DNA of 64,000 nt from assembly GCA_965215265.1 (NCBI GenBank), contig OZ244048.1, forward strand, positions 2,464,001-2,528,000. Direction: 5' to 3'. A program made the translations under genes and the position numbers. Below the pieces are notes generated by a model. That model did not search any database and was not told where the DNA came from. It saw only the letters and a list, made by a program, of their open reading frames with translations. This DNA comes from Candidatus Poribacteria bacterium. GTDB lineage: Bacteria > Poribacteria > WGA-4E > WGA-3G. Below, piece after piece: positions 1 to 64,000 of the stretch. Every line of letters begins with the position of its first letter. Within the stretch, counting starts at the first letter, position 1.

Positions 1-1
1 T

Positions 2-478
2 GATGTAGACGTAGGCCTCAAGGCGCGTCCCGGAGATACCGACCGGCTCTTTAATGCGGTTCTGCTGATCGACGATGAAGTTCTGCTCCAGAACATGCAG
101 AATATCCTCGCCGCCGGGTACAGAAATGGCGCGTGCGGCTGTTATGGCTCGATCGACATCCCTTTCCGAGATTGCGGGTACACTTGCTGAAACGACACCG
201 TGGGAAGTTTGCCCTAAAAGATGGTCTCCGGAGATGCCAACACAGACGTTTTCTATGTTGACTCCGGCCATGAGTTCAGCGGCATCAATCGCTTTGCGAA
301 TTGCTTCTGCTGTCTGATTGATGTCGACGACGACGCCTCTTCGTACGCCTTCAGAAGGCACGTTGCCGACGCCAATAATTTCAACGCTGTCTCTGTGCCC
401 TGCAGCGGTGTCCGCCACGACAACAGAAATTTTACTTGAGCCAATATCTAATCCGGTGATAATACGTTCCTTAGCCAT
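2..478 (-). CDS. ftsA: Cell division protein FtsA (5' part; runs off window)
   Basis: Not in ORF track; hand translation from ATG 478 gives MAKERIITGLDIGSSKISVVV...GVRRGVVVDI...ILHVLEQNFIVDQ...EPVGISGTRLE. Start overlaps ftsQ stop (TAATG). Confidence 0.96.
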   Translation of the reverse strand, partial: MAKERIITGLDIGSSKISVVVADTAAGHRDSVEIIGVGNVPSEGVRRGVVVDINQTAEAIRKAIDAAELMAGVNIENVCVGISGDHLLGQTSHGVVSASVPAISERDVDRAITAARAISVPGGEDILHVLEQNFIVDQQNRIKEPVGISGTRLEAYVYI

Positions 479-1512
479 TACCTGTTTTCTCTCCCCCAAT
501 AGAGCGCGTCTTGAAATCTTGCGTCTAAGTACGTTTGTTTTTCGTTTGCTGTCGTGTCTATTTCTGCAGCGTGATTGTGTCCTTGTTGCAAGAATAGGGT
601 GATATGATGGAGTCCTGTCTCAACTGCGTCTTCTGAAATCCACACCTGTGCTGCGAGCCCAAGTATCTCCAATTTAACTTTGTGTGCCTGACGTGCATCG
701 ACCGTCCTAATCTGGTTTGCGAGTTCTGGTTCGCGAAGGACAGCGGTTTTTAAAATATGCAACCCTAACACGAGTTCGGATTCTTGCGGTGCGGTCCCTG
801 GTGAAGGGAGTACATCGCCTACCGCGAGCACCGTAGGCATTCGGTGAGGTTTTTCAACGGTTGCCTGCACTTGTCGATGCCTGCTTGGTGCGGCACCGGA
901 TGGTTTCTGAGTTAATTGCATCTGTTTATTAACCGATGGCTGCCTTCGCAGCGCGAATTCGTCTATTACAGATTCTAACACATAGCCCTCCCTATCTACT
1001 ACAAAAAAAGCGGTTTTTGCAGGACGGCGCGAAGTCTTGGGAATCAGCCGGTATTCAAGCAAGGCGAACGGTTCACGTTCAGTCACCGTGATAGTGAGCA
1101 TCCGTTTCATCAACTGCTTTGATATGTACGCGTCCTTAATATAACTGAGATTCTTCTTGAGATACGCCGCGGTCTGCTCTTCTGATTCCGTAATGATATT
1201 ATCAAGATTGGCACCTAAGATGTCATAGATGTGTGCGTCTGTATAGTGCCTATTGCCGGATACCTCCAACGAGACATATTCAACGCTGAAAAAGGTCAGT
1301 AGCACTTTCCCGATGAATGCCAAGGTCACGAGCGCAGCAATCCCAAAGATGAACCGTCGCCACAGATACACCTTTGAGTTTTTCTTTAGCTGCCGTCGTG
1401 TATATAACCGGTCTGTTCGCCTTATAGCGTTTCCTGCATGGGCAGCTGTGCTTCTGTACGAATCCGACTGCTTCCGGCTATGCGATTTGTGTGCCTGGTG
1501 AAGTGCTCTCAT
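478..1512 (-). CDS. ftsQ: Cell division protein FtsQ/DivIB
   Basis: Basic N-terminus, one TM helix, POTRA-like VSGNRHY...ITVTEREP, C-terminal YLDARF; lies between murC and ftsA. Confidence 0.85.
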   Translation of the reverse strand: MRALHQAHKSHSRKQSDSYRSTAAHAGNAIRRTDRLYTRRQLKKNSKVYLWRRFIFGIAALVTLAFIGKVLLTFFSVEYVSLEVSGNRHYTDAHIYDILGANLDNIITESEEQTAAYLKKNLSYIKDAYISKQLMKRMLTITVTEREPFALLEYRLIPKTSRRPAKTAFFVVDREGYVLESVIDEFALRRQPSVNKQMQLTQKPSGAAPSRHRQVQATVEKPHRMPTVLAVGDVLPSPGTAPQESELVLGLHILKTAVLREPELANQIRTVDARQAHKVKLEILGLAAQVWISEDAVETGLHHITLFLQQGHNHAAEIDTTANEKQTYLDARFQDALYWGRENR

Positions 1513-2890
1513 TTTTTTCCTTCAATGCTGCCAAGAATTGGTGTCCGACCTGACTGATATCGCCAGCACCAAGCGTGATAACGATATCCCCGGGGCGGGT
1601 TATTTGCGTGAGATATTCGGTAATTTCCTCGGTATCCGGCATGTAAATGACGTGTCGATGCCCGTGTGCCTGGATGGCTTGTGCTAAGTTTTCTGCTGTC
1701 ACGTTTTCAATAGGCGTTTCTCCAGCACCATAGATGGATGTGACAATCAGCACATCGGCTTGATAAAAAGAGCGGCAGAACTCATCTGCTAAGTCTCTGA
1801 CCCGCTGGTAGCGATGCGGTTGAAAGACTGCGACGACACGTCGTTTATAGCCTTCACGTGCGCCGCTGAGTGCTGCTTTTAGCTTCACTGGATTGTGGGC
1901 GTAATCGTCAACAACGATGATGTTATCTACTTCGCCAAGTACTTCAAAACGTCTGTGTACCCCTTGAAAGGATTCAAGGCTATCGCGAATCTGCTCGAAC
2001 GGAATGTCAAATTCAAGTCCCACGGCTATTGCGGCCAAAGAGTTAGCGATGTTATGTCGCCCTGGCATTTTGAGGTGTATGTCCCCGAGTCGCCCGTTAA
2101 CGCGTAGTTCTGGGGATGCGCTGACGGTGTAACGTGAGGTTGGCCCTTCAGCGTTAATTTCTTCTGCGATGAGGTCTGCGCCGAATTCAAGTCCGTAAGT
2201 GAGGTAGCGTTTTTCAATGCGTGGGATGAATTTTTGAATGTTTTCGCTATCTAAGCAAAGTACAGCCGTCCCGTAGAACGGAACTTTGTTAGCAAATTTG
2301 AGGAAGGTTTCGCCGATTTCGTCGACGCTATTGTAATAGTCAAGATGGTCAGCATCGACAGAAGTGATTACAGCGATTGTGGGATAGAACATCTCAATAG
2401 AACCGTATGCCTCGTCTGCTTCTACCACCATGACATCGCCCTGCCCGGTGTGTGCGTGAGTGCCATCGACGAGTTTACCGCCGACAACGACTGTTGGGTC
2501 CAAGCTCTTTAGGACGGCTGCTGTCATCGCTGTCGTGGTTGTTTTTCCGTGTGTTCCACTGACTGCGACACTGTAGCGCATCCGGGTAATCTCATTGAGC
2601 ATTTCGGCACCCCTGACGACAGGGATTTTCTGTGCGGCGGCGGCGAGAAGTTCTGGGTTATCCGGTGGAATTGCGGGGGACTTTACCACGACATCTGCCC
2701 CGTTAAGATTTGTTGTTGCATGGCTGTAGTATATCTTAGCTCCTTGTGCGCGTAGGTGCTCGGTTGTCTCTGAACACCGCAAATCGGAACCTGTTACCTG
2801 AAAACCGAGGTCGAGTAAGATTTCAGAGATACCGCTGAGCCCGGCACCGCCGATGCCGATAACATGGATATGTTTCGTTTTTCCAAACAT
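1478..2890 (-). CDS. murC: UDP-N-acetylmuramate--L-alanine ligase
   Basis: IHVIGIGGAGLSG, GTHGKTTTT, DDYAHNP, FQPHRY; start set at ATG 2890. Confidence 0.97.
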   Translation of the reverse strand: MFGKTKHIHVIGIGGAGLSGISEILLDLGFQVTGSDLRCSETTEHLRAQGAKIYYSHATTNLNGADVVVKSPAIPPDNPELLAAAAQKIPVVRGAEMLNEITRMRYSVAVSGTHGKTTTTAMTAAVLKSLDPTVVVGGKLVDGTHAHTGQGDVMVVEADEAYGSIEMFYPTIAVITSVDADHLDYYNSVDEIGETFLKFANKVPFYGTAVLCLDSENIQKFIPRIEKRYLTYGLEFGADLIAEEINAEGPTSRYTVSASPELRVNGRLGDIHLKMPGRHNIANSLAAIAVGLEFDIPFEQIRDSLESFQGVHRRFEVLGEVDNIIVVDDYAHNPVKLKAALSGAREGYKRRVVAVFQPHRYQRVRDLADEFCRSFYQADVLIVTSIYGAGETPIENVTAENLAQAIQAHGHRHVIYMPDTEEITEYLTQITRPGDIVITLGAGDISQVGHQFLAALKEKNESTSPGTQIA

Positions 2891-2912
2891 TTTTATATAT
2901 CTCCGTACCGTC

Positions 2913-3010
2913 AACGCTTATGATTTTGTTAAATCGTGTGTAAATCTCGTCGGAGGTTAACTAGGTATAGTCTTTAAAATCGTAGGCATAAACGGCTCAG
3001 ACGAGATTTG
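2913..3010. repeat. Dispersed repeat family 2, copy with inverted ends
   Basis: TAAATCTCGTCGGAG (2941-2955) and CTCAGACGAGATTTG (2996-3010); related copies at 36356-36399 and 62829-62871. Confidence 0.7.
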
Positions 3011-3033
3011 TAAGGGTTTTAACATTGCAGCAG

Positions 3034-3091
3034 CCTTGTTACGGGCTCCTGTAGACGAAAGACCTTGTTACGGGCTCCTGTAGACAAAAGA
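3034..3091. repeat. 29-bp tandem duplication
   Basis: CCTTGTTACGGGCTCCTGTAGAC(G/A)AAAGA x2, one mismatch. Confidence 0.95.
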
Positions 3092-3096
3092 ATCCT

Positions 3097-4218
3097 TCAT
3101 AATTGTGCGAGAATAGCGTGGGCGATTTCCTCGCTTGCTTTCGGTTTTCCGATGGCCTGGCTTGCATTTGCCATCGTTTGATGGGTTTTAGCATCCGTGG
3201 TAATGCGGAGCAGGTGGCTGACGAGCTGGTCGGTTGTAAAGGTGCCTTGCTCTAGGACGATTGCAGCACCTGCGGCGGCGATTGTGCGCGCATTCAATAC
3301 CTGGTTGTTGCCGGTTTGTGCCGGTAAAGGAATGAAAATTGCAGGGATACCACATGCCGTTACCTCTGACACTGTCATTCCGCCGGCCCTACACACCATC
3401 AGATCGGTTATGCTGTAGACTTCTTCAACTGAATCAAAGAAGGGTTCGACTCGATGTGGTAAGCACGGGTTGAGTTTTTTATACGTCTCCTGAACGGTTT
3501 CTAAGTCTGCTGTGCCGGTTTGGTGTACGATTTGCAGGCAATCTAGCCCACGGCCCCCTGCTTGGCGTACTAAGTGCGGTAGACTCTCTATGAGACTCTG
3601 ATTGATTGCGTGCGCGCCTTGACTTCCTCCCATTACAAATACCGTTTTTCGATCTGGGCACAATCCGAGTTTTTGATAGGTAGCAGCGTTTCGTTGATAC
3701 GCCGTGATTGCGGGGCGAATGGGGTTGCCTGTCACGGAAACAATTTCTTTACGGAACTTCGCTGGAGCCGGTTCTAATGCTAGGTAGGCGGCTGCCGCCC
3801 AGCGTGCCAGTATTGCATTTGTCAAGCCAACAGAAGCGTTCTGTTCCTGGACAGCGATCGGAATCTTACAGAGGACCCCGGCAAAAAGGACGGGTCCGGA
3901 GACGTAACCGCCCGTGCCAACGACAAAATCTGGTGCGAGTTCTCTCATGTACCGCAACGATTGCTGCAGTCCGCACGCGGCTTTCCAGAGTACAGGAAAC
4001 CATTGGAAAGTTATCCGGCGGGGGAATCCTGCAACAGAGATGGGCAAAAAACGGAAGCCGTGCTGTGGCACAAGCGTTGCCTCCAAACGTCTGTCGCCCC
4101 CGATGAAAACGATATTGATGTTAGTTTCTAGGCGTTTCAAGGCTTGCGCAATGCCGATGGCAGGATAGATATGCCCACCGGTGCCGCCACCTGAAATCAC
4201 TATCGTGTGCTTTTTCAT
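3097..4218 (-). CDS. murG: Undecaprenyl-PP-MurNAc-pentapeptide GlcNAc transferase
   Basis: GGGTGGHIYP, GTGGYVSGP, EQN, GNPIR, GGSQGA, CRAGGMT. Confidence 0.97.
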   Translation of the reverse strand: MKKHTIVISGGGTGGHIYPAIGIAQALKRLETNINIVFIGGDRRLEATLVPQHGFRFLPISVAGFPRRITFQWFPVLWKAACGLQQSLRYMRELAPDFVVGTGGYVSGPVLFAGVLCKIPIAVQEQNASVGLTNAILARWAAAAYLALEPAPAKFRKEIVSVTGNPIRPAITAYQRNAATYQKLGLCPDRKTVFVMGGSQGAHAINQSLIESLPHLVRQAGGRGLDCLQIVHQTGTADLETVQETYKKLNPCLPHRVEPFFDSVEEVYSITDLMVCRAGGMTVSEVTACGIPAIFIPLPAQTGNNQVLNARTIAAAGAAIVLEQGTFTTDQLVSHLLRITTDAKTHQTMANASQAIGKPKASEEIAHAILAQL

Positions 4219-4235
4219 TTATAACACCTAAAACA

Positions 4236-4393
4236 TTTCCAAACCCAGTGGGTGGCGAGTAAAAGGGAAGGGAAGTTCTCCCGGCAAGCGGGGAGGAATC
4301 CCCTTTCTTGTCTGTCCTGAAAGACAGACAAAGAATACCTAGCTCGCCACTCTTTGACACAAGGAATTCACCCTGCAAAGCAGGGAGAACTTC
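4236..4393 (+). repeat. Palindromic dispersed repeat family 1, copy A plus inverted partial copy
   Basis: 4236-4353 matches reverse complements of 11431-11508 and 14038-14137; about 4363-4393 is an inverted partial copy of its core. Confidence 0.85.
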
Positions 4394-4423
4394 TTAAAAG
4401 AGAAATTTCGACACTGGATTGTG

Positions 4424-5650
4424 TTACCTCTTCTTAGAACAGAAACGTGAAACATTGAGTAGAATACCGACGCTGACTAAGCTGAGAACAATTGATGAAC
4501 CGCCATAACTGATGAACGGTAACGTAATCCCCTTTGTGGGTAAAATGCCGGTGACAACGCCGATATTGATGAACGCTTGTAAACCGATCAGGATTGTCAT
4601 GCCGATAGCGAGCAACGAACCGAACAAATCTTCAACGTAGCGGGCGATGTGTAACCCACGCCACACAAACAACATGAAAAGGAGCGTTACGCTGGCGGTC
4701 CCGATGAATCCGAATTCTTCACCGAGGACGGCGAAAATGAAATCGGTGTGAGGATACGGCAGATGCACCACCTTGGCAACACTGTTATCAATCCCAACGC
4801 CGAAAAGCCCACCCCAGCCGAGTGCTTTGAGCGAATGTGATAATTGATAATTTGCCCCATCTGGAGATTTCCAGAGAGCGATGTAATCGATGAACCGTTG
4901 CAGCCGGTACGGGTTGCGAAGGACTAGGATACTGAGCGCGCCAATCCCGGCACCTGTGAGCATCACGGCATGCCAGATGCGAATGCCACCGACAAATAGT
5001 ACGATACACACCGTTACTGCTAAGAGGAGCGCAGACCCAAAGTCAGGCTGCTGTGCGACGAGCCCGAAAGCGGCACCTAAAATCAACAGATTCGGCAGAA
5101 TTCCGTTAAGGAAGCTTTTTGCTTTCTGTGGGTTCCGGCTGATAAATGTAGCTACATGGATGATGAGCGCGATTTTGGCGAATTCTACCGGTTGGAAATT
5201 GAACGGCACGCCGGGCATTCGAATCCAGCGGTTAAACCTACCGCCTTCCATCCCGCGTACGCTGACGCTGAAAAACGGCACGAATACTAACAGTAAAGCG
5301 ATGAACGCTACAATCAAAATCTTGGTGGAATGTTTCGCATAAAACTGATAAGGTACGGCAGACGCTATGAACATACCGATGAAGCCGATAACACAGGCAA
5401 TGACATGGACTCGCAAATATCGGTAACTGTCCCCGTTATATTCTCTTGAAGAGAGCAGATGGCCTGAGCTATACACCATCAAGATACCTACAGCGATGAG
5501 GCAAAATGTTAGTGCAATGAGAATCTTATCCCTTTTTCCACTCTGTTGAGTTTCGATGTTAGATGGCGTTGCCTCGGTAAAACGCCGCTGCCCAAGCGCG
5601 GCTCTACCTAAACGTGCAGGTGCTGTGGCGGACAGTCCTCGGGTTCTCAT
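4424..5650 (-). CDS. ftsW: Peptidoglycan glycosyltransferase FtsW
   Basis: Multi-TM SEDS protein: RWI, FQPVEFAK, QPDFG, HTDFIFAVLGEEFG, LPFISYGGSS; start uncertain (5650 or 5677). Confidence 0.96.
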   Translation of the reverse strand: MRTRGLSATAPARLGRAALGQRRFTEATPSNIETQQSGKRDKILIALTFCLIAVGILMVYSSGHLLSSREYNGDSYRYLRVHVIACVIGFIGMFIASAVPYQFYAKHSTKILIVAFIALLLVFVPFFSVSVRGMEGGRFNRWIRMPGVPFNFQPVEFAKIALIIHVATFISRNPQKAKSFLNGILPNLLILGAAFGLVAQQPDFGSALLLAVTVCIVLFVGGIRIWHAVMLTGAGIGALSILVLRNPYRLQRFIDYIALWKSPDGANYQLSHSLKALGWGGLFGVGIDNSVAKVVHLPYPHTDFIFAVLGEEFGFIGTASVTLLFMLFVWRGLHIARYVEDLFGSLLAIGMTILIGLQAFINIGVVTGILPTKGITLPFISYGGSSIVLSLVSVGILLNVSRFCSKKR

Positions 5651-5660
5651 GGCTACGTTT

Positions 5661-7187
5661 TTATGATTGAAGTGCATGAACAGCCTCTTTAAACGCGTTT
5701 CCGCGTGCTTTATAGTCGGTATACATATCAAAACTGGCATTTGCCGGTGACAGTAGCACTACATCGCCGGGTACGGCATGTTGGTAAGCAACCTGCACAG
5801 CTTCCGTCATAGTTTTGGCAGGCAAGATATCGGTGAACGCTGCTAGGGCGTTTTGGATACGTTGTGTATGTCCGCCGAGCATGACACCCTTTTTGACTTT
5901 CTCACGTACTAACCGAATAAGCGGCGTGTAGTCGTTTCCTTTATCGTAGCCGCCCATAATCAGTAGAACGTTTTTTCTGGCCTCGGATGAAGGTGATGAA
6001 GTTACTGATTCAAGTGCTGCTTTTACGGAATCTACATTCGTCGCTTTTGAGTCGTCAATGAATTGAACACCGTGCACCGTCCGAACCCGTTCGAAGGCAT
6101 GCTTGAAGGCAGGGTGTGCAAGGTCAAGCTGCTGGAGTGCTATCCGGATATGCTCAGCGGTTACGCCGTAAATTAATCCCACGGCGGCTGCCGCGAGTGT
6201 ATTCCGTATGTTGTGTGCCCCTGCGAGCGGAATATCCTTGACGTGACAGAGGAATTGTGGTTTTTGGCATGCGTTCTCAGTGTGCTCTGTCGATGTGCCA
6301 ATATTCCCAAAAATCTGCAGATTTCCGGTTTCATCGCGTTGGAGATAAGTTCCTTGTGTAGCGTATCGTGGCTGCTTCGGAACATTCTCACTACTACCCG
6401 TGTGCGTATGGCATTCTGTGGGCTGAAAATAGACGGTTCTTGCGGTAGTTAATGCTGCGAAGTCGGCCACCTGTTCATCGGAACTGTTTAGTACTATCCA
6501 ATCGGCTGCAGTTTGGTTGGCGCATATCTGCTGTTTCGCGCGGGTATAGGCACGCATGGTCCGATGCCTATCCAGATGGTCCGGTGATATGTTCAGTACA
6601 ACGCTCACTATCGGATGGAAGGTGACTGTGCTTTCTAATTGGAAGCTGCTGGCTTCAAGGACGACGATGTCTCTACTCGTCAGATTCTGAACTTCTGCCG
6701 ACAAAGGGAGCCCGATATTCCCTGCGACACAGACGTTTGTAAATCGCCGGCTCGTTTCGAGAATAGCCGCTGTCAAAAGTGTGGTTGTTGATTTTCCTTT
6801 TGTTCCAGTAATTGCGACAATGGGTGCTGGACAGAGGCTCGCGGCAACTTCCAATTCTCCGAGGATTGGGATGCGTTTTGCCCGTGCCTTGCAGAGAATC
6901 GGAATATCGAGGGGTACACCGGGGGACACAATAATCAGTGCTGCTGCTGCTATACATGTGTCTGGATGCCCCCCCAGGTAAAATTTCAGCGGGGGGTTTT
7001 GACTTGACGGGCTCGGCATCTGCTGTGTGAGCTGCTCAATTTCTGCGGATAGAGCCTCACGCTCGCGGGAATCTGTAACTGTCACGTTCGCGCCCAGTGC
7101 AAGCAGCAATTTTGCGATAGCCAACCCGCTGCGGTTCAATCCAAAAACGATGACCGGTTTCCCGGAGAAAATGTCCGCGTTTCGCAT
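5661..7187 (-). CDS. murD: UDP-MurNAc-L-Ala--D-glutamate ligase
   Basis: VSPGVP, ITGTKGKSTT, EASSFQL, DHLDRH, DDSKATN, LLSPANASFD. Confidence 0.96.
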   Translation of the reverse strand: MRNADIFSGKPVIVFGLNRSGLAIAKLLLALGANVTVTDSREREALSAEIEQLTQQMPSPSSQNPPLKFYLGGHPDTCIAAAALIIVSPGVPLDIPILCKARAKRIPILGELEVAASLCPAPIVAITGTKGKSTTTLLTAAILETSRRFTNVCVAGNIGLPLSAEVQNLTSRDIVVLEASSFQLESTVTFHPIVSVVLNISPDHLDRHRTMRAYTRAKQQICANQTAADWIVLNSSDEQVADFAALTTARTVYFQPTECHTHTGSSENVPKQPRYATQGTYLQRDETGNLQIFGNIGTSTEHTENACQKPQFLCHVKDIPLAGAHNIRNTLAAAAVGLIYGVTAEHIRIALQQLDLAHPAFKHAFERVRTVHGVQFIDDSKATNVDSVKAALESVTSSPSSEARKNVLLIMGGYDKGNDYTPLIRLVREKVKKGVMLGGHTQRIQNALAAFTDILPAKTMTEAVQVAYQHAVPGDVVLLSPANASFDMYTDYKARGNAFKEAVHALQS

Positions 7188-7191
7188 CGCT

Positions 7192-8307
7192 CTACCTCAA
7201 CTTCACCGTGCTGAGTGCAATCAGCACTAAAATTAACCCTATGATCCAGAACCTGATAACCACTTTGGATTCCTTCCATCCCGATAACAGAAAATGGTAG
7301 TGGAGGGGCGACATTTTGAAAACGCGTTTGCCAAAGGTGCGAAACGACCAGACCTGGATAATCACAGACAGTGCCTCTGCTACAAAGATTGCGCCAACAA
7401 TCACGAGCAGAAATTCCTGTTTTATGAGGAGTGCCACTGTCCCAAGTGTAGCACCGAGGACAAGCGAACCTGTATCGCCCATAAAGACTTGGGCGGGATG
7501 CGAGTTATACCATAAGAAGCCGAGCCCTGCCCCCACTAGCGCGGCACAAAAGATTGTCGCCACCTCACCGGCAATTGGGAAATGAAAAATGTTTAGATAA
7601 TTCGCAATCTGATGATGGCTCGTCATATAGCCGAGTACACCCAAGGTCCCTGCCACAAATATTGTGCACCCAATTGCTAAGCCGTCCATTCCATCTGTAA
7701 GATTTACGGCATTTGAGGTGCCGACGATGACCAGCGTCGCGAACGGAATAAACAGAATACCGAGTTCGGGTTGCACTGTTTTGAAAAAAGGGAGACTCAA
7801 CGAGGTGCGCGTTGCAACATCGCCGGTCACTATTGGGCCCGCCTGGTAAAGGTAGCTAGCGATAGCTAATGCACCGACTGTCTGGAGCCCTATCTTGTGC
7901 CAACCGCGGAGGCCTAAGGACTGTTGTTTGACTAATTTACTATAATCATCAAGGAAGCCGAGCCCCCCGAACCAGAGGATGGTTAAAATCATTAGATAGA
8001 AGAACGGCTGATCTAGCCGGCTCCAAAACACTATAGATACCAAAATGGAGACAATGATGAGGATGCCCCCCATTGTGGGCGTGCCTGCTTTGCTATCCCA
8101 CTCTTCCGATTTGGATTTCGGCCCCTCTTCGATGAGATGTTCGCCGATCCGCAGCTGCTTCAGCCGTGCTATCATGAACGGCCCTAAAACTAATGAGATG
8201 ACGAGTGCGGTTGCTGTTGCATAAATTGCCCGAAAACTGATATAGCGAAAGATATTGAATGGTGAAAACGTGTCAACCAAACTTTCAAAAAAGAGATGAT
8301 AAAACAT
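7192..8307 (-). CDS. mraY: Phospho-MurNAc-pentapeptide transferase
   Basis: GTPTMGG, GFLDDY, NAVNLTDGMDGLA, VFMGDTGS, PLHYHF. Confidence 0.97.
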   Translation of the reverse strand: MFYHLFFESLVDTFSPFNIFRYISFRAIYATATALVISLVLGPFMIARLKQLRIGEHLIEEGPKSKSEEWDSKAGTPTMGGILIIVSILVSIVFWSRLDQPFFYLMILTILWFGGLGFLDDYSKLVKQQSLGLRGWHKIGLQTVGALAIASYLYQAGPIVTGDVATRTSLSLPFFKTVQPELGILFIPFATLVIVGTSNAVNLTDGMDGLAIGCTIFVAGTLGVLGYMTSHHQIANYLNIFHFPIAGEVATIFCAALVGAGLGFLWYNSHPAQVFMGDTGSLVLGATLGTVALLIKQEFLLVIVGAIFVAEALSVIIQVWSFRTFGKRVFKMSPLHYHFLLSGWKESKVVIRFWIIGLILVLIALSTVKLR

Positions 8308-8378
8308 TTTATATGTCGCTTTCAAGTCCCGATTTAGCATCTAAAATTTCTTTAGACGCGTTCGGTCGGTTACTGGTT

Positions 8379-9662
8379 TTACAACTTTCCTTCGCCTTTC
8401 TTCAATTTAGTGAGCCTTGCCCCGGCATGGCTGAGCAAGTTTGTTGGATAAGAATATGTTAAGCTGTTTTTCTCCTGATGCACTGCGAACGCTAAATCAA
8501 TGAGTTTGGAGACGAGTTGCGGGAATTCGACACCGTCGTGTTCCCAAAGATAAAAACTGAATGAACCGGGAAGCGTGTTAATTTCATTGACGTAAACCTG
8601 CCCCGATTCATCCATTAAGAAATCGATTCGTGCAACCCCGGTGCAGTCCAACGCTTGAAAACTTTGCAACGCGAGCTCCTGAATATGTAACGTCAATTCT
8701 TCAGAAATGGGTGCAGGAATTTTCCGTGTCGCACCTGCCATACCGGACGGAGCGGGCGATGCACTACTACTATCCTTGCTTTGGGCTCCTGTTTCGACTG
8801 GATGGCTCGCTTCCACTGTATTATCTGAGGGCATCCCTTCATTTTCATGGAGGTATTTATCCTCAAAGGTTAGAAATGCCGCTTCTGTCATCGGTTGTTC
8901 ACAAACCGAAGGGGTCAATTGGTGTGTTCCCATCACGGCGCAGTTAATTTCAGCTGGCTTTTTGACGGCTTGTTCTACCAGGATTCTGCGGCAATACTGC
9001 CCGGCGAGCTGGACAGCGGAGAGGAGTTCTGTGTTATTTGTTGCTCGACTGACGCCGATACTAGAGCCACTGAGAGCAGGTTTGACAAAAACCGGGTACC
9101 CCAGGGTGGTTTTGAGCTGCTTAAGAATGTTCGGTCTAAACTTGTCCCATTGGTACATTGTCCACGACAGATAGGGGACAATAGGAATCTGATTCTCCGT
9201 GAGAACAGCCTTCATCATGATTTTATCCATGCCGACAGCGGAGCCGACAACCCCGGCACCGACATAAGGCAGATTCATTAGTTCTAGGAGTCCTTGAAGC
9301 GTCCCATCTTCACCGTGTGAGCCGTGTATCGCCGGAAATACGACATCAACAGATAGTGTTATCGGTTTTGCGCGTCGGAACCACTTTGTCTTTTGTTTTG
9401 GAAGGACGGTGAACTTTGGTACTGTGCCGAATTCAACAGTGACAGTTTCAAAATCGGAAGCGTGTGGCAGCTGACCGTCTGTGAAGGTGCTCAGTTCGCG
9501 CAGTTTCTCTCCGGTTAGCCACTCGCCACTCTTTGTGACGTAAATCGGAATCACGTTATGCGTCTCTTCCAAAGCAGCACAGACCTGCTGCGCTGTTATG
9601 ATAGATACTTCGTGTTCTGGCGAACGTCCGCCAAAAACAACGGCTACATTATGTCGTTGCAT
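8379..9662 (-). CDS. ddl: D-alanine--D-alanine ligase
   Basis: FGGRSPEHEVS, HGSHGEDG, MDK, GSSIG, ARIDF, NEINTLPG; start ATG 9662 has a purine-rich RBS. Confidence 0.95.
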   Translation of the reverse strand: MQRHNVAVVFGGRSPEHEVSIITAQQVCAALEETHNVIPIYVTKSGEWLTGEKLRELSTFTDGQLPHASDFETVTVEFGTVPKFTVLPKQKTKWFRRAKPITLSVDVVFPAIHGSHGEDGTLQGLLELMNLPYVGAGVVGSAVGMDKIMMKAVLTENQIPIVPYLSWTMYQWDKFRPNILKQLKTTLGYPVFVKPALSGSSIGVSRATNNTELLSAVQLAGQYCRRILVEQAVKKPAEINCAVMGTHQLTPSVCEQPMTEAAFLTFEDKYLHENEGMPSDNTVEASHPVETGAQSKDSSSASPAPSGMAGATRKIPAPISEELTLHIQELALQSFQALDCTGVARIDFLMDESGQVYVNEINTLPGSFSFYLWEHDGVEFPQLVSKLIDLAFAVHQEKNSLTYSYPTNLLSHAGARLTKLKKGEGKL

Positions 9663-9791
9663 TGTCCTGCTAACCTTCCTTTCGGTAGCGTTATTGGTTT
9701 GCACACGCAATCTAGACAGATGTCCCATCTGCAGGCTCCAAGAGATGATTGATGCGCGCTCAGGCAAAGGCGTTGAGAGCAAGTCCGAAAC

Positions 9792-11420
9792 CTACTCGTT
9801 GTATGTATCGGGCAAATCATTCTCAAAAAGGACTATATCCCCGGGCTTCAGCAGCTTTTTCAAATATTGTGTGACTTCAGTTAAGTTAAGCGCAATAATG
9901 AGTTGTTCCCGGGGGTAATTAGCACTGTTCAATCCGTCTACAATCGGGGCAGTTCTTGCGGGTCCGACTAAAATAACCAGGTCACACACTTCGGCTGCTT
10001 GTATCCCGAAACGTCTGTTGGAAGCGTATTCCTTCTCGCCGAGTTCTACCATGCCGGGTGTCACCAAAACCTTTTTGCTATGTGCGTTTTCCCTGCTCTG
10101 GGCTATATCGTTAAGGACTTCCAGTGCGGCTTTTGCGCCAACCGGATTGGCATTGAAACTATCGTCAATAATGGTTACGCCGCCTGCGCCGGCTGTCAAT
10201 TGCAAGCGGTGGGGAACGGGTTCCAAATTTGCCACAGCGGCAGACATCTCATCTAACGTCATCCCGCATTCGGCTGCGACAGTCATCGCCGCGAGGATGT
10301 TGGAGACGTTATGTCTGCCTAAAAGTGGGGTTCGGATTTCAACGTTCTGACTGCGATTGTGGACAGTAAATGCCAGCCCCTTATCGGTTTGTTGAATGTT
10401 CGTTGCAGTCAGCGTATTTGTAGTTTGAGTAGCTATTGGATTGATGCCGTACCGGAGTACCTTTCTGTTTTCAGTGGTGTCTGCGAGTTTTGCGCAGATG
10501 TCGTTGTCGCAGTTGAAGACAGCAATTCCATCCGGTGGGAGCGATTCAATGAGCTCATATTTAGCTTTAGTGATATTTTCAACGTTTTTAAATCGCTCCA
10601 GATGCTGTAGTCCGACAGCGGTGAGTATACCGACTTCAGGCCTTACCAGCTTGCATAATTCTTTGATGTCGCCGCGCCGGTAAGCCCCCATTTCAACGAT
10701 AAATATCTCGTGTTCTTCATTCAATGTGCCACGGATGACTTTGCAGATGCCCATCGGTGTGTTGTAGCTATCCGGTGTCATCAAAGTGTTAAATTTTTGC
10801 GACAGAATCTGTTGTAAAATCGCTTTGGTACTCGTTTTGCCGTAGCTCCCGGTAATCCCGATGACTTTCGGGCGCAATGTTTTTATCCGTCTTTTGGCGG
10901 AAAGGAGGTATCCCGAATTGATGGTGCGTTCCAGTGGATAGATAAGCAGGTTGGCGATTGTTAAATTAATCGCCGCTACTTCACTGAAAAGAAAGAGCCC
11001 GACCCGCCACGGATGCGTCTTAGCAACAAGGACAAGGACTACAGAGAGTCCTACAAGTAAACAGAGCGAAAAGCCTAGCAACCGTTTTGCTCGCGCTGTG
11101 TAAACGAGCGGTTTCTTTGTCTCTACCTTTTTCTTTTCGAAAAGAAGATAAACCTGCAAGGTCCCCCATGCGATGCACAGGGGTGCAAAGAACCATGTCT
11201 GCTGATATTGTGGGTATATAAATGTGATACCGAGTAGGCAGCTGATGGCGAGAATCTCTTTGATGTCGAAGCAGTTTTTCAAATGTGCGCCCATCCACTT
11301 CAAGTAACGCCTTGTTTTATAACCATCCAATTGAAGGATATGGAGTCCACCGTTTGTTCGGACGATTGCGCGAAGCAGACAGGTAGCGATTACGAGATAA
11401 AACAGTGTATTATATATCAT
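9792..11420 (-). CDS. murF: UDP-MurNAc-tripeptide--D-Ala-D-Ala ligase with N-terminal membrane domain
   Basis: About 160-aa hydrophobic N-terminus, then ITGSYGKTSTK, EMGA, IIDDSFNANP, PGMVELG, LFENDLPD. Confidence 0.9.
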   Translation of the reverse strand: MIYNTLFYLVIATCLLRAIVRTNGGLHILQLDGYKTRRYLKWMGAHLKNCFDIKEILAISCLLGITFIYPQYQQTWFFAPLCIAWGTLQVYLLFEKKKVETKKPLVYTARAKRLLGFSLCLLVGLSVVLVLVAKTHPWRVGLFLFSEVAAINLTIANLLIYPLERTINSGYLLSAKRRIKTLRPKVIGITGSYGKTSTKAILQQILSQKFNTLMTPDSYNTPMGICKVIRGTLNEEHEIFIVEMGAYRRGDIKELCKLVRPEVGILTAVGLQHLERFKNVENITKAKYELIESLPPDGIAVFNCDNDICAKLADTTENRKVLRYGINPIATQTTNTLTATNIQQTDKGLAFTVHNRSQNVEIRTPLLGRHNVSNILAAMTVAAECGMTLDEMSAAVANLEPVPHRLQLTAGAGGVTIIDDSFNANPVGAKAALEVLNDIAQSRENAHSKKVLVTPGMVELGEKEYASNRRFGIQAAEVCDLVILVGPARTAPIVDGLNSANYPREQLIIALNLTEVTQYLKKLLKPGDIVLFENDLPDTYNE

Positions 11421-11430
11421 CTTTTTGTAT

Positions 11431-11508
11431 AGAGTTGCGAGATAGGTATTCTTTTTCTGTCCATGAGAAAAGATAACCTTTTACTCGTAACCCACTGGGA
11501 ATTGGAAA
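11431..11508 (-). repeat. Palindromic repeat family 1, internally shortened copy B
   Basis: Reverse complement CCCAGTGGGTTACGAGTAAAAGG...GACAGAAAAAGAATACCTATCTCGCAACTCT matches both ends of 4236-4353. Confidence 0.75.
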
Positions 11509-11571
11509 GGCTCGCGAATCAAGATAGCATGCCTAGATGGCATTCGCCGGGCTGAAACACAAGCACCGATT

Positions 11572-12456
11572 TCACCGTTGGTTCAAGTTGCTCTGATGGG
11601 AACCGACCTCTTCACGCATAGAAGAGGCTGAGTTGATTTGAGATGATAGGCGTTGCGGCTTCTCCTCCTGAATTCCTAGGAAACTCGCCAAAATCCTGCA
11701 AAATTGCGGGAATCTATCGAGGTATGAGAAGTGCCCTGCGCCCTTTAGGACAACGAGTCCGGCATCCGGTATTTCCTTTTCCATGATTTTTCCGTAAGAG
11801 ACAGGCGTATCTGTATCAGCCTCACCCCAGATTAGCAGTGTGGGTGCGCCTATCTGTGCGAGTAGCGGCCGCAAGTCTTCGTTGACGACCTTTACAAGCG
11901 TTCCGCGCATCGGACCTGCGTTCTTATAATCTGTGGAGCCCATGCGCTGTGACACTCTGTTTGCGATGTGTGCGCCGTATTTCCCGCATCGTCCGACCAG
12001 CCGTCCAATCTTTGCGATGCTAACCCGTAGATAATATCGTGCTGTCCGCGGTGGTTTTATGCCTGCACTATCTACAAGGATGAGTTTATCGACCTTTTCA
12101 GGGCGTTTCGCCCCGATGATAATTGAAATTCGTCCGCCAAAAGAGTGTCCGATGACGTGTGCTTTTGAGATGTTAAGTTTCTCAAAAAAATCGGTGACAC
12201 AGCGTGCGTAATCGCTGGTGCCCCAGGCTGTAGGCGGTGTCTCACTGTTCCCGAATCCCGGCAGATCGAGTACGTAGACTTTATGGGATGCTGCCAGCCA
12301 TTCGAAAAGGGGTTTAAAGCTAGCGGCTTCGGCACCCCATCCGTGCAGCAGTACGACCGCCTTACCTTCGCCGGCGACTTGATAGGCGATTTTGAGATTA
12401 TTAATTTCTATTTTTTCGTATCTGTTCTGAAACCTGTCGGCGTGTTGCGCGGGCAA
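11572..12456 (-). CDS. Alpha/beta-fold hydrolase
   Basis: LHGWG, DLPGFG, GHSFGG nucleophile elbow, WGEADTDTP, AGHF. Confidence 0.93.
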   Translation of the reverse strand: MPAQHADRFQNRYEKIEINNLKIAYQVAGEGKAVVLLHGWGAEAASFKPLFEWLAASHKVYVLDLPGFGNSETPPTAWGTSDYARCVTDFFEKLNISKAHVIGHSFGGRISIIIGAKRPEKVDKLILVDSAGIKPPRTARYYLRVSIAKIGRLVGRCGKYGAHIANRVSQRMGSTDYKNAGPMRGTLVKVVNEDLRPLLAQIGAPTLLIWGEADTDTPVSYGKIMEKEIPDAGLVVLKGAGHFSYLDRFPQFCRILASFLGIQEEKPQRLSSQINSASSMREEVGSHQSNLNQR

Positions 12457-12469
12457 GACAAGCCTCCAT

Positions 12470-13951
12470 TTATCCGGCTGTTTTTTGGTTTTGTGTTAAG
12501 GCTTCGGCTGCCACCTGCCTATCGTCAAAGGGGTATCTTTTGCCGTGGATTTCTTGATAATCCTCGTGCCCCTTTCCGGCAATGACGACAACATCTCCGG
12601 GCTGCGCGATAGAAATTGCGTGCTGGATTGCCTCCCGTCTCTGCGAAATAGACACATAGTCGGTATCATGTGGTAAATTTAACACAATCTGTGCGATAAT
12701 ACCGTCCGGATCTTCGGTGCGCGGATTGTCCGATGTCACCACAGTATAGTCTGAGAGTCGTGCCGAAATTTCGCCCATCTGTGGCCGTTTTCCGGCATCT
12801 CTATCTCCTCCACAGCCGAAAACAGAGATAAGTCTGTTTTCAGTCATGCCTCGTGCTGCCGTTAGGACATTTTCCAAGCCATTTGGGGTATGTGCATAAT
12901 CGACGATAACGGCGAACTGCTGCCCGCTATCAACTAACTCAAACCGTCCTGGTACGACGGTTGTAGAGAGCCCTTCTTGAATTGCGTGGATAGGGCACTC
13001 GTACCGAAGTGCGACGCCGATCGCTGCCATAGCGTTATACAGGTTATATTCACCCAACAATCGGATCTGGGCAGGAAATTCGCCATCTGGGGTAACGGCC
13101 GTAAAAGTTAATCGGTTGCGAGAAAGTTTCACTGCTTTCACGCCAATTTCGGTGTCCTCGTGTCGCTGCCGGCCGTATTTCAATATCTGGCGTGTGCCGA
13201 CAACGGAGGCGATATGTGCTGATACCGGTGCGTCGTTGTTGAGAATCGCAGCGCCTTCGTCAGTGAGCTGCGCAAATAGCATTAATTTCGCTTTTAGGTA
13301 TTCCTCCATCGTTCCGTGGTAATCGAGATGGTCTTGCGTTAGATTCGTGAACACAGCGGTATCAAACGTAAGGCCGGCTAACCGCTGCTGGGCAAGTCCT
13401 TGCGAGGATGTCTCCATCACTACATATACTATGCCGGCATCAACAAATTGTTTGAAGAGTGCGTGTAGTGCAAACGCATCAGGTGTTGTGAGAGCTGCCG
13501 GCAGAAATGCGGTTTCGTACTGGTGTCCAACTGTTCCGAGGAGTGCTGCTTTTCGGTGATTCGCGGTTAGAATTGCGTGGATGAGATGTGCGGTTGAGGT
13601 TTTCCCATTCGTGCCGGTAATCCCGATGAGTTTCAGTCGTTCTGCCGGATTTCCGTGCCAATTTGCGGCGAGCAACGCATTCGCGTACCGTCCATTCGGC
13701 GTTTGCAAGTAGGTAACAGCGGCTTTGTCTAATTCAGAGGGCGGTTTTTTCTCGCCGATAACTGCTGTTGCTCCGTTTTCAACGGCTGCATGGATATACT
13801 GATGTCCATCAACCGTAATACCCGGGTAGCAGATAAAAAGGTTACCGGGCGTAACCTTTCGGCTATCGGTGGTGATGCCGGTAATCTGTCGGTTGAGAGT
13901 GCCCGTAATTGCGATAATGTCAACCCTGTGCAGAAGATTTTGTAGTTGCAT
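12470..13951 (-). CDS. murE: UDP-MurNAc-dipeptide--meso-DAP ligase
   Basis: GITGTNGKT, LTTP, NLTQDHLDYH, DYAHTP, GCGGDRD, DNPR (mDAP-type), AGKGHE. Confidence 0.97.
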   Translation of the reverse strand: MQLQNLLHRVDIIAITGTLNRQITGITTDSRKVTPGNLFICYPGITVDGHQYIHAAVENGATAVIGEKKPPSELDKAAVTYLQTPNGRYANALLAANWHGNPAERLKLIGITGTNGKTSTAHLIHAILTANHRKAALLGTVGHQYETAFLPAALTTPDAFALHALFKQFVDAGIVYVVMETSSQGLAQQRLAGLTFDTAVFTNLTQDHLDYHGTMEEYLKAKLMLFAQLTDEGAAILNNDAPVSAHIASVVGTRQILKYGRQRHEDTEIGVKAVKLSRNRLTFTAVTPDGEFPAQIRLLGEYNLYNAMAAIGVALRYECPIHAIQEGLSTTVVPGRFELVDSGQQFAVIVDYAHTPNGLENVLTAARGMTENRLISVFGCGGDRDAGKRPQMGEISARLSDYTVVTSDNPRTEDPDGIIAQIVLNLPHDTDYVSISQRREAIQHAISIAQPGDVVVIAGKGHEDYQEIHGKRYPFDDRQVAAEALTQNQKTAG

Positions 13952-13988
13952 CAGTTTTCTCTGGGATAGGCAACGAATTGCCGTTCCG

Positions 13989-15881
13989 TTACAGGCCTCC
14001 TTCTTTCACAGTGTAGTCAGTCGCCGGGATGTGTTCAGGTGGCGGGGTTCGGTTTTCTTTCTCTGTCCTCGAGGACAGAGAGGAAAGGGGATTCCTCCGC
14101 GCTTGCGGGGAGAACTTCCCTTCCCTTTTCCTCGCCATCTCCGAGACGAAGAATTCGGTTTGCTTGAAGTATTGCATTGCCTGTTCAGCAATGTTTTTGA
14201 AAAGGGGTGCGGCAATTTGGCCACTAAACCGTGCCCCCTTCGGTTCATCAAGCATCACGAGAATGGAAATCTGCGGGTTCTCAGCGGGCAAGAATCCCAT
14301 AAACGACATGGTCTCCTTGCCGTTTACATAGCCGATGCCTTTTTCAGCCTTTTGCGCGGTGCCTGTTTTTCCTGCGACGCGATAGCCTTCGACCTGTCCG
14401 CGCCTGCCGCTGCCGTTTTCAACAACGCCAACCAGTATTTCTCTCATCTGTCTTGCGACTTCCGGTCGCAGCACTCGCCGTACCTCAATCGGGTATATCC
14501 TTTTGAGTACATGCCCTTGGTTGTCAAGAATTTCTTTTGTGATATAGGGCCGGAGCAGCTTGCCCCCGGTTGCAATAACATTCAAGGCATTTACCATCTG
14601 GAGGGGTGTGACAAGGATACCTTGCCCAAATGGTACTGCGCCAAGTGAATTGACATTCCATCGTTTCACCATGCTGAGCTCTCCGCTGTGCTCATAAGGC
14701 AGATCAATCCCGGTGCTTCTGCCAAACCCATACTTTTCGATATATTCCATGAAAATTTCAGGTCCAATTTTTTGAACGATTTTAATCATGCCGATATTGC
14801 TTGATTTGTGGAGCACTTCCGCCAAAGTTAACCAGCCTTTTGGGGAAACATCTTTGATAACGCGCTGCCTACTAATGCGAAACCGTCCGTTCTCACAGAA
14901 GACAGATGTCGCAGGAGTCATCTCTGCTTCATTGAGCGCAGCAGAGGCACCGACAATTTTAAAAATAGACCCGGGTTCATACGCGTACCAGACAGCGAGG
15001 TTCCGTTTTGCTGCCTCATTCGTGTCTGCATAAGCGTTGGGGGTGAATGTGGGATAGCTCGCCATCGCTAAGACCTCTGCTGTTTGAGAAGCCAAGACGA
15101 CGGCTGTCCCTCTGGGCGCATTCCACTTTTGACAGGCTGCGGCCAATTCCTTCTCTGCAATATACTGAATGTACTCGTCAAGTGTGAGGACGACGTTATA
15201 GCCAACATCCTTCCAAGCATCATCCGCGTTTAAGAGTGTATTGACATATCCAGCTTGCGTTGGATGCACGCTGGTATCTGTGGGATATGGTGAGTGTAAT
15301 TGGAGTTTCCCACCTGTTATCCCCAGCAGCACGTCGTTGTATTCGTATTCAATGCCCTCTCCTATATTTTCGGTGTTGACATGTCCAATCACGTGGGATG
15401 CTAACTGCCCTTTGGGATATGACCTTTTTTGCTCTATTGAGTAAGTTATGCCGTGAAATTTTTTCTTCAATGCGCGAATTTCAGAGAGCAATTGGTAGTC
15501 AACGCCGCGTTTCAAAGACACAAAACGCTTGTTCTTGCGCTTGAGCTGTGCGAGCAGTTGCGTCGCTGGCATGTCTAAAATGGGAGCGAGCTGGTTCGCC
15601 ACTACCGCCGGGTCAGTTTTCAGGTATGCCGGGTCTGCTGAGACGTTGAGCGTGCGCCGACTCAAGCCTAAGATGGTCTGCTGCCGGTCAAGAATTTTCC
15701 CACGTTTTACCTCGGATACCTTTCGAGAAAGTGCCTTGGCACGGGGCCTGCTTCTGTCTGAGGCATCGCCGGTTACCTGCAACGTCAAGAGTTTGCCAAT
15801 GAGTATCAGAAAGCATACCTGAAGTCCAATCAGTACGACAACAAGGCGTGGTATAGATAGAAGTCTTTTTTTATTTTTCAT
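13989..15881 (-). CDS. ftsI: Class B penicillin-binding protein FtsI/PBP3
   Basis: TM, RGKILDR, YEPGSIFK (SxxK), SSN, KTGT; start ATG 15881 overlaps the ftsL end. Confidence 0.93.
   Translation of the reverse strand: MKNKKRLLSIPRLVVVLIGLQVCFLILIGKLLTLQVTGDASDRSRPRAKALSRKVSEVKRGKILDRQQTILGLSRRTLNVSADPAYLKTDPAVVANQLAPILDMPATQLLAQLKRKNKRFVSLKRGVDYQLLSEIRALKKKFHGITYSIEQKRSYPKGQLASHVIGHVNTENIGEGIEYEYNDVLLGITGGKLQLHSPYPTDTSVHPTQAGYVNTLLNADDAWKDVGYNVVLTLDEYIQYIAEKELAAACQKWNAPRGTAVVLASQTAEVLAMASYPTFTPNAYADTNEAAKRNLAVWYAYEPGSIFKIVGASAALNEAEMTPATSVFCENGRFRISRQRVIKDVSPKGWLTLAEVLHKSSNIGMIKIVQKIGPEIFMEYIEKYGFGRSTGIDLPYEHSGELSMVKRWNVNSLGAVPFGQGILVTPLQMVNALNVIATGGKLLRPYITKEILDNQGHVLKRIYPIEVRRVLRPEVARQMREILVGVVENGSGRRGQVEGYRVAGKTGTAQKAEKGIGYVNGKETMSFMGFLPAENPQISILVMLDEPKGARFSGQIAAPLFKNIAEQAMQYFKQTEFFVSEMARKREGKFSPQARRNPLSSLSSRTEKENRTPPPEHIPATDYTVKEGGL
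14038..14137 (-). repeat. Palindromic repeat family 1, copy C inside ftsI 3' coding region
   Basis: Reverse complement closely matches 4253-4351; translated as MARKREGKFSPQARRNPLSSLSSRTEKENRTPP. Confidence 0.88.
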
Positions 15882-16194
15882 AAATTCTGTATGCCCCTTC
15901 CGTGGGTTCAACCAGTCCCAATTCTGCTGCGATGTGCCGGATCCGTTCAACGGAGGTTAATGCAGCCTCCTCCAATTCAAGTTGATGAATTTCATCTTGA
16001 ATGTAGTGTTGCTGTCTCTGATAGGCAGGTTTCCTTTGCAATGCGACATTCTTTGCGTACGATGAGAACCAGACACTGGCGAGAAAGATGCAGAAGGATA
16101 ACCCGAAAACGATATAGACGTACGGAAAGTGTTTTTTCGGTGCGGTTTCCGCTGTTTTGGCTTTGCGGGTTGTATATTGGTGTGAGTTCCGCAT
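15871..16194 (-). CDS. ftsL: Cell division protein FtsL-like
   Basis: 107 aa, TM plus coiled coil, ERIRHIAAELGL; between rsmH and ftsI. Confidence 0.8.
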   Translation of the reverse strand: MRNSHQYTTRKAKTAETAPKKHFPYVYIVFGLSFCIFLASVWFSSYAKNVALQRKPAYQRQQHYIQDEIHQLELEEAALTSVERIRHIAAELGLVEPTEGAYRIYEK

Positions 16195-16363
16195 AGTTTG
16201 TCCTGGCTAACGCAGTACATCTTCTACCTAATAATAAATTGCCTGCTGACACGTCTGCGCTTTTTGTTATTCTAAATTCTAAACGTTAAATGTGGTAATT
16301 AAGATACACTTTTTTATCAAAGAACGTGCGAGGCTCCGCTTGTTAAAACAGATAAGTATCTGT

Positions 16364-17329
16364 TCAGGCTGGTTCGATTCCGTCAAGGATTTTTCTTGCT
16401 GCTCTTAGCTTAGCACTCCGTGCGCGTGGATTTTGTTGAATTTCAATTTGCGCTGGACGCACGGGGCGTTTGGTTAGAATCTGTAATGATGGGCGATGTT
16501 CACAAATACAGACAGGCGTTTTTGGGGGACAAAGACATGCACGTGCACAGCGCTGGAACCGTCTCTTCACGATCCGGTCCTCAAGCGAGTGGAAGGTAAT
16601 AACACAAAGGATGCCGCCCGGTTTTAACAACGGGACTGCTGCATCTAAGACAGTGGCGAGGTTATCTAATTCACTGTTGACGTAAATCCGCAGTGCTTGG
16701 AAGACCCGCGTGGCCGGATGGATTCTGGCTGTCCGCTGTCGGTTAGCACGTGCTGAGAGTGCAGAGATGACAATATCAGCGAGATGTGCAGTCGTTTTTA
16801 TCGGTGTGTGCTGTCTCGCTTGGACGATGTACTGGGCAACTCGTTTGGCAAACCGTTCTTCTCCATACCGTCTGAAAATATCTGTAAGGGTATCCAGCGG
16901 CTTCTCATTGACGACCTGTTCTGCTGAGGGCGATTGCCGTGTATCCATACGCATGTCCAAAGGCCCGGTGTGATTGAAACTAAAACCGCGGCTGGGTGTC
17001 TCTAATTGTAAAGATGACACCCCTAAATCGAGCAAGATGCCATCGACACCGGTGATTGAATTGTTTTCTAGTAATGACTGAAGTTGGGCAAAGTTGCCAT
17101 GGATGAAGCGTGCCCGGTCTTTAAAGTGCTGCAGGCGTTCGCGGGCGATGGCTAATGCTGATTCATCAACATCAATTCCGATGAGTCGCCCGTTGGGCGC
17201 GGATTTTTCCAAAATTGCGGTACTATGCCCCCCCAATCCTACGGTTGCATCTATGTAAGTGCCGCCCGGTTTGGGTTTAAGCACCTCAAGTACTTTCTCG
17301 CGTAAGACCGGGATATGTTGTGTCGACAT
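16364..17329 (-). CDS. rsmH: 16S rRNA m4C1402 methyltransferase
   Basis: HIPVL, DATVGLGGHS, DLGVSSLQL, FQALRI, FHSLEDRIVK, NPRARSAKLR. Confidence 0.97.
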   Translation of the reverse strand: MSTQHIPVLREKVLEVLKPKPGGTYIDATVGLGGHSTAILEKSAPNGRLIGIDVDESALAIARERLQHFKDRARFIHGNFAQLQSLLENNSITGVDGILLDLGVSSLQLETPSRGFSFNHTGPLDMRMDTRQSPSAEQVVNEKPLDTLTDIFRRYGEERFAKRVAQYIVQARQHTPIKTTAHLADIVISALSARANRQRTARIHPATRVFQALRIYVNSELDNLATVLDAAVPLLKPGGILCVITFHSLEDRIVKRRFQRCARACLCPPKTPVCICEHRPSLQILTKRPVRPAQIEIQQNPRARSAKLRAARKILDGIEPA

Positions 17330-17372
17330 CCTATTATCCCCTACTGGTTATATAGCAAGAAGCGTGCCAATC

Positions 17373-18338
17373 TTATGGATGAATCTGATTCTGATAGATA
17401 GCGGTTACGAGTTCCATAGTTTTGATTGCGTCTTGGAAACAGGTTAGCGGCTGCCGGTCTTGCTGGAGGCAATCTACAAAGTGCCGGTTCTCGCCGTAGA
17501 ATCCATAGGCTTTGTGATGTTGCTCGGAGCCTGCTGCTTCCTCTGTTGTGATGTGAGTTTCGCCTTCAGATGTGTGAAGAGTTGCGCCTCGGCCGGCATC
17601 GGGATTAATGTAGGCGGAAATGCCTTGTGCGTGCATCTCAAAAATATGGATACGTCCGCCGGCTGCCCAATTCGTGCAAAGATATCCTGAGGCACCGCTG
17701 GTAAATTTAACAATAGCGTTGAAACTGTTTTGCCGTTGCGCCCCGAAGCTGTTAATGTCGCTGGCAACGGCTTTAACGTCGCCCCCGCCGAGCCATCGAA
17801 GTGCGTCCACTGCATGAATCGCGTCGCAGGTTAAAACGTCAATGACACCGTCATAGTAAAGTGCGCTGGGGGTATTTTTGTGAAAGGTTGACATGCACTG
17901 GAGAATCGGTCCCTTCTCTTCAACTTTCGCCTTGACTTTTTGCAACAGCGGTATGAAACGCCGGTTGAACCCTACCATCGTTTTGCAGCCGTGCTTTTCT
18001 GCGGCAAGCGCCATCTCCTTTGTTTGATGCAGCGTCACACCGGGCGGTTTCTCTATAAAGACATGGTGTCCTTGAGAAAGGCAATGGATAACAAGCGGGA
18101 ACAGGTGTTGCGGCGGCATTAATATGTAAACTGCATCCGGGCCGGTTTTTTCCAACATCTGCCGATAGTCAGTAAATGTCTGCTCAATCTCAAACCGTTC
18201 CGCAGTTGCTTGAAGTTTGGAAGGCACTAGTTCACAAAGTCCAACGAGATTCACATCATCAAATTCAAAAAGCGACGGATAGTGGACACTGTTTGCCATC
18301 CCACCCGCGCCGATTAAAGCGATATTAATCGGTTTCAT
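17373..18338 (-). CDS. Gfo/Idh/MocA family oxidoreductase
   Basis: IGAGGMA, IEKPP, GFNRRF, DAIHAVD. Confidence 0.92.
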   Translation of the reverse strand: MKPINIALIGAGGMANSVHYPSLFEFDDVNLVGLCELVPSKLQATAERFEIEQTFTDYRQMLEKTGPDAVYILMPPQHLFPLVIHCLSQGHHVFIEKPPGVTLHQTKEMALAAEKHGCKTMVGFNRRFIPLLQKVKAKVEEKGPILQCMSTFHKNTPSALYYDGVIDVLTCDAIHAVDALRWLGGGDVKAVASDINSFGAQRQNSFNAIVKFTSGASGYLCTNWAAGGRIHIFEMHAQGISAYINPDAGRGATLHTSEGETHITTEEAAGSEQHHKAYGFYGENRHFVDCLQQDRQPLTCFQDAIKTMELVTAIYQNQIHP

Positions 18339-18805
18339 GTTATTTTTTTCTCCTTAAAATTATTATTGACATGTTACAAGATGATATGTTACAATACAAG
18401 CAGCGTCTTTATATGATATGTTATAATACAAGCAACGTCTTTACTAAAAAGATTAGGACAATTTCGTAATACGTTATGAACATGTGCGAAATCACAAAAT
18501 ACCCCAATAGGTGAGCTCTTCAGACCCGGCCGCAACGGGTGAATAGAGGAAAGAAAGTCTGAGGCAAACGGAGCAAGATCAGCTGATGTGGCATCCAGAC
18601 CAAACCTGCTTTGCTTCTCTCTAGAGCCGTCTCTAAGTGTGGAACCAAAACCAGAGAGAAAATCGCCGGCGGTAAAAAAACGTCTGATTCCCACAGACCA
18701 TATAACATCCGCACGTCCCAGGGACGAAAAATGAAAATATGAGATGTCATTCCAATTCTCAAAACAAGCTGCACGGATTCGCGTGTCCAAAGGAGAAATC
18801 ATAAA

Positions 18806-21800
18806 ATGAGAAAATCTAAAAGCATCATCTGGCGCGGTTTTATCTGCATATTCATGCTCCTCGTGGCTTATCAAAACGGTGAGGCACAACAGCCGCTCGC
18901 ACAAAAAGTTTACGCTATCTTTGAACAACACTGCCTGAATTGCCATGGTGAATTCGGGGCTTTCGCCGATGAACTGACAATGCAGCATGCCGAGCTCATC
19001 GCGTCTCAAAACGTCATCCCACGAGACACCGATGCCTCCTTGCTCTATCAACGCTTAATAACAGAGAATCCTGCGGAACGGATGCCGTTAAACCTACCCC
19101 GGCTGTCCGATGACGATATTTTTCTCATCCAATTGTGGATTGCCGAAGGTGCCCCAGATTGGCAAACCACCGCCACACACGGCGACTTCATCACAACCGA
19201 GGAGATGCTCAATACCATTACCATTGAGAAGGATGTGAACTCGCTCGCCCCTTTTGACCGGGGATTTGCACGCTATTTCACGCTCACACACCTCTATAAC
19301 GCAGGCGAGAGTGCGGAGGCACTACACGCCTATCAACGCGCCCTCTCCAAACTCGTCAATAGCCTCTCCTGGGGGCGCGAGGTTATCAACCCACAATCGA
19401 TTGACGCGGAAGCCACGATTTTCTACATAGACCTTCGCGACTACGAATGGGAGATAGGCAGTAACCGATGGACACAGATTGAAAGCGCCTATCCGTATAA
19501 AAATAACTATGCAGCACCCACACAGACACATCTGCAGGAAACCTTGGCGCGCCTGCGTGAAGCGATGCAATGCGAAGTGCCGTTTATCCATGTGGATTGG
19601 TTTCTGGCAAACGCCTCCTTGCCCCCGCTTTATCATGATATTTTGGATTTGCCGCAGACAGACCGCGAGTTGGAAACCCGTCTTGAGGTGAACGTTGTTG
19701 AAAACCTGCGGAATGCGGCGGGGCGGCGCGTGTGGCGTGCGGGTTTCAACGACTCCGGTGTCTCCAATCACAACCGTGTTGTTGAAAGACATCTCTCGCG
19801 ATATGGGGCGTATTGGAAAAGCTACGACTTCGCAGGGAGTGCGGGCACGCAGAATATCTTCACGCATCCCCTCTCTTTCAGACACGACGGCGGGGAGATT
19901 ATCTTTAACCTGCCGAACGGCTTGCAGGGGTACTATCTGGTGGATGCGGGTGGGAATCGCCTGGATGAAGCGCCGATAAGCATCGTCTCAAATCCTGCGG
20001 CGAGCGATCCGACGGTGCGGAACGGGCTGTCCTGCATAGGTTGCCATACAAAAGGGATGAAGTCGCTTGAAGATGAGGTGCGTGCGGTTGTAGTGGAGAA
20101 TGCGAACCCGCCCTTCAATAGAGCGCAGGCGTTACGTCTCTATACAGAGAAAGGTGTGATGGATGAGTTGGTTGCTGAGGATACCGCGCGTTATAGGGCG
20201 GCACTTAAAGACACCGGTGGTGTATTCGGTGGTATTGAGCCGATTCAGCGATTCCACGAGGCGTTCCAAACGCCGCTGGATGCGGCGCAAGCTGCCGCCG
20301 CGGTTGGGTTAGCCTCCGCGGACTTCCTTGCAAAGATTCGTGCGAACGCGAGTTTGCAAAACTTATTGGGTTCGCTGTTGGGCGAAAATGGCACTGTGAA
20401 ACGGGACACTTGGACGGTGCACTTTAGTGAAGTGATGTTTGCGCTGGATTTCCCTGCGGAGAGCGTAGCGGTGCCTGTTGCGACTCAGACAGAACGTCTC
20501 CCTGGGGCGACTGTTCACATCCCTGACGCAAACCTGCGTGCCGTGATTGAAGAAGCAATTGGCAAAGCCCCTGGCACCCTGATTACCGCCTCGGAAATGG
20601 GAACGCTTACACGTCTTTCTGCAAGTGGAATGGAGATTCAAGATTTGGAAGGGCTTCAGTTCGCAGCAAATCTGGAAGAACTAAGACTTCGCGGCAATCC
20701 GCTGTCCGATTTATCCCCTTTAGCAGAGTTACTGACACTAAAAGAGGTAGAAATTTCTGGTGAATCCTTATCAGATCTGTCGCCTCTTGCCGGGCTAATT
20801 AACCTTGAGGGAGTAGGATTTTGGAAAACTTCCATCTCAGATCTCTCGCCCCTTGCAGGATTAACAAAACTAATATGGTTGGAATTTAAGAACAGTCCGA
20901 TATCTGACTTATCGCCACTGGCAGGACTCACGAATTTAAAAAGACTGACAACTTACGCCTCTAGGGAACCTGATCTTTCGCCTTTAAAAGGGTTAACCCG
21001 TTTGGTAGATTTAACAGTTGCTAGCAGTGGAGTAGTCGACATCTCATCACTGATAGGATTGATTAATTTAGAACAGCTTACAATAACGGGCAACAATATA
21101 TCTGACATCTCGTCTCTAGCATCTTTGAAACATCTTAAATCGCTAAATCTGTCCGGTAACAAGCTATCGGACATATCGCCCCTCGCAACTTTGCACAACT
21201 TGGAAGAACTACAACTTCAGCGTAATAGTATATTAGACATATCGCCTTTGCATCGGTTACATGAGAACACAAAAACCTCTTGGTTCAGCAATCCAGGTTT
21301 CCCTCAGGGTGGGGCCAAAATAGAAGGCCCATGGTTATGGGTATTGGTGCCGGGAGCCGGTTTTTGGGATGGAGTGGATTTGCTTTCACAAGCAAGTGAT
21401 GATGCTGTAACAGAATTGAGGATTGCAACAAGCGGTGCAATAGAGGGAAACTCTGTCGGAGAAAATGTGTGGACATCACACAAAATTGCACCTGCAAGGG
21501 GGGATAATATCCGCACAATGCTGAATGCTATTGGTATGGAAGGGGAAAATTATAGAGATAATGTCGTTTATGGTTCCATCACCTTATATTCACCACGTGA
21601 ACAACAAACACAAGTATTTGCCGGAAGCGATCTCGACCATAAGGTTTGGCTCAATCGGGAGTTAGTTAACGAAAACCTTAGTCGGATCTGGGCTCGCGAT
21701 TATCAAGATTTTTCTCCTGTTACATTAAAAGAAGGTACAAATGTCTTATTGGTTGCGATTTATCACATCGGCGGAGAGTTTAGTGGATTTTTTGGGTTCG

Positions 21801-22207
21801 CCCCTGGTACAGAGTATACAACGATATCCCCTGGCAGCGGCTTTGCGTTTTCAACAGATGCGACAAGCGTTCGCGTTGGTGATACCTTCACTGTTCACAT
21901 CAGTGCAGAAAAGGTTACCGATTTAGCCGGGTGGCAATTTGAGGTAGCATTTTCCCCTGAGATACTTGAAGCGGTTGAAGTCAGCGAGGGGGATTTGCTG
22001 AAGAAAGGTGGTGGGACGACCTTCTTCCAGCGAGGCACGATTGACAATACAACAGGTAAAATTGCGGGGCTCAGCACTGCGTTGCTTTCCGAAAAAGGTG
22101 TCAGCGGCACCGGGAGACTGCTGTCAGTGGTATTCTCCGCGAAGGGGGCGGCGACAGTGAACTCACACTGTCTAACTTCCAACTTGGTGATAGCACCGGT
22201 GAGGTGA
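18806..22207 (+). CDS. Secreted c-type cytochrome/LRR/cohesin multidomain protein, N-terminal part (frameshift near 22144-22148)
   Basis: Signal peptide, CLNCH and CIGCH haem motifs, 22-aa internalin-type LRRs, cohesin-like domain (DLAGWQF...GTIDN); RBS AAGGAG. Confidence 0.85.
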   Translation: MRKSKSIIWRGFICIFMLLVAYQNGEAQQPLAQKVYAIFEQHCLNCHGEFGAFADELTMQHAELIASQNVIPRDTDASLLYQRLITENPAERMPLNLPRLSDDDIFLIQLWIAEGAPDWQTTATHGDFITTEEMLNTITIEKDVNSLAPFDRGFARYFTLTHLYNAGESAEALHAYQRALSKLVNSLSWGREVINPQSIDAEATIFYIDLRDYEWEIGSNRWTQIESAYPYKNNYAAPTQTHLQETLARLREAMQCEVPFIHVDWFLANASLPPLYHDILDLPQTDRELETRLEVNVVENLRNAAGRRVWRAGFNDSGVSNHNRVVERHLSRYGAYWKSYDFAGSAGTQNIFTHPLSFRHDGGEIIFNLPNGLQGYYLVDAGGNRLDEAPISIVSNPAASDPTVRNGLSCIGCHTKGMKSLEDEVRAVVVENANPPFNRAQALRLYTEKGVMDELVAEDTARYRAALKDTGGVFGGIEPIQRFHEAFQTPLDAAQAAAAVGLASADFLAKIRANASLQNLLGSLLGENGTVKRDTWTVHFSEVMFALDFPAESVAVPVATQTERLPGATVHIPDANLRAVIEEAIGKAPGTLITASEMGTLTRLSASGMEIQDLEGLQFAANLEELRLRGNPLSDLSPLAELLTLKEVEISGESLSDLSPLAGLINLEGVGFWKTSISDLSPLAGLTKLIWLEFKNSPISDLSPLAGLTNLKRLTTYASREPDLSPLKGLTRLVDLTVASSGVVDISSLIGLINLEQLTITGNNISDISSLASLKHLKSLNLSGNKLSDISPLATLHNLEELQLQRNSILDISPLHRLHENTKTSWFSNPGFPQGGAKIEGPWLWVLVPGAGFWDGVDLLSQASDDAVTELRIATSGAIEGNSVGENVWTSHKIAPARGDNIRTMLNAIGMEGENYRDNVVYGSITLYSPREQQTQVFAGSDLDHKVWLNRELVNENLSRIWARDYQDFSPVTLKEGTNVLLVAIYHIGGEFSGFFGFAPGTEYTTISPGSGFAFSTDATSVRVGDTFTVHISAEKVTDLAGWQFEVAFSPEILEAVEVSEGDLLKKGGGTTFFQRGTIDNTTGKIAGLSTALLSEKGVSGTGRLLSVVFSAKGAATVNSHCLTSNLVIAPVR

Positions 22208-22875
22208 TTGCAGCCGGTGTGCCAAATCTTACCATTACTGTAGAGTCTAAACCGACCTGGGATGTGAATGCCGATGGGCAGGTGAGCGTTCTGGACATGA
22301 TTCAGGTGGCGCGCTACTTAGGCGAGGATGCGGCTGCCAACCCGCAAGCGGATGTGAATCGCGATGGGAAGATTAACGTCCAAGATCTCATCCTTGTGGC
22401 ACAACACATGGGCGAATCCACCACTGCCGCCGCGCCTTTTGCTGGGGTGAGAGACAGGGTGGAACTAACTCCAGAGATAGTTCGGGCATGGATAACACAA
22501 GCACAGGCAGAAAATGATGGCTCACTCGCTTTCCAACAAGGGATTGCGAATCTCCAAAGTCTTTTCGCCTCGCTGCTGCCTGAAGAAACGGTGCTGCTGG
22601 CGAATTATCCGAACCCGTTCAACCCAGAGACGTGGATACCGTATCAGTTGTCGGACGCTGCGGATGTAAGTTTGACTGTCTATTCTGCGCGGGGGCTGGT
22701 GGTTCGGCAGTTGTCGTTGGGGCATAAGGCGGCGGGTCTGTATGAGAGCCGGAGTCGTGCGGTGTATTGGGACGGTAAAAATGAACAGGGTGAGCCTGTG
22801 GCGAGTGGTGTCTATTTCTACACGCTCACGGCAGGTGATTTCACTGCGACGCGTAAAATGCTGCTAAGGAAGTAG
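22204..22875 (+). CDS. C-terminal part of the same protein: dockerin-like EF-hand pair and FlgD-Ig/CTD-like domain
   Basis: DVNADGQVSVLD, DVNRDGKINVQD, LLANYPNPFNPETWIPYQL, WDGKNEQGEPVASGVYFY; frame is open upstream to the G5 tract. Confidence 0.85.
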   Translation: MIAAGVPNLTITVESKPTWDVNADGQVSVLDMIQVARYLGEDAAANPQADVNRDGKINVQDLILVAQHMGESTTAAAPFAGVRDRVELTPEIVRAWITQAQAENDGSLAFQQGIANLQSLFASLLPEETVLLANYPNPFNPETWIPYQLSDAADVSLTVYSARGLVVRQLSLGHKAAGLYESRSRAVYWDGKNEQGEPVASGVYFYTLTAGDFTATRKMLLRK

Positions 22876-22907
22876 ATTTGTGAATTGGAGAGAAAAGGAC
22901 GGTAAAA

Positions 22908-24503
22908 ATGAACGTGGATCCGATACGCTTAGAGCTTTATAAAAACATGCTCATCTCAGTTGCGGAGGAGATGGGTGTGACGCTGCAGCGCACTGCTTTC
23001 TCACCGAACATTAAAGAGCGCCTTGACTTTTCCTGTGCGGTCTTTGATGGGAATGGGCAGATGGTTGCGCAAGCCGCGCATATCCCTGCGCATCTCGGCT
23101 CCATGCCCCTCTCAGTGCTTGCTGCGATTGAGCATACAGATATGGCACCGGGTGACATGATTGCGCTGAATGATCCGTACCATGGTGGCACCCATCTGCC
23201 GGATATTACACTCGTTTCGCCGGTTTTTACAAATAGTGGCGATTCTCCGGCGTTTTTTGTTGCGAATAGGGCCCACCACGCGGATGTGGGTGGCATGACC
23301 CCGGGCTCGATGCCCCTCGCTACGAGTGTGATTCAGGAAGGCATCCGCATTCCACCAGTTAAGCTCGTCCGTGGCGGGACGCTGGACGGAGATTTATGGG
23401 CACTGATTCTGGCTAACGTTCGCACACCGTCAGAACGCAGCGGCGATATGGAGGCACAACTCGCTGCGAACCGCATCGGTGAGCGGCGTTTGCAGGAAAT
23501 CGTCACGAAATATGGAGCGTCAGAAATTGCTGTGTATCTGCAGGAGCTGTGTGCCTACTCTAGCCGGCTGGTGCGTGCGTTTCTGCAAGATATTCCGGAC
23601 GGACGCTACACCTTCACCGATTTTTTAGATAACGACGGTATAAGTGCAAAGCCGATTGAGATCTGTGTCGCGCTTGAGATTACGGGGGATGAGGCGGTGG
23701 TAGATTTTACAGGGACTGCTGGGCAAGTGCGCGGTTCTGTGAATGCGATTTACGCGATTACGCTCTCGGCTGTCTTTTATACGTTCCGGTGCCTTGCAGG
23801 CGTGGATGTGCCGTCTAATGCGGGCTGTCTGGAGCCGCTCTCGGTCATTGCGCCGGAGGGCACTGTTGTCAATGCGACATTCCCCTCTGCAGTTGCCGGG
23901 GGTAACGTTGAAACTTCACAGCGCATCGTTGATGTGCTACTGGGTGCTTTGGCGAAGGCCTGCCCTGGGTGCATTCCGGCGGCGAGCTGCGGCTCTATGA
24001 ATAATCTGACAGTTGGAGGTTACGACGTTTCGCGCGGGCGAGATTTTACGTATTACGAAACGATTGCGGGCGGCATGGGCGCACGGCCGGGCAGCGATGG
24101 CATTGATGCTATCCACACGCACATGACCAATACGATGAATACCCCTATAGAAGCGATTGAAACGACTTATCCTATGCAGGTTGAACGGTACGGCATCCGG
24201 CGCGGTACAGGCGGGAGCGGTGCGTTTCGAGGCGGGGACGGTGCGGTCCGTTCCTTGCGACTCCTCACAGATGCCGAAGTTACCATTCTTTCAGAACGTC
24301 GAGAGCGAGGACCCTACGGCTTGCAAGGCGGTGAAACTGGAGAGACGGGGCGGAACGTGTTAATCCGGAACGGCAAAGAGATGCCGTTAGGAGGTAAAGC
24401 GAGCGTGAACGCCCTTGCTGGCGATGTCGTTCAGATTGAAACGCCCGGTGGCGGTGGGTATGGGAAATCCCCGCAAGATGTCTCCGAGGAGACAATAGGA
24501 TAG
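22908..24503 (+). CDS. Hydantoinase B/oxoprolinase family protein
   Basis: FSPNIKERLDFSCA, NDPYHGGTHLPD, HHADVGG, GGNVETSQR, TPGGGGYG. Confidence 0.95.
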   Translation: MNVDPIRLELYKNMLISVAEEMGVTLQRTAFSPNIKERLDFSCAVFDGNGQMVAQAAHIPAHLGSMPLSVLAAIEHTDMAPGDMIALNDPYHGGTHLPDITLVSPVFTNSGDSPAFFVANRAHHADVGGMTPGSMPLATSVIQEGIRIPPVKLVRGGTLDGDLWALILANVRTPSERSGDMEAQLAANRIGERRLQEIVTKYGASEIAVYLQELCAYSSRLVRAFLQDIPDGRYTFTDFLDNDGISAKPIEICVALEITGDEAVVDFTGTAGQVRGSVNAIYAITLSAVFYTFRCLAGVDVPSNAGCLEPLSVIAPEGTVVNATFPSAVAGGNVETSQRIVDVLLGALAKACPGCIPAASCGSMNNLTVGGYDVSRGRDFTYYETIAGGMGARPGSDGIDAIHTHMTNTMNTPIEAIETTYPMQVERYGIRRGTGGSGAFRGGDGAVRSLRLLTDAEVTILSERRERGPYGLQGGETGETGRNVLIRNGKEMPLGGKASVNALAGDVVQIETPGGGGYGKSPQDVSEETIG

Positions 24504-24520
24504 TGGATGTGTGAGAAGTT

Positions 24521-25432
24521 TTACGTCCCTATCGCATCAATTCGTGCTTGCGCACACATCGCCATACGGTTCTCGAGTTCATATCCGATAAAAGCCCTGC
24601 CCTCAAGTTTGGCGGCGACACCGGTTGAACCGGAGCCTGCGAAAGCATCAAAAACGAGGGCACGCGGTGCAGAGAAGATACGAATTAGGTGCTGAAGTAA
24701 ATCAACGGGTTTAGTAGTTATGTGTCCGTGGCGTTTCCTCGGTTTTTTTGCTGGAATGACAGTGCCTGGGAATTGATTTGCATCAATCAACGGGTTGTGG
24801 ACATCAATTAACCCGGTTTCCCACTTATCCCAATTATCGACAAAAGTGCCGTCCCGCGGTGCTTGTGCAAGGATTATCATTTCGCCTTGCGGCTTCAATT
24901 GCGGTGTTTTTCGTCCTCCGAGTTTCTGGATAAGCCGTTCCTTTTCAGCGGTGGGCAGTTTCCGTTTTCGGATAAAATGATTTTGGGTGAAAGCTTTGGC
25001 TTGCCCTTCATATCGCCAGAGCAAAACGTCCCGTATTTCAAACCCTGCATCCTCTAATGCGACAGCGGTTCTATGTGCTAGGCGGTTCTGGCTAAAAACG
25101 AGGCAAAAGCCGCCGGGTCGAATGACACGCATCCATTCTTGAGCGATGGGTGTCAGGAACCGTTGCAAATCTCGGCCCTGTTTAGCGGAGAACTTCATTC
25201 CGGCTGGCAAGGAGCTTACAACGCCCTTTTTGACGCGTGCGGTTAGTTTTTGCGTGTCCCAATCTGCATCCATGCCGTTAATGAAATAGGGTGGGTCGGT
25301 TAGTATGAGTGAAACGGTATTGTCCGCAAGTTGTTTCATCCCTGTCCGGCAGTCCACATTTTCTACATGTGCGGTTAAATCCTCAGCGAGTGTGCGGGGG
25401 TGCGGGGTGGATAGTTTCGTGTTATTTTTCAA
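24521..25432 (-). CDS. Orphan site-specific N6/N4 DNA methyltransferase (beta class)
   Basis: TDPPY near the N-terminus; HITTKP and DAFAGSGSTG near the C-terminus. Confidence 0.92.
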   Translation of the reverse strand: MKNNTKLSTPHPRTLAEDLTAHVENVDCRTGMKQLADNTVSLILTDPPYFINGMDADWDTQKLTARVKKGVVSSLPAGMKFSAKQGRDLQRFLTPIAQEWMRVIRPGGFCLVFSQNRLAHRTAVALEDAGFEIRDVLLWRYEGQAKAFTQNHFIRKRKLPTAEKERLIQKLGGRKTPQLKPQGEMIILAQAPRDGTFVDNWDKWETGLIDVHNPLIDANQFPGTVIPAKKPRKRHGHITTKPVDLLQHLIRIFSAPRALVFDAFAGSGSTGVAAKLEGRAFIGYELENRMAMCAQARIDAIGT

Positions 25433-25482
25433 GGTTGGGTATCTCCGTAGTTATCCGTCCGCACGAAGTTTAAACATGAAAA

Positions 25483-25827
25483 CTTGAGTTGAGAATAAGC
25501 CGGATTCTGTATACGATGATCATTCATCTGGGATTAATGTTACCATTAACCTCAAGCGGTTACCGGGGGACGAGGCGGGCACACCCTTAACTATCCCCAC
25601 TTTACCTTGCTCCGGATGGGGTTTACCGAGCTCCATAAGTCACCTTATGGACTGGTGCGCTTTTACCGCACCGTTTCACCTGTACACCGCGTGCGATGTA
25701 GTCTACTTTCTGTTGCACTTTCCATAGCGTTGCCGCTCCTGGGTGTTACCCAGCATCCTGCCCGTTGGAGTCCGGACTTTCCTCATCCCAAGAAAGGGTT
25801 GGGACGCGACCATCTACTCAACTCAAG
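25483..25827 (-). ncRNA. rnpB: RNase P RNA (class A)
   Basis: GAGGAAAGTCCGGACTCC near the 5' end, ACAGAATCCGGCTTA near the 3' end, complementary termini CTTGAGTTGAG/CTCAACTCAAG. Confidence 0.97.
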
Positions 25828-25837
25828 CTGCCTTATA

Positions 25838-25866
25838 GGATACCACAAGGGCGGTATTAATTGCAA
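25838..25866 (-). promoter_or_regulatory. Sigma70-type promoter of rnpB
   Basis: TTGCAA-17 nt-TATCCT just upstream of the RNA 5' end. Confidence 0.65.
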
Positions 25867-25908
25867 GGGGCGAGTGTGATAAAGAGATAACGCGAATAGG
25901 ACGGTGGA

Positions 25909-28900
25909 TTATGAACATCCGCTGGTCGCCCCGCAATTGGTGCAACGGTAGCAGACACCGCTCCGCATCATTAAGGCACCGCACTCGAGGCACGGTGGCG
26001 CATCGGCGTGCTGCAGTGCCACCTGCTTTTCACGGGCTAACCACGAATCTGTATCCCCATTACTGCCGTGGCCGAGTGGGTGCAATTGTTCTGGGGGTAC
26101 CATCTGGTTATCAAATTGCGAAATGTCCTCGGGTTCTTGCACTGCTTCAGGTAGAAATTTTTTCCCTAACCATCGGTAGACGTAATCCATAATTGATTTC
26201 GCCATGGGGATTTCGGGGTTGTTAGTGAAGCCGGAGGGTTCAAACCGTACGTGGCTAAATTTATTGACGAGCGACTCCAAAGGGACACCGTACTGTAAAG
26301 CGACTGAGGTGAGGATGGCTACCGAGTCCATCAGTCCGGAGATAACGGACCCTTCCTTGTTCATACGGAGGAAGACTTCGCCGGGCGTTCCATCTTCGTA
26401 TAGTCCGACGTGAATGTATCCCTCGTGGCCGCCGATGCTGAACTTGTGAGCGATGGCGGTGCGTTCGTCGGGCAACCGTTTCCTGACCGGTCGTTCTATG
26501 GGTACCTCGACGACATCACTCTCAACGAGTTCGGCGGTGTCGTTGGTGGAGATATCCTGCTGACTGCGTGTTGAGAGAGGTTGGCTGCCTTTGCTGCCGT
26601 CCCGGTAAACGGCGAGGCACTTGATGCCGCGCTTCCACGCTTCAACGTATAGCATCTTAATATCGTCTACGGTTGCATCATTGGGGATGTTGACGGTTTT
26701 AGAGATTGCGCCGGATATAAACGGCTGCACGGCTGCCATCAATTCAACAGGTGCCATGTGGTTGATGTAGCGTGTGCCGTGCTTCCCGCATTGCACTGCA
26801 CAATCAAAGACCGGATAGTGCGAAGTTGCTAGATGCGGTGCGCCCTCGACGGTTCCAGTACCACAGATAATCTCCTCAGCGGATTCAATCTCGCTTGTGC
26901 TGTATCCAATTTCTAAGAGTAGGTTAAAATTAGGCGCTGATGCCTCTTCCATGGTGATTCCTAACCGTTCGAGGCATTCTTCGCCGAGGAATCCGGGGGC
27001 AAAGGCGTGGTTAAGTTCAAACACGCTCGCCAACATCGGTTCTACGCGTGCTAGGTCTTCGTTCGTGAAACCTTTACGTTTAAGGGATTCTGAGTTGATG
27101 TACGGTGTGCCTTTCAAGGTGCCGGTGCCGACGATATGCGTGATAATAGCTTCTATCTGTTGCAGTGAGTACCCCAATTTTTCGAGTGCCTTGCGCACGC
27201 TCTGGTTGACAATTTTCATGTACCCGCCGCCTGCAAGTTTTTTAAATTTGACGAGAGCGAATTCTGGTTCGATGCCGGTTGTATCGCAATCCATCAGCAG
27301 TGCAATTGTCCCTGTTGGTGCGAGAACGCTAATCTGTGCATTCCGGTATCCGTACTGTTTCCCTTTCTCAAGGCAGCGAGCCCAATCAGTATGTGCGGCT
27401 TCAAGCAGCGCCGGAGGGCAGACATCCGCATCAATTTGGTATGCAGCATCGCGGTGCATGCGGATAACGTCTAACATGGAATCGCGGTTTTGCCCATACC
27501 CCGAAAAAGCGCCGATGCTTTTTGCGATTTCTGCGCTCGTTAGGTAGCCGTGCCCACTCATGATGGCAGTGATTGCACCGGCGTAAGCACACGCTTCAGC
27601 ACTAGAGTATGGTATGCCTAAACGCATCAAGAACGCGCCGAGGTTCGCATACCCAAGCCCAAGCGGACGGTAATCGTGAGAGCGTTTTGTGATTTTGGCT
27701 GTCGGATAGGAGGAGATATCTACGATGATTTCCATGGCTGTGATAAAGACGCGCACTGCAGCACGGAATCCTGCGATGTCAAATTCGTCATCGTCATTGA
27801 GGAACTTGACGAGATTGATGCTGGCGAGGTTGCAGGCGGAATCATCGAGGAATAGGTATTCGCTACACGGATTACTGGCGTTGATGCGGTCGGTGTTCTT
27901 ACAAGTATGCCATTTCTGAATTGTATCGTCGAACTGTACGCCTGGGTCGGCGCAATCCCAGGCGGCTTGCGCGATTTTATCCATCAATGTTCTGGCATCG
28001 TATTCTGCGGCAACTTCGCCGCTGGTTCGGTATGTTGTTTTCCAAGCATCGCCTTGGAGGTAGGCGTTCATAAAGATGTCGGGGATTCGGACGGAGTTAT
28101 TGCTGTTTTGCCCGCTGATGGTACTGTATGCCTCACCGTTGAAATCGGCTGGGTATCCGGCGGCGATGAGTGCTTTTGCTTTCTGTTCTTCCCGCTTTTT
28201 CCAATTGATGTATTCCACGATTTCGGGGTGATCCATGTCGAGGATGACCATTTTTGCAGCGCGTCGCGTGGTCCCACCGGATTTGATGCTGCCGGCCCAC
28301 CGGTCAAATCCTTCAAGGAAGGATAGCACCCCAGAGCTTTCGCCGCCACTGGAGAGGTGTTCGCCTTTTGCACGGACCTTGCTAAAATTAGAACCGGTCC
28401 CGCTCCCGTATTTAAAAAGCCGCACCTCTGATTTTTGGAGCTCAAGCATAGAATCCAAAGAATCGTCGACGCTCTGAATGAAACAGGCTGAGTTCTGCGG
28501 ATATTGATATGAGTTTGTAGAGAGTGAAACGTTTTGTGTGGTTCGGTTCCAGTGATAATTGCCACCGCCGCCTTCAATACCGTATTCGTGCCATAGTCCA
28601 CAGTTAAACCAGACCGGCGAGTTGAAGGCACCGCGCTGTGTGGCGAGGAGATGCGTCAGTTCCATCTCGAACGTCTCGGCATCTTCCGGTGACGCGAAAT
28701 AGCCGCCGAATTCTTCACCGGTGCGTCGAAGCGTGCGTGCGACACGCGTAACTAATTGCTGAACGCTGTTCTCTGACCCAACATCTGGGACACCGGCTTT
28801 GCGAAAATATTTAGAGGCAGCAATATCCGTCGCGAGTTGCGACCACGGAAGTGGTACCTCTACCTCGGACTGTTCGAAGATTACATCCCCTTTTTCGTTA

Positions 28901-29061
28901 TAGATGGCAGAATCCCGCGTATCCCATTCAATCTGTTCATAAGGGTGATTCTCCGGGGTAGTAAAGTAGCGGGTAAACTTCAAACCCGCCGCATCGCCTT
29001 CCTTGGTATTCTTCGGCGGCGGCGTTTCCTCATCAATACTTGAGTTATCACCATGTTTCAT
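25909..29061 (-). CDS. nrdJ: Class II (B12-dependent) ribonucleotide reductase
   Basis: FNSPVWFN, SACFI, NPCSEY, CNLASIN, APTGTI, ISKTVN, TSCPD-like domain and C-terminal Cys cluster. Confidence 0.96.
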   Translation of the reverse strand: MKHGDNSSIDEETPPPKNTKEGDAAGLKFTRYFTTPENHPYEQIEWDTRDSAIYNEKGDVIFEQSEVEVPLPWSQLATDIAASKYFRKAGVPDVGSENSVQQLVTRVARTLRRTGEEFGGYFASPEDAETFEMELTHLLATQRGAFNSPVWFNCGLWHEYGIEGGGGNYHWNRTTQNVSLSTNSYQYPQNSACFIQSVDDSLDSMLELQKSEVRLFKYGSGTGSNFSKVRAKGEHLSSGGESSGVLSFLEGFDRWAGSIKSGGTTRRAAKMVILDMDHPEIVEYINWKKREEQKAKALIAAGYPADFNGEAYSTISGQNSNNSVRIPDIFMNAYLQGDAWKTTYRTSGEVAAEYDARTLMDKIAQAAWDCADPGVQFDDTIQKWHTCKNTDRINASNPCSEYLFLDDSACNLASINLVKFLNDDDEFDIAGFRAAVRVFITAMEIIVDISSYPTAKITKRSHDYRPLGLGYANLGAFLMRLGIPYSSAEACAYAGAITAIMSGHGYLTSAEIAKSIGAFSGYGQNRDSMLDVIRMHRDAAYQIDADVCPPALLEAAHTDWARCLEKGKQYGYRNAQISVLAPTGTIALLMDCDTTGIEPEFALVKFKKLAGGGYMKIVNQSVRKALEKLGYSLQQIEAIITHIVGTGTLKGTPYINSESLKRKGFTNEDLARVEPMLASVFELNHAFAPGFLGEECLERLGITMEEASAPNFNLLLEIGYSTSEIESAEEIICGTGTVEGAPHLATSHYPVFDCAVQCGKHGTRYINHMAPVELMAAVQPFISGAISKTVNIPNDATVDDIKMLYVEAWKRGIKCLAVYRDGSKGSQPLSTRSQQDISTNDTAELVESDVVEVPIERPVRKRLPDERTAIAHKFSIGGHEGYIHVGLYEDGTPGEVFLRMNKEGSVISGLMDSVAILTSVALQYGVPLESLVNKFSHVRFEPSGFTNNPEIPMAKSIMDYVYRWLGKKFLPEAVQEPEDISQFDNQMVPPEQLHPLGHGSNGDTDSWLAREKQVALQHADAPPCLECGALMMRSGVCYRCTNCGATSGCS

Positions 29062-29167
29062 AATCCCCTCCTTACAAAAACAGTTAGTAAACGTGCTTTA
29101 TATGATGTTAAATTACATAACCACTGCCTTTTCGATTTCCGCGCCTATAGAGAGGCCAATTTGCATT

Positions 29168-29416
29168 ACGTATGAAAAGGGAGAAATAAAAAGTCATATT
29201 ATTATAACAGAAAACACGTAATTTTTCAAACAAATTTTCAACAATTTAACTTTTCAACGTTGCACGTATGAAAAGGGAGAAATAAAAAGTCATATTATTA
29301 TAACAGAAAACACGTAATTTTTCAAACAAATTTTCAACAATTTAACTTTTCAACGTTGTACGAAAGGGAGAAATAAATAATCCTATACGTATTGTAAAAG
29401 AAAATACGTAATTTTT
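29168..29416. repeat. 96-bp tandem duplication plus a diverged third partial unit
   Basis: Units start at 29168 and 29264; the third (29363-29416) matches 36451-36504. Confidence 0.95.
29201..29325 (-). promoter_or_regulatory. Two identical sigma70 promoters upstream of nrdJ
   Basis: TTGAAA-17 nt-TATAAT with extended TG at 29201-29229 and 29297-29325. Confidence 0.75.
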
Positions 29417-29548
29417 TGGGGTAAGCGAGTTTTTGTCTTTTGTTGGGATGGCAGCGGGTGGCATCTGTGAAAGACGCACCCGGCTAACGCCAGAAGCAGG
29501 GGTAAAACTATAACGCAAAAAGAGGCCTTCGGTGCTGGGAGCATCGGG

Positions 29549-30580
29549 CTAGGGACGGAGGTCCCAGAGCAGCACGGTGTTATCATCACTCGCACTAGCG
29601 AGATACCTGCCATCAGGGCTGAACGCTATGCTACTGACAGCCCGCGTATGCCCGGCGAGAGTTTGGACGGGTTCGCCTGTGTTGACATCCCACAGACGAA
29701 CGGTGAAGGTGTCCCAACCTCCGCCACTAGCGAGATACTTGCCATCCGGACTGAACGCTACGCTTATGACATTCCGCGTATGCCCATTGAGAGTTTTGAG
29801 GGTATCGCCCGTGTTGACATCCCACAGACGAACGGGGTCGTCCCAACCTTCGCCGCTACTAGCGAGATACCTGCCATCAGGGCTGAACGCTACGCTCTTA
29901 ACCGGAAAAATATGCCCGTTGAGAGTTTTGAGGGTATCGCCCGTGTTGACATCCCACAGACGAACGGTGGTGTCATAACTCCCACTAGCGAGCGTGCGGC
30001 CATCTGAACTGAATGCTACGCTACTGACCCGACGCGTATGCGCGTTGAGAGTTTGGACGGTTTTGCCTGTCGCCACATCCCACAACCGAACGGTGCCGTC
30101 AAAATTTCCACTAGCGAGCGTGCGGCCATCTACGCTGAACGCTACGCTACTGACAGCGACATTGGGAATGCCGAACAACTTTAGGAGTGCGTGATACCAA
30201 TGCGCGTTGAGAGTTTGGATGGTTTTGCCTGTCGCCACATCCCACAGCCGAACGGTGCCGTCCGCACTCCCACTAGCGAGCGTGCGGCCATCTGGGCTGA
30301 ACGCTACGCTACTGACCCAATCCGTATGCCCTGTGAGTAAGTCGAGCGGCTCACCCGTCTCCGCCTCATTCAGCCAAATACCGATATCACTTGCCACTGC
30401 AAGCTGAGACCCATCCGGCGAATACCGCACTTCATTTACGCCACCTCTGCCGAGCCGGGCAATCGCACCCGCCGGTAAACCCAACAGCGTCTCCGCCGGA
30501 AACTGATCCGACGCAACTGGTAGGGAGGAACTTGACACGATAAGACTAAAAAAACAGAATAACGTTAAGTTCTTTTTCAT
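29549..30580 (-). CDS. Secreted WD40-repeat protein
   Basis: Signal peptide, LPAGAIARLGRG, about 7 repeats GH..VSSVAFSPDGRTLASGS.D.TVRLWD; RBS GGAGG before ATG 30580. Confidence 0.93.
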   Translation of the reverse strand: MKKNLTLFCFFSLIVSSSSLPVASDQFPAETLLGLPAGAIARLGRGGVNEVRYSPDGSQLAVASDIGIWLNEAETGEPLDLLTGHTDWVSSVAFSPDGRTLASGSADGTVRLWDVATGKTIQTLNAHWYHALLKLFGIPNVAVSSVAFSVDGRTLASGNFDGTVRLWDVATGKTVQTLNAHTRRVSSVAFSSDGRTLASGSYDTTVRLWDVNTGDTLKTLNGHIFPVKSVAFSPDGRYLASSGEGWDDPVRLWDVNTGDTLKTLNGHTRNVISVAFSPDGKYLASGGGWDTFTVRLWDVNTGEPVQTLAGHTRAVSSIAFSPDGRYLASASDDNTVLLWDLRP

Positions 30581-30594
30581 CTTAATACCTCCAT

Positions 30595-30912
30595 TCATTG
30601 TGCGATAAATTCATCACGTAACAGTTGGAAATATTTCGATTCCCGCATCAGTCCCTCCGGTATCAGGCGTTTGAAAAGTGACGCGTCATGCACAACACTC
30701 CCAAACACCGACAGCGCACACAGTAAATCCCCTTGTGTCCCCTCATCTAAACCCGTACCTGTTGTCGCGGTTATACATCTTTGAATCCAACCCGCCGAGG
30801 TCACCTCTACTGGCGGTTTCATCAACTGCGTGAACGGCAACAGTCCCGGCGTATCCGCAGCCAAAATAGATTCACCGTCTACTTCTATCAGGCGGATAAC
30901 CTTATACCGCAC
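30595..30912 (-). pseudogene. Fragment of an Rpn (recombination-promoting nuclease/putative transposase) family gene
   Basis: YKVIRLIEVDG..LLPFTQLMKPP...MRESKYFQ resembles the middle and C-terminal part of Rpn-like proteins; nuclease N-terminus and tail are missing. Confidence 0.6.
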
Positions 30913-30924
30913 TTTACTTCTTCT

Positions 30925-31165
30925 AGTATAGCAGCCTCGCTATTATTTTGTCAAGGCCGTCTCCAGATTTCGCTTCTCAAGGCGGCCTCGGTGCTTCTCT
31001 GCAGCCATCTCCTAAAAAACCAGGGGCAGCGACCGAAGATCGCTGCCCCTGATTAGGTTAGGTGAGTTTAAATCTCGCTGAGGTGACTCTTGTGCCTTAA
31101 GCGTCGCCCGCCGTTGGGTGAGTTTACCGTCCGTGCTCAGATGCCCTTTCAAGCGGGTTGTCTGC
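30925..31165. repeat. About 240-bp diverged direct repeat, copy 2 (gene tail, terminator, promoter)
   Basis: Homologous to 32302-32548; includes identical CTCAGATGCCCTTTCAAGCGGGTTGTCTGC. Confidence 0.92.
31015..31052 (-). terminator. Intrinsic terminator
   Basis: CAGGGGCAGCGA/TCGCTGCCCCTG stem followed by a T-run on the minus strand. Confidence 0.85.
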
Positions 31166-32268
31166 TACGTGCCGGTGTGGTTGTCAGCTGCCTCCAGCTG
31201 CCGCACGAGTTCCGCGCGCACCTCTGGAGATAAATTCTGAATCTCCGCCGGGCTGAGTCCTTCGACGCGCTCCTCGGGGCTGAGTCCTTCGACGCGCTCC
31301 TCGGGGCTGAGTCCTTCGACGCGCTCCTCGGGGCTGAGTCCTTCGACGCGCTCCTCGGGACTCAGGCGTGCCAACATATCGGCCCGTTCTGCGGCGGGTA
31401 AACTCGCCAACATATCGGCCCGTTCTGCCGCAGATAACCTTGCTAACATGTCCGCACGAGCTTCAGCGGGCAGCCGTGCGAGCAGATCCGCCCGGTCTTG
31501 AGGACTCAAGCGGGCCAGCATGTCCGCACGCTCCTCCGATGTCAGTGCAGACAGCAGCTTCGGACCTAAAGTCGTCGCGACTTCGCGAAGACGACTCTGA
31601 AAGAAATCTTGACGGCCTTCCATTTCACAAACCTCCTCCGTGACTTCCGGCTGCAAATACAACGCGGAGTCAAAATATAACTTATTCTCTTCTGTTATCA
31701 CCCGCCGCAGGAACGCACGAAACTGTTTCTGCGACGACGCAAACAGCAGCAACCAATAATTCGGCTCAACCAGTGCCACTTCATTGCAAACCAACAGATG
31801 CACCGGCACGCCATCCATCAACCGATAATGCCCCGCCGCCAACGGCTCCCACGGCTCCCCAAAAGGTGGGCGGGAGAGCAGCGCCCGCGGCTTCCGAGAC
31901 GATACTATCGTCAGGGTTAACTCGGTTGCAGGCACCTGCTTATCTGCCAGATAACCACGCGCACGCATACAAATCCGGTGATACGCCGATTCATTCAACG
32001 GGTCGTTTTGTCCTTTGAATTCAAACAGATTATGCGTGCGTAAGTAAGAGAGCAGCGGGTTGGCACGCACTCTCGCGCGGGCTGCGGCGCTTTCGAGGAG
32101 AGCGAGTGCATCTATACGCTGCGGCAACCGGTTCACTTCTATCTCTGTCTGGATAGAGGCACCCAGCCCAGAGAAGGGTAGGGCGAGGAACTCTTTGAAG
32201 AAAGGGTCCCAGAGTTTCCGTTTGCTTTGTGTTTCTTTAGATGTCTCCGGCACTGTCGTTTGCCTCAT
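31165..32268 (-). CDS. Rpn-like PD-(D/E)xK nuclease-fold protein with C-terminal LSPEER repeats
   Basis: WDPFFKE...TEIEV...RIDAL...NLFEFKG motif pattern; 13-aa and 9-aa tandem repeats at the C-terminus. Confidence 0.7.
   Translation of the reverse strand: MRQTTVPETSKETQSKRKLWDPFFKEFLALPFSGLGASIQTEIEVNRLPQRIDALALLESAAARARVRANPLLSYLRTHNLFEFKGQNDPLNESAYHRICMRARGYLADKQVPATELTLTIVSSRKPRALLSRPPFGEPWEPLAAGHYRLMDGVPVHLLVCNEVALVEPNYWLLLFASSQKQFRAFLRRVITEENKLYFDSALYLQPEVTEEVCEMEGRQDFFQSRLREVATTLGPKLLSALTSEERADMLARLSPQDRADLLARLPAEARADMLARLSAAERADMLASLPAAERADMLARLSPEERVEGLSPEERVEGLSPEERVEGLSPEERVEGLSPAEIQNLSPEVRAELVRQLEAADNHTGT
31250..31357. repeat. 27-bp perfect tandem repeat x4 (EERVEGLSP)
   Basis: GGGCTGAGTCCTTCGACGCGCTCCTCG x4, adjoining degenerate 39-bp repeats to about 31540. 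Confidence 0.95.
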
Positions 32269-32301
32269 CTATCTGCTTAGACGCTCCACTTCTCATAATA
32301 A

Positions 32302-32331
32302 AGTATAGCAGCCTTTCTGCTTTTTTGTCAA
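32302..32331 (-). promoter_or_regulatory. Sigma70 promoter of the Rpn-like gene (second copy at 30925-30954)
   Basis: TTGACA-18 nt-TATACT with extended TG in both copies. Confidence 0.75.
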
Positions 32332-32389
32332 GGCCGTCTCCAGATTTGGCTTCTCAAGGTGGCCTCGGTGCTTCTCTCTATCCAAAGCA

Positions 32390-32430
32390 AAAAAATAGGG
32401 GCAACCACTTGTGAGGGTAGCTGCCCCTGG
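32390..32430 (-). terminator. Intrinsic terminator of the LRR/LTD gene
   Basis: AGGGGCAACCAC/GTAGCTGCCCCT stem plus T-run on the minus strand. Confidence 0.75.
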
Positions 32431-32466
32431 TTAGGTTAGGTTAGTTTAGTTTAGCATTCACAGCGA

Positions 32467-35400
32467 TTATTCTTCCGATTTGAGCGTTGCCCAGCGTTCT
32501 GTGAGTTTCCCATCTGCACTCAGATGCCCTTTCAAGCGGGTTGTCTGCAGTGTCTGCTGCACACCTGCGTTGGAGACATCTTCAATGCGGTAGTAATACA
32601 CCACATTCGGTTTGGCAGACGTATCCGTCCAACTATAGTCGTTGCGTTCGCCTGTGGTGCCGGCCCCTGCAATCAACTCGGAGTTTATCTTTGTGAAGGT
32701 GCCGTTGCGCGCATCGCTCCGCAGCAGGTTGAATCCTGCGTTGTTCAACTCGGATTCGGTTGCCCAACTGATGACGATAGCGCCTTCTACGCGTTTCGCG
32801 GTGAAGGCAGAGAGCGCCACGGGCAGCGGGCCGCCGCCCCGATAGCCGGGCGTGCCTTCATCCTCGGCATTGCCGTAGAAGGTGTCGCGCTGCGCCTCGT
32901 TCAAAGAGGTGTTGGCGGCTAGCACCCAACCCGCTTCGGTGGTGCCGTCTTCGGCAACTGCGCCGGTGGCGCGGCTAGCGCTGCCGTAGCGGCGGATGAT
33001 GGAGCTGCGCCCGTCTTCAAGCATTGGCAGCTCCCAGGCAGGTTCTTCCCCTCGCCCGACATAGTTGCCAACCGTATCCACCACGGGCTTGACACCAGAG
33101 GCTTCTTTACCATATAACGTCAACTTGAAGGCGGTGGTGGCTAGCACCGGCGAACGCCGTTCCAAGTCCAGTTTATCGCGATAAGCGCTCTCGCGCCGCA
33201 GGTTGATGACACGTGCATCAGGGAAGTGGCCAGAGGTGCGCCCGGTGTCTGTCACGATGAGCAGCGTCTGGTTCGGGGGGATTATCTTACCGCCTACGAA
33301 TTTGAGCGTCACATCTGGGCGAACGGCGGTGTCGGTGGTGGCATCTTGTTGGATGCGGAGCGTCCAGTCGTTCAGATTCACCGCTTCGGTTAGAGAACTA
33401 TTGTGCAGCTCTATCCACTGCGGCAGCCGGTTGTCTGTGTCGAACATAATCTCGCTGATGGAGACTTGGCCCGCGGCGGATTTATCTTTCACTACACCGT
33501 TCTGATACCCGGGGGTACCGCCATACGCGTCTGCGTTCGGGGTATCGCGATCCCAGCCTATGCCGGTGAAACCGCGTTTGCTCCACGCGTTTTCCGCGAA
33601 GTTGTTCTCATTGTCGCGCTGATACACTGACCCTTCCTTGAACGCCTCATCTATATCCTTAAAGATGTCCTTGTCGGGATCCGGTGTCGCCTGCAGTGGC
33701 CAAACCTCCGTATTGTAGTTCTGAGAATCATGCGTCCCTACAAACGGAACGAAAACAGCGCCTGCCGCATCTTCTATGTGAATCGGCTTATTCTTTTGCT
33801 CTTTCTTATTCCGCAGCAGCAACAAGAACTTACCGTCGGCAGGAAGGTTGAGCCCGGATACAACTACGTATTGGTGCAACGCACCATGCTGCACCTCATC
33901 CGCATCGTCCACACCCAGATTGTTCCCACCAGCGAGAAAGTTTCCTTCGGGATTGCTGTTCGCAACGAGTAACACATCCCCGCCGGCAATGCTCTTATCA
34001 GGCAGCGTCACAAGCACCTTCTCGGTGCGCGCAGACGCATCGCCTGTCACAAGCGTGAACTCCCACTCTTTGATACTGACGGCGGCATCCGTGTCGTTTC
34101 GCAGCTCTATCCAATCTAGGCTGTCATCCGTGTGATTCCCTACTTCGTTGATGACAATCTTTCGACCTTCGAAACTCGTCCGGTCTCCGGCGGCGATACG
34201 CTGAGACGGGGTCGAACCAGGGGTGCCGATACGCTGCCCACCGAGGTTTATGCTCGGCGCAGAGGACGCTTGCCAGTTATCGGAACGGTTACCGTCTTCG
34301 ACTTCAGCCTTGGCAAAATCTATGCTCCTATACATCGAAACCAGAGACGCAGACGCGGCTTCATCAGTTGCCACGGTGCGCCCACCTCCACCGGGCACCT
34401 CCCAGTAGCCCAGCCCTAGATTGCTTATGCTATCTATCACCAGATACGGAGTCTCTCCTATTGTCACTTCCGCACGATTCACCAGGTCGCCTGTCGTAAA
34501 ATACAACGCCCAATCGTCCGCTACGGCAGTGGCGGCAACCGCTTTTACTGCATACAGCTCTAGCCACTGGCCAGACGACGACGGCGTTTGACTCGCATCT
34601 TCGCCCCACAACACTTCACTTATGACTACATCACCTTTCACGGCACCGCCGGTGGTTAGCTTCGGCGCTATCAATTCTATCGTCCCACCATTGCGGAAAA
34701 ATTCGCTCAAGTTACGAGTCAGGGTTTCTACAGGTGCAACGGCACTGGAGATACCATGCGTTGTGGATGAGCTTCCCTCTTGGGTCAATACCTCAAAACC
34801 GCCCGCTGCCAACGCTGAAAGCGTGAAGTAGTCCGCTTTCGCGAGCGTTTCCAAGTTGGGGAGGGTTGACAGATGCGAGATATCCGACACGGGCGAATCC
34901 GTAAAACCTACCACTGTCAATTTGGTGAGGGTTGACAGTGCCGAGATATCCGACACTCGCGCATTCCTGATATTCAGCGATATCAAGCTGGTGAGGGTTG
35001 ACAGCGGCGAGATATCCGACACTGGCGTATCACTGAGATCCAGCCCTATCAAGCTGGTGAGGGTTGACAGCGGCGAGATATCCTCTACTTGCGTATCACT
35101 GAGAGACAGCTCTAGCAAGTTGATGAGGCCTGACAGCGGCGAGATATCCTCTACTTGCGTACCCCTGAGATACAGCTCTAGCAAGTTAGTGAGGCCTGAC
35201 AGCGGCGAGATATCCAACACTTGCGTATCCCTGAGATTCAGCTTTACCAATTCGGTGAGGCCTGACAGTGCTGAGATATCCGACACTTGCGTATTCCTGA
35301 GCCACAGCCAATCCAATTTGATGAGGGTTGACAGATGCGAGATATCCGACACTGGCGTATTAGTGAGAAACAGCGTTGTCAAGCTGATGAGGCCTGACAG

Positions 35401-35906
35401 ATGCGAGATATCCTCTACTTGCGTATCACTGAGATACAGCTCTTCCAAGTTAGTGAGGCCTGACAGATGCGAGATATCCTCTACTTGCGTACTGTCGAGA
35501 TCCAGATATTGCAAGTTGGTGAGGGTTGACAGATGCGAGATATCCTCTACTTGCGTACTGTCGAGCTCCAGCTCTTCCAAGTTGGTGGCGTATTCAAGTC
35601 CTGTCAGATTGCTAACGTTTGATTCCCTTAGATCGAGGTATGTCAAGCGGAGCATATCTGCCTGGGTGACATCCGTCCCCGCGGAGATGTAGAGTGTCTC
35701 CTCTATTTCCGCAAGGAGCGCCGCATCCGGAATGTTCACTACCGGATTTTGGCTTACTGCCAGGGGGGCAATGAGTAACGAAAGCGTGATGCAAAATAGA
35801 ATGGAACAGGTTAAGGGGTGTTTGTAAACGGCATAACAAGCCCGGCGATTAATAATAGAACTAAAACACTTAACATATAGAGGGGGGGGTACATTCTTCT
35901 CTTCAT
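32467..35906 (-). CDS. Secreted LRR plus lamin-tail-domain surface protein; signal-peptide region out of frame at a C8 tract (ORF track 32467-35739)
   Basis: VNIPDAAL cap, about 11 LRRs of 22 aa, three ISE/INE...WIEL lamin-tail-like domains, PLPVALSAF...SELNNAGFN C-terminal domain; RBS plus ATG at 35906. Confidence 0.85.
34856..35590. repeat. 66-bp LRR-coding tandem repeats
   Basis: Recurring GACAG(C/A/T)..CGAGATATCC block at 66-bp period, several near-identical units. Confidence 0.9.
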
Positions 35907-36172
35907 ATTATCTAACTCCTTGTTATTCTTTATCCCGTTACGGAATAAACTTGACTTGACTTTATAGTTCGAACTAAGTTTCCGAACAGACTACGTTTTC
36001 AACCTTTTTTGCCAATTCGTAAGACGTGCACATAGGTGTTCAAGAAAATGAAATCGTGTTTGTGAATCCCTTTCCAAAAAATGCAGTGCATTCACAAACT
36101 CTCAACGGGCACGTCCGTTCATTCTTTCACTTTTAAAGAACACTTTTGCTCTCTTCGCAAAAGCTTATTTTA

Positions 36173-36201
36173 AGTATACCTCAAGAAAAAGTGTTTGTCA
36201 A
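36173..36201 (-). promoter_or_regulatory. Sigma70 promoter of the LRR/LTD gene
   Basis: TTGACA-17 nt-TATACT, about 260 nt upstream of ATG 35906. Confidence 0.75.
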
Positions 36202-36446
36202 ATTAAAAAGATGTGGAATATAGCAAGGTGAAGAAAGAGGATACCATCAAAGGATATAAGACAGAGAGTTGCGCTAATCTCTACGCCACGGTATGAAAGC
36301 ACTCTATTGGGTTGTCACCGGGTGGACAGGTTGGATTTATCGTTACTGAGAAACCCTCCGACGAGATTTTTAGTCTCTTTTAGCACAATAAAGGCAGTTG
36401 TGGCAGGTAACGTTTCATTTTCACATTCAAAAGAGAGGGGGATTTT

Positions 36447-36519
36447 ATGAAAAGGGAAAAATAAAGAATCCTATACGTATTGTAAAAGAAAATACGTTAT
36501 TTTTCAAACAAATTTTCAA
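36447..36519. repeat. Copy of the nrdJ-upstream repeat (right flank of island)
   Basis: 36451-36504 differs from 29363-29416 at 3 of 54 nt; contains TTGAAA-17-TACAAT on the minus strand. Confidence 0.9.
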
Positions 36520-36596
36520 ACCCGAAAAGTTTGATTTTCACCTTCACAGAGGAAAATCGGCTTGCTATTTGTTTTGAATTCTGCTATGATAAGGGC

Positions 36597-39500
36597 ATGC
36601 GAAACTTGAGACTGAACTCCAACAGTAAATCTGTGCGTGACTACTACACGACGCTGGAACGCTACGAACAGAGCCACATCGTTCACGAAGGTGCGGTGAG
36701 TATTCCGCTGGGGACGCTGCTGCAAACGTGTGCGCGACAGGTAGAGGCGGTATTTGTGCCGCAATATGCTATGCGTACGGAACGCGGAAACCGTATCGTG
36801 CTTGACGGTGCGATTCTTGATGAATACGAACTCCCTTTCGCTTATTGTGAAGCGAAAGACATGGCAGATGATCTGGAGCGCGAAATCATACGAAAGATTG
36901 ACGCGGGTTACCCGACATCTAATATCTTCTTCTACACGCCGCAGCGCGGTGTCCTCTATCAGAACGATCAGAGAGTGCTTGACGTAGACATGACGCAGCC
37001 TGACAGGCTCCTTGAGGCAGTGCAGCGTCTGTTTTCAGAGCCGTTTGCCGCGATTGAGAAGTGGCACGCCGCTGTTGCTGCATTCAAAGAGAGGGTCCCT
37101 GCGCTCGGGCGAGAACTCGCTCAACTCATCCGGCAACAGCACCAAACCAATACACGCTTCACCAGCGCTTTTGCTGATTTTTACCGGCAGTGCCGCGCAT
37201 CAATCAATCCGAATCTGTCTAAAGCCGCAGTGGAAGAGATGCTCATCCAACATCTGCTCACAGAACGCATTTTCCGCACCGTCTTTGATAATCCGGATTT
37301 TACACGCAGAAATATCATCGCCCGCGACATTGAAACCGTTATTGATGCACTCACGCACCACGCTTTCAGTCGAGACGGCTTCATGCGGCGTCTTGAGCCG
37401 TTCTATCGTGCGATTGAGCAAGCGGCGACGCTCTGCACGGATTTCTCGCAAAAACAACACTTTTTGAACACGGTTTACGAACAGTTCTTCCAAGGGTTCT
37501 CCATAGAAGTTGCGGATACGCATGGGATTGTCTATACGCCGCAACCGATAGTCGAGTTCATGGTGAAAAGTGTGGAATACCTCTTAGAAACCGAGTTCAA
37601 CCGTTCGCTTTCCGAGCCGGGTGTTCACATCATCGACCTGTTCGTTGGTACCGGTAACTTCATCGTGCGTCTGATGCAAGACATTGAAGGCACAATGTTG
37701 GAGGAGAAATACGGCGGGGAACTCCACTGCAACGAGTTGATGCTGTTGCCGTATTACATCTCCAGTTTGAACATAGAGCATGAATATTTCCGCCGGACGG
37801 GTGAATACCTGCCGTTTGAGGGCATCTGCCTTGTTGATACGTTTGAGTTGCTTGAATCAGAGCAGGCGCAACTCTTCACGCGTGAAAACACGGCCCGCGT
37901 TGAACGTCAGAAAGCGTCGGAGATGTTTGTAGTTCTCGGGAATCCGCCCTACAACGCTGGCCAGGTGAATGAGAACGATAACAACAAAAATCGGCAGTAT
38001 CCAGCGATGGATAAACGCATAGAGGAAACGTACGCGGCGGATTCCATGGCGCAGAACAAGAATAAGTTATATGATCCGTATGTGAAGGCAATTCGATGGG
38101 GGTTGGATAGGATAGGCGATGAAGGTATTGTCGCCTTGATAACGAACAATAGCTTCCTTGATGGCATCTCGTTCGATGGAATGCGGAAACATCTCGCGGC
38201 CGACTGCGATGCACTCTATGTTCTGGACTTGGGGGGCAATGCGAGGCGAGGCTTAAAGTGCTCTGACGCAAATGTCTTCGGAATCCAGGTCGGTGTCAGT
38301 ATCAACCTGTTTGTGAAGAAACAGCAAAAATCACCCGAGCCCTGCCGTATCTATTACCATCGCACTGATGAACTGTGGAATAGACAACGGAAGTTTGATT
38401 TTCTGAATGAACGCCAACATGCTGGGAATGTTGAGTGGCAAGCCATCGCCCCGGATGCCCGATACACTTGGCTCACGGAAGGACTCAACGCAGCGTTTGA
38501 TACCTTTATTCCTATCGGAACGCAGCAAGCAAAGAAAGCAAAAGAGGAGGCTGTGGATGTCATTTTCAAAACCTACAGCCTCGGTATTAGCACGAACCGC
38601 GATGCGTGGAGCCTCAACTTCAACGCCCAAGCGCTCTCTCAAAATATGCAGCGGATGATTGAGAACTACAACACGCAGGTTTTCAAGTGGCAGCATCAGA
38701 GCGCTCGAGGCACCAACGTTGATGATTTTGTGGAGGCTGATGCCACGAAAATTAAGTGGAGTTCCACGTTAAAACGGCATCTGAATAGCGGACATTTCGC
38801 TGAATTTAATGACTCAAAACTGCGGCGATGCCTCTACCGCCCTTTCACGAAGCGGGCGCTCTACTTTGATCGGATGCTGGTAGAGGGACCCCGGCTCTTT
38901 CCTTTCATATTTCCGACTCCTGAGACAGAAAAGGAAAACCAGGTAATTTGTGTAGCGGGTGTTGGAAATAGAAAAGGCTTTGGTTGTCTCGCAACAAATA
39001 TGATTCCTAATTTAGATGTGGCATTTGAAAAAACGCAATGCTTCCCTTTCTATACCTACGCCGAGGACGGCAGCAACCGCCGTGAAAACATCACGGAGTG
39101 GGCATTGGCAGCGTTCAGAACTCACTACGGCGAGGACACCATCAGCAAGTGGGACATCTTTCACTATACCTATGCACTCTTGCATCAGCCCGACTATCGC
39201 GAAACTTATCAGATGAATCTCAGGCGCGATTTACCTCACATCCCATTTGCACCAGATTTCTGGGCGTTCGTGAACATTGGCGCGCGGTTAGCAGAACTTC
39301 ACGTCAACTATGAAACGCAGCCCGAATCTGCAGGCTTGCAGTTTATTGAGACACCTAATGTCCAGCGGGATTGGCGCGTAGAGAAGATGAGATTCTCGAA
39401 AGAGAAGACGCAGCTACACTACAACGACTTCCTGACGATAGCCGGTATTCCGGATGAGGCGTTTGCGTATCGTTTAGGTGCGCGTAGTGCGTTGGAGTGG

Positions 39501-39662
39501 GTAGTGGATGGGTATCGTGTGAAGGTAGACAAACGGAGTGGCATTGTGAACGATCCGAACCGTGCGGATGTGCCGAAATATATTGTAGCATTAATCGGAC
39601 GGGTTGTGTCGGTAAGTTTAGAGACGGTGAAGCTTGTGGGGCAGCTGCCGCCGCTAGCATGA
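36597..39662 (+). CDS. Single-chain restriction-modification enzyme (Type IIG-like: nuclease, N6-MTase, Type ISP-like specificity domain)
   Basis: DG...EAKD nuclease motif, GIVYTPQPIV, DLFVGTGNF, GNPPY, YRPFTK, YRLGARSALEWVVD; no helicase motifs seen. Confidence 0.9.
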   Translation: MRNLRLNSNSKSVRDYYTTLERYEQSHIVHEGAVSIPLGTLLQTCARQVEAVFVPQYAMRTERGNRIVLDGAILDEYELPFAYCEAKDMADDLEREIIRKIDAGYPTSNIFFYTPQRGVLYQNDQRVLDVDMTQPDRLLEAVQRLFSEPFAAIEKWHAAVAAFKERVPALGRELAQLIRQQHQTNTRFTSAFADFYRQCRASINPNLSKAAVEEMLIQHLLTERIFRTVFDNPDFTRRNIIARDIETVIDALTHHAFSRDGFMRRLEPFYRAIEQAATLCTDFSQKQHFLNTVYEQFFQGFSIEVADTHGIVYTPQPIVEFMVKSVEYLLETEFNRSLSEPGVHIIDLFVGTGNFIVRLMQDIEGTMLEEKYGGELHCNELMLLPYYISSLNIEHEYFRRTGEYLPFEGICLVDTFELLESEQAQLFTRENTARVERQKASEMFVVLGNPPYNAGQVNENDNNKNRQYPAMDKRIEETYAADSMAQNKNKLYDPYVKAIRWGLDRIGDEGIVALITNNSFLDGISFDGMRKHLAADCDALYVLDLGGNARRGLKCSDANVFGIQVGVSINLFVKKQQKSPEPCRIYYHRTDELWNRQRKFDFLNERQHAGNVEWQAIAPDARYTWLTEGLNAAFDTFIPIGTQQAKKAKEEAVDVIFKTYSLGISTNRDAWSLNFNAQALSQNMQRMIENYNTQVFKWQHQSARGTNVDDFVEADATKIKWSSTLKRHLNSGHFAEFNDSKLRRCLYRPFTKRALYFDRMLVEGPRLFPFIFPTPETEKENQVICVAGVGNRKGFGCLATNMIPNLDVAFEKTQCFPFYTYAEDGSNRRENITEWALAAFRTHYGEDTISKWDIFHYTYALLHQPDYRETYQMNLRRDLPHIPFAPDFWAFVNIGARLAELHVNYETQPESAGLQFIETPNVQRDWRVEKMRFSKEKTQLHYNDFLTIAGIPDEAFAYRLGARSALEWVVDGYRVKVDKRSGIVNDPNRADVPKYIVALIGRVVSVSLETVKLVGQLPPLA

Positions 39663-39759
39663 TAGCGAATTGCGTTCAAGTTTGGAGGCGTAAAAGTAAA
39701 AAGAGCGCTGCACCTGTTGGTTCACGCCAACCTAACTTTATCGCGCCTGGCGACAAAAT

Positions 39760-41136
39760 ATGAAGCAAGCACGTGGAGATTTAACGCGAGGTAATCTTCT
39801 AAAGCACTTGTTAAGGCTTGCCGTTCCGTTAACGTTGAGCAATATTTTACAAGATGCGTTTAACATTGTGGATATGATTTTTGTAGGGAGATTAGGTTCG
39901 GCTTCTATTGCGGCGGTGGGGGTCAGCGGTAATCTGCTTAGACTGATCGGGGTTTTCGCGCTGGGTATATCTACGGGGAGCGGGATTCTGGTGTCGCAAT
40001 ACCTTGGTGCGGGTAATCGGGCTCAGGCGGAGCATGTGGCACTTCAGGCGATTCTGCTATCAATTTTTTGTTCAATATGCGTCACGCTCGTAGGCTATCC
40101 GTTGGCGGAACAAGGGTTGCTGTCGGTGCGCATGACGGACCCGGAGGTGCTTCAGTTCGGTACAACGTACATGCATATCATCCTGATAGGTATCAGCACA
40201 ATGTTTCTGTCAATGACACTGGGTTCTATCTTCCGTGCAGGTGGAGATGCGCTGACGCCGATGGTGGTGTTAATTTTTTCAACGGTGATCAACATTACGT
40301 TGGATCCGCTGTTGATTTTCGGTATCTGGAAATTTCCGAGGCTGGGTGTGGCGGGTTCTGCGTTGGCAACGTTGATCGGCCGTGCGCTGGGTGTGGTTGT
40401 GCTGTTCTACCTGTGCTGGAGTGGCCGTGCGCCGGTTTCGTTTCGAAACGTTCAGTACCGTGCGGATTTGGTAGAAATGCTTGACATTTTACGGTTAGGC
40501 GTTTATAGTTCTATGCAAGGCTTCTGGCGGCATTTATCGCGTCTCGGTTTTCTGTGGGTGATCGGTCCGTATGGTAAGCATGCGGTTGCGGCATATACCA
40601 TCTGCATGCGTCTCCGTATATTGGTAATGAATCCGGGTTTCGGTATCTCGCATGCGGTATCGCCGATAGTCGGGCAGAATTTAGGTGCGAACCAGATAGA
40701 ACGTGCTGAAAAAGCGACGCGGCTTGCCAACGTGCTGGGTGCGACGGTGATGACGCTGATAGGTGTGATGTTTCTCTTTTTTCCGGGCGTGTTTCTTCGG
40801 ATTTTCACGGATGACGTTCAAGCGATAGAGCTCGGTGCGGTTTACCTCCAGTTTTTATCGTTGACGTTCGGGTTTATCGCGTTCTCGTTGGTTTTAGGGC
40901 GTGCGCTCAACGGTGCGGGGGACACATTTTCTCCGATGGTGATTACCTTAGCGTCGCAAATCGGTGTTGGGTTGGGGCTCGTCATCCTATTTTCACGCTT
41001 CATGGCGCTCAACGGTGTTTGGCTCGGTATAGCGCTCTCAAATGTCGTACAAGGCCTCGCCATGTGGTTCTGGTACCGGACTGGGAAATGGAAGACAAAA
41101 AAAGTTGTCAAGGATAGGTCTGTCAAATCGGATTAA
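39760..41136 (+). CDS. MATE family efflux transporter
   Basis: DLTRG, NIVDMIFVGRLG, RAGGDALTP, NITLDPLLIFG, GQNLGA; about 12 TM. Confidence 0.95.
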   Translation: MKQARGDLTRGNLLKHLLRLAVPLTLSNILQDAFNIVDMIFVGRLGSASIAAVGVSGNLLRLIGVFALGISTGSGILVSQYLGAGNRAQAEHVALQAILLSIFCSICVTLVGYPLAEQGLLSVRMTDPEVLQFGTTYMHIILIGISTMFLSMTLGSIFRAGGDALTPMVVLIFSTVINITLDPLLIFGIWKFPRLGVAGSALATLIGRALGVVVLFYLCWSGRAPVSFRNVQYRADLVEMLDILRLGVYSSMQGFWRHLSRLGFLWVIGPYGKHAVAAYTICMRLRILVMNPGFGISHAVSPIVGQNLGANQIERAEKATRLANVLGATVMTLIGVMFLFFPGVFLRIFTDDVQAIELGAVYLQFLSLTFGFIAFSLVLGRALNGAGDTFSPMVITLASQIGVGLGLVILFSRFMALNGVWLGIALSNVVQGLAMWFWYRTGKWKTKKVVKDRSVKSD

Positions 41137-41166
41137 TCGTTCTACAAAGCAAAGGAGAACCCAAAA

Positions 41167-42033
41167 ATGATTGACAAAGGCTATGAAAACCCAGGATTAC
41201 TTATCTCGGCAGAGGAATTGAAAGCCAAGGTTCAAGCAACGCTTGCGTCGGACGCGCCTGATGCCGATGAACCGTTCTGCATTGTGGATGTTCGTCCGAC
41301 GTATGAATATGTGCGTGGGCATATTCCGGGGGCGTTGCATCTGGATCTGTTCGGGCTGAGCCTGATTGATACCCGCAAAGCGACGTTTGATGCGTTTATG
41401 TGGATGATAGGTTACCTCTTTCAACAACGGGGTATTGACCCGGATAAAACGATCATCTGGTATGAGGATATTTCAGGTACGCGTGCTTCCCGTGGGTTTT
41501 GGTTTTGTGAGTACTTTGGGCATGCGAAGACGCGTCTATTAGATGGTGGTTACAAAGCCTGGTTAGCGGCAGAGGGTCCTGTCAGTACGGCGGGTGTTGA
41601 ACCGCCCGAGGTGCCGCCGTTTCCGATTAACCCGCGACACGAGACGCACATGGATGCAGATGTCATCCGTGTTCTGTTAAATCGTGAGGATTTTGTGCCG
41701 CTGGATACGCGGACAGCCGATGAACACTACGGTAGAGTGGCCCGTGCGGCACGCGCAGGCGCGATTCCGGGTTCCATCCATATTGAATGGCTCGATAACC
41801 TTGACGAGACGGGTGCTTTTAAACCTGCTCAGGAACTGCGAGAGATGTACGAAGCCGTCGGTATTACGTCAGACAAACAGGTTATGTGCTACTGACAGGG
41901 TGGGTACCGCTCTTCCCAGAGTTATTTAGCGCTGCGGCTTTTGGGTTATAAAGCCAGCAACTATATCGGCTCATGGAAAGAGTGGGGTGACCGGCTGGAT
42001 TTGCCGGTTGAAGTGCCTGAGGCATCTGCCTAA
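41167..42033 (+). CDS. Two-domain sulfurtransferase (rhodanese/MST family), probable selenoprotein with Sec at UGA 41893-41895
   Basis: GHIPGA, LLDGG, GAIPGS; reading through TGA gives CY-U-QGGYRSS...YIGSWKEWG...PVE to TAA 42033 (288 aa). Confidence 0.9.
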
Positions 42034-42136
42034 ATTGCAGATGGAATTTGCAGGAAAAGATCCGGGGCTGGGATGTCTGTTATGGAAGCGTAGTTGAACA
42101 GTATGATGTATTTGTATAAGTAAGAAGCGAGAGTAC

Positions 42137-42185
42137 ATAACCCCTTTCTCTCTTTTCTCCCTGGATGTGTGAGAAAGGGGTTATG
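42137..42185. terminator. Hairpin between convergent sulfurtransferase and moeA genes
   Basis: CATAACCCCTTTCTC / GAGAAAGGGGTTATG 15-bp inverted repeat. Confidence 0.7.
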
Positions 42186-42212
42186 CTCATCCGTGGTTAA
42201 TTTGAGGTGCGC

Positions 42213-43412
42213 CTAAAAGAACTGTGCATCTACAATTTCGCCTGCCTGCATTCTGGCGCCGGCTGGAATGGTAATTAGCCCGTTGGCCAAGACGAGCGAA
42301 TGAAGGATGCCGGAGCCTTGGGGTCCGGTTGTTTTCGCTGTGTAGTTCCCCCCATGTTCTGTTAGAATGGCGCGCATATAGTTGACTCTTCCATCTCTGT
42401 TTACGATATTTTCTGCGAGGGCGGCTTTGAAGGTTGGCCGTAACAGTTGGGAGTGTCCGGCCATTTTGAGGAGTGCTGGACGCACGAACAGTTCGAAGAC
42501 CACGAGGGAAGAGACTGGATTGCCGGGCAATCCAAAGATCGGTTTTCCGTCAGCAATCCCGTAAGCTTGCGGTTTTCCGGGTTTCATAGCGACACGCCAA
42601 AAGTTAATCTTTCCCAATTTCTCCAACACATTTTTAACGATATCGTGCTCGCCGACTGAAACCCCGCCGCTGGTGATGAGTGCGTCGGCTTGCGCCAGGG
42701 CAGCCCGAAATGTCTGTTCTGTTTCTGCTTCGTCGTCACGGGCAATCCCGATATCTATCGGAATAGCCCCTGCTTCCTTGACTTGTGCATAAATTCCGTA
42801 GCGGTTGCTATCTCGGATTTTTCCGGGGGTGAGTTGCTCGCCGAGGGGTGTCAACTCGTCGCCGGTCGAAACGATTGCGACGGTAGGTTTTCGATGTACC
42901 GTTACCTTATTGCAATTGAGGGAGGCGAGCATAGAGATTTCTGGTGGGCGGAGCTGCTTTCCGGGTGCCATGACGCGTTCGCCTCGCTTCACGCTCTCTC
43001 CGGTGAATCGGACGTTTCGGTTTTCGTCAACATCCTCAAAAATGTTGACGGTATCGTTTTGTTGTTGTGTTACCTCTTGCATGACGACGGCATCAGCGCC
43101 GTGTGGCATCATTGCGCCTGTCATAATCCGTGCTGCTTGACCTGGCTGGACAGGTTTGGTGGGTGCATATCCGGCTGCGATTGTCTCCACGATGGTGAGT
43201 ATAACAGGATTATCTTTCGACGCGCCCTGCACATCTGAGGCATGGACAGCGTAGCCGTCCATCGCCGAATTGTCAAACGGCGGTATATCTTCAGCGGCAT
43301 AGAGTGCTTCGGCGAGGACATATCCAAAGCAGTTGAGGATATTGCGTTTTTCTGTTGATAAAACAGGAATGGTGTCTAGCATCTGTTGACGTGCGGCTTC
43401 AACACTTAGCAT
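42213..43412 (-). CDS. moeA: Molybdopterin molybdenumtransferase
   Basis: PPFDNSAMDGYAV, IMTGA, STGDEL, TSGGVSVG, MKPGKP, LPGNPVS. Confidence 0.97.
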   Translation of the reverse strand: MLSVEAARQQMLDTIPVLSTEKRNILNCFGYVLAEALYAAEDIPPFDNSAMDGYAVHASDVQGASKDNPVILTIVETIAAGYAPTKPVQPGQAARIMTGAMMPHGADAVVMQEVTQQQNDTVNIFEDVDENRNVRFTGESVKRGERVMAPGKQLRPPEISMLASLNCNKVTVHRKPTVAIVSTGDELTPLGEQLTPGKIRDSNRYGIYAQVKEAGAIPIDIGIARDDEAETEQTFRAALAQADALITSGGVSVGEHDIVKNVLEKLGKINFWRVAMKPGKPQAYGIADGKPIFGLPGNPVSSLVVFELFVRPALLKMAGHSQLLRPTFKAALAENIVNRDGRVNYMRAILTEHGGNYTAKTTGPQGSGILHSLVLANGLITIPAGARMQAGEIVDAQFF

Positions 43413-43513
43413 GATAATTTTTCTCCATTTCGTTTTGTATTGTTGCATATCATATAACATAAAGACGGTAACTGCAAGCAGTTATTTTGCTGCGGCTTGT
43501 CATAAAATTTTAT

Positions 43514-43542
43514 TTGACATTGATGCAATCATATCGTATAAT
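43514..43542 (+). promoter_or_regulatory. Consensus sigma70 promoter of the metal-uptake operon
   Basis: TTGACA-17 nt-TATAAT; spacer overlaps the imperfect palindrome ATGCAAT-cat-ATCGTAT. Confidence 0.85.
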
Positions 43543-43576
43543 ACTTAAAAAGTGTAGTTCACAAGTCAGTAAAATT

Positions 43577-43900
43577 ATGAAGAACGACAAAATTTTTAAG
43601 CTACTGATACTGATAGGCCTTTGTGGTTATGCGGTTGTGTTCGCTTTCGTCGCGTTAATGCATACCCATGAGCATCACGTGTGTTCTGATTCGGTTGAGG
43701 ATTGCACGGCGTGTTTCTATGATGTCCATCATATAGCGGAGGCGATTCCTCTCGTTGCATCTGTTGTGCGGGAATGTTGGATTGCAATCCAGCCCGGTTA
43801 TGATGCGATTTTCCTCTCCGTCAACCTTTCCTATAGCGCGCTCAGCCGGGCGCCGCCCTCTCCTCCTATTTATCAAAAAGCCGATGTTGGGCTAGTTTAA
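43577..43900 (+). CDS. DUF2946/CruR-like leader protein (TM, His, CxxC, RAPP)
   Basis: Hydrophobic N-terminus, HTHEHH, DCTAC, SRAPP near the C-terminus; first ORF before the TonB-dependent receptor operon. Confidence 0.75.
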   Translation: MKNDKIFKLLILIGLCGYAVVFAFVALMHTHEHHVCSDSVEDCTACFYDVHHIAEAIPLVASVVRECWIAIQPGYDAIFLSVNLSYSALSRAPPSPPIYQKADVGLV

Positions 43901-44163
43901 CAAATCGGCTACCCCTATACGTATATCTTTTGAAAAATCCATAGTTCATTCGCGAATTATTTACCGTTTATCGCTGTAAGACTATGGTTTACTGTCTGCG
44001 TGCCTAATTCTTTACGCGCCGAGTTCTTCGTGCCATAATTATAACACGAGTGCACAGATTTGAACGGGAGGTCTTCGCGCAATTGTCATGAATTAGACTT
44101 TATTTTAACGCGGATTGAACGCTAAGCTAGAAGAATACCGATGAATAGATAAAATTGGAGGAT

Positions 44164-44808
44164 ATGATGTTTAAGCAATTCCGTAAGTGCGGTGGCGCAC
44201 ATTTTTCAACTTTTCAAGTAACTTTACTCAGTTTTGCCGTAGTGCTGCTCCTTTTTGGATGTGGTGAAGATGATAACCCAATTGTGGACGAGCATGAGCA
44301 CGAGCACGAAGAAGCGCCTTTCCACGCAGATGCTGATGGGTTTTTGCTAAAAGTGGATGGCGCGGAAGTTTATAGACAATTCCAAGGCACCGCAACCGGC
44401 GGGCTCACCGTTGGTGTCGGCGAAGAAGTCGAGGTTCACGTTAGATTCCTTAGTCCGAACGGGGATGAATTCCTGCCTAGTGGGACAGAGGAACACGATG
44501 AACATGAACACGCCGAGCATGGAGAAGAACCGTTTTTCCTTAATTTAACCGGTTACGATATCGCGATTGCTGATATCCATCTTCATGAAGAACATGAAGA
44601 ACATGAAGAACATGAAGAACATGAAGAACATGAAGAACATGAAGAACATGAAGAACATGAAGATGAGCACCACGATGAAGCCGGTGAAAAGTGGGTGTTT
44701 GAAGTCGTTGGCGTGAAGGCCGGCAAAACCGACATCAAGCTGCAACTATTTCATGGTGACCACGCTGATTTTACCGCGGCCCTCTTGATTCCTGTGACGG
44801 TTCAATAG
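44164..44808 (+). CDS. His/Glu-rich metal-binding lipoprotein
   Basis: Lipobox LLFGC, HEHEHE, (HEE)8, LFHGDHADF; RBS GGAGGA. Confidence 0.8.
   Translation: MMFKQFRKCGGAHFSTFQVTLLSFAVVLLLFGCGEDDNPIVDEHEHEHEEAPFHADADGFLLKVDGAEVYRQFQGTATGGLTVGVGEEVEVHVRFLSPNGDEFLPSGTEEHDEHEHAEHGEEPFFLNLTGYDIAIADIHLHEEHEEHEEHEEHEEHEEHEEHEEHEDEHHDEAGEKWVFEVVGVKAGKTDIKLQLFHGDHADFTAALLIPVTVQ
44584..44664 (+). repeat. 9-bp coding tandem repeat (CATGAAGAA)8 plus 1 variant
   Basis: Directly visible; encodes HEE repeats. Confidence 0.98.
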
Positions 44809-44859
44809 CGATAGGAAGCGATATAAGCACACTATTGCTATTGAAAAGGAGAGGATATT

Positions 44860-47172
44860 ATGAGTAGGGTATCGATGCTTTTACGGAATACTGACGGATT
44901 AACTTGCTGTTCGAGAACGTGCGCGAAAAAGTGGTTACTCGCGTTTGGCACGGCGTGTCTGTTCTGTACCGTCAAGTATACCGCCTGCAGTGAGGTTAGA
45001 AGATTTCCGCTCCGCGGGCAGGTTATTGACGCGCAGCACCGTGTTCCTCTTGAGAGTACTGTCGTTAGTATCGTTATAAATGCATTCGACGATAGAGAGA
45101 ATAGAGATTCTGTTTCCACGCGTACAGTTCGTAGCGATGCGGGTGGGTGGTTTGACTTTCAAGGTGTTCCTGAAGGCAAGCAAAAACTTCGGATTGTCAA
45201 GGCGGACTATCATCCGTTTGAACAAGTGATTGATGTTGATAGTTCCACGGCTGAGCTGCAAGTCGTGCTGAAAAAAGTCGCCTTTCAACTAGAGGGCATT
45301 ACGGTGTATGGCTCAAGTCGTGGCCTACCGCAGCTTGATGCGACAACAGGCTTTGCACTTGATGAGGTTGCACTTCAGAAGCGCCTTGGAATGACTTTGG
45401 CCTCCACATTAACCAATGAGCTGGGTGTGTCCGAACGGACGTTGGGGCGTGCAGTCGCGCGTCCTGTCATCCGTGGGCTCGGTGGGAACAGGCTACTGAT
45501 TCTTGAAAATGGTGTTCGGACGGGCGATAAATCTGCGTCCAGTGCAGACCACGCTGTCGCCTTCGATCCGACTTCAGCTAAGAATGTTGAAATTACGCGC
45601 GGGCCGGCATCGCTCCTATACGGTTCGAGTACGCTTGGGGGGGTTGTGAACGTTCGAAGCAACAGCATATCAGCCGTGTTGCCGAAACATCCGAGCATGG
45701 ATTTGAGTTTCCAGAGTGAAACAGTCAATTCAGGTGTGATGGCGAATACGAGGGTTGCTGTTCCAGTCGGCGACTTTGCAGGAGTGATGGAATGGAACCG
45801 CCGGCTGGCTAAAGATACGCGTACGCCGCTGGGCATATTAGAGAACACAGCGGTCTCAAATATTAATTTTTCAACGGGAGCGTCCATAATTCAGGAGTGG
45901 GGCCATCTGGGGCTATCGGGTGGCAGTTACCGTTCGCATTACGGCATTCCCGGTTCTCCTGAGGGACATATCACCGGTGTGAACATCGTGCTGGATCGGC
46001 AGCGGTATGAGGGCCAATTGGAGTACGGTTTCAGTCGTGCGTGGCTGGATAAAATCAAGTTCCGGGGGGCATATACGCGTTACCAGCATCAAGAATTGGA
46101 GTCAAACGGCAGCATCGGTGTTGAATTCGGGGTGCTAACGTACAGCGTTTCAGCAATGGCGCATGTTTTTGACAATGCGATCATGGGGGTTTGGTGGCAG
46201 TACCGGGACCATGCCACAGGTGGATTTTATTGGACACCGCACACGCGCGAGTTTGCGTTGGCGGGATTCTATCTGAACCAACGCAATTTTGATAGGTTCA
46301 CCTTACAGGGTGCTATCCGTTATGACATAAGCCGCACCGCTCCGTTTTATCCGGGTACAGTCATACGTGCTGGAGCTGTAGAACAGCGTGATTTTAACGG
46401 TGTCTCCGGTGCGGTTTCCGGGATTTACCGTTGGAACGATCGGATAAGTGCTGGTGGCACGTTAATGAAGACGTTTCGTGCGCCGGGTATAGAGGAGCTC
46501 TTTTCGGACGGTCCGCATTTAGCTATCTATTCGTATGAAATCGGCAATGCGGCGTTACCAGCCGAGAACGGCTATGGGAGCGAACTGTTCGGGCGTTATT
46601 CAAGCGACAGGGTCAAGTTCAAATTGGCGCTGTTCCACAATCAGATAGAAAATTATCTTATTCCGACGAACACTGGCGAAAAAGATTGGGGAAGCGGTGC
46701 GGCGGGATGGTTGTGGATTTACCAGTACATGGGGCAGGACGTTGTGATGGATGGTGTGGAAATAGAGTTTCAAAGCGAGGTTCTGCCCCGTTTTCACGTC
46801 CAATTCGGTGTGAGTTACCTTAACGGCAGGATTACATCCGGTGCGCAAGCGAGAAAACCGTTGGAACGGATACCGCCTTTGAACGGCAAATTCGCTCTCC
46901 GTTACATCCGGGTGCCGTTTGAGGTCCATCTGACAACCCGGTTTTCAGCGAGTCAGACCCGCCTTGGCGAATTTGAGGAGCCGACAGACGGCTATCTTGT
47001 CTACGATGCCGGCTGTTACTTCAATTTACCGTGGTGGAAACTCGAGAATATAGTAGTTCTTGAGGTAGAGAACCTGTTGGATACGGCTTACCGCGAGCAT
47101 CTTTCTCGCATCAAATCGATTATGCCGGAGCCGGGGCGGAATGTCAAATTTTTGTATAAACTTAATTTTTAA
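44860..47172 (+). CDS. TonB-dependent receptor (metal uptake, ZnuD-like plug)
   Basis: N-terminal beta-sandwich, RPVIRGL, SADHAV, RGPASLLYGS, ELFSDGPHLA, YREHLSR, C-terminal Phe. Confidence 0.92.
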   Translation: MSRVSMLLRNTDGLTCCSRTCAKKWLLAFGTACLFCTVKYTACSEVRRFPLRGQVIDAQHRVPLESTVVSIVINAFDDRENRDSVSTRTVRSDAGGWFDFQGVPEGKQKLRIVKADYHPFEQVIDVDSSTAELQVVLKKVAFQLEGITVYGSSRGLPQLDATTGFALDEVALQKRLGMTLASTLTNELGVSERTLGRAVARPVIRGLGGNRLLILENGVRTGDKSASSADHAVAFDPTSAKNVEITRGPASLLYGSSTLGGVVNVRSNSISAVLPKHPSMDLSFQSETVNSGVMANTRVAVPVGDFAGVMEWNRRLAKDTRTPLGILENTAVSNINFSTGASIIQEWGHLGLSGGSYRSHYGIPGSPEGHITGVNIVLDRQRYEGQLEYGFSRAWLDKIKFRGAYTRYQHQELESNGSIGVEFGVLTYSVSAMAHVFDNAIMGVWWQYRDHATGGFYWTPHTREFALAGFYLNQRNFDRFTLQGAIRYDISRTAPFYPGTVIRAGAVEQRDFNGVSGAVSGIYRWNDRISAGGTLMKTFRAPGIEELFSDGPHLAIYSYEIGNAALPAENGYGSELFGRYSSDRVKFKLALFHNQIENYLIPTNTGEKDWGSGAAGWLWIYQYMGQDVVMDGVEIEFQSEVLPRFHVQFGVSYLNGRITSGAQARKPLERIPPLNGKFALRYIRVPFEVHLTTRFSASQTRLGEFEEPTDGYLVYDAGCYFNLPWWKLENIVVLEVENLLDTAYREHLSRIKSIMPEPGRNVKFLYKLNF

Positions 47173-47182
47173 TCCTTAATTT

Positions 47183-47230
47183 TGCAGTGTATAAATAGCG
47201 TGCTTTACAAGCGTGCTATTTATACATGCA
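47183..47230. terminator. Long hairpin between the receptor and merC-like genes
   Basis: TGTATAAATAGCGTGCTT / AAGCGTGCTATTTATACA inverted repeat with G-U pairs, directly before RBS TAGGAG. Confidence 0.6.
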
Positions 47231-47241
47231 TAGGAGTTAGT

Positions 47242-47637
47242 GTGAACAAACATTTTAATAGTGAAATTTTAGATAATACCGGCGCGTGTCTTTCTTTTGC
47301 GTGTGCCATTCATTGTCTTGCCATGCCGCTTTTGGTTGTTGCTTTACCACTTCTCGGACTCGGTTTCCTTGCGAGTGAACCAACTGAGCGGATATTGCTG
47401 CTCGGAGCGATTGTGCTCGCAGTTGGAAGCATCACTTGGGGAATTCAACACCATCGGCAATGGCGTGCCTTTCTCATCCTACTTGCAGCGATGACGTTTC
47501 TAGGCATCGCTAAAACCGTTGAGGTAGGCAGTTTTGAGGTAGTTTTTCACAGTTTAGGTGCTGTCCTGCTTGCAGCTGCGCATCTCTTAAATCGTTATTT
47601 GTGCCGGACATGCCCGGCCTGTGAAAAAGGAGAGTAA
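47242..47637 (+). CDS. MerC-domain membrane protein
   Basis: LDNTGACLSFACAIHCLAMP, HHRQW, AAHLLN, C-terminal CRTCPAC. Confidence 0.88.
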   Translation: MNKHFNSEILDNTGACLSFACAIHCLAMPLLVVALPLLGLGFLASEPTERILLLGAIVLAVGSITWGIQHHRQWRAFLILLAAMTFLGIAKTVEVGSFEVVFHSLGAVLLAAAHLLNRYLCRTCPACEKGE

Positions 47638-47803
47638 CGTCAACCGCGAGACACGTGTCTTGGGCCTGAAGAGTCTGCTTGTTTACGGGATATTGGAGGT
47701 GCGCTTTGTCGGCGCACCTCAACGTTTATAGCGGTGTTGGAAACACGCAATCCCAATTTTGCCCCACGGTATCTCGTCTGCGGCTTTGTCGTCAGAAATC
47801 CGT

Positions 47804-48322
47804 TCAATTAATTAAGAGGAGCATGCCAATCTTTGCGGAGATAATGCCGAGGATGGATCCAGCGATAACATCGGTTGGATAGTGGATACCGAGATAAACG
47901 CGCGAAAATCCTACCGTTGTCGCCCAAATTTGCATCGGGATGCGGAATTCTGGAAGGATTTGTGAGAGCAGGGTTACCATCGCAAATGCGGCGGCGGTGT
48001 GCCCAGATGGGAAGCTGAACACGTCCCGCGGTGCCATGAGAAATTCGACCTGATCGAGACGTTCAAAAGGACGTTGCCGTTTCAGGGTTAGTTTCAGCGT
48101 CCAATAGAGCGAACGTTCTAGTGCGAACGCAAATAGGGCGGTTATGAAAAGCGACTTTTCAAATAGTAGCAGGTACCCCGCGATAATAGCATAAAGATGA
48201 CCGTCAGCACTGCGAGATACGCCTAACATGAAAAAATCCGGGTATCTCCTTCCGTTCCATCCAAAGATCCGGTAGAACAGCTGCGTATCCCAATGCCGGA
48301 GGCGATTAACAAATTCTGGCAT
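47804..48322 (-). CDS. PAP2 family phosphatase
   Basis: KxxxxRQRP, SFPSGH, SRVYLGIHYPTD. Confidence 0.95.
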   Translation of the reverse strand: MPEFVNRLRHWDTQLFYRIFGWNGRRYPDFFMLGVSRSADGHLYAIIAGYLLLFEKSLFITALFAFALERSLYWTLKLTLKRQRPFERLDQVEFLMAPRDVFSFPSGHTAAAFAMVTLLSQILPEFRIPMQIWATTVGFSRVYLGIHYPTDVIAGSILGIISAKIGMLLLIN

Positions 48323-48596
48323 TGTCCACTTTTTTTATGATTCAGAGAGGGTTCAGGTGACGAGGTTAAGAGCCTAGGTTCACACAGAGCGTGCCTTCTT
48401 TGAACCGTATACAAAAATCGTAATACTGTTATTAAAATTATAGCATAATTCTCTATAAATTTCAAAGCATTTTTGTGTAAAGTTTTTGTATGCGCGTGTA
48501 GTAGCGAAATCTGGAGCTCGATACTCAGGGCGAATTGACAGACACGCCTGCTATCTCCATTCCTAGTGCCGGTGCGCCGGTGGAGATTGGCTTACT

Positions 48597-49259
48597 TCAA
48601 ATATCTTTTAGAGTGTTATTGATGCGGTGCGCGTTTTCGAAATCTGCGGGTGTATTCACATTGAAAAAAGAGAGGCCTTCTGCATCAAACGGTTGCCAAC
48701 GTTCAGGGGGTACTGTCCGCATCCGGACGCGGTGATAGAGTTCATGGACGCGTAGTTCGGATTCATTCAGCATTTTTTCAATTACACGGAGCCCCTGCTT
48801 AGAATAGACAGCGCATAAGGTTTGCAGCGTTCTCTTTTTTTGAATGCAGGTATACGGCACAACCGCATCATATTCGTCCAAAAGGGAGACGAGATACGTC
48901 AGCAGCTTCGGTTCTAAAAATGGCGTATCGCAAGCGACACAAAGTGCAGCGTCATACGAAGCATAGGTTAACCCTGTGTGGATTCCACCGAGTGCTCCTG
49001 CGTTGGGAATAATATCTATGTGTCGAGGTACGTCAAATTCAGTATATGCCTCAGGGCTATTGGTGATAAGCAGCAGTTCATCTGTCACGGTGCGCATGCG
49101 ATGGATAACATGTCCAATGAGAGTCTCGTCTCCGATGCGCATCAACGCCTTATTTTGTCCCATCCGTCTGCTGTTGCCACCGGCAAGGATAACCCCGGTG
49201 ACAGGTTTTTGTCGGTAGTAGCGTTCAGGACTCTCTGGTGTGAAAGCGTTTGTGCTCAT
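48597..49259 (-). CDS. mobA: Molybdenum cofactor guanylyltransferase
   Basis: ILAGGNSRRMGQNKA, GALGGI, ACDTP, FFNVNTP. Confidence 0.94.
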   Translation of the reverse strand: MSTNAFTPESPERYYRQKPVTGVILAGGNSRRMGQNKALMRIGDETLIGHVIHRMRTVTDELLLITNSPEAYTEFDVPRHIDIIPNAGALGGIHTGLTYASYDAALCVACDTPFLEPKLLTYLVSLLDEYDAVVPYTCIQKKRTLQTLCAVYSKQGLRVIEKMLNESELRVHELYHRVRMRTVPPERWQPFDAEGLSFFNVNTPADFENAHRINNTLKDI

Positions 49260-49338
49260 CGCGGCAGACTCCTTTTTTGATGATGGAAGCGTTTTGCATG
49301 TGCATATAGCATTCCGTCTGTGCGAATATTCCTTGCGG

Positions 49339-50523
49339 TTACTCGTCAGTGCCTTTTTGGCTGATACGTTCAATAACATCGACAATTAACTCGCCTACTT
49401 GCTGTAGACTTTCTACAGAGAGGAGTTCGCCTCGATCTTGTTTGGAGTGAACTTTTAAGGTGACGCTGCTTGCACCGCCCGCCGTTAACGTAACCGTTTC
49501 TAATCCACGGCTCGCAATCGGAATGCTATCCAATCCGACACCGACAGGAAGATACCTCTCTGTAATCTGGACACCGAGGGATGCTCCGGATGCTTGGAAC
49601 CAGGTTCTCAGCTTAGCGGTGGTGCAAACGGGTGGAATCCCGTAGCGTGTAACGAGATTCACTCTGTTTCCGATGCCGAGTCCGTCTAAGTTGATAATAT
49701 AGGTGCGATTGCGGTTATGTTCATCAGCATGCTTCTGTATATAGCGTAACGCTCCACACATGCCGTATTCTTCTGCCCCAGTCGCGAGAAAGGTCACAGG
49801 TGTCTTGTTCCCACGTGCTGTTACAGTGCGTGCGACTTCCAAGAGAACGCCAACCCCCGAAGCGTTGTCGAAACCACCGGGAGACTGGTTTTGGGTTAAA
49901 TTGATTTGTAACAGCAATAGACAAAAACTGGTAATGCCTGCAATAGCCCAGGCTATGGCATCAGGTAACCCAGCGAAACCGATGAGCTGAATTACCGTAG
50001 CGATTATTAAAAGAATAAGTCCAAAAATTGAGACACCGTAAGCGGCAGCACGGACGGCAATCGGCAAAACCTGCGATTTAGAGTCGTAGTGTGCTACTAA
50101 GATCACGGTGGGAATCTTGCTATCTTGTGTCTCGCCTGTCGTTGCGACAATATTCTCCGAGCAATGTTTTCTGCCAACCTCGTACAACCTCTCTGCCCAT
50201 TTCTGCCAACGCGTGAATATTATAGCTATAGCGAGCGCGAGTACGCAGGCGAGACATATAGGGAGAGGAAACTGTTCACCTAACCATGGGACAGAGATGA
50301 CGATCGGCGTGATAAAAGCACATAAGATACGGGGCAATACTTCGGCGGGGAATTTCGTAAAGTGGAAGCGTTCCCGCTGAAGGTGCAGTCCAAATTTTGT
50401 GAATTGCTGTATGATATATTCTTGTGCCTTTGCCTCGCCTTCGCTGCCGGCAAGTCTCGGTACAGCGAGATGCCTGATGTGATGGTATGCGCGTTTTGCG
50501 TTATAATTGTGGTTTGTGCTCAT
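49339..50523 (-). CDS. Membrane M28 family peptidase
   Basis: PRLAGS, AHYDSK, GGFDNASG, GAEEYG, INLD, VHS..D; TM insertions. Confidence 0.88.
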   Translation of the reverse strand: MSTNHNYNAKRAYHHIRHLAVPRLAGSEGEAKAQEYIIQQFTKFGLHLQRERFHFTKFPAEVLPRILCAFITPIVISVPWLGEQFPLPICLACVLALAIAIIFTRWQKWAERLYEVGRKHCSENIVATTGETQDSKIPTVILVAHYDSKSQVLPIAVRAAAYGVSIFGLILLIIATVIQLIGFAGLPDAIAWAIAGITSFCLLLLQINLTQNQSPGGFDNASGVGVLLEVARTVTARGNKTPVTFLATGAEEYGMCGALRYIQKHADEHNRNRTYIINLDGLGIGNRVNLVTRYGIPPVCTTAKLRTWFQASGASLGVQITERYLPVGVGLDSIPIASRGLETVTLTAGGASSVTLKVHSKQDRGELLSVESLQQVGELIVDVIERISQKGTDE

Positions 50524-50529
50524 GCGGCA

Positions 50530-51912
50530 TTATGAATTTGCCCCCCGTGCTGTACGGAACCGTCTCGCCAAACGTGCCCGGAGTTTTCCAACCAGTTGTG
50601 ATTCTGTTTGTGCGATGTTGTGCAATTCGGTTGGGTCATTTTCTAAATTGTAAAGTTCAACGACATCGTTGTAGTTCTCAATCAGTTTATAGGTTTGAGT
50701 GCGGATGCACCGGAAGTTTCGGAGTGCGCTGACTGTCTCGGTGCGGTGTGTCTCTGTGTCTGCATGTAGCATAGGTGCAATTGAAAGCGCATCAATGTTC
50801 GCTAGGGCTGGCAGGCCTGCTAGTTCGGATATCGTTGGGTTCAAATCGATGAGTTCAACCAATCCATTTAAGGTTCGTGCAGGTTCGATGCCCGGCCCTG
50901 CGACAAGGAGTGGGACTCTTAGCGATGGTTCGTATGCGATGCTTTTTGTGTAAAGTCCGTGGTCGCCGAGCATTTCGCCGTGGTCGCTTGAATAGATGAT
51001 ATAGGTGTTGTCGAGCATGCCGCGCTGTTCAAGTGCATGAAGCATGTGTCCGATTTGTGCGTCGATGAGTTCTGTGGCGGCGCAGTATTGCTGGCGTGTT
51101 ATGTTGATTTGTTCGGTGCTGATATTAAGGACGCGTTTTTTGACCCAATCGGGTTTTCCGTGCATCTCGTCAGCAATCGCGGCAGGCATTTCTGCGTGCC
51201 GGTACTTATCGGCGTATTCTGTAGGCGGGTCGAACGGGTCGTGCGGTCCGACAAAACTGACGAAGAGGTGCCATGGGAAGTCGTCAGGAATGTTTTGAAT
51301 AAATTCAGTTGCGCGTCGGCCGATGTATGTATCCTCAAAATCCTCTGTTGAAAGCACCGAATCGTAGGAGCCGCCTTTAATCCAACCGTTGGTGCTACGC
51401 TTTCGATAATCTTGGTGGAACGTTTTGAGCATCCCTTTTTCCATGAGGTAATGGGTATAGGGTCCGATGGGGGTTGCCGAGCTGCCGGCGTGCATCTTGC
51501 CTTCACATTCTTCGGGGTGTGTGAAACCCCAGCTGTAGGTACGTGGCCGGTCTCCGTAGCGGCCGTTATAGCCATCAGGCTTGGCAAGATCGAGTTTTCC
51601 GACACATCCGACGCGATAGCCGTGGTCACGTAGTTGTTGGTAGTAGGTTGGTACATGAGATGGAAGGAAGCAACCGTTATCTACCGCACCGAGTCGAGAT
51701 GGTTGTAACCCAGATGCCAAAGCGATACGTGAAGGAGCGCAGACCGGGGCATTAGTGGTACAGTTCGTAAAGCGAACCCCTCGTTCTGCCAGTTGTCGCA
51801 AGTTGGGGGTATTGAGTGGTGCAGGCGCACCTTGATGCGATTCGAGATAGTCGTATCGGTGCTGGTCCGCCATAATAAAAAGAAAGTTCGGTCTGTCCGT
51901 TTTTCTGTTCAT
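50530..51912 (-). CDS. Cys-type sulfatase
   Basis: RPNFLFIMADQ, CAPSR, PHDP, SSDHGEM, ELYNLENDP. Confidence 0.94.
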   Translation of the reverse strand: MNRKTDRPNFLFIMADQHRYDYLESHQGAPAPLNTPNLRQLAERGVRFTNCTTNAPVCAPSRIALASGLQPSRLGAVDNGCFLPSHVPTYYQQLRDHGYRVGCVGKLDLAKPDGYNGRYGDRPRTYSWGFTHPEECEGKMHAGSSATPIGPYTHYLMEKGMLKTFHQDYRKRSTNGWIKGGSYDSVLSTEDFEDTYIGRRATEFIQNIPDDFPWHLFVSFVGPHDPFDPPTEYADKYRHAEMPAAIADEMHGKPDWVKKRVLNISTEQINITRQQYCAATELIDAQIGHMLHALEQRGMLDNTYIIYSSDHGEMLGDHGLYTKSIAYEPSLRVPLLVAGPGIEPARTLNGLVELIDLNPTISELAGLPALANIDALSIAPMLHADTETHRTETVSALRNFRCIRTQTYKLIENYNDVVELYNLENDPTELHNIAQTESQLVGKLRARLARRFRTARGANS

Positions 51913-52121
51913 TTTTCGTGTATCATATCCTCTTAGGTGGCTGCAATGTATTTTTTCAAGGAACTTACAAGCTATTATACCTGTCAATGCCCTAATTTCC
52001 AAGTAAAAAAATGTTATCAATCTTTTTTGCCAAAATTTACGAGGTATGCTATTATAGTTTCATAAATCTGAATACGGAAAAGGCTAAAACGTCTAATATC
52101 GAGGAAAATAAGGAGAGATTC

Positions 52122-52547
52122 ATGGCAGTTTTTTTACATACACGTGTTCGCGTCAGCGACTTAGACAATTCCATTAAGTGGTATTGCGACCATTTGGGTT
52201 TTGAAGTGCTCAGTCGGAGTGATAAATCTCCGGCGGGGAACCAGATAGTGCATCTTGAGCTTCCGGGCAACGCGCACACGTTGGAGCTTACCTATTCACC
52301 TGATTTTGAACTCAACGTTCAAGAAGACTTGATGCATTTTGCAATCGGTGTCCCGGATATTGTTGAATTTTGCGGTGGTTTAGAGAAAGCGGGTCTTGAG
52401 ATCTGGCCGGATGGGTGGCATAAGCAATTCACGTCGGGTGGAATGAAGATGGCATTCATCACAGATCCAGATGGTTATGAAGTAGAGATACTAGAGCGTA
52501 AAGATGCAGTGGGAGACCCGCTGAGCGTTCTTGAGACCGGCGAATAA
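52122..52547 (+). CDS. VOC/glyoxalase family protein
   Basis: FLHTRVRVSDL, LELTY, HFAIGV, FITDPDGYEVE; RBS AAGGAG. Confidence 0.92.
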   Translation: MAVFLHTRVRVSDLDNSIKWYCDHLGFEVLSRSDKSPAGNQIVHLELPGNAHTLELTYSPDFELNVQEDLMHFAIGVPDIVEFCGGLEKAGLEIWPDGWHKQFTSGGMKMAFITDPDGYEVEILERKDAVGDPLSVLETGE

Positions 52548-52555
52548 GAAGGGTT

Positions 52556-53371
52556 CTAGGCGTAGGGCCAAAACTGGTTCCATGCGTTCATCCAATCTTT
52601 TGCGCGGCTTTCTACGGTGTAGGGTCCTGTGATTTCAACCCCCGGTCGCCCTTTGAATTCAGCGAGTTTATCAACTTTGGCAAGTTCAATGCTGATTGTT
52701 GTCGGTTTCTTGGGGATATACGGTTGTGTCAGGTTCAAATTTGTGAGTGCGTTTTTGGCGGCTTCTTCAATCATCTGCCGTGCACGTATGGGTGGTATTT
52801 GCTGTGCGCTAAACCTGCTGAGCCCTTTTTTAACAGCAAGTGTTGGGAGTGTTTCGCCGAGGAGTGCTTTGGCTTCTCGGCAAACGGCAGTGTCGCCTGT
52901 CACGAGGGAGATCGGAACGCCGTAGTGTCCATTGAGTGCAGCGTTTACGCCCGTTTCGCCGACGAGTACATCGTTGAACCAGAGGTTTCTGTATTGGACG
53001 CTGGAGATGGTGTGGCATAAGACGCCGTCGGGGGTTCCGCTGCGTGCGTGCATGCCGATAAGTAGACATGCGTCGCAGCCAGATTCCCAGAGGTCTTCAT
53101 AGCGGCCCCAGCCGTGGTGCGCGACCCATTCGCAATCTGGGTGAATTTGGTCTGGGATAAGCGAATTAAACGTCCAGGCTTGCCCGGCACCGTGGCAATC
53201 GACGACAACGATTTCGGTTGCGCCGGCGGCTTTCGCGCCGCGCGCCGCCGCGTTGATTTCTTCTGTGTATAGGTGTCTACCTTCCTCAAACATTGAGGCA
53301 CCGCCCGTAACTTGTTCCCACACGACAATGCCGCTGACACCCTCCATATCTGACATAATCAGTACACGCAC
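52556..53371 (-). CDS. M55 family D-aminopeptidase (DppA-like)
   Basis: SDMEGVSG, DCHG, GMHA, HT, VGETG, VTGD. Confidence 0.93.
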   Translation of the reverse strand: MRVLIMSDMEGVSGIVVWEQVTGGASMFEEGRHLYTEEINAAARGAKAAGATEIVVVDCHGAGQAWTFNSLIPDQIHPDCEWVAHHGWGRYEDLWESGCDACLLIGMHARSGTPDGVLCHTISSVQYRNLWFNDVLVGETGVNAALNGHYGVPISLVTGDTAVCREAKALLGETLPTLAVKKGLSRFSAQQIPPIRARQMIEEAAKNALTNLNLTQPYIPKKPTTISIELAKVDKLAEFKGRPGVEITGPYTVESRAKDWMNAWNQFWPYA

Positions 53372-53502
53372 TATTTTATTCTCCTCAACATGCCGGTAGG
53401 CATCAGGCTACAGCGTGCCTACCGTTTTTTTTAGGATACAATAAGGGAGGCGCGACATGCACATCCAAGTGTGCATGTCGTCGTTCATTGCAGTCTCCTT
53501 TT

Positions 53503-53733
53503 TTACTCAACCACCACTATTTTTGCTATTGCGCCACACAACAACTTAATTTTTGACGGTTGCCTGTCTGTCTCATAAGCCTCTAAAAATTCACCGCTAT
53601 TCCTATCAATATGCACTACAATTCTAGTCTTTTCAAAATCATAGTGCATTATCTCTCTGTTTGCTGCATTAATCCGCCGGTCAGGTAATCGACCGATAAT
53701 CTTCTGCTTTAATTCTTCTTTTCCTAAATTCAT
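53503..53733 (-). CDS. Small hypothetical protein
   Basis: 76 aa, AT-rich, RBS-like GAGGG; no recognisable motif. Confidence 0.45.
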   Translation of the reverse strand: MNLGKEELKQKIIGRLPDRRINAANREIMHYDFEKTRIVVHIDRNSGEFLEAYETDRQPSKIKLLCGAIAKIVVVE

Positions 53734-53977
53734 GATGCCCTCTTTAGCAGGTTATGCGTGCCCTTTACGGGGCGTGCGTTGTTGTGGTTCATAATTCTAT
53801 TCGCGACTTCGTGTATAAGTTCAACGGCGATAAAGTTGTCCTGCCTCTCCTTTTTTATCGTAAGAAACAATTAGACGGCTAAAGGATGCGATAAGGGCGG
53901 CGAATGGAAGTCGCATACGTGCTTGACATGTTGCCGTTCGCCGTGCCGACTTTTGCTGTTAGCCGCCTCTTTATTGA

Positions 53978-55015
53978 CTACAACTTCGCTCTGAGCAGAT
54001 GCATCAGACGTTCTGGTGGTTCAAACGGAAGTTCAACAATTTCGTTGGTGATGCCGCTGTAATAGATGCCTAGTAGCAGATTGAACTCTGCGAGTGATTG
54101 CTTCAGGTGCGTTGGATGCACCTTGTTCTCATCGTCGAGCCAGTTGAACACCGCTTCGGTGAGATTGCCTTGTGCGATGACATCTTGCTGTCCGTAGTTG
54201 AGCGGTCCGCCTTCATAGCCGTTCTCCTGCGTGGCGCGTTCCCAGCTGCTGAACCGCCAATGGACGAATCCCTTGGTACCAACAACGAAAACCCGTTTGT
54301 GACAGTGAACCCCCGGATCGTCGGAAGCGCGCAGTCCCAAGCCAGTGCCGAAGGCGACAGAAACATGGAGCCCATTTTCGTATTCAACGCGTCCGACGGC
54401 ATGCATGGGGGATGGCTGTGCTGAATCCAACTGTTCACTTCCGGAGATTTGCCCAAGTACCCTTATTGGACGAGAGTTGTCAATGTAGGACGAGACTAAT
54501 TGCAGCACATGGGGTCCCTGGTCAACGGGTGTGCTTCGGGCGCTTGCATCAATAAACTTAATGTCGCCAATTCTGCCGGCTGCCACGTCGCGTTTGAGTT
54601 CAAGATTCTGCGGGTGGAAGTTGAGTTGTGTATTGACAACGAACTTGGTTTGCGTTTCCTCAGCCAAACCTGCAATTTGTTTCCAATCTTCGCTTTCGAC
54701 GGCGATCGGTTTTTCGACGATGGCGGCTGGCACACCGTGGTCAGATGCCTGTTTCATCAGAGGGTATCGGATACGTTCGTTGCTGCCACGCAGGACGGGT
54801 GCCGTGACAATATGGAGCACATCCGGTTCCTCTTTCTCTAGCATCTCATCCAAGTCGGTGTATCGTGAAGAGATGCCGAAGTCGTCCCCGAATTTATTGA
54901 GCAGTTCGGTATTCATATCACAGATTGCGGTGAGTTTTCCGTTTTTAACAAAACGGTATGCGTCTGCATGGGCGCGTGCCCTGCCCCCGCATCCTAACAT
55001 CGCTGTTTTATACAT
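53978..55015 (-). CDS. Gfo/Idh/MocA family oxidoreductase
   Basis: LGCGGRA, EEPDVLHIVT, VEKP. Confidence 0.9.
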   Translation of the reverse strand: MYKTAMLGCGGRARAHADAYRFVKNGKLTAICDMNTELLNKFGDDFGISSRYTDLDEMLEKEEPDVLHIVTAPVLRGSNERIRYPLMKQASDHGVPAAIVEKPIAVESEDWKQIAGLAEETQTKFVVNTQLNFHPQNLELKRDVAAGRIGDIKFIDASARSTPVDQGPHVLQLVSSYIDNSRPIRVLGQISGSEQLDSAQPSPMHAVGRVEYENGLHVSVAFGTGLGLRASDDPGVHCHKRVFVVGTKGFVHWRFSSWERATQENGYEGGPLNYGQQDVIAQGNLTEAVFNWLDDENKVHPTHLKQSLAEFNLLLGIYYSGITNEIVELPFEPPERLMHLLRAKL

Positions 55016-55127
55016 GAGTCATGTCTCCTATTAGCGGTATTTAATTATTGAAAATGCTTGTACTTTCATAGAAATCCTCGAGAAATACAGAGATTAGATT
55101 AACAGAAGCACAAGTTCTTGTCAACGG

Positions 55128-56174
55128 TTATCTATCAGGATTGATTGAAATCTTTTCGGCGATCTTCGCGCTATCGTAGAGTGCATCCAAAATTTGCATG
55201 AAAGTATAGGCATCTGCTGGGGAAACATCCGGTGCAACTTCGCCTGCGATTGCCATGGCGAAATGGTTGAGTTCATAGAAGAAGACGGGTATCTCTTGAG
55301 GCAGCGTGCCGTGTTCTATTTCGCTGGGTTCATCAATAACTTCGCGAATAAATTCACCAGCTTTGAATCGAGCGATTCCACCGTTGGTGATTGCCCCGGT
55401 GGTGCCGTAGCATTCCACAACACTTGGAGAATCGGAATGGCTCATTCGGGAACAGTCGATCTGGATGGTTTTTCCGCCTTCGCATCCGACAATACCAGTG
55501 AAATAGTCTTCTGCGGGTCCTTCTGGTCCGTGGTACTGTGGATAAAGTGCATGTATTGATGCGAACGCCCATTCAGGGTTCGGGCATCCCATCCACCACC
55601 AGACGAGGTTGAGTTCGTGCGAATAGTGTTGGCCTAACGAACCGCCCTTCTGCCCATAGACGTGCAGCCAGCGGCTGTCCTGATTAAACTGTGGGATGAA
55701 GTTATATTTGCCGAAGACCCGGGCGTGATAAGGCGTTCCAATTTTTCCTTTTTGTATTGCGTTGCGAATTTGGCGATTCTGCGGTGCGTGACGCATAAAA
55801 TAGCAGAATTGGAGTGTTTTTGCGGATGCTTCTGCTGCTGCTTCCATCTTTAAGATTTCCGGTGCCCGGATGGCGTGCGGTTTCTGTACTAAAACGTGCT
55901 TGTTTGCGTGCAGCGTATCCAGTACCTGTTGAAGGCGTCCGTCCGGTGAAGTTGCGAGATAGACGGCATCAACTGCAGGGTTGTCCAATAGTTCCCGGTA
56001 GTCGCTATGTCGGTGTGTGACGGCGAAGTCGTTTCCGGCCTGTTCACGGCGTGCAGCGTTGCGTTCTGCGATGGCAGTGACGTTCATGCGTGAAGTTGCA
56101 TTGGCGGCTTGAATTGCTTGACAGCCTGCCCATCCGCATCCAACGACTCCGAGTTGAATCTGTCCGTTTTTCAT
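55128..56174 (-). CDS. Gfo/Idh/MocA family oxidoreductase
   Basis: VVGCGWAG, VDAVYLAT, VQKP (variant of EKP), GGSL. Confidence 0.9.
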   Translation of the reverse strand: MKNGQIQLGVVGCGWAGCQAIQAANATSRMNVTAIAERNAARREQAGNDFAVTHRHSDYRELLDNPAVDAVYLATSPDGRLQQVLDTLHANKHVLVQKPHAIRAPEILKMEAAAEASAKTLQFCYFMRHAPQNRQIRNAIQKGKIGTPYHARVFGKYNFIPQFNQDSRWLHVYGQKGGSLGQHYSHELNLVWWWMGCPNPEWAFASIHALYPQYHGPEGPAEDYFTGIVGCEGGKTIQIDCSRMSHSDSPSVVECYGTTGAITNGGIARFKAGEFIREVIDEPSEIEHGTLPQEIPVFFYELNHFAMAIAGEVAPDVSPADAYTFMQILDALYDSAKIAEKISINPDR

Positions 56175-56219
56175 TCCAAATTCTCCGTGGCTTGGCGATT
56201 GCCTGTTTTGTGGCTTCCC

Positions 56220-57482
56220 TTACGGTTCCGCAATTTTGTAGAGTTCTACCTGCCCGCCACGATATGTCTGGATGGCGAGGCTTTTGACGGGTTGACGGTT
56301 TTCGTCGTAGTGTGAAATCGTTGTTGCCCCTTTGTAAGCCTTGACTGCTGCGAATGCTCTTTGAACAGCAACCGCATCCAAGGAACCGGCTGTCTCTATT
56401 GCCAGAGCCAATAGTCGCATTGCATCGTACCCTGAGGCGGCGATGCCATCAGGCGGACTTCCGAACAGTGCGGTGTAACCTCCCACAAATTCTTGGACGG
56501 CTTCATCCTCAGCTGCGACAGAAAAATTAGTGGGATAGTAGCTGCCATCCAGTACAGAGTTATTGTCTAGGATACTGAGGAACTGCTCGCGATCGTCCCA
56601 AGCACTGCCGCCAAGGAAGGGGTTCTTTATACCGAGCTGCCGGGCTTCATTGATTAACAGGGGTACCTCGGGCAGGAAGCTCGGGCAGAAGATAACGTCC
56701 GGTTCTGCGACAGCGATTTGTGTCAGCTGTGGCATAAACGTTGTATCCCCGACAGTATAGGTGTCCATGTAAAGGATTTGGCCGCCGGTGTCCTCAAAAG
56801 CGGTGCGGAATGCTTGAACGAGATCTTCGGAATAGACATCGTCCGCTTCGTAAATTATCGCTGCCGTTTTCGCGTTGAGTTCATCGGTGTCCATAGCGAA
56901 TCTGGCCATCACTTCCCCTTGTAACGCGTTCGGCACTGTAATCAGGAAGACATATTCCCCAATTTTTGGTACGGTGGAGCTGCTGGACCCTGGGAGCATG
57001 AGCCTGCGTGCTTTTTGCGCAATCGGACCTACTACGACAGCATTGCTTGAGTAAACGGGCCCAAGCAGTGCAAAGACGTTCGCCTCTTCAATGAGTTCAG
57101 TTGCCGCGACGACACTGGATTCAGGGGTAGGAGGCATGGTTGCTACAGGTTGATTGTTTCGAGTGATAAACTCCACTTGCCGCCCAAGCACCCCGCCCTG
57201 GTTGTTAATCTGGTGTCGTGCGGTTTCGGCACCTTGGCTAAAGGTCGTGAAGACGTTTGAAGGCTGAATCACCCCGATTTTGAGCGTTGTTTCCATAGGG
57301 GCAGTTGTACCGTCAGGCTGAATCACCTGATTAATCCGTTCACACCCTGACAGGCATGCAATTAAAATTGAGAGAAAAAGGAGTTTAAGAGAATGCTGCT
57401 GTCGCAACGTTCCTAATACGTGATTTACAAACTGTCCAGAAGATATTGAGATTAGCCCAGTCGATCTAATTATAAGTTTCAT
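56220..57482 (-). CDS. Branched-chain amino acid-type ABC substrate-binding lipoprotein
   Basis: Lipobox LSGC, INNQGGVLGRQ, LGPVYSS, GYDAM. Confidence 0.88.
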   Translation of the reverse strand: MKLIIRSTGLISISSGQFVNHVLGTLRQQHSLKLLFLSILIACLSGCERINQVIQPDGTTAPMETTLKIGVIQPSNVFTTFSQGAETARHQINNQGGVLGRQVEFITRNNQPVATMPPTPESSVVAATELIEEANVFALLGPVYSSNAVVVGPIAQKARRLMLPGSSSSTVPKIGEYVFLITVPNALQGEVMARFAMDTDELNAKTAAIIYEADDVYSEDLVQAFRTAFEDTGGQILYMDTYTVGDTTFMPQLTQIAVAEPDVIFCPSFLPEVPLLINEARQLGIKNPFLGGSAWDDREQFLSILDNNSVLDGSYYPTNFSVAAEDEAVQEFVGGYTALFGSPPDGIAASGYDAMRLLALAIETAGSLDAVAVQRAFAAVKAYKGATTISHYDENRQPVKSLAIQTYRGGQVELYKIAEP

Positions 57483-57759
57483 TTTTTCCTTTCGTAATCA
57501 GAATGTCGCCCGGTTATCCGGGCGATTCATCTGTTTTATACAAAAAAACTTGAAAAATATTCGGTTTTATGATAGTTTTACAACAAGAGTTTTTAAGAAA
57601 AATAATAACATATATCGCGCGTGACTGGCAAGCGCAATTGTAAATCTGCACAGATTGGCACAGTTATTAAAATAGCCACGGTTGCTCTGGCGAGATAGGT
57701 GCGCGATGCCTCGCGCAAGGCGTGCCTTATCGCTTTAATCGACGGAAAAGGAGTTTTCC

Positions 57760-58818
57760 ATGGAACTCGGTTTTTTCACAATGCCTTTGCATCCCCCCGG
57801 TAGCGATACCACGAAGACGTTAGACGATGATATGGAGCAGATGGTAACGTTAGACGGGTTGGGCTACAAAGAAGCCTATATTGGTGAACATTTCACTTTC
57901 ACGTGGGAGAATATCCCGTCTCCGGATCTTTTCATCGCGAAGGCGGTTGCGATGACAGAGAACATCGTATTTGGTACTGGTATAACCTGCATGCCCATCC
58001 ACAATCCGGCAGTTGTCGCACATCGCATCGCACAACTTGACCATCTTGCACATGGCCGTTTTCATTGGGGCGTTGGTTCAAGTTCTACACCGAGCGATGC
58101 TGAGATGTTTTTGGCAGATGGGGACAGGAGGCAGGCGACGCGGGAAGGAATTGATGCAGTTCTTAATATTTGGGACGACCCGGAGCCCGGCCACTATAAG
58201 ACTAATTTCTGGGAATTTAAAATTCCGGAACCGAGGCCGGACATTGTGAGTATTCACATGAAACCGTATCAGAAACCGCATCCGCCCATTGCGTTGGCTG
58301 GTTCCTCTACTAGATCTGACACTCTCATCCTTGCTGGTGAGCGCGGCTGGATTCCGATGAGCATTAATCTCGCCCCTGTATCTGTCATCAAAACGCACTG
58401 GGATGCAGTCGAAGAGGGTGCTGCAAAAACCGGGCTCTCGCCCTGCCGTTCAACTTGGCGGATTGCACGTGAGGTATACGTGGCGGATACCAATGAGCAG
58501 GCACGAAAAGAGGCGATTCAAGGCACCCTCGGTCGCGATTTTAGGGAGTACTGGTTTAAACTGTTTGGATGGGAAAAGTTCAAGCCGGCTCCGGATATTC
58601 CTGATATAGAATCGTGCCTTGAACATCTATTGGATACTTTGTGGATTGTTGGGAGCCCTGAACATGTCGCGAACCGCCTCCGTGAACTTTATGATGAGGT
58701 TGGTGGATTTGGGGTGTTACTCGCTATGGGGCATGAATGGGAACCTAAGGAGCAGTGGTTGCGCTCAATGGAACTCCTGCAGAATGAAGTGATGCCACAA
58801 TTGGGGGACTTGACTTAA
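57760..58818 (+). CDS. LLM class flavin-dependent oxidoreductase
   Basis: IGEHF, LDHLAHGRF, PYQKPHPP, IVGSP, VGGFG. Confidence 0.93.
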   Translation: MELGFFTMPLHPPGSDTTKTLDDDMEQMVTLDGLGYKEAYIGEHFTFTWENIPSPDLFIAKAVAMTENIVFGTGITCMPIHNPAVVAHRIAQLDHLAHGRFHWGVGSSSTPSDAEMFLADGDRRQATREGIDAVLNIWDDPEPGHYKTNFWEFKIPEPRPDIVSIHMKPYQKPHPPIALAGSSTRSDTLILAGERGWIPMSINLAPVSVIKTHWDAVEEGAAKTGLSPCRSTWRIAREVYVADTNEQARKEAIQGTLGRDFREYWFKLFGWEKFKPAPDIPDIESCLEHLLDTLWIVGSPEHVANRLRELYDEVGGFGVLLAMGHEWEPKEQWLRSMELLQNEVMPQLGDLT

Positions 58819-58975
58819 CGCCATCGTTGTGAGATGATGCGCTGGTTCAAAGCAACGCACTGCCGCGACTCTGCCGACATGCCAGAGAACCTTATGTGGT
58901 GCCAGGTACGAAAAAATGAATGCAACGTTAAGAGTAGGTGCTGCCGAAACCTCTATCACTACTATAAAGGACAGG

Positions 58976-59072
58976 CCTGTTGAAAGAGAACTGTTAGTCC
59001 ATGTCGCGTCTCCTTAGAGTGTTCAGTCATCTGCTGTGCAATCCTGTTGAAAGAGAACTGTTAGTCCATGTC
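58976..59072. repeat. 30-bp perfect direct repeat x2 separated by 37 nt
   Basis: CCTGTTGAAAGAGAACTGTTAGTCCATGTC at 58976 and 59043. Confidence 0.95.
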
Positions 59073-59130
59073 CCTGCCGAACTCAATCTGAGATACGGAA
59101 ATCCGGCTCTGACACAAATAGGAGATAGGA

Positions 59131-59934
59131 ATGAAAATTGGACTCATGGAGGGCACGATTCGCCGCCAAACGTTAGGCGAGACATTTGATGCTGTTGTGG
59201 AGCACGGTGTCCACCATTTACAATATCATGTGTCTGCATCTGCTCCACTCGCCGAAATTCGCAAAGAGTTGGACGTGCGGCAGATAACCATCTCTGCGCT
59301 TTCAGGCACGTATAATATGATCGATCCGGATGTCCAGAAACGTCGTGATGGATTGAGTATGTTGCGCGTGGTGGCAGCAGCGTGTGAACCGCTCGGAACA
59401 TCCGTAATTACACTCTGCACAGGCAGCCGGGATTCGGACAGTATGTGGCGTGCCCATCCGGATAATAGTAGCGATTCTGCGTGGCGCGATCTGGTTGATT
59501 CGATGGAGCAGGCACTACAGGTTGCAGAAGCGTACGGTGTTACCCTCGCCTTGGAACCCGAGGTCGCGAATGTTATCGATTCAGCCCAAAAAGCCCGTCG
59601 TCTACTTGATGAGATGCAATCACCGTTGCTGAAAGTGGTGATGGATGGCGCGAACATCTTTCACAAAGGTGAACTGCCACGCATGCGTGAGATTCTCAAC
59701 GAGGCATTTGACCTGCTCGGTTCCGATATAGCCCTTGCACACGCGAAAGACCTTGACAGGGACGGTGCGGCTGGGCACCTTGCTGCAGGAACCGGATTAT
59801 TAGACTATGAACAGTATCTCGGTTTACTTAAGCAGATCGGCTATGATGGTGCTGTAGTTCTACACGGGTTGTCAGAAGCACAGGTGCCGTATTGTACCGA
59901 ATTTTTGCGTCAAAAGATCGCTGCCATTTTGTAA
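59131..59934 (+). CDS. Sugar phosphate isomerase/epimerase (xylose isomerase-like TIM barrel)
   Basis: LEPE, MDGAN, HAKD, GTGLLDY. Confidence 0.9.
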   Translation: MKIGLMEGTIRRQTLGETFDAVVEHGVHHLQYHVSASAPLAEIRKELDVRQITISALSGTYNMIDPDVQKRRDGLSMLRVVAAACEPLGTSVITLCTGSRDSDSMWRAHPDNSSDSAWRDLVDSMEQALQVAEAYGVTLALEPEVANVIDSAQKARRLLDEMQSPLLKVVMDGANIFHKGELPRMREILNEAFDLLGSDIALAHAKDLDRDGAAGHLAAGTGLLDYEQYLGLLKQIGYDGAVVLHGLSEAQVPYCTEFLRQKIAAIL

Positions 59935-60022
59935 TCGTGATTTTTTTGGTGCCCTCAAACGTAGTGAGGATAGTGCGCCGTTTCAAAGCTTTTCAAAGCT
60001 TTTCAAACCTTGGGTGCGAATC

Positions 60023-60126
60023 CACAAAACGCTCCGGGTATATTGAAGGCAGCTTGAACTTAGATTCACAAAACGCTTCGGGTATATTGAAGGCAGCTTG
60101 AACTTAAATTGCAGATTTGTTATAAT
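60023..60126 (+). promoter_or_regulatory. 44-bp tandem duplication overlapping the promoter of the ABC pair
   Basis: CACAAAACGCT(C/T)CGGGTATATTGAAGGCAGCTTGAACTTA(G/A)ATT x2; TTGAAC-17-TATAAT at 60098-60126. Confidence 0.75.
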
Positions 60127-60144
60127 AGATGAAAGGAGGAACAG

Positions 60145-60825
60145 TTGATGAATCAGAGAAAACCTATTGAGGAACAGATCGATCTCCCGTTTGTTGAATC
60201 GCTCCGTATCAGTTTTCAGAGTTTAAAAATCCGATTCGGTCGTTCGATCATCACGACAGCTGGGATTACCTTAGGGATTGCGTTTCTCGTCTCGGTGTGG
60301 GCAAGCAACGAAATTGACTTAGCGCTTCAAGAGAGCGGCCGGCAAACCCAAATTAACACTTTTGAAGAGACAACCGAACAAGGGATTTCAACAAAAGATA
60401 TCTGGCTAATTATCATGTCGCTCATCGTGTGTGTTGTGGGGATTGCCAATTCGATGCTGATGGCAGTGACAGAACGTTTCCGTGAGATCGGTACTATGAA
60501 ATGTCTGGGTGCGTTGGACGGTTTTGTGGTGCGGCTGTTCTTGCTTGAATCTGGATTCCAAGGTTTTTCAGGTGCGCTCATCGGTGCGCTCATCGGCATT
60601 CTTGGTGCTGTGCTTTTGGGGCTTAAGAACTATGGACTGGATCTGTTTTTCTATTTCCCTTTGTTGCCTGCGCAGTCTGAGAACGGTCCAATGCAGCTGG
60701 GAGTGATAGTTATCATCCTATTGGGCTGTGTACTAGGTATGATTCTAGCCGTGATCGGTTCATCGTTTCCGGCGTGGCGTGCGGCGAAGCTTCCGCCGGC
60801 TGAAGCGATGCGTACGGAGGTGTAG
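60145..60825 (+). CDS. FtsX-like (MacB/LolCE-type) ABC permease, short form
   Basis: RSIITTAGITLGI, VTERFREIGTMKCLGA, PAWRAAKLPPAEAMR. Confidence 0.9.
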   Translation: MMNQRKPIEEQIDLPFVESLRISFQSLKIRFGRSIITTAGITLGIAFLVSVWASNEIDLALQESGRQTQINTFEETTEQGISTKDIWLIIMSLIVCVVGIANSMLMAVTERFREIGTMKCLGALDGFVVRLFLLESGFQGFSGALIGALIGILGAVLLGLKNYGLDLFFYFPLLPAQSENGPMQLGVIVIILLGCVLGMILAVIGSSFPAWRAAKLPPAEAMRTEV

Positions 60826-60860
60826 GGGCGCTGGGCAATGACTTTTAAGAAGGAAAAACT

Positions 60861-61589
60861 ATGGCTGATATTGTTGTGAAAACGGAGGATGTGGTCAAAG
60901 AGTATAGAATGGGTTCAAACGTCCTTCGTGCTTTAGACGGCATCAACATTGAAATTAATCGTGGCGAATACATTTCGTTGATGGGGCCGTCGGGTTCTGG
61001 AAAATCAACGCTCTTTAATATGATTGGTGCGTTGGACCGTCCGACAGAGGGGCAGGTTTACATTGATGGTCAAAACATGTCGCAGCTGTCGCAAAGGCAG
61101 ATTGCAGCGTTTCGGTGTCACCGTGTTGGGTACATTTTTCAGAGTTACAACCTACTGCACGTTCGGAGTGCGCACGGAAATGTGACCCTGCCGATGATTT
61201 TTGCAGGTGTTTCGGAGCGCGCGCGAAATGAAAAAGCCGAGCGGCTGCTTGACATGGTAGGCTTGGGAGACAGAATTTATCACCTGCCAGACGAGCTCTC
61301 AGGCGGTCAACGTCAACGGGTAGCAATCGCGAGGGCGCTCGCGAATGACCCGAGTATCATACTTGCAGATGAGCCGACAGCAAACCTTGATACGATTACG
61401 GGCAGAGAGATTATCGATCTGATTAAGAAATTGAATAGAGAACAAGGGGTTACAGTCATCTCTGCAACGCACGACCTGAAGATGCTTGATGTTTCGGATC
61501 GGATTGTTGATATCCGCGACGGGCTCGTTGAGCGCATCAGGAATAGAGACGAGATTGAGATTGAGATTGGAGAAGTTGGCGGCGAGTAA
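60861..61589 (+). CDS. ABC ATP-binding protein (LolD/MacB-type)
   Basis: GPSGSGKST, LSGGQRQR, ADEPTANLD, ATHD. Confidence 0.95.
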   Translation: MADIVVKTEDVVKEYRMGSNVLRALDGINIEINRGEYISLMGPSGSGKSTLFNMIGALDRPTEGQVYIDGQNMSQLSQRQIAAFRCHRVGYIFQSYNLLHVRSAHGNVTLPMIFAGVSERARNEKAERLLDMVGLGDRIYHLPDELSGGQRQRVAIARALANDPSIILADEPTANLDTITGREIIDLIKKLNREQGVTVISATHDLKMLDVSDRIVDIRDGLVERIRNRDEIEIEIGEVGGE

Positions 61590-61685
61590 TCCCCGGCGGG
61601 GCTGATGGTGGTAGAGCTCGTCTCTGAACTTCAGATTTTCTGTCGGGTCGAGTGGGCTTCGTTCTTTTTAATTCGGTTGGCAGAT

Positions 61686-62711
61686 TTAGGATGTGATTTC
61701 GGATAGCGGTATAGGGCGGTTTTCGCGAAGCGATTGCATCGCCGCGAAAGCCATCACGATAGGGGCACGGCCGTCATCTCCGTTAACCAAAGGTGGAGTA
61801 TCCTCGCGAATGGCGGCAAAAAACGCTTGTAATTCTGCCAGAAATGCCGCCTTATAACGTTGCAGGAAAAAGTATGGTGGCAATGAAACGTGGGTGCCGT
61901 TGCATCCACTGAAGGTGACGTTATCTGTCAATGGATTATGGGCTGTAACCATGCCTTGTGAACCGAAAACCTCCACACGCTGATCGTAGCCGTAGACTGC
62001 CTGTCGGCTATTGTCAATGGTCCCGATAACGCCGTTCTGGAAACGTAAAGTGATAAGAGCGGTATCAATGTCGCCTACCTCACCGATTTTTGGGTTAACT
62101 CGTACGCCGCCCGTGGCGTAGATTTCAGTAACCTCATCGCCAATTAGGTAGCGTGCCATATCAAAATCGTGGATAGTCATATCTAAAAAAAGTCCGCCAG
62201 AAATTTTGACGTAATCGATGGGCGGTGGTGCGGCGTCTCGGCTGGTAATTCGCAAGAGATGGGGTTCGCCGAGCTGCCCCGAAGCAACCGTCTCGCGTAC
62301 CTGAAGAAAATTCGGATCAAATCTGCGATTGAAGCCAACCTGAAATTTAACACCTGCCTTGGCCACGATGGATAGGGTTTCATCAATGCGCCGTAAATCC
62401 AGGTCGATCGGTTTCTCACAAAAGATGTGTTTCTGTGCAGCGGCGGCTTCCTGGCAGATACGTGCGTGCGTATCGGTTGAAGAACAGATAAGCACAGCAT
62501 CAATATCCTGTTCTGCTAACACCGCAGCGGAGTCGGTTGTCACTATCGGGACATTACGCTGTTTTGCGAGTGTTTCTGCGTCAGCTCGGTTTAAGCTGCA
62601 AATCGCGACTAGTTCGGCTTCCGGTATATTCTGAGCGATATGCTCGATGTGAAGTTTACCGATGCGCCCTGCACCAATGACCCCGACGCGGATTTTATCG
62701 GTTTTATTCAT
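61686..62711 (-). CDS. iolG: Inositol 2-dehydrogenase
   Basis: GAGRIG, CEKP, GFNRRFD, ITSRD, DMTIHDFD, YGYDQRVEVFG. Confidence 0.9.
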   Translation of the reverse strand: MNKTDKIRVGVIGAGRIGKLHIEHIAQNIPEAELVAICSLNRADAETLAKQRNVPIVTTDSAAVLAEQDIDAVLICSSTDTHARICQEAAAAQKHIFCEKPIDLDLRRIDETLSIVAKAGVKFQVGFNRRFDPNFLQVRETVASGQLGEPHLLRITSRDAAPPPIDYVKISGGLFLDMTIHDFDMARYLIGDEVTEIYATGGVRVNPKIGEVGDIDTALITLRFQNGVIGTIDNSRQAVYGYDQRVEVFGSQGMVTAHNPLTDNVTFSGCNGTHVSLPPYFFLQRYKAAFLAELQAFFAAIREDTPPLVNGDDGRAPIVMAFAAMQSLRENRPIPLSEITS

Positions 62712-62936
62712 CGGAGATTTCTCCTAGTTCACGGGTAATACGTCGGTTTCCCTGTTTTGAATGCGTTGTTAGGCGGGCCTGCTTCACGGTTCTTTTCTAA
62801 AAGTGCTTTTCGTATACAGGCACCCATTAACGCTTTATGCTTTGATAATGACTGTGTAAATCTCGTCTGAGCCCTTCGATGTTATGAATCTAAACATCGG
62901 ATGAAAAACAGGCATCATTAAAACCGATAAGTTACG

Positions 62937-63830
62937 CTAGAGAATTGAATGGATGTACTTCAAATTCCGCTCCGCGCTCTGCCTTGGACTGCCCATTCCG
63001 GGCAAAACATCTTGCTCTACGACGATCCATCCATCGTAGTTCTGATTTTTCAAAGCTGCGATGAGTTCTGGAAAATCGATGTCGCCTTGCCCGAGTTCGC
63101 AAAAGACCCCTTTTCCGACTGACTTAAAGTAATCCCACTCGTTTGCACGTGAACGTGCGGCAATATCAGGCTGACAGTCCTTAAAATGAACGTGCCAGAC
63201 GCGTTGTGCGTAGCGTTCGAAAGCCTGGGTAGGTTCTCCTCCGCCAAATCGGTAGTGCCCGGTATCGAAGCACAAACCGATAAGCTCTGGGTCGGTAAGT
63301 TTCATCAGCATGTCGACTTCGGCAGGTGCTTCGACGTACCCGGCGCAGTGCGGATGGAAGACGGTGCGGAGTCCGGTTTCCGTTCGGACGGCTTTTGCAA
63401 TACGATGCACGCCGGCTACAAAGGTGTGCCATTGGTGGTTAGCTAAGCTATGTTCAGCAGTGATGCGTCCGGCATATCGGGTTCGGATATCGGAAGTGCC
63501 GTTGTCATCTGAGAGTACAATGAAGGGTGTATCTCCTGCGACTTCGGCTAACAAACGTGCATGACGCAATGCGTCTGCTTCACCGGGGGCGTGGGCTTCA
63601 GCCTGGGCGAGGGCAACCGGTATGAAACTGCCGAGCAACGTCAAGCGGTGCGTCTGAAGTGCCTTACGGAGTTGCGAGGCGTCGGTAGGCATAAACCCCC
63701 AATCGCCCAATTCAGTGCCGAGATAGCCTATTGCCTGCATTTCGTCCAACACCTGCGTGTAATCAAGGGTTTGACCGGCTAATTCAAATTCAAGTATTCC
63801 CCAGGAGCAGGGAGCGTTTGCGATTTTCAT
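62937..63830 (-). CDS. Myo-inosose-2 dehydratase-like TIM barrel protein (IolE-like)
   Basis: ANAPCSWG, FHPH, DTGH, HVHFKD, FCELGQG, WIVVEQD; adjacent to iolG. Confidence 0.8.
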   Translation of the reverse strand: MKIANAPCSWGILEFELAGQTLDYTQVLDEMQAIGYLGTELGDWGFMPTDASQLRKALQTHRLTLLGSFIPVALAQAEAHAPGEADALRHARLLAEVAGDTPFIVLSDDNGTSDIRTRYAGRITAEHSLANHQWHTFVAGVHRIAKAVRTETGLRTVFHPHCAGYVEAPAEVDMLMKLTDPELIGLCFDTGHYRFGGGEPTQAFERYAQRVWHVHFKDCQPDIAARSRANEWDYFKSVGKGVFCELGQGDIDFPELIAALKNQNYDGWIVVEQDVLPGMGSPRQSAERNLKYIHSIL

Positions 63831-63834
63831 TATG

Positions 63835-63999
63835 CTATGGGTTCTCTGTTATGACTTTTTTTAAATCCTCAATGAAATGCTCAAACAACTTGACTTTGTC
63901 GCTTTCCTCGAGTTCTGCTGCCGTTAGCACATAGGTGCCATCAAGCTCTGTTTCCACAATGGCTCGTTCTTTCCTTGCAGGATTCAGCTTTGTCAAGTC
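63835..63999 (-). CDS. 3' end of a gene entering from outside the window; possibly BsaWI-like restriction endonuclease
   Basis: Hand translation ...RAIVETELDGTYVLTAAELEESDKVKLFEHFIEDLKKVITENP*; family call is from recalled resemblance only. Confidence 0.4.
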   Translation of the reverse strand, partial: DLTKLNPARKERAIVETELDGTYVLTAAELEESDKVKLFEHFIEDLKKVITENP

Positions 64000-64000
64000 G

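Follow-up and report, generated by a model that had tools for sequence, protein, structure and literature searches.

In Neisseria, about 11 dispersed paralogs of the Opa surface proteins are each switched independently by a repeat tract in the leader-coding part of the gene, which breaks the reading frame or brings it back (PMC3745409). The sialidase NanH3 of Gardnerella carries a poly-C run of C8 to C14 beside the part of the gene that encodes the signal peptide; that study reports that C9 and C12 give the full-length protein, that other run lengths give peptides of 37–44 amino acids, and that run length is heterogeneous within cultures (bioRxiv 10.1101/2020.09.16.300947). For N. meningitidis, a further report counts 115 candidate phase-variable genes (PMC5084427).

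Here we describe a related arrangement in a window of 64,000 nt, by which we mean the whole stretch of DNA that was analyzed, from Candidatus Poribacteria bacterium (OZ244048.1, positions 2,464,001–2,528,000; assembly GCA_965215265.1). The genome to which it belongs comprises 4.83 Mb in one contig. A run of eight C residues lies just behind a start codon on the minus strand, ahead of a large frame that encodes an LRR/lamin-tail protein. It is probable, in our judgment, that this run is the hypermutable element of a slipped-strand translational ON/OFF switch, one of 14 such elements in a family of secreted LRR/Ig-like/lamin-tail proteins.

The likeness to Opa lies in the dispersal of the paralogs and in the position of the tract within the sequence coding for the leader peptide. 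The differences are in the elements themselves. The Opa repeat is a CTCTT pentamer and the run here is a homopolymer; Opa proteins are β-barrel adhesins, whereas Pfam finds only LRR_4 and LTD in the focal protein, which places it outside the Opa family. Further, unlike that of Opa, the repeated module here includes a promoter and a long leader of the rRNA operon type, and two registers are in use. NanH3 is a single gene whose run follows the signal peptide; the run here occupies codons 6–9, before the hydrophobic core, and recurs at 14 loci. Length heterogeneity of NanH3 is described from cultures, and the variation in the present family is known from comparison of paralogs.

On the scale of whole genomes, the likeness is to Neisseria, Haemophilus, Helicobacter and Campylobacter, in which many G/C homopolymers are concentrated in genes for surface structures and restriction-modification. 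Familiar instances are the phase-variable methyltransferases known as phasevarions and the poly-G loci of Campylobacter. In contrast to those pathogens, the organism here is an apparently uncultivated lineage and a diderm (the latter because a TonB-dependent receptor is encoded within the window), and its genome has about 100 C/G runs of at least 8. A search through the main texts of the literature on homopolymer phase variation, LRR proteins, symbionts and uncultivated organisms found no such system. Slippage switching itself is known in bacteria; here its hallmark recurs at many loci of an organism not studied before.

Start region and product of the focal gene

The ribosome-binding site, the ATG at 35906 and the C8 run to which the initial annotation had drawn attention were all confirmed on the minus strand (Table 1); in the genome-wide homopolymer census below, the run appears as G8 at G000:C1:2499882. 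Downstream of the ATG, the minus strand reads ACCCCCCCCT, which contains the C8 at 35889–35882. Translation at this length yields MKRRMYPPLYMLSVLVLLLIAGLVMPFTNTP followed by a stop, and thus only the basic and hydrophobic 31-mer that had been predicted. The large frame is open on the minus strand from a TAA at 35909–35907 to 32467, a span of 1145 codons, and reads ...PPPLYVKCFSSIINRRACYAVYKHPLTCSILFCITLSLLIAPLAVSQNPVVNIPD.... Its first ATG, GTG or TTG is the GTG at 35739, from which 1090 amino acids would be made, so the annotation was also correct that this frame has a stop just upstream and no earlier start. Adding one C in silico gives a 1146-aa ORF from ATG 35906, and C6 is in the same register, as had likewise been claimed. 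A change of a single base in the run therefore toggles the product between a 31-mer (C8) and a protein of 1146 aa (C9), as in a phase-variable locus, and the run is uninterrupted, lies inside coding sequence and, at C8, reaches the length of about 7 nt or more that is characteristic of homopolymer contingency loci. One feature counts against a switch: at ~52 aa, the ON leader is unusually long, and its hydrophobic core is preceded by a basic stretch that is itself ~30 aa in length.

The putative promoter places the ATG ~260 nt downstream. Together with the first ~130 nt of the leader, including the hairpin and GTGTTCTTTAAAAGT, it is homologous to the region directly upstream of the 16S rRNA gene, which was identified by Rfam (SSU_rRNA_bacteria, 1535 bits) directly 3' of the homologous copy. 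The GTGTTCTTTAAAAGT motif resembles the boxA element of rRNA anti-termination. Further homologous copies of promoter and leader precede genes for small membrane proteins, and one of these copies carries ~100 nt of 16S 5' sequence. An Rfam scan of 35600–36600 returned no family, and predicted folding of the 5'UTR was not significant (z = -1.28).

In the encoded protein, both Pfam matches exceed their gathering thresholds (LRR_4, present as many units, 142.4 bits against a cut-off of 27; LTD, 81.4 bits against 34.3). The best NCBIfam models are the internalins InlH/InlC2 and InlA, and the scores of 175 and 169 bits fall far under the curated cut-offs of 1050 and 1600, so the protein is not a class 1 internalin (NF033188/NF033189). 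It resembles the class 1 internalins of Listeria in having 22-residue LRR units with an N-terminal cap; it differs from them in that no inter-repeat region or wall anchor was identified and in that its C-terminal half consists of two LTDs and a domain common in environmental metagenomes. The C-terminal 750 residues comprise the two LTDs and the conserved end domain; over 3000 proteins in the database share them, behind varied adhesion-type domains at the N terminus. The proteins of this family are presumably exposed at the surface.

Table 1. Features of the focal locus (window positions) and of the sister loci (positions in the genome)
Feature	Position	Strand	Basis or remark
Sigma-70-like promoter, TTGACA-17 nt-TATACT	36173..36201	-	11/12 matches; kept in cassette copies and upstream of the 16S rRNA gene
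Promoter with early leader, a homolog of the sequence upstream of the 16S rRNA gene	36078..36213	-	alignment
Leader hairpin	36142-36164	-	
GTGTTCTTTAAAAGT, following the hairpin	36129-36143	-	
Shared 5' cassette: promoter, ~260-nt 5'UTR, RBS, start, poly-C run, first part of signal-peptide coding segment	35828..36223	-	blastn against own genome
Ribosome-binding site AAGGAG	35916..35921	-	9-nt spacer to ATG; kept in cassette copies
Start codon ATG of the putatively switchable gene	35904..35906	-	
Poly-C run, C8 as assembled (G8 on + strand)	35882..35889	-	codons 6-9; lengths 6, 9 and 12 in frame with the large ORF
31-codon ORF read at C8 (OFF product)	35811..35906	-	stop 35813-35811
Relic of a-type signal peptide	35829..35882	-	LYMLSVLVLLLIAGLVMP in OFF frame, LYVKCFSSIINRRACYA in ON frame
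Predicted ancestral signal peptide of the LRR protein, HPLTCSILFCITLSLLIAPLAVS	35752..35820	-	large frame; cleavage after AVS judged by eye
Mature protein: LRR block, middle region, two lamin-tail domains, conserved C-terminal domain/tail	32467..35751	-	
Internalin-like LRR block	about 34840-35739	-	Pfam LRR_4
Lamin-tail domains (two)	best stretch about 33229-33480	-	Pfam LTD
C-terminal tail, last 30 aa, conserved	32470-32559	-	
Loci in frame as assembled	1370650, 1567155, 2278150, 3394943, 4032034; 4466584		C8 in the first five; C9 in 4466584
Loci out of frame, needing one C fewer	80742, 2925963, 3458753, 4220345, 4595199		all C9
Loci out of frame, needing one more C	1073207, focal locus; 4633545		C8 in the first two; TC7 (T-interrupted) in 4633545
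Near-identical cassette pairs	1567109/4595153; 4031936/3458649		C8 versus C9
a-type sisters using the OFF frame as signal peptide	G000:C1:2278150, 2925963, 3394943, 4220345		

A repeated cassette and its two registers

Searched by blastn against its own genome, the cassette recurs before sister genes at 87–96% identity. Eleven further loci align from ~36200–36340 to 35900, with a shared region that reaches ~300–440 nt upstream of the ATG at 89.6–94.7% identity; four more align from 35952, and the copies that we call a-type extend to 35828. The upstream element occurs at 15 places, 14 of which carry the start module and the C run; locus 4105331 has a related upstream region and no C run. The 14 loci share a ~320-nt promoter/5'UTR, the ribosome-binding site, the start ATG AAG AGA AGA AT(G/T) (C/T)A and a run of C7–C9, so that each leader peptide begins MKRR(M/I)(Y/H) and meets the run at the same codon. 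In the assembly, the run leaves six of these loci in frame (C8 in five, C9 in one) and the other eight out of frame (C9 in five, C8 in two, TC7 in one). In every out-of-frame copy, the frame downstream is single and uninterrupted over 436–1145 codons, with no second lesion. In the two closest cassette pairs, 119 of 120 flanking bases are identical, yet one member has C8 and is in frame and the other has C9 and is out of frame; because these near-identical pairs differ in run length, the run is the most labile site. The closest sister of the same sub-family, G000:C1:4466485, is in frame at C9 and encodes an uninterrupted protein of 618 aa beginning MKRRIHPPPIHVKCFSSIIHRCACYAVYKHPLTCSILFCITLSLLIAPLAVSQSPVVNIPD..., whose leader is exactly the ON leader that the initial annotation had predicted for the focal gene.

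The family therefore has the form of an Opa-type set, with dispersed paralogs that each carry a repeat tract in the region coding for the leader peptide, and its tract length varies among near-identical paralogs (C7(T), C8 and C9 in 14 copies) in the manner of contingency loci. Paralogous leaders with C-tracts, which the initial annotation had proposed to look for, are thus present at 14 loci; the outcome that it had taken to speak against a switch, paralogs without a tract whose translation begins at the later GTG, was not seen.

Two hydrophobic readings follow the run, and the sub-families use them differently. Ten other members of the family have an Ig-like N-domain of ~430 residues followed by LRRs; ESM Atlas gives weak Ig-like leads (0.83 or lower) for this N-domain. 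In four of them, the a-type sisters, the DNA that follows the run encodes (Y/C)(M/I)LS(V/I)LVL(L/F)(F/L)IA(V/G)L(C/V)MPSHV(Q/S)A, which is a normal signal peptide. The five b-type sisters carry one additional base, and in their frame the first part of this DNA encodes LLYVKCFICVLS..., another signal peptide; a single c-type sister begins, by alignment, in the a-type frame. As far as window position 35828, just past ...GLVMP, the focal cassette shares 95% identity with an a-type cassette. It follows that the 31-mer has as its hydrophobic core the first half of the signal peptide of an a-type gene.

The large frame, for its part, retains the signal peptide with which the LRR gene began. By BLASTP, LTCSILFCITLSLLIAP--LAVSQNPVVNIPD aligns from residue 6 onwards with P0007, a 1477-aa LRR+LTD protein of the same-genus genome G001 that begins MLRIQLPFAILFLIVSVLFFAPGQTATAQNVTIPD. 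A metagenomic relative, P0123, begins MTRKTFYNTHPLTCSVLFCITLSLLIAPLAVSQSPVVNIPD (listed also as MTRKTFYNTHPLTCSVLFC...); both proteins have conventional starts just before the homologous signal peptide. Within the genome of the focal gene, this peptide is found only in the four cassette-headed loci of the LRR type, where homology starts at HPL. A protein search with the ON leader (residues 1–70) gave one match, again P0123, among proteins of shorter lengths and none among those of near lengths. From these comparisons, the cassette displaced a conventional start and was joined out of register to the LRR gene. Such a junction explains why the sub-family of the focal gene needs C9 and the others need C8.

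The initial annotation had raised the possibility that the 31-mer made in the OFF state has a function of its own as a small membrane peptide, in which case the switch would toggle two products; this idea is compatible with the switch that we favor, and we consider it improbable. The 31-mer does have a basic N terminus and an 18-residue hydrophobic core, and among seven variable sites in the four LRR-type copies, three are synonymous in the OFF frame and one in the ON frame. Seven sites are too few for a test, however, and this pattern would be expected from gene conversion by the a-type sisters, which use the OFF frame for a real signal peptide. Moreover, the OFF products of the other sub-families (12, 12, 36, 46 and 46 aa) are not hydrophobic. 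Given the a-type relic and the character of those products, the 31-mer is best read as a by-product rather than a second function, and this part of the annotation is unsupported.

The cassette is restricted to this species so far as the searched genomes go. Among 40 related genomes, none contains cassette DNA, save for one weak 38-nt match around a C10 run in G024. Degenerate patterns of the cassette gave 0 matches in metagenome contigs and 0 in genome contigs, a start-plus-C8 pattern gave 0 matches in the sister genome G001, and an alignment search of genome contigs with the N-domain found no related loci. The N-domain family itself is large in G002 and G007, with 30 and 35 matches, and all eight loci examined there start with a plain ATG followed by a signal peptide; C/G runs of 6 or more are absent from their vicinity. 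Because the cassette is absent from relatives and orthologs start plainly, the putative switch is a recent, lineage-specific addition to older genes.

Long C/G runs and competing explanations

In the whole genome, C/G runs of lengths 5 to 11 number 3152, 500, 66, 44, 46, 4 and 6. A first-order Markov model predicts ~45 runs of 8 against the 44 seen, and a single C8 is therefore unremarkable on its own. The same model predicts ~10 runs of 9 against 46 seen, and ~13 of 9 or more against 56, an excess of about 4-fold that becomes about 40-fold over the empirical decay. That decay (3152 of 5, 500 of 6, 66 of 7) predicts ~9 runs of 8 and ~1 of 9, so the shoulder at lengths 8–9 is predicted by neither calculation. 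Most runs of 9 or more fall in DNA-methyltransferase/restriction genes: outside the surface family, they lie in genes of Eco57I-like, MmeI-like, type III Mod, N6_N4 methylase and HsdS type and in comEC (Pfam matches on 13 of 19 pieces from 11 tract loci). Genes of these classes are typically phase-variable. We considered whether the tracts in methyltransferase genes code for the catalytic (D/N/S)PPY motif and rejected this, since other sequence stands in the flanks and on the coding strand many of the runs consist of G. Counts of C9 windows in relatives are patchy: they are at least 20 in 13 of 24 genomes of the same family and at most 3 in eight of the 24, and in 16 genomes of other families in the order all are at most 21.

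To place these runs against other homopolymers, we counted for each class how often a ±1 change fuses two ORFs in mid-gene. Random sites give 33/4000 (0.8%). A/T runs stay at this background, at 0.5–1.1% (49/4335 at length 6, 14/1386 at 7, 3/646 at 8, 1/123 at 9 or more), and so do C/G runs up to 7, at 0–1.1% (35/3152 at 5, 3/500 at 6, 0/66 at 7). The counts for C/G8 and C/G9 are 5/44 and 18/46, with 2 and 8 further breaks at 5' ends. Frame breaks are thus specific to long C/G runs, and there is no general homopolymer error. The initial annotation had argued similarly from two C7 runs (+ strand 6969–6975 and 17228–17234) that are in frame inside minus-strand ORFs, which by Pfam encode a MurD-type ligase and an MraW/RsmH methylase; the observation is correct and the argument valid, but by itself it is too weak. 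Under-calling specific to long C/G runs could still be compatible with the wider control used here.

Twenty public sequencing runs from 12 studies match part of the window, all as contigs (Logan) and none from RNA, and four were examined (X1, X5, X6, X7); the cassette contigs, 59–262 nt long, come from a 14-copy repeat and were taken with a 95% filter. X1 has the C8 form only, and its depth without paralog-specific letters equals that of the unique flank, ~8.9; X5 also has C8 only. In X6 and X7, a +1 contig accompanies the C8 form, at 15.5 of 54.1 and 17.5 of 113.9 in depth. Neither +1 contig is assignable to the focal locus because an a-type C9 cassette differs from it by only two letters and one gap over the span and would pass the filter. 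Parts of the unique upstream flank have no cover in X6. The +1 contigs in two of four runs are at most a weak hint of length heterogeneity.

Against this background, three accounts compete with a reversible switch. One is consensus error: the true focal run would be C9, the focal gene would be intact, and OFF states throughout the genome would be under-called runs, although the tracts might still be mutable. Its main support comes from the registers of the 64 tracts that lie within an open frame of 300 codons or more. Forty of these need a length of 7, 10 or 13, lie mostly in methyltransferase/restriction genes, and were assembled as 8 (13 tracts), 9 (25), 10 (1) and 11 (1), so that 39 of 40 are out of frame, mostly one or two bases short of 10. 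In the sister genome G001, most of nine tracts examined are likewise one short. Further, lengths pile up at 8–9, with only 10 runs of at least 10, and the genome and many of its relatives are single contigs, which suggests long-read assemblies. If long C/G runs are under-called, the focal C8 could therefore truly be C9. The 39/40 pattern may also mean that restriction genes are mostly OFF at a modal length of 8–9, or that these multi-copy genes are decaying. Several observations fit poorly with under-calling. The background break rates at A/T runs up to 9 or more and at C/G runs up to 7 speak against it, as do a C10 and a C11 that were called and are in frame in large ORFs (2393601 and 4693743). 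In the 5/8/11 register, 12 of 18 tracts are in frame, C8 being in frame at 11 of the 18, including trpA; the corresponding figures are 2 of 6 in the 6/9/12 register and 44 of 46 for C/G7 controls. Five members of the cassette family have C9 where C8 or C11 is needed; these would be OFF unless their runs were over-called or were under-called by two bases. Finally, most of the cassette depth with focal flanks in X7 is C8 (~96 of 114). On balance, we regard consensus error as unlikely, and we infer that C8 is the true consensus at the focal locus.

Fixed decay would make the out-of-frame copies dead paralogs of a recently expanded family, with no reversible switching. Eight of 14 copies are out of frame, one has a T-interrupted run, and the family is young and species-restricted, all of which speaks for such decay. 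Against it, the breaks are at the run only, the long frames behind them carry no other lesion, near-identical pairs differ nowhere else, and the cassette has stayed at 87–96% identity while the coding parts have diverged to ~35% amino-acid identity. These features make decay very improbable. Recoding, in the form of a -1 ribosomal slip on C CCC CCC or of RNA-polymerase slippage, would supply a constant low level of full-length protein from C8. The run formally fits the X XXY YYZ slippery pattern, and the one-short state of many genes could reflect reliance on +1 transcript slippage. Against a programmed -1 frameshift, the slippery heptamer is not followed by a stimulatory structure: for the next 92 nt the predicted folding energy is -8.3 kcal/mol (z = +0.83), which 167 of 200 shuffled sequences match. 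Moreover, sisters are directly in frame at C8 or C9, so that ordinary decoding suffices, and known slippage sites are mostly A/T runs. We consider recoding very improbable as the explanation here.

Proposed mechanism and its possible extent

In the slippage switch that we favor, transcription would start at the strong rRNA-operon-type promoter and run through the conserved leader of ~260 nt. Ribosomes would initiate at ATG 35906, read MKRRMY and then enter the C run, whose length slipped-strand mispairing in replication would alter by one base. In four genes, the focal one and the three sisters nearest to it, a run of C9 (or C6 or C12) would fuse the start to the gene's own signal peptide and the 1090-residue mature part, and at C8 in the focal gene translation would end after 31 codons; in the other ten sisters, C8 would be ON and C9 OFF. 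This opposition follows from the graft: the cassette, which brought with it the first half of a signal peptide of the sister type, was joined in another register to an LRR gene with a start and signal peptide of its own. If the loci switch independently, a population would show changing combinations of surface proteins. We infer that run length changes at a high rate in living populations. The initial annotation's central proposal, an ON/OFF switch for a secreted LRR/LTD protein, is thus upheld by the paralogs with C-tracts and by near-identical pairs that differ in run length, although its functional OFF peptide is not.

A broader and more tentative reading, which we think unlikely in its full extent, is that about 100 loci form one contingency system with a modal C/G run of 8–9, in which the register of each gene family sets the fraction of cells that are ON. 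The surface family would owe its switch to a portable module, composed of the rRNA-operon promoter, an anti-termination-type leader, the start codon and the poly-C run, that has been grafted onto unrelated genes in one register or the other. Surface genes, in the 8 or 9 register, would then often be ON, and some 40 methyltransferase/restriction genes, in the 7/10 register, would be ON in only a minority of cells and otherwise OFF. With an rRNA-type leader, transcription would continue along the OFF message although it is not translated. In the main texts that we searched, we found no description of a set of ~40 methyltransferase-type tracts nearly all out of frame in one register.

Should populations indeed differ in run length from cell to cell, the organism would vary as many as 14 adhesin-like LRR/Ig/lamin-tail proteins in combination, and perhaps dozens of methyltransferases too. 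The biology of contingency loci, known from a handful of host-adapted pathogens, would then extend to an environmental or symbiotic lineage known mainly from metagenomes. There are also consequences for annotation: gene callers start the focal gene at GTG 35739 and so omit its signal peptide, and they split or shorten about 50 genes at such runs. The divergent neighbor of the focal gene, at 36531–39662, encodes a Type ISP restriction-modification enzyme. The 39/40 pattern in restriction genes offers a concrete case in which to learn how real phase states can be told from homopolymer errors of long reads.

Promoter, leader and neighbours of the focal gene

The promoter and early leader of the cassette that heads the LRR/lamin-tail (LRR/LTD) surface-protein gene are homologous to the region immediately 5' of the 16S rRNA gene, and the two regions have in common their -35 and -10 boxes, a hairpin and a short motif that we take to be boxA-like. 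A second copy of this promoter and leader continues into only ~100 nt from the 5' part of the 16S sequence, beyond which lie unrelated ORFs; at this copy, Rfam reported no rRNA at the gathering threshold. Several small membrane-protein genes are also preceded by the same promoter/leader module.

The 367-aa ORF 3' of the focal gene, which has a weak MgtE_N match, ends in a C-terminal tail of ~30 residues that is the same as in the LRR/LTD family. This tail is found again 3' of many family loci, and judging from this recurrence, the loci may therefore be small clusters of proteins with a common sorting-type end. The divergent neighbour of the focal gene codes for a 1043-aa restriction-modification protein of Type ISP. 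Its domains are coupler, methylase and specificity, and Pfam detected no nuclease or helicase part in it.

Other run-bearing genes in the genome

Each of ~40 multi-copy DNA-methyltransferase/restriction loci in G000:C1, the single-contig genome from which the window comes, carries a C or G run; the gene types are Eco57I-like, MmeI-like, type III Mod, N6_N4 and HsdS. In 39 of 40 the assembled run is 8 or 9 bases long and the in-frame length would be 7 or 10; this pattern may stem from under-called runs, from a register that is mostly OFF or from decay. A competence gene of the comEC type, with Competence and Lactamase_B domains, is split by a C8 run and would need C9. There is also a small repeated element, whose frame of ~43 codons (MKHRESVY...FKSLLRRL) terminates at a C8-C11 run.

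Coordinates of the features discussed
Feature	Location	Strand
367-aa ORF and C-terminal tail	window 31165-32268, with 31087-31173	minus (31165-32268)
Type ISP gene	window 36531-39662	plus
Cassette promoter and early leader	window 36078-36213	minus
16S rRNA upstream counterpart (L029)	G000:C1:2039440-2039571	
Second rRNA promoter/leader copy (L030)	G000:C1:2300183-2300400	
comEC-type gene (L041)	G000:C1:3228639-3231193	
Small repeated element	G000:C1 766585, 1260607, 3000067, 3492775, 4152748, 4396363, 4793306	
Example methyltransferase/restriction runs (L031-L040)	G000:C1 434253, 226577, 69544, 17857, 3122558, 467605, 3023040	
23-base C run (L075)	G001:C1:898885-898907	
C10 run and following sequence (L014)	G024:C160, ~9403-9441	

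Long C runs in relatives

In the same-genus sister genome G001, one of three paralogs carries a 23-base C run that is in frame, and the remaining two have C9 and would need one more base to be in frame. In G024, a relative from another genus, a C10 run is followed by ACGTTAAGTGTTTTAC, which is similar to the sequence 3' of the focal run; this likeness may be due to chance or may mark a distant relative of the cassette.

Follow-up and report, generated by a model that had tools for sequence, protein, structure and literature searches.

The window, a stretch of 64,000 nucleotides of Candidatus Poribacteria DNA, contains a rhodanese gene with an in-frame TGA codon near its end. The gene, this codon and the neighbouring genes are located as follows.

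39760..41136, forward strand: MatE-family efflux gene, 30 nt upstream of the rhodanese gene (Pfam MatE, E 1e-62)
41167..42033, forward strand: read-through rhodanese gene for a two-domain, RhdA/SseA-like sulfurtransferase of 288 aa, TAA stop at 42031-42033
41893..41895, forward strand: in-frame UGA as codon 243, in the place of the catalytic Cys within the motif U-Q-G-G-Y-R-S; putative selenocysteine (Sec)
42213..43460, reverse strand: moeA, molybdopterin molybdotransferase, convergent with the rhodanese gene (Pfam MoeA_N, MoCF_biosynth and MoeA_C)
48597..49385: mobA-like gene

Read conventionally, the open reading frame covers positions 41167..41895 of the forward strand, encodes 242 aa and ends with the codons GTT ATG TGC TAC TGA. 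The first-pass annotation of this DNA had remarked that the frame continues behind VMCY-TGA. This is borne out: if TGA is translated as U, the same frame remains open for 45 further codons up to the TAA at 42031-42033, and the product comprises 288 residues with U at position 243. Two stretches of this product are assigned to the Pfam family Rhodanese (PF00581, E 1.1e-32), which is the arrangement of a two-domain sulfurtransferase. The AlphaFold2 model of the 288-aa protein (pLDDT 92.9, pTM 0.92) consists of two alpha/beta domains and is a confident tandem rhodanese. Foldseek relates the model to the rhodaneses 1UAR, 1E0C and 3HZU; the two-domain fold is the same as that of RhdA from A. vinelandii (1E0C), 1UAR, CysA2/CysA3 and SseA (TM 0.76-0.84), and phmmer matches the sequence to 1E0C in the PDB with an E-value of 2.1e-35. 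None of the NCBIfam equivalog cut-offs is reached by the protein. The SseA equivalog NF008557 (3-mercaptopyruvate sulfurtransferase) yields 95.6 bits against a cut-off of 250, and the protein is not assigned as an SseA orthologue. The 288-aa product is predicted to be a tandem rhodanese-type sulfurtransferase with a presumptive substrate.

U243 aligns with the active-loop Cys of RhdA 1E0C (HCQTHHRS), and in the model residue 243 is placed between the strand 238-242 and the helix 244-258. The catalytic loop begins with C-Q in RhdA (CQTHHRS) and correspondingly with U-Q here (UQGGYRS). In contrast to RhdA and other tandem-domain sulfurtransferases, to which the identity is about 29-30%, the protein has a predicted Sec instead of Cys and a loop with GGY for THH. 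The 120 nearest protein clusters fall into 103 that end at the residue just before the UGA and 17 that are full length. All of the 17 full-length homologues possess Cys at the position of U243, within the motif CQGGYRS, which supports the earlier claim that the TGA stands in place of the catalytic Cys and provides the Sec/Cys pair expected for a bacterial selenoprotein. In public records the relatives are annotated as proteins of 232-244 aa.

On the DNA level the comparison is based on 80 loci, which are the best 80 of 328 matches and include neither Cys-form homologues nor the more distant Sec forms with 60-67% identity; together with the window they give 81 sequences. A TGA is found in frame at the aligned codon in 80 of these best 80 loci as well as in the window. 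It is followed by 43-52 sense codons with an amino acid identity of 84.8-95.3% across the best 80 of 328 loci, while the part upstream of the TGA is less conserved in the same loci (69.8-83.1%). The changes in their downstream frame affect mostly third codon positions, so that a conserved UGA is combined with purifying selection behind it, as expected for a bacterial selenoprotein gene. The first-pass annotation had named a complete genome without Sec machinery, together with TGC or TGT in all close homologues, as the sign of a nonsense mutation, and the second half of this is contradicted by the TGA of the close homologues in 80/80 loci. Because the TGA is kept in all of the best 80 of 328 loci, 103 of the 120 clusters stop there, the 17 others have Cys and the position aligns with the RhdA Cys, the UGA is not a mutation.

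TGA also serves as an ordinary stop codon in this genome, where it ends 7 of the 41 Pfam-supported genes of the window. It is even the genuine stop of the rhodanese gene in 6 of the best 80 of 328 loci, and since these six end the same gene with TGA, the decoding of this codon has to be context-dependent. In a tree from a quick search with midpoint root, a single branch (SH-aLRT 87) separates the Sec forms (104 rows) from the rest, and one change of the Sec/Cys character suffices compared to a mean of 16.2 in shuffles. The Sec form appears to be common to the Candidatus Poribacteria relatives.

That the UGA at 41893-41895 is translated seems to us almost certain, and the residue inserted there is very probably Sec. 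The full 288-aa protein would be made only upon recoding of the UGA. Termination at residue 242 would leave the catalytic domain without its active-site loop and its last helix-strand-helix. This loss is one reason why a pseudogene or truncated gene is hardly credible, whether the TGA is taken for a nonsense mutation, for an error of sequencing or for the intended end of a 242-aa product. Such a reading would agree with the 232-244 aa of the recorded relatives and with the lack of Sec machinery in the window. However, it conflicts with a TGA that is common to 81 independent assemblies (the window and the best 80 of 328) and with 43-52 downstream codons that surpass the upstream part in conservation and are under codon-level constraint. 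An improbable reading, though a better one, is the decoding of the UGA as Cys by SelB together with a tRNA-ReC-like (SelC*) tRNA, or by near-cognate read-through, which would yield an ordinary Cys (or Trp) rhodanese via a SECIS-like signal. tRNA-ReC-like tRNAs, which together with SelB and a SECIS decode UGA as Cys, are described from several phyla in PMC13582414. On the other hand, Poribacteria are not named among the tRNA-ReC genomes in main-text passages of that paper, and the enzyme would be inactive if a near-cognate tRNA placed Trp at its catalytic position. Moreover, a costly UGA is kept in 80 species-level genomes (the best 80 of 328) though a single change to TGC or TGT would give Cys, which argues for a benefit of Sec.

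No SelA, SelB or SelD domains were detected among the 47 scanned proteins of the 64-kb window, and ARAGORN found no tRNA genes in the window or in 60 scanned loci of the best 80 of 328. Poribacteria are among the phyla listed with Sec-type group 4 hydrogenases in PMC13582414, and most bins of sponge symbionts are reported to contain the COGs of SelA and SelB together. The window contains 37 in-frame-TGA candidates, the other 36 of which were judged by coordinates only. When the 1302 in-frame-TGA candidates of all loci were clustered, the rhodanese formed the only cluster with members in 81 of 81 sequences (window and best 80 of 328); by eye, the remaining clusters have the appearance of shadow frames.

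Rhodaneses with Sec are known as predictions but uncommon, as had been noted for this locus before. The rhodanese-related sulfurtransferases COG2897 / UxxG, a type that ocean surveys have brought to light, have been a predicted selenoprotein family since 2005, according to the tables of PMC1088965, PMC2398784 and PMC13188914. The present protein combines PF00581 with the U-x-x-G motif of the COG2897 / form 4 family (U243-Q-G-G), and it is placed there by domain and motif, not by comparison with published representative sequences. It shares with that family the PF00581 domain, a predicted Sec at the position of the catalytic Cys, a marine microbial origin and the fact that it is known from sequence prediction only. 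The Poribacteria rhodanese would accordingly belong to an already predicted type of Sec rhodanese, and what appears unusual is its stretched-out RNA signal. In the literature searched there was no report of a Sec rhodanese as a conserved feature of Poribacteria. If the prediction is right, a conserved selenoprotein of this phylum has been mis-called across dozens of genomes and deposited truncated at 232-244 aa. The predicted Sec-for-Cys exchange at the nucleophile of a sulfurtransferase would then lend itself to the study of how selenium contributes to persulfide chemistry.

The sequence downstream of the UGA contains the following elements, all on the forward strand.

41896..41906: 11-nt spacer that separates the UGA from the start of the H1 helix (columns 13-23 of alignment A3), indel-free in 81 sequences (window and best 80 of 328)
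41897..41913: hairpin of 7 bp with a 3-nt loop, pointed out in the first-pass annotation; an alternative fold, the 3' arm of which is also used by H1; not favoured as SECIS
41907..41985: H1, a long imperfect hairpin with a basal 8-bp helix (41907-41914 with 41978-41985)
41989..42009: H2, a near-invariant 7-bp hairpin with the 7-nt loop TGGATTT (GACCGGCTGGATTTGCCGGTT), 3 nt after H1; candidate SelB-binding minihelix

H1 has a length of 79 nt in the window and in locus L001 and of 82 nt in the other 79 of the best 80 loci (of 328). It is present in the single-sequence MFE folds of the window and of five of the six loci inspected, the exception being L074. The MFE fold of the window with H1 reaches -45.9 kcal/mol (z -2.38), and 1 of 200 shuffles is as good. 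A fold of positions 41880-41960 alone has a z of -0.84, which is misleading because this fragment cut H1 in half. In the alignment 92.6% of the cells of the H1 helix are paired. Its pair 27-102 is CG in 63, UA in 10 and UG in 4 cases and is never broken, and the pairs 37-90 and 45-84 likewise vary on both sides. H2 folds with -12.3 kcal/mol (z -3.41), which none of 200 shuffles matches, and 99.6% of its cells are paired, including one double change from C-G to U-A in L001. Its loop carries GG at positions 2-3 and lies 100 nt from the UGA in the window, with a range of 100-103 nt.

The constraint on the coding sequence follows the same elements. The mean normalised synonymous entropy is 0.70 upstream of the UGA (149 usable codon columns) versus 0.435 downstream (38 columns; Mann-Whitney p 8e-7), and the 12 lowest seven-column windows all lie in codons 242-256 or 269-283, which correspond to the base of H1 and to H2. 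Nowhere in the gene is the synonymous variability lower than in the H2 region (codons 275-281), whose codons CGG, CTG and CCG are each fixed in 81/81 sequences (window and best 80 of 328). On the protein level S250, Q251 and L277 are fixed in all 81 of these Sec forms and V281 in 80 of them; the codons of these four residues supply paired bases of the RNA structure. At the same positions the 17 Cys forms have A (15) at 250, H (13) at 251, seven different residues at 277 and I (13) at 281.

Taken as a whole, the structure is paired in 93.8% of the cells, compared to 33-48% with slid partners. Two-sided changes occur in 37 cells versus 14.2 +/- 3.4 in shuffles, and none of 500 shuffles reaches 37; these pairing and shuffle values refer to a structure that was derived from the same sequences. 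Most of the H1 and H2 pairs never vary, so the covariation is thin, and a phylogeny-aware test on independent pairs had too small a number of contrasts to give significance (sign test, median p 0.5-1). A pseudoknot or kissing interaction of the H2 loop or the spacer with the tip of H1, considered by eye, was dropped as the window does not have the needed bases.

For bacterial SECIS elements the bSECISearch model, as given in the legend of Fig. 2A of PMC13188914, demands a loop of 3-9 nt, a stem of 4-16 bp, a G in the first two loop positions, a distance of 16-37 nt from the UGA and at most -7.5 kcal/mol. No hairpin of the window agrees with this full set including the 16-37 nt spacing, and 19 of the 81 sequences (window and best 80 of 328) have one. 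H2 is the sole class of hairpin that passes the rules for loop, stem, G and energy in 81/81 of these sequences, and it fails the spacing rule alone, with 100-103 nt versus 16-37. The Rfam scan of the whole window at gathering thresholds returned RNase P only and no SECIS, and the E-value scan of 41700-42200 three chance-level matches and no SECIS family. With its 7-bp stem, its 7-nt loop, G at loop position 2 followed by another G, and -12.3 kcal/mol, H2 resembles a consensus bacterial SECIS of the E. coli fdhF type. It differs from it in that a hairpin of 79-82 nt is inserted between spacer and minihelix, which moves the loop to 100-103 nt from the UGA.

The folded helix of the E. coli SECIS starts 11 nt past the UGA, and the helix of H1 likewise begins 11 nt after it. 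Su, Li and Gladyshev are said to have engineered in 2005 a distant SECIS in E. coli, and the element reportedly need not directly follow the UGA if it is correctly placed in space. The same idea would apply here, with the difference that the candidate element is a natural one inside the coding region. H1 could act as a closed bridge which starts at the canonical distance of 11 nt and brings H2 near the mRNA entrance of the ribosome despite the 100 nt in sequence, and the path through space from the UGA to the loop would then amount to about 11 + 3 + 7 nt plus one helix end.

Whether SelB would bind H2 or another part of the RNA has to be weighed against two further readings. According to the one, SelB recognises the loop at the tip of H1 (46-50 nt from the UGA), so that the signal is an elongated, otherwise ordinary SECIS, and H2 serves mRNA stability, ribosome pausing near the stop or as a site for a regulator. 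H1 is indeed the dominant fold and begins exactly 11 nt past the UGA, and its tip passes the rules for loop, stem, G and energy in 28 of the 81 sequences (window and best 80 of 328), including the window (loop UGGGUUAU, -9.6 kcal/mol). In the other 53 of the 81, however, it fails these consensus rules; the tip moreover has a 3-nt indel, differing loop sequences and a baseline synonymous variability (0.59-0.73 in codons 258-267). This reading also gives no account of H2, the strongest constraint in the gene, or of L277 and V281, which are specific to the Sec forms, and we consider it rather unlikely. The other reading is that of the first-pass annotation, which took the hairpin 1 nt past the UGA for a lineage-specific SECIS. 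The hairpin does exist at 41897-41913 (7 pairs, 3-nt loop) and can pair in 97.6% of the cells of 77 distinct sequences, with 44-73% in slid controls, and the synonymous invariance of TAC and TCT is compatible with it. Its role as SECIS is very doubtful, however: none of its pairs shows two-sided changes, and the Gly245 codon is free to vary at its third base, which breaks a pair in 10 of the 77 rows. In most sequences neither of the first two loop positions is a G (the consensus loop is ATA), and the loop starts 8 nt past the UGA as opposed to 16-37 nt in the bacterial SECIS consensus. The MFE fold of the window does not include this hairpin, which competes with the better-supported H1: the bases of its 3' arm form the 5' strand of H1, where pair 27-102 changes on both sides. 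While the UGA is in the A site it would presumably be located inside the mRNA channel.

The best overall explanation is, with good probability, a two-domain rhodanese with Sec in place of Cys, the recoding of which most likely depends on a conserved mRNA structure in the remaining coding sequence. That this signal consists of H1 and H2, with H2 as the site for SelB, is in our view an evenly balanced proposition; from its constraint and its agreement with the consensus we infer that SelB would bind H2 and not the tip of H1. Only tentatively do we suggest a natural "bridged" bacterial SECIS, in which the SelB minihelix H2, about 100 nt from the UGA, is delivered to the mRNA entrance by H1. If this is true, the bridged SECIS would represent a class of bacterial Sec-recoding signals with a new architecture, and searches confined to 16-37 nt would miss selenoprotein genes whose active-site sequence cannot host a local SECIS. 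Already the reading of H1 and H2 as the signal would imply that the distance rule of SECIS search tools is too narrow and that a long-range RNA fold can stand in for proximity in sequence. Elsewhere in the 1.56 Mb of the window and the best 80 of 328 loci, the search for H2-like hairpins gave nine loose matches, none of them with an H2-type stem.

In 79 of the best 80 of 328 loci a MatE gene precedes the rhodanese gene and has the same orientation. No promoter-like site was found in the gap between the two genes, which is weak evidence, and both genes are likely to form one transcription unit. A convergent moeA and a nearby mobA had been described before, and both are found at 42213-43460 and 48597-49385, respectively. 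The moeA product scores 430.9 bits with the NCBIfam model MoeA, for which the cut-off is 440, and moeA is convergent in 70 of the best 80 of 328 loci. Across sponge-associated Poribacteria the predicted Sec rhodanese is kept beside the MatE exporter and moeA.

The rhodanese gene and its in-frame TGA lie in the window as follows.

41167..41895, + strand: rhodanese ORF up to the TGA, 242 aa, with the end GTT ATG TGC TAC TGA
41893-41895, + strand: in-frame TGA, codon 243, read as U (U243)

The first-pass annotation described an ORF that ends at VMCY-TGA while the frame runs on, and the ORF list and the translation with TGA=U agree with it: 45 further codons follow up to a TAA at 42031-42033, which gives a 288-aa product. 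Pfam recognizes Rhodanese in two stretches of the protein (E 1.1e-32). A nonsense mutation, the alternative considered there, and the suspected pairing of TGA with Cys were both examined among homologues. Every named one of the 120 nearest clusters from a protein search is Candidatus Poribacteria. In their alignment 103/120 have their last residue immediately before position 243, while the remaining 17 are full length and all carry Cys there, within the motif CQGGYRS. For the genome scan the best 80 of 328 relatives were taken, all of them records of MAGs or single cells of Poribacteria. An in-frame TGA occupies the aligned codon in 80/80 of these loci, and 43-52 sense codons come after it. 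The frame is thus conserved beyond the TGA in close relatives, which argues against a nonsense mutation; identity to the window is 84.8-95.3% in the downstream tail and 69.8-83.1% in the upstream part.

TGA terminates 7 of the 41 Pfam-supported genes in the window and is also the true stop of the rhodanese gene in 6/80 loci. It is therefore a normal stop here, which is read through only in the rhodanese context. In a tree from a quick maximum-likelihood search with residues 1-242, a single branch (SH-aLRT 87) separates the 104 Sec-type rows from the rest, and one change of the Sec/Cys state is enough, where shuffled labels need 16.2 on average; the tree is midpoint rooted and no direction from Cys to Sec is claimed. 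Judged by sequence comparison, the TGA at codon 243 is not a mutation; the UGA marks a real and conserved position of Sec/Cys recoding, for which Sec is predicted.

The best solved relative by sequence is RhdA from Azotobacter vinelandii (1E0C, E 2.1e-35). U243 is aligned to the Cys of the RhdA loop HCQTHHRS, the catalytic residue of that enzyme; this alignment and the 17/17 Cys homologues bear out the view that the TGA stands in place of the catalytic Cys. An AlphaFold2 model (pLDDT 92.9, pTM 0.92) was built from 24 sequences, namely the window protein, all 17 Cys forms and six hand-picked read-throughs out of the 80 loci. It places U243 between strand 238-242 and helix 244-258, and Foldseek comparisons with tandem rhodaneses give TM values of about 0.76-0.84. 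A product stopped after 242 residues would have neither the active-site loop nor the final part of the catalytic domain. Most likely a predicted Se-S intermediate would replace the Cys persulfide, and the sulfane sulfur would be handed to an acceptor. Candidate roles are supplying sulfur for the molybdenum cofactor, handling selenium, or a detoxification that is linked to the exporter. No NCBIfam model reached its cut-off, the best one being the 3-mercaptopyruvate sulfurtransferase equivalog (95.6 bits vs 250). The top query-normalised TM-score of the window protein against the PDB (0.85) belongs to EanB, a larger anaerobic ergothioneine sulfurtransferase with weaker sequence similarity (E about 1e-17). 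This likeness is a possible pointer to the acceptor substrate.

That Sec rhodaneses were known beforehand is confirmed by published tables. 'Rhodanese-related sulfurtransferase, COG2897' is given as a new predicted selenoprotein family with 3 sequences in the Sargasso Sea table (PMC1088965) and is listed again in the GOS table (PMC2398784). A 2026 review distinguishes five rhodanese selenoprotein forms, of which form 4 is a rhodanese-related sulfurtransferase (PF00581, UxxG; PMC13188914). The U-Q-G-G of the window protein agrees with form 4, so that the protein joins a known, still unvalidated predicted kind. Our search of the literature on Poribacteria and selenocysteine or selenoproteins found no paper about a rhodanese. 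In public records the Sec-type relatives appear as 'rhodanese-like domain-containing protein', 'sulfurtransferase' or 'hypothetical protein' of 232-244 aa ending at the UGA, and this cutting is a systematic annotation error.

Synonymous variability was determined after aligning the 81 genes (window and 80 loci) codon by codon. The 187 codon columns used had no fewer than 70 sequences, one amino acid making up 90% or more, and a degeneracy of at least 2. The mean normalised entropy is 0.70 upstream of the UGA (149 columns) and 0.435 downstream (38 columns; Mann-Whitney p 8e-7). The 12 stretches of 7 columns with the least variability in the whole gene all fall within codons 242-256 or 269-283, between which the variability is back at baseline. 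The constraint is strongest at codons 275-281, where CGG, CTG and CCG are each invariant (81/81) and GAC is used in 80/80 Asp codons at position 275. The RNA elements predicted downstream of the UGA are listed below.

11 nt after the UGA, + strand: spacer, from single-sequence folds
41907-41985, + strand: H1, a long imperfect hairpin with a basal 8-bp helix (41907-41914 with 41978-41985)
3 nt between H1 and H2, + strand: linker, from single-sequence folds
41989-42009, + strand: H2, a 7-bp hairpin, GACCGGCTGGATTTGCCGGTT, with the loop TGGATTT

The same fold is the single-sequence MFE in the window and in five of the six printed loci; in the exception, L074, the 5' strand of the H1 base is paired locally. 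The 120-nt fold of the window has -45.9 kcal/mol (z -2.38, 1/200 shuffles as good) and H2 by itself -12.3 kcal/mol (z -3.41, 0/200). A short fold of 41880-41960, a segment which cuts H1 in half, reaches only z -0.84. In the nucleotide alignment around and downstream of the UGA (81 rows, 77 distinct) 93.8% of the cells are paired, compared to 33-48% with partners slid, and two-sided changes occur in 37 cells vs 14.2 +/- 3.4 in shuffles; most pairs are invariant and the structure was derived from the same sequences as tested. Alignment pair 27-102 connects two synonymous positions that lie 75 nt apart, one in an Arg codon and one in a Glu codon; 63 rows have C-G there, 10 have U-A, 4 have U-G, and no row breaks the pair. 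Locus L001 shows a C-G to U-A double change in H2 at the cost of two amino-acid changes. An independent-contrast test on a tree from the upstream part gave no significance, as the contrasts were too few.

S250, Q251 and L277 are invariant among the Sec forms (81/81 each) and V281 is nearly so (80/81), and their codons supply paired bases in the H1 base or H2. At these four positions the 17 Cys forms, compared as protein, carry Ala in 15, His in 13, any of seven residues, and Ile in 13, respectively, which argues that the H1 base and H2 belong to the Sec forms.

Rfam gave no SECIS match, neither in a gathering scan of the window nor in an E-value scan of 41700-42200. The bacterial consensus, as summarized in the review, demands an apical loop of 3-9 nt on a 4-16 bp upper stem, a G in the first two loop positions, 16-37 nt from UGA to loop and an energy of at most -7.5 kcal/mol (PMC13188914). 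When hairpins in the 135 nt downstream of the UGA were enumerated against these rules, none in the window and only 19/81 sequences had one that fits all of them, spacing included. The hairpin proposed as SECIS in the first-pass annotation (41897-41913) is found in the window, and it is ruled against by its loop 8 nt past the UGA, zero two-sided pair changes and a 3' arm that is also part of H1; of that annotation the protein part stands and the SECIS does not. H2 fits all rules except spacing in 81/81 sequences. Its loop is 100 nt from the UGA in the window and L001 and 103 nt in the other 79, in contrast to the 16-37 nt of the consensus. A SelB structure paper describes a SECIS stem of 6-8 bp and a loop G about 20 nt from the UGA, close to the mRNA entrance. 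Closure of H1 would shorten the route between the UGA and the H2 loop to 11 + 3 + 7 nt and a step across one helix end, and we infer that H2 could thereby take the place of the canonical minihelix. In the chief competing reading SelB would bind the H1 tip and not H2; the tip fits all rules except spacing (46-50 nt) in 28/81 sequences, compared to 81/81 for H2. The combined architecture of H1 and H2 is unusual and well conserved, and is the part that deserves follow-up.

As a minor alternative to Sec insertion, the rhodanese UGA might be read as Cys by tRNA-ReC, which decodes UGA as Cys together with SelB according to a hydrogenase paper; the same paper names Poribacteria among the phyla with Sec-type group 4 hydrogenases (PMC13582414). 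SelA and SelB COGs are reported to co-occur in most sponge-symbiont bins. Domains of SelA, SelB and SelD were not found in the 47 proteins scanned from the 64-kb window, and no tRNA genes were found in the window or in the 60 of 80 loci scanned.

A MatE exporter is encoded 30 nt upstream of the rhodanese gene on the same strand, an arrangement kept in at least 79/80 loci. Other neighbours are:

36531-39662, + strand: Type ISP restriction-modification enzyme with coupler, N6 methylase and C-terminal specificity domains
42213-43460, - strand: moeA, convergent with the rhodanese gene
44860-47637, + strand: TonB-dependent receptor, directly followed by a MerC-family membrane protein
48597-49385: mobA-like gene

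The convergent moeA and the nearby mobA are thus where they had been noticed before, and moeA is convergent in at least 70/80 loci; the counts for MatE and moeA are minima, as the flanks are short in some loci. Between the rhodanese gene and moeA, a gap of 179 nt contains a 14-nt perfect inverted repeat (42137-42184, arms ATAACCCCTTTCTC and complement), which may be a two-way terminator; a consensus terminator scan did not list it and Rfam hits there are at chance level only. The Type ISP enzyme, two genes upstream of the rhodanese gene, is probably a variable insertion because it occurs in just 4/80 loci. Downstream of moeA a TonB-dependent receptor is found in 36/80 loci and a MerC-family protein in 26/80. 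The ORFs 43487-43900 and 44155-44808 in front of the receptor have no Pfam or NCBIfam match.

Loci L036 and L037 are identical rhodanese copies in one MAG. One lies about 4 kb short of its contig's end and the other about 19 kb into a second contig; probably the assembly overlaps here and the gene is not truly duplicated. The remaining features of the window are:

478-17329, - strand: dcw (division, cell-wall) cluster with FtsQ-like POTRA, Mur ligases, MurG, FtsW and MraY
24521-25432, - strand: separate N6_N4 DNA methylase, adjoining the RNase P gene
25481-25825, - strand: bacterial RNase P class A RNA, 296 bits, full length
25909-29061, - strand: class II (B12-dependent) ribonucleotide reductase with TSCPD domain

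The dcw cluster also holds a D-Ala-D-Ala ligase, a PBP transpeptidase and a MraW methylase, and an alpha/beta hydrolase is inserted within it (11572-12456). Large eukaryote-like repeat proteins are encoded at 18806-22875 (+), 29549-30598 (-) and 32467-35739 (-), with the domains LRR and cohesin, dockerin and FlgD-Ig, WD40, and LRR and lamin-tail.
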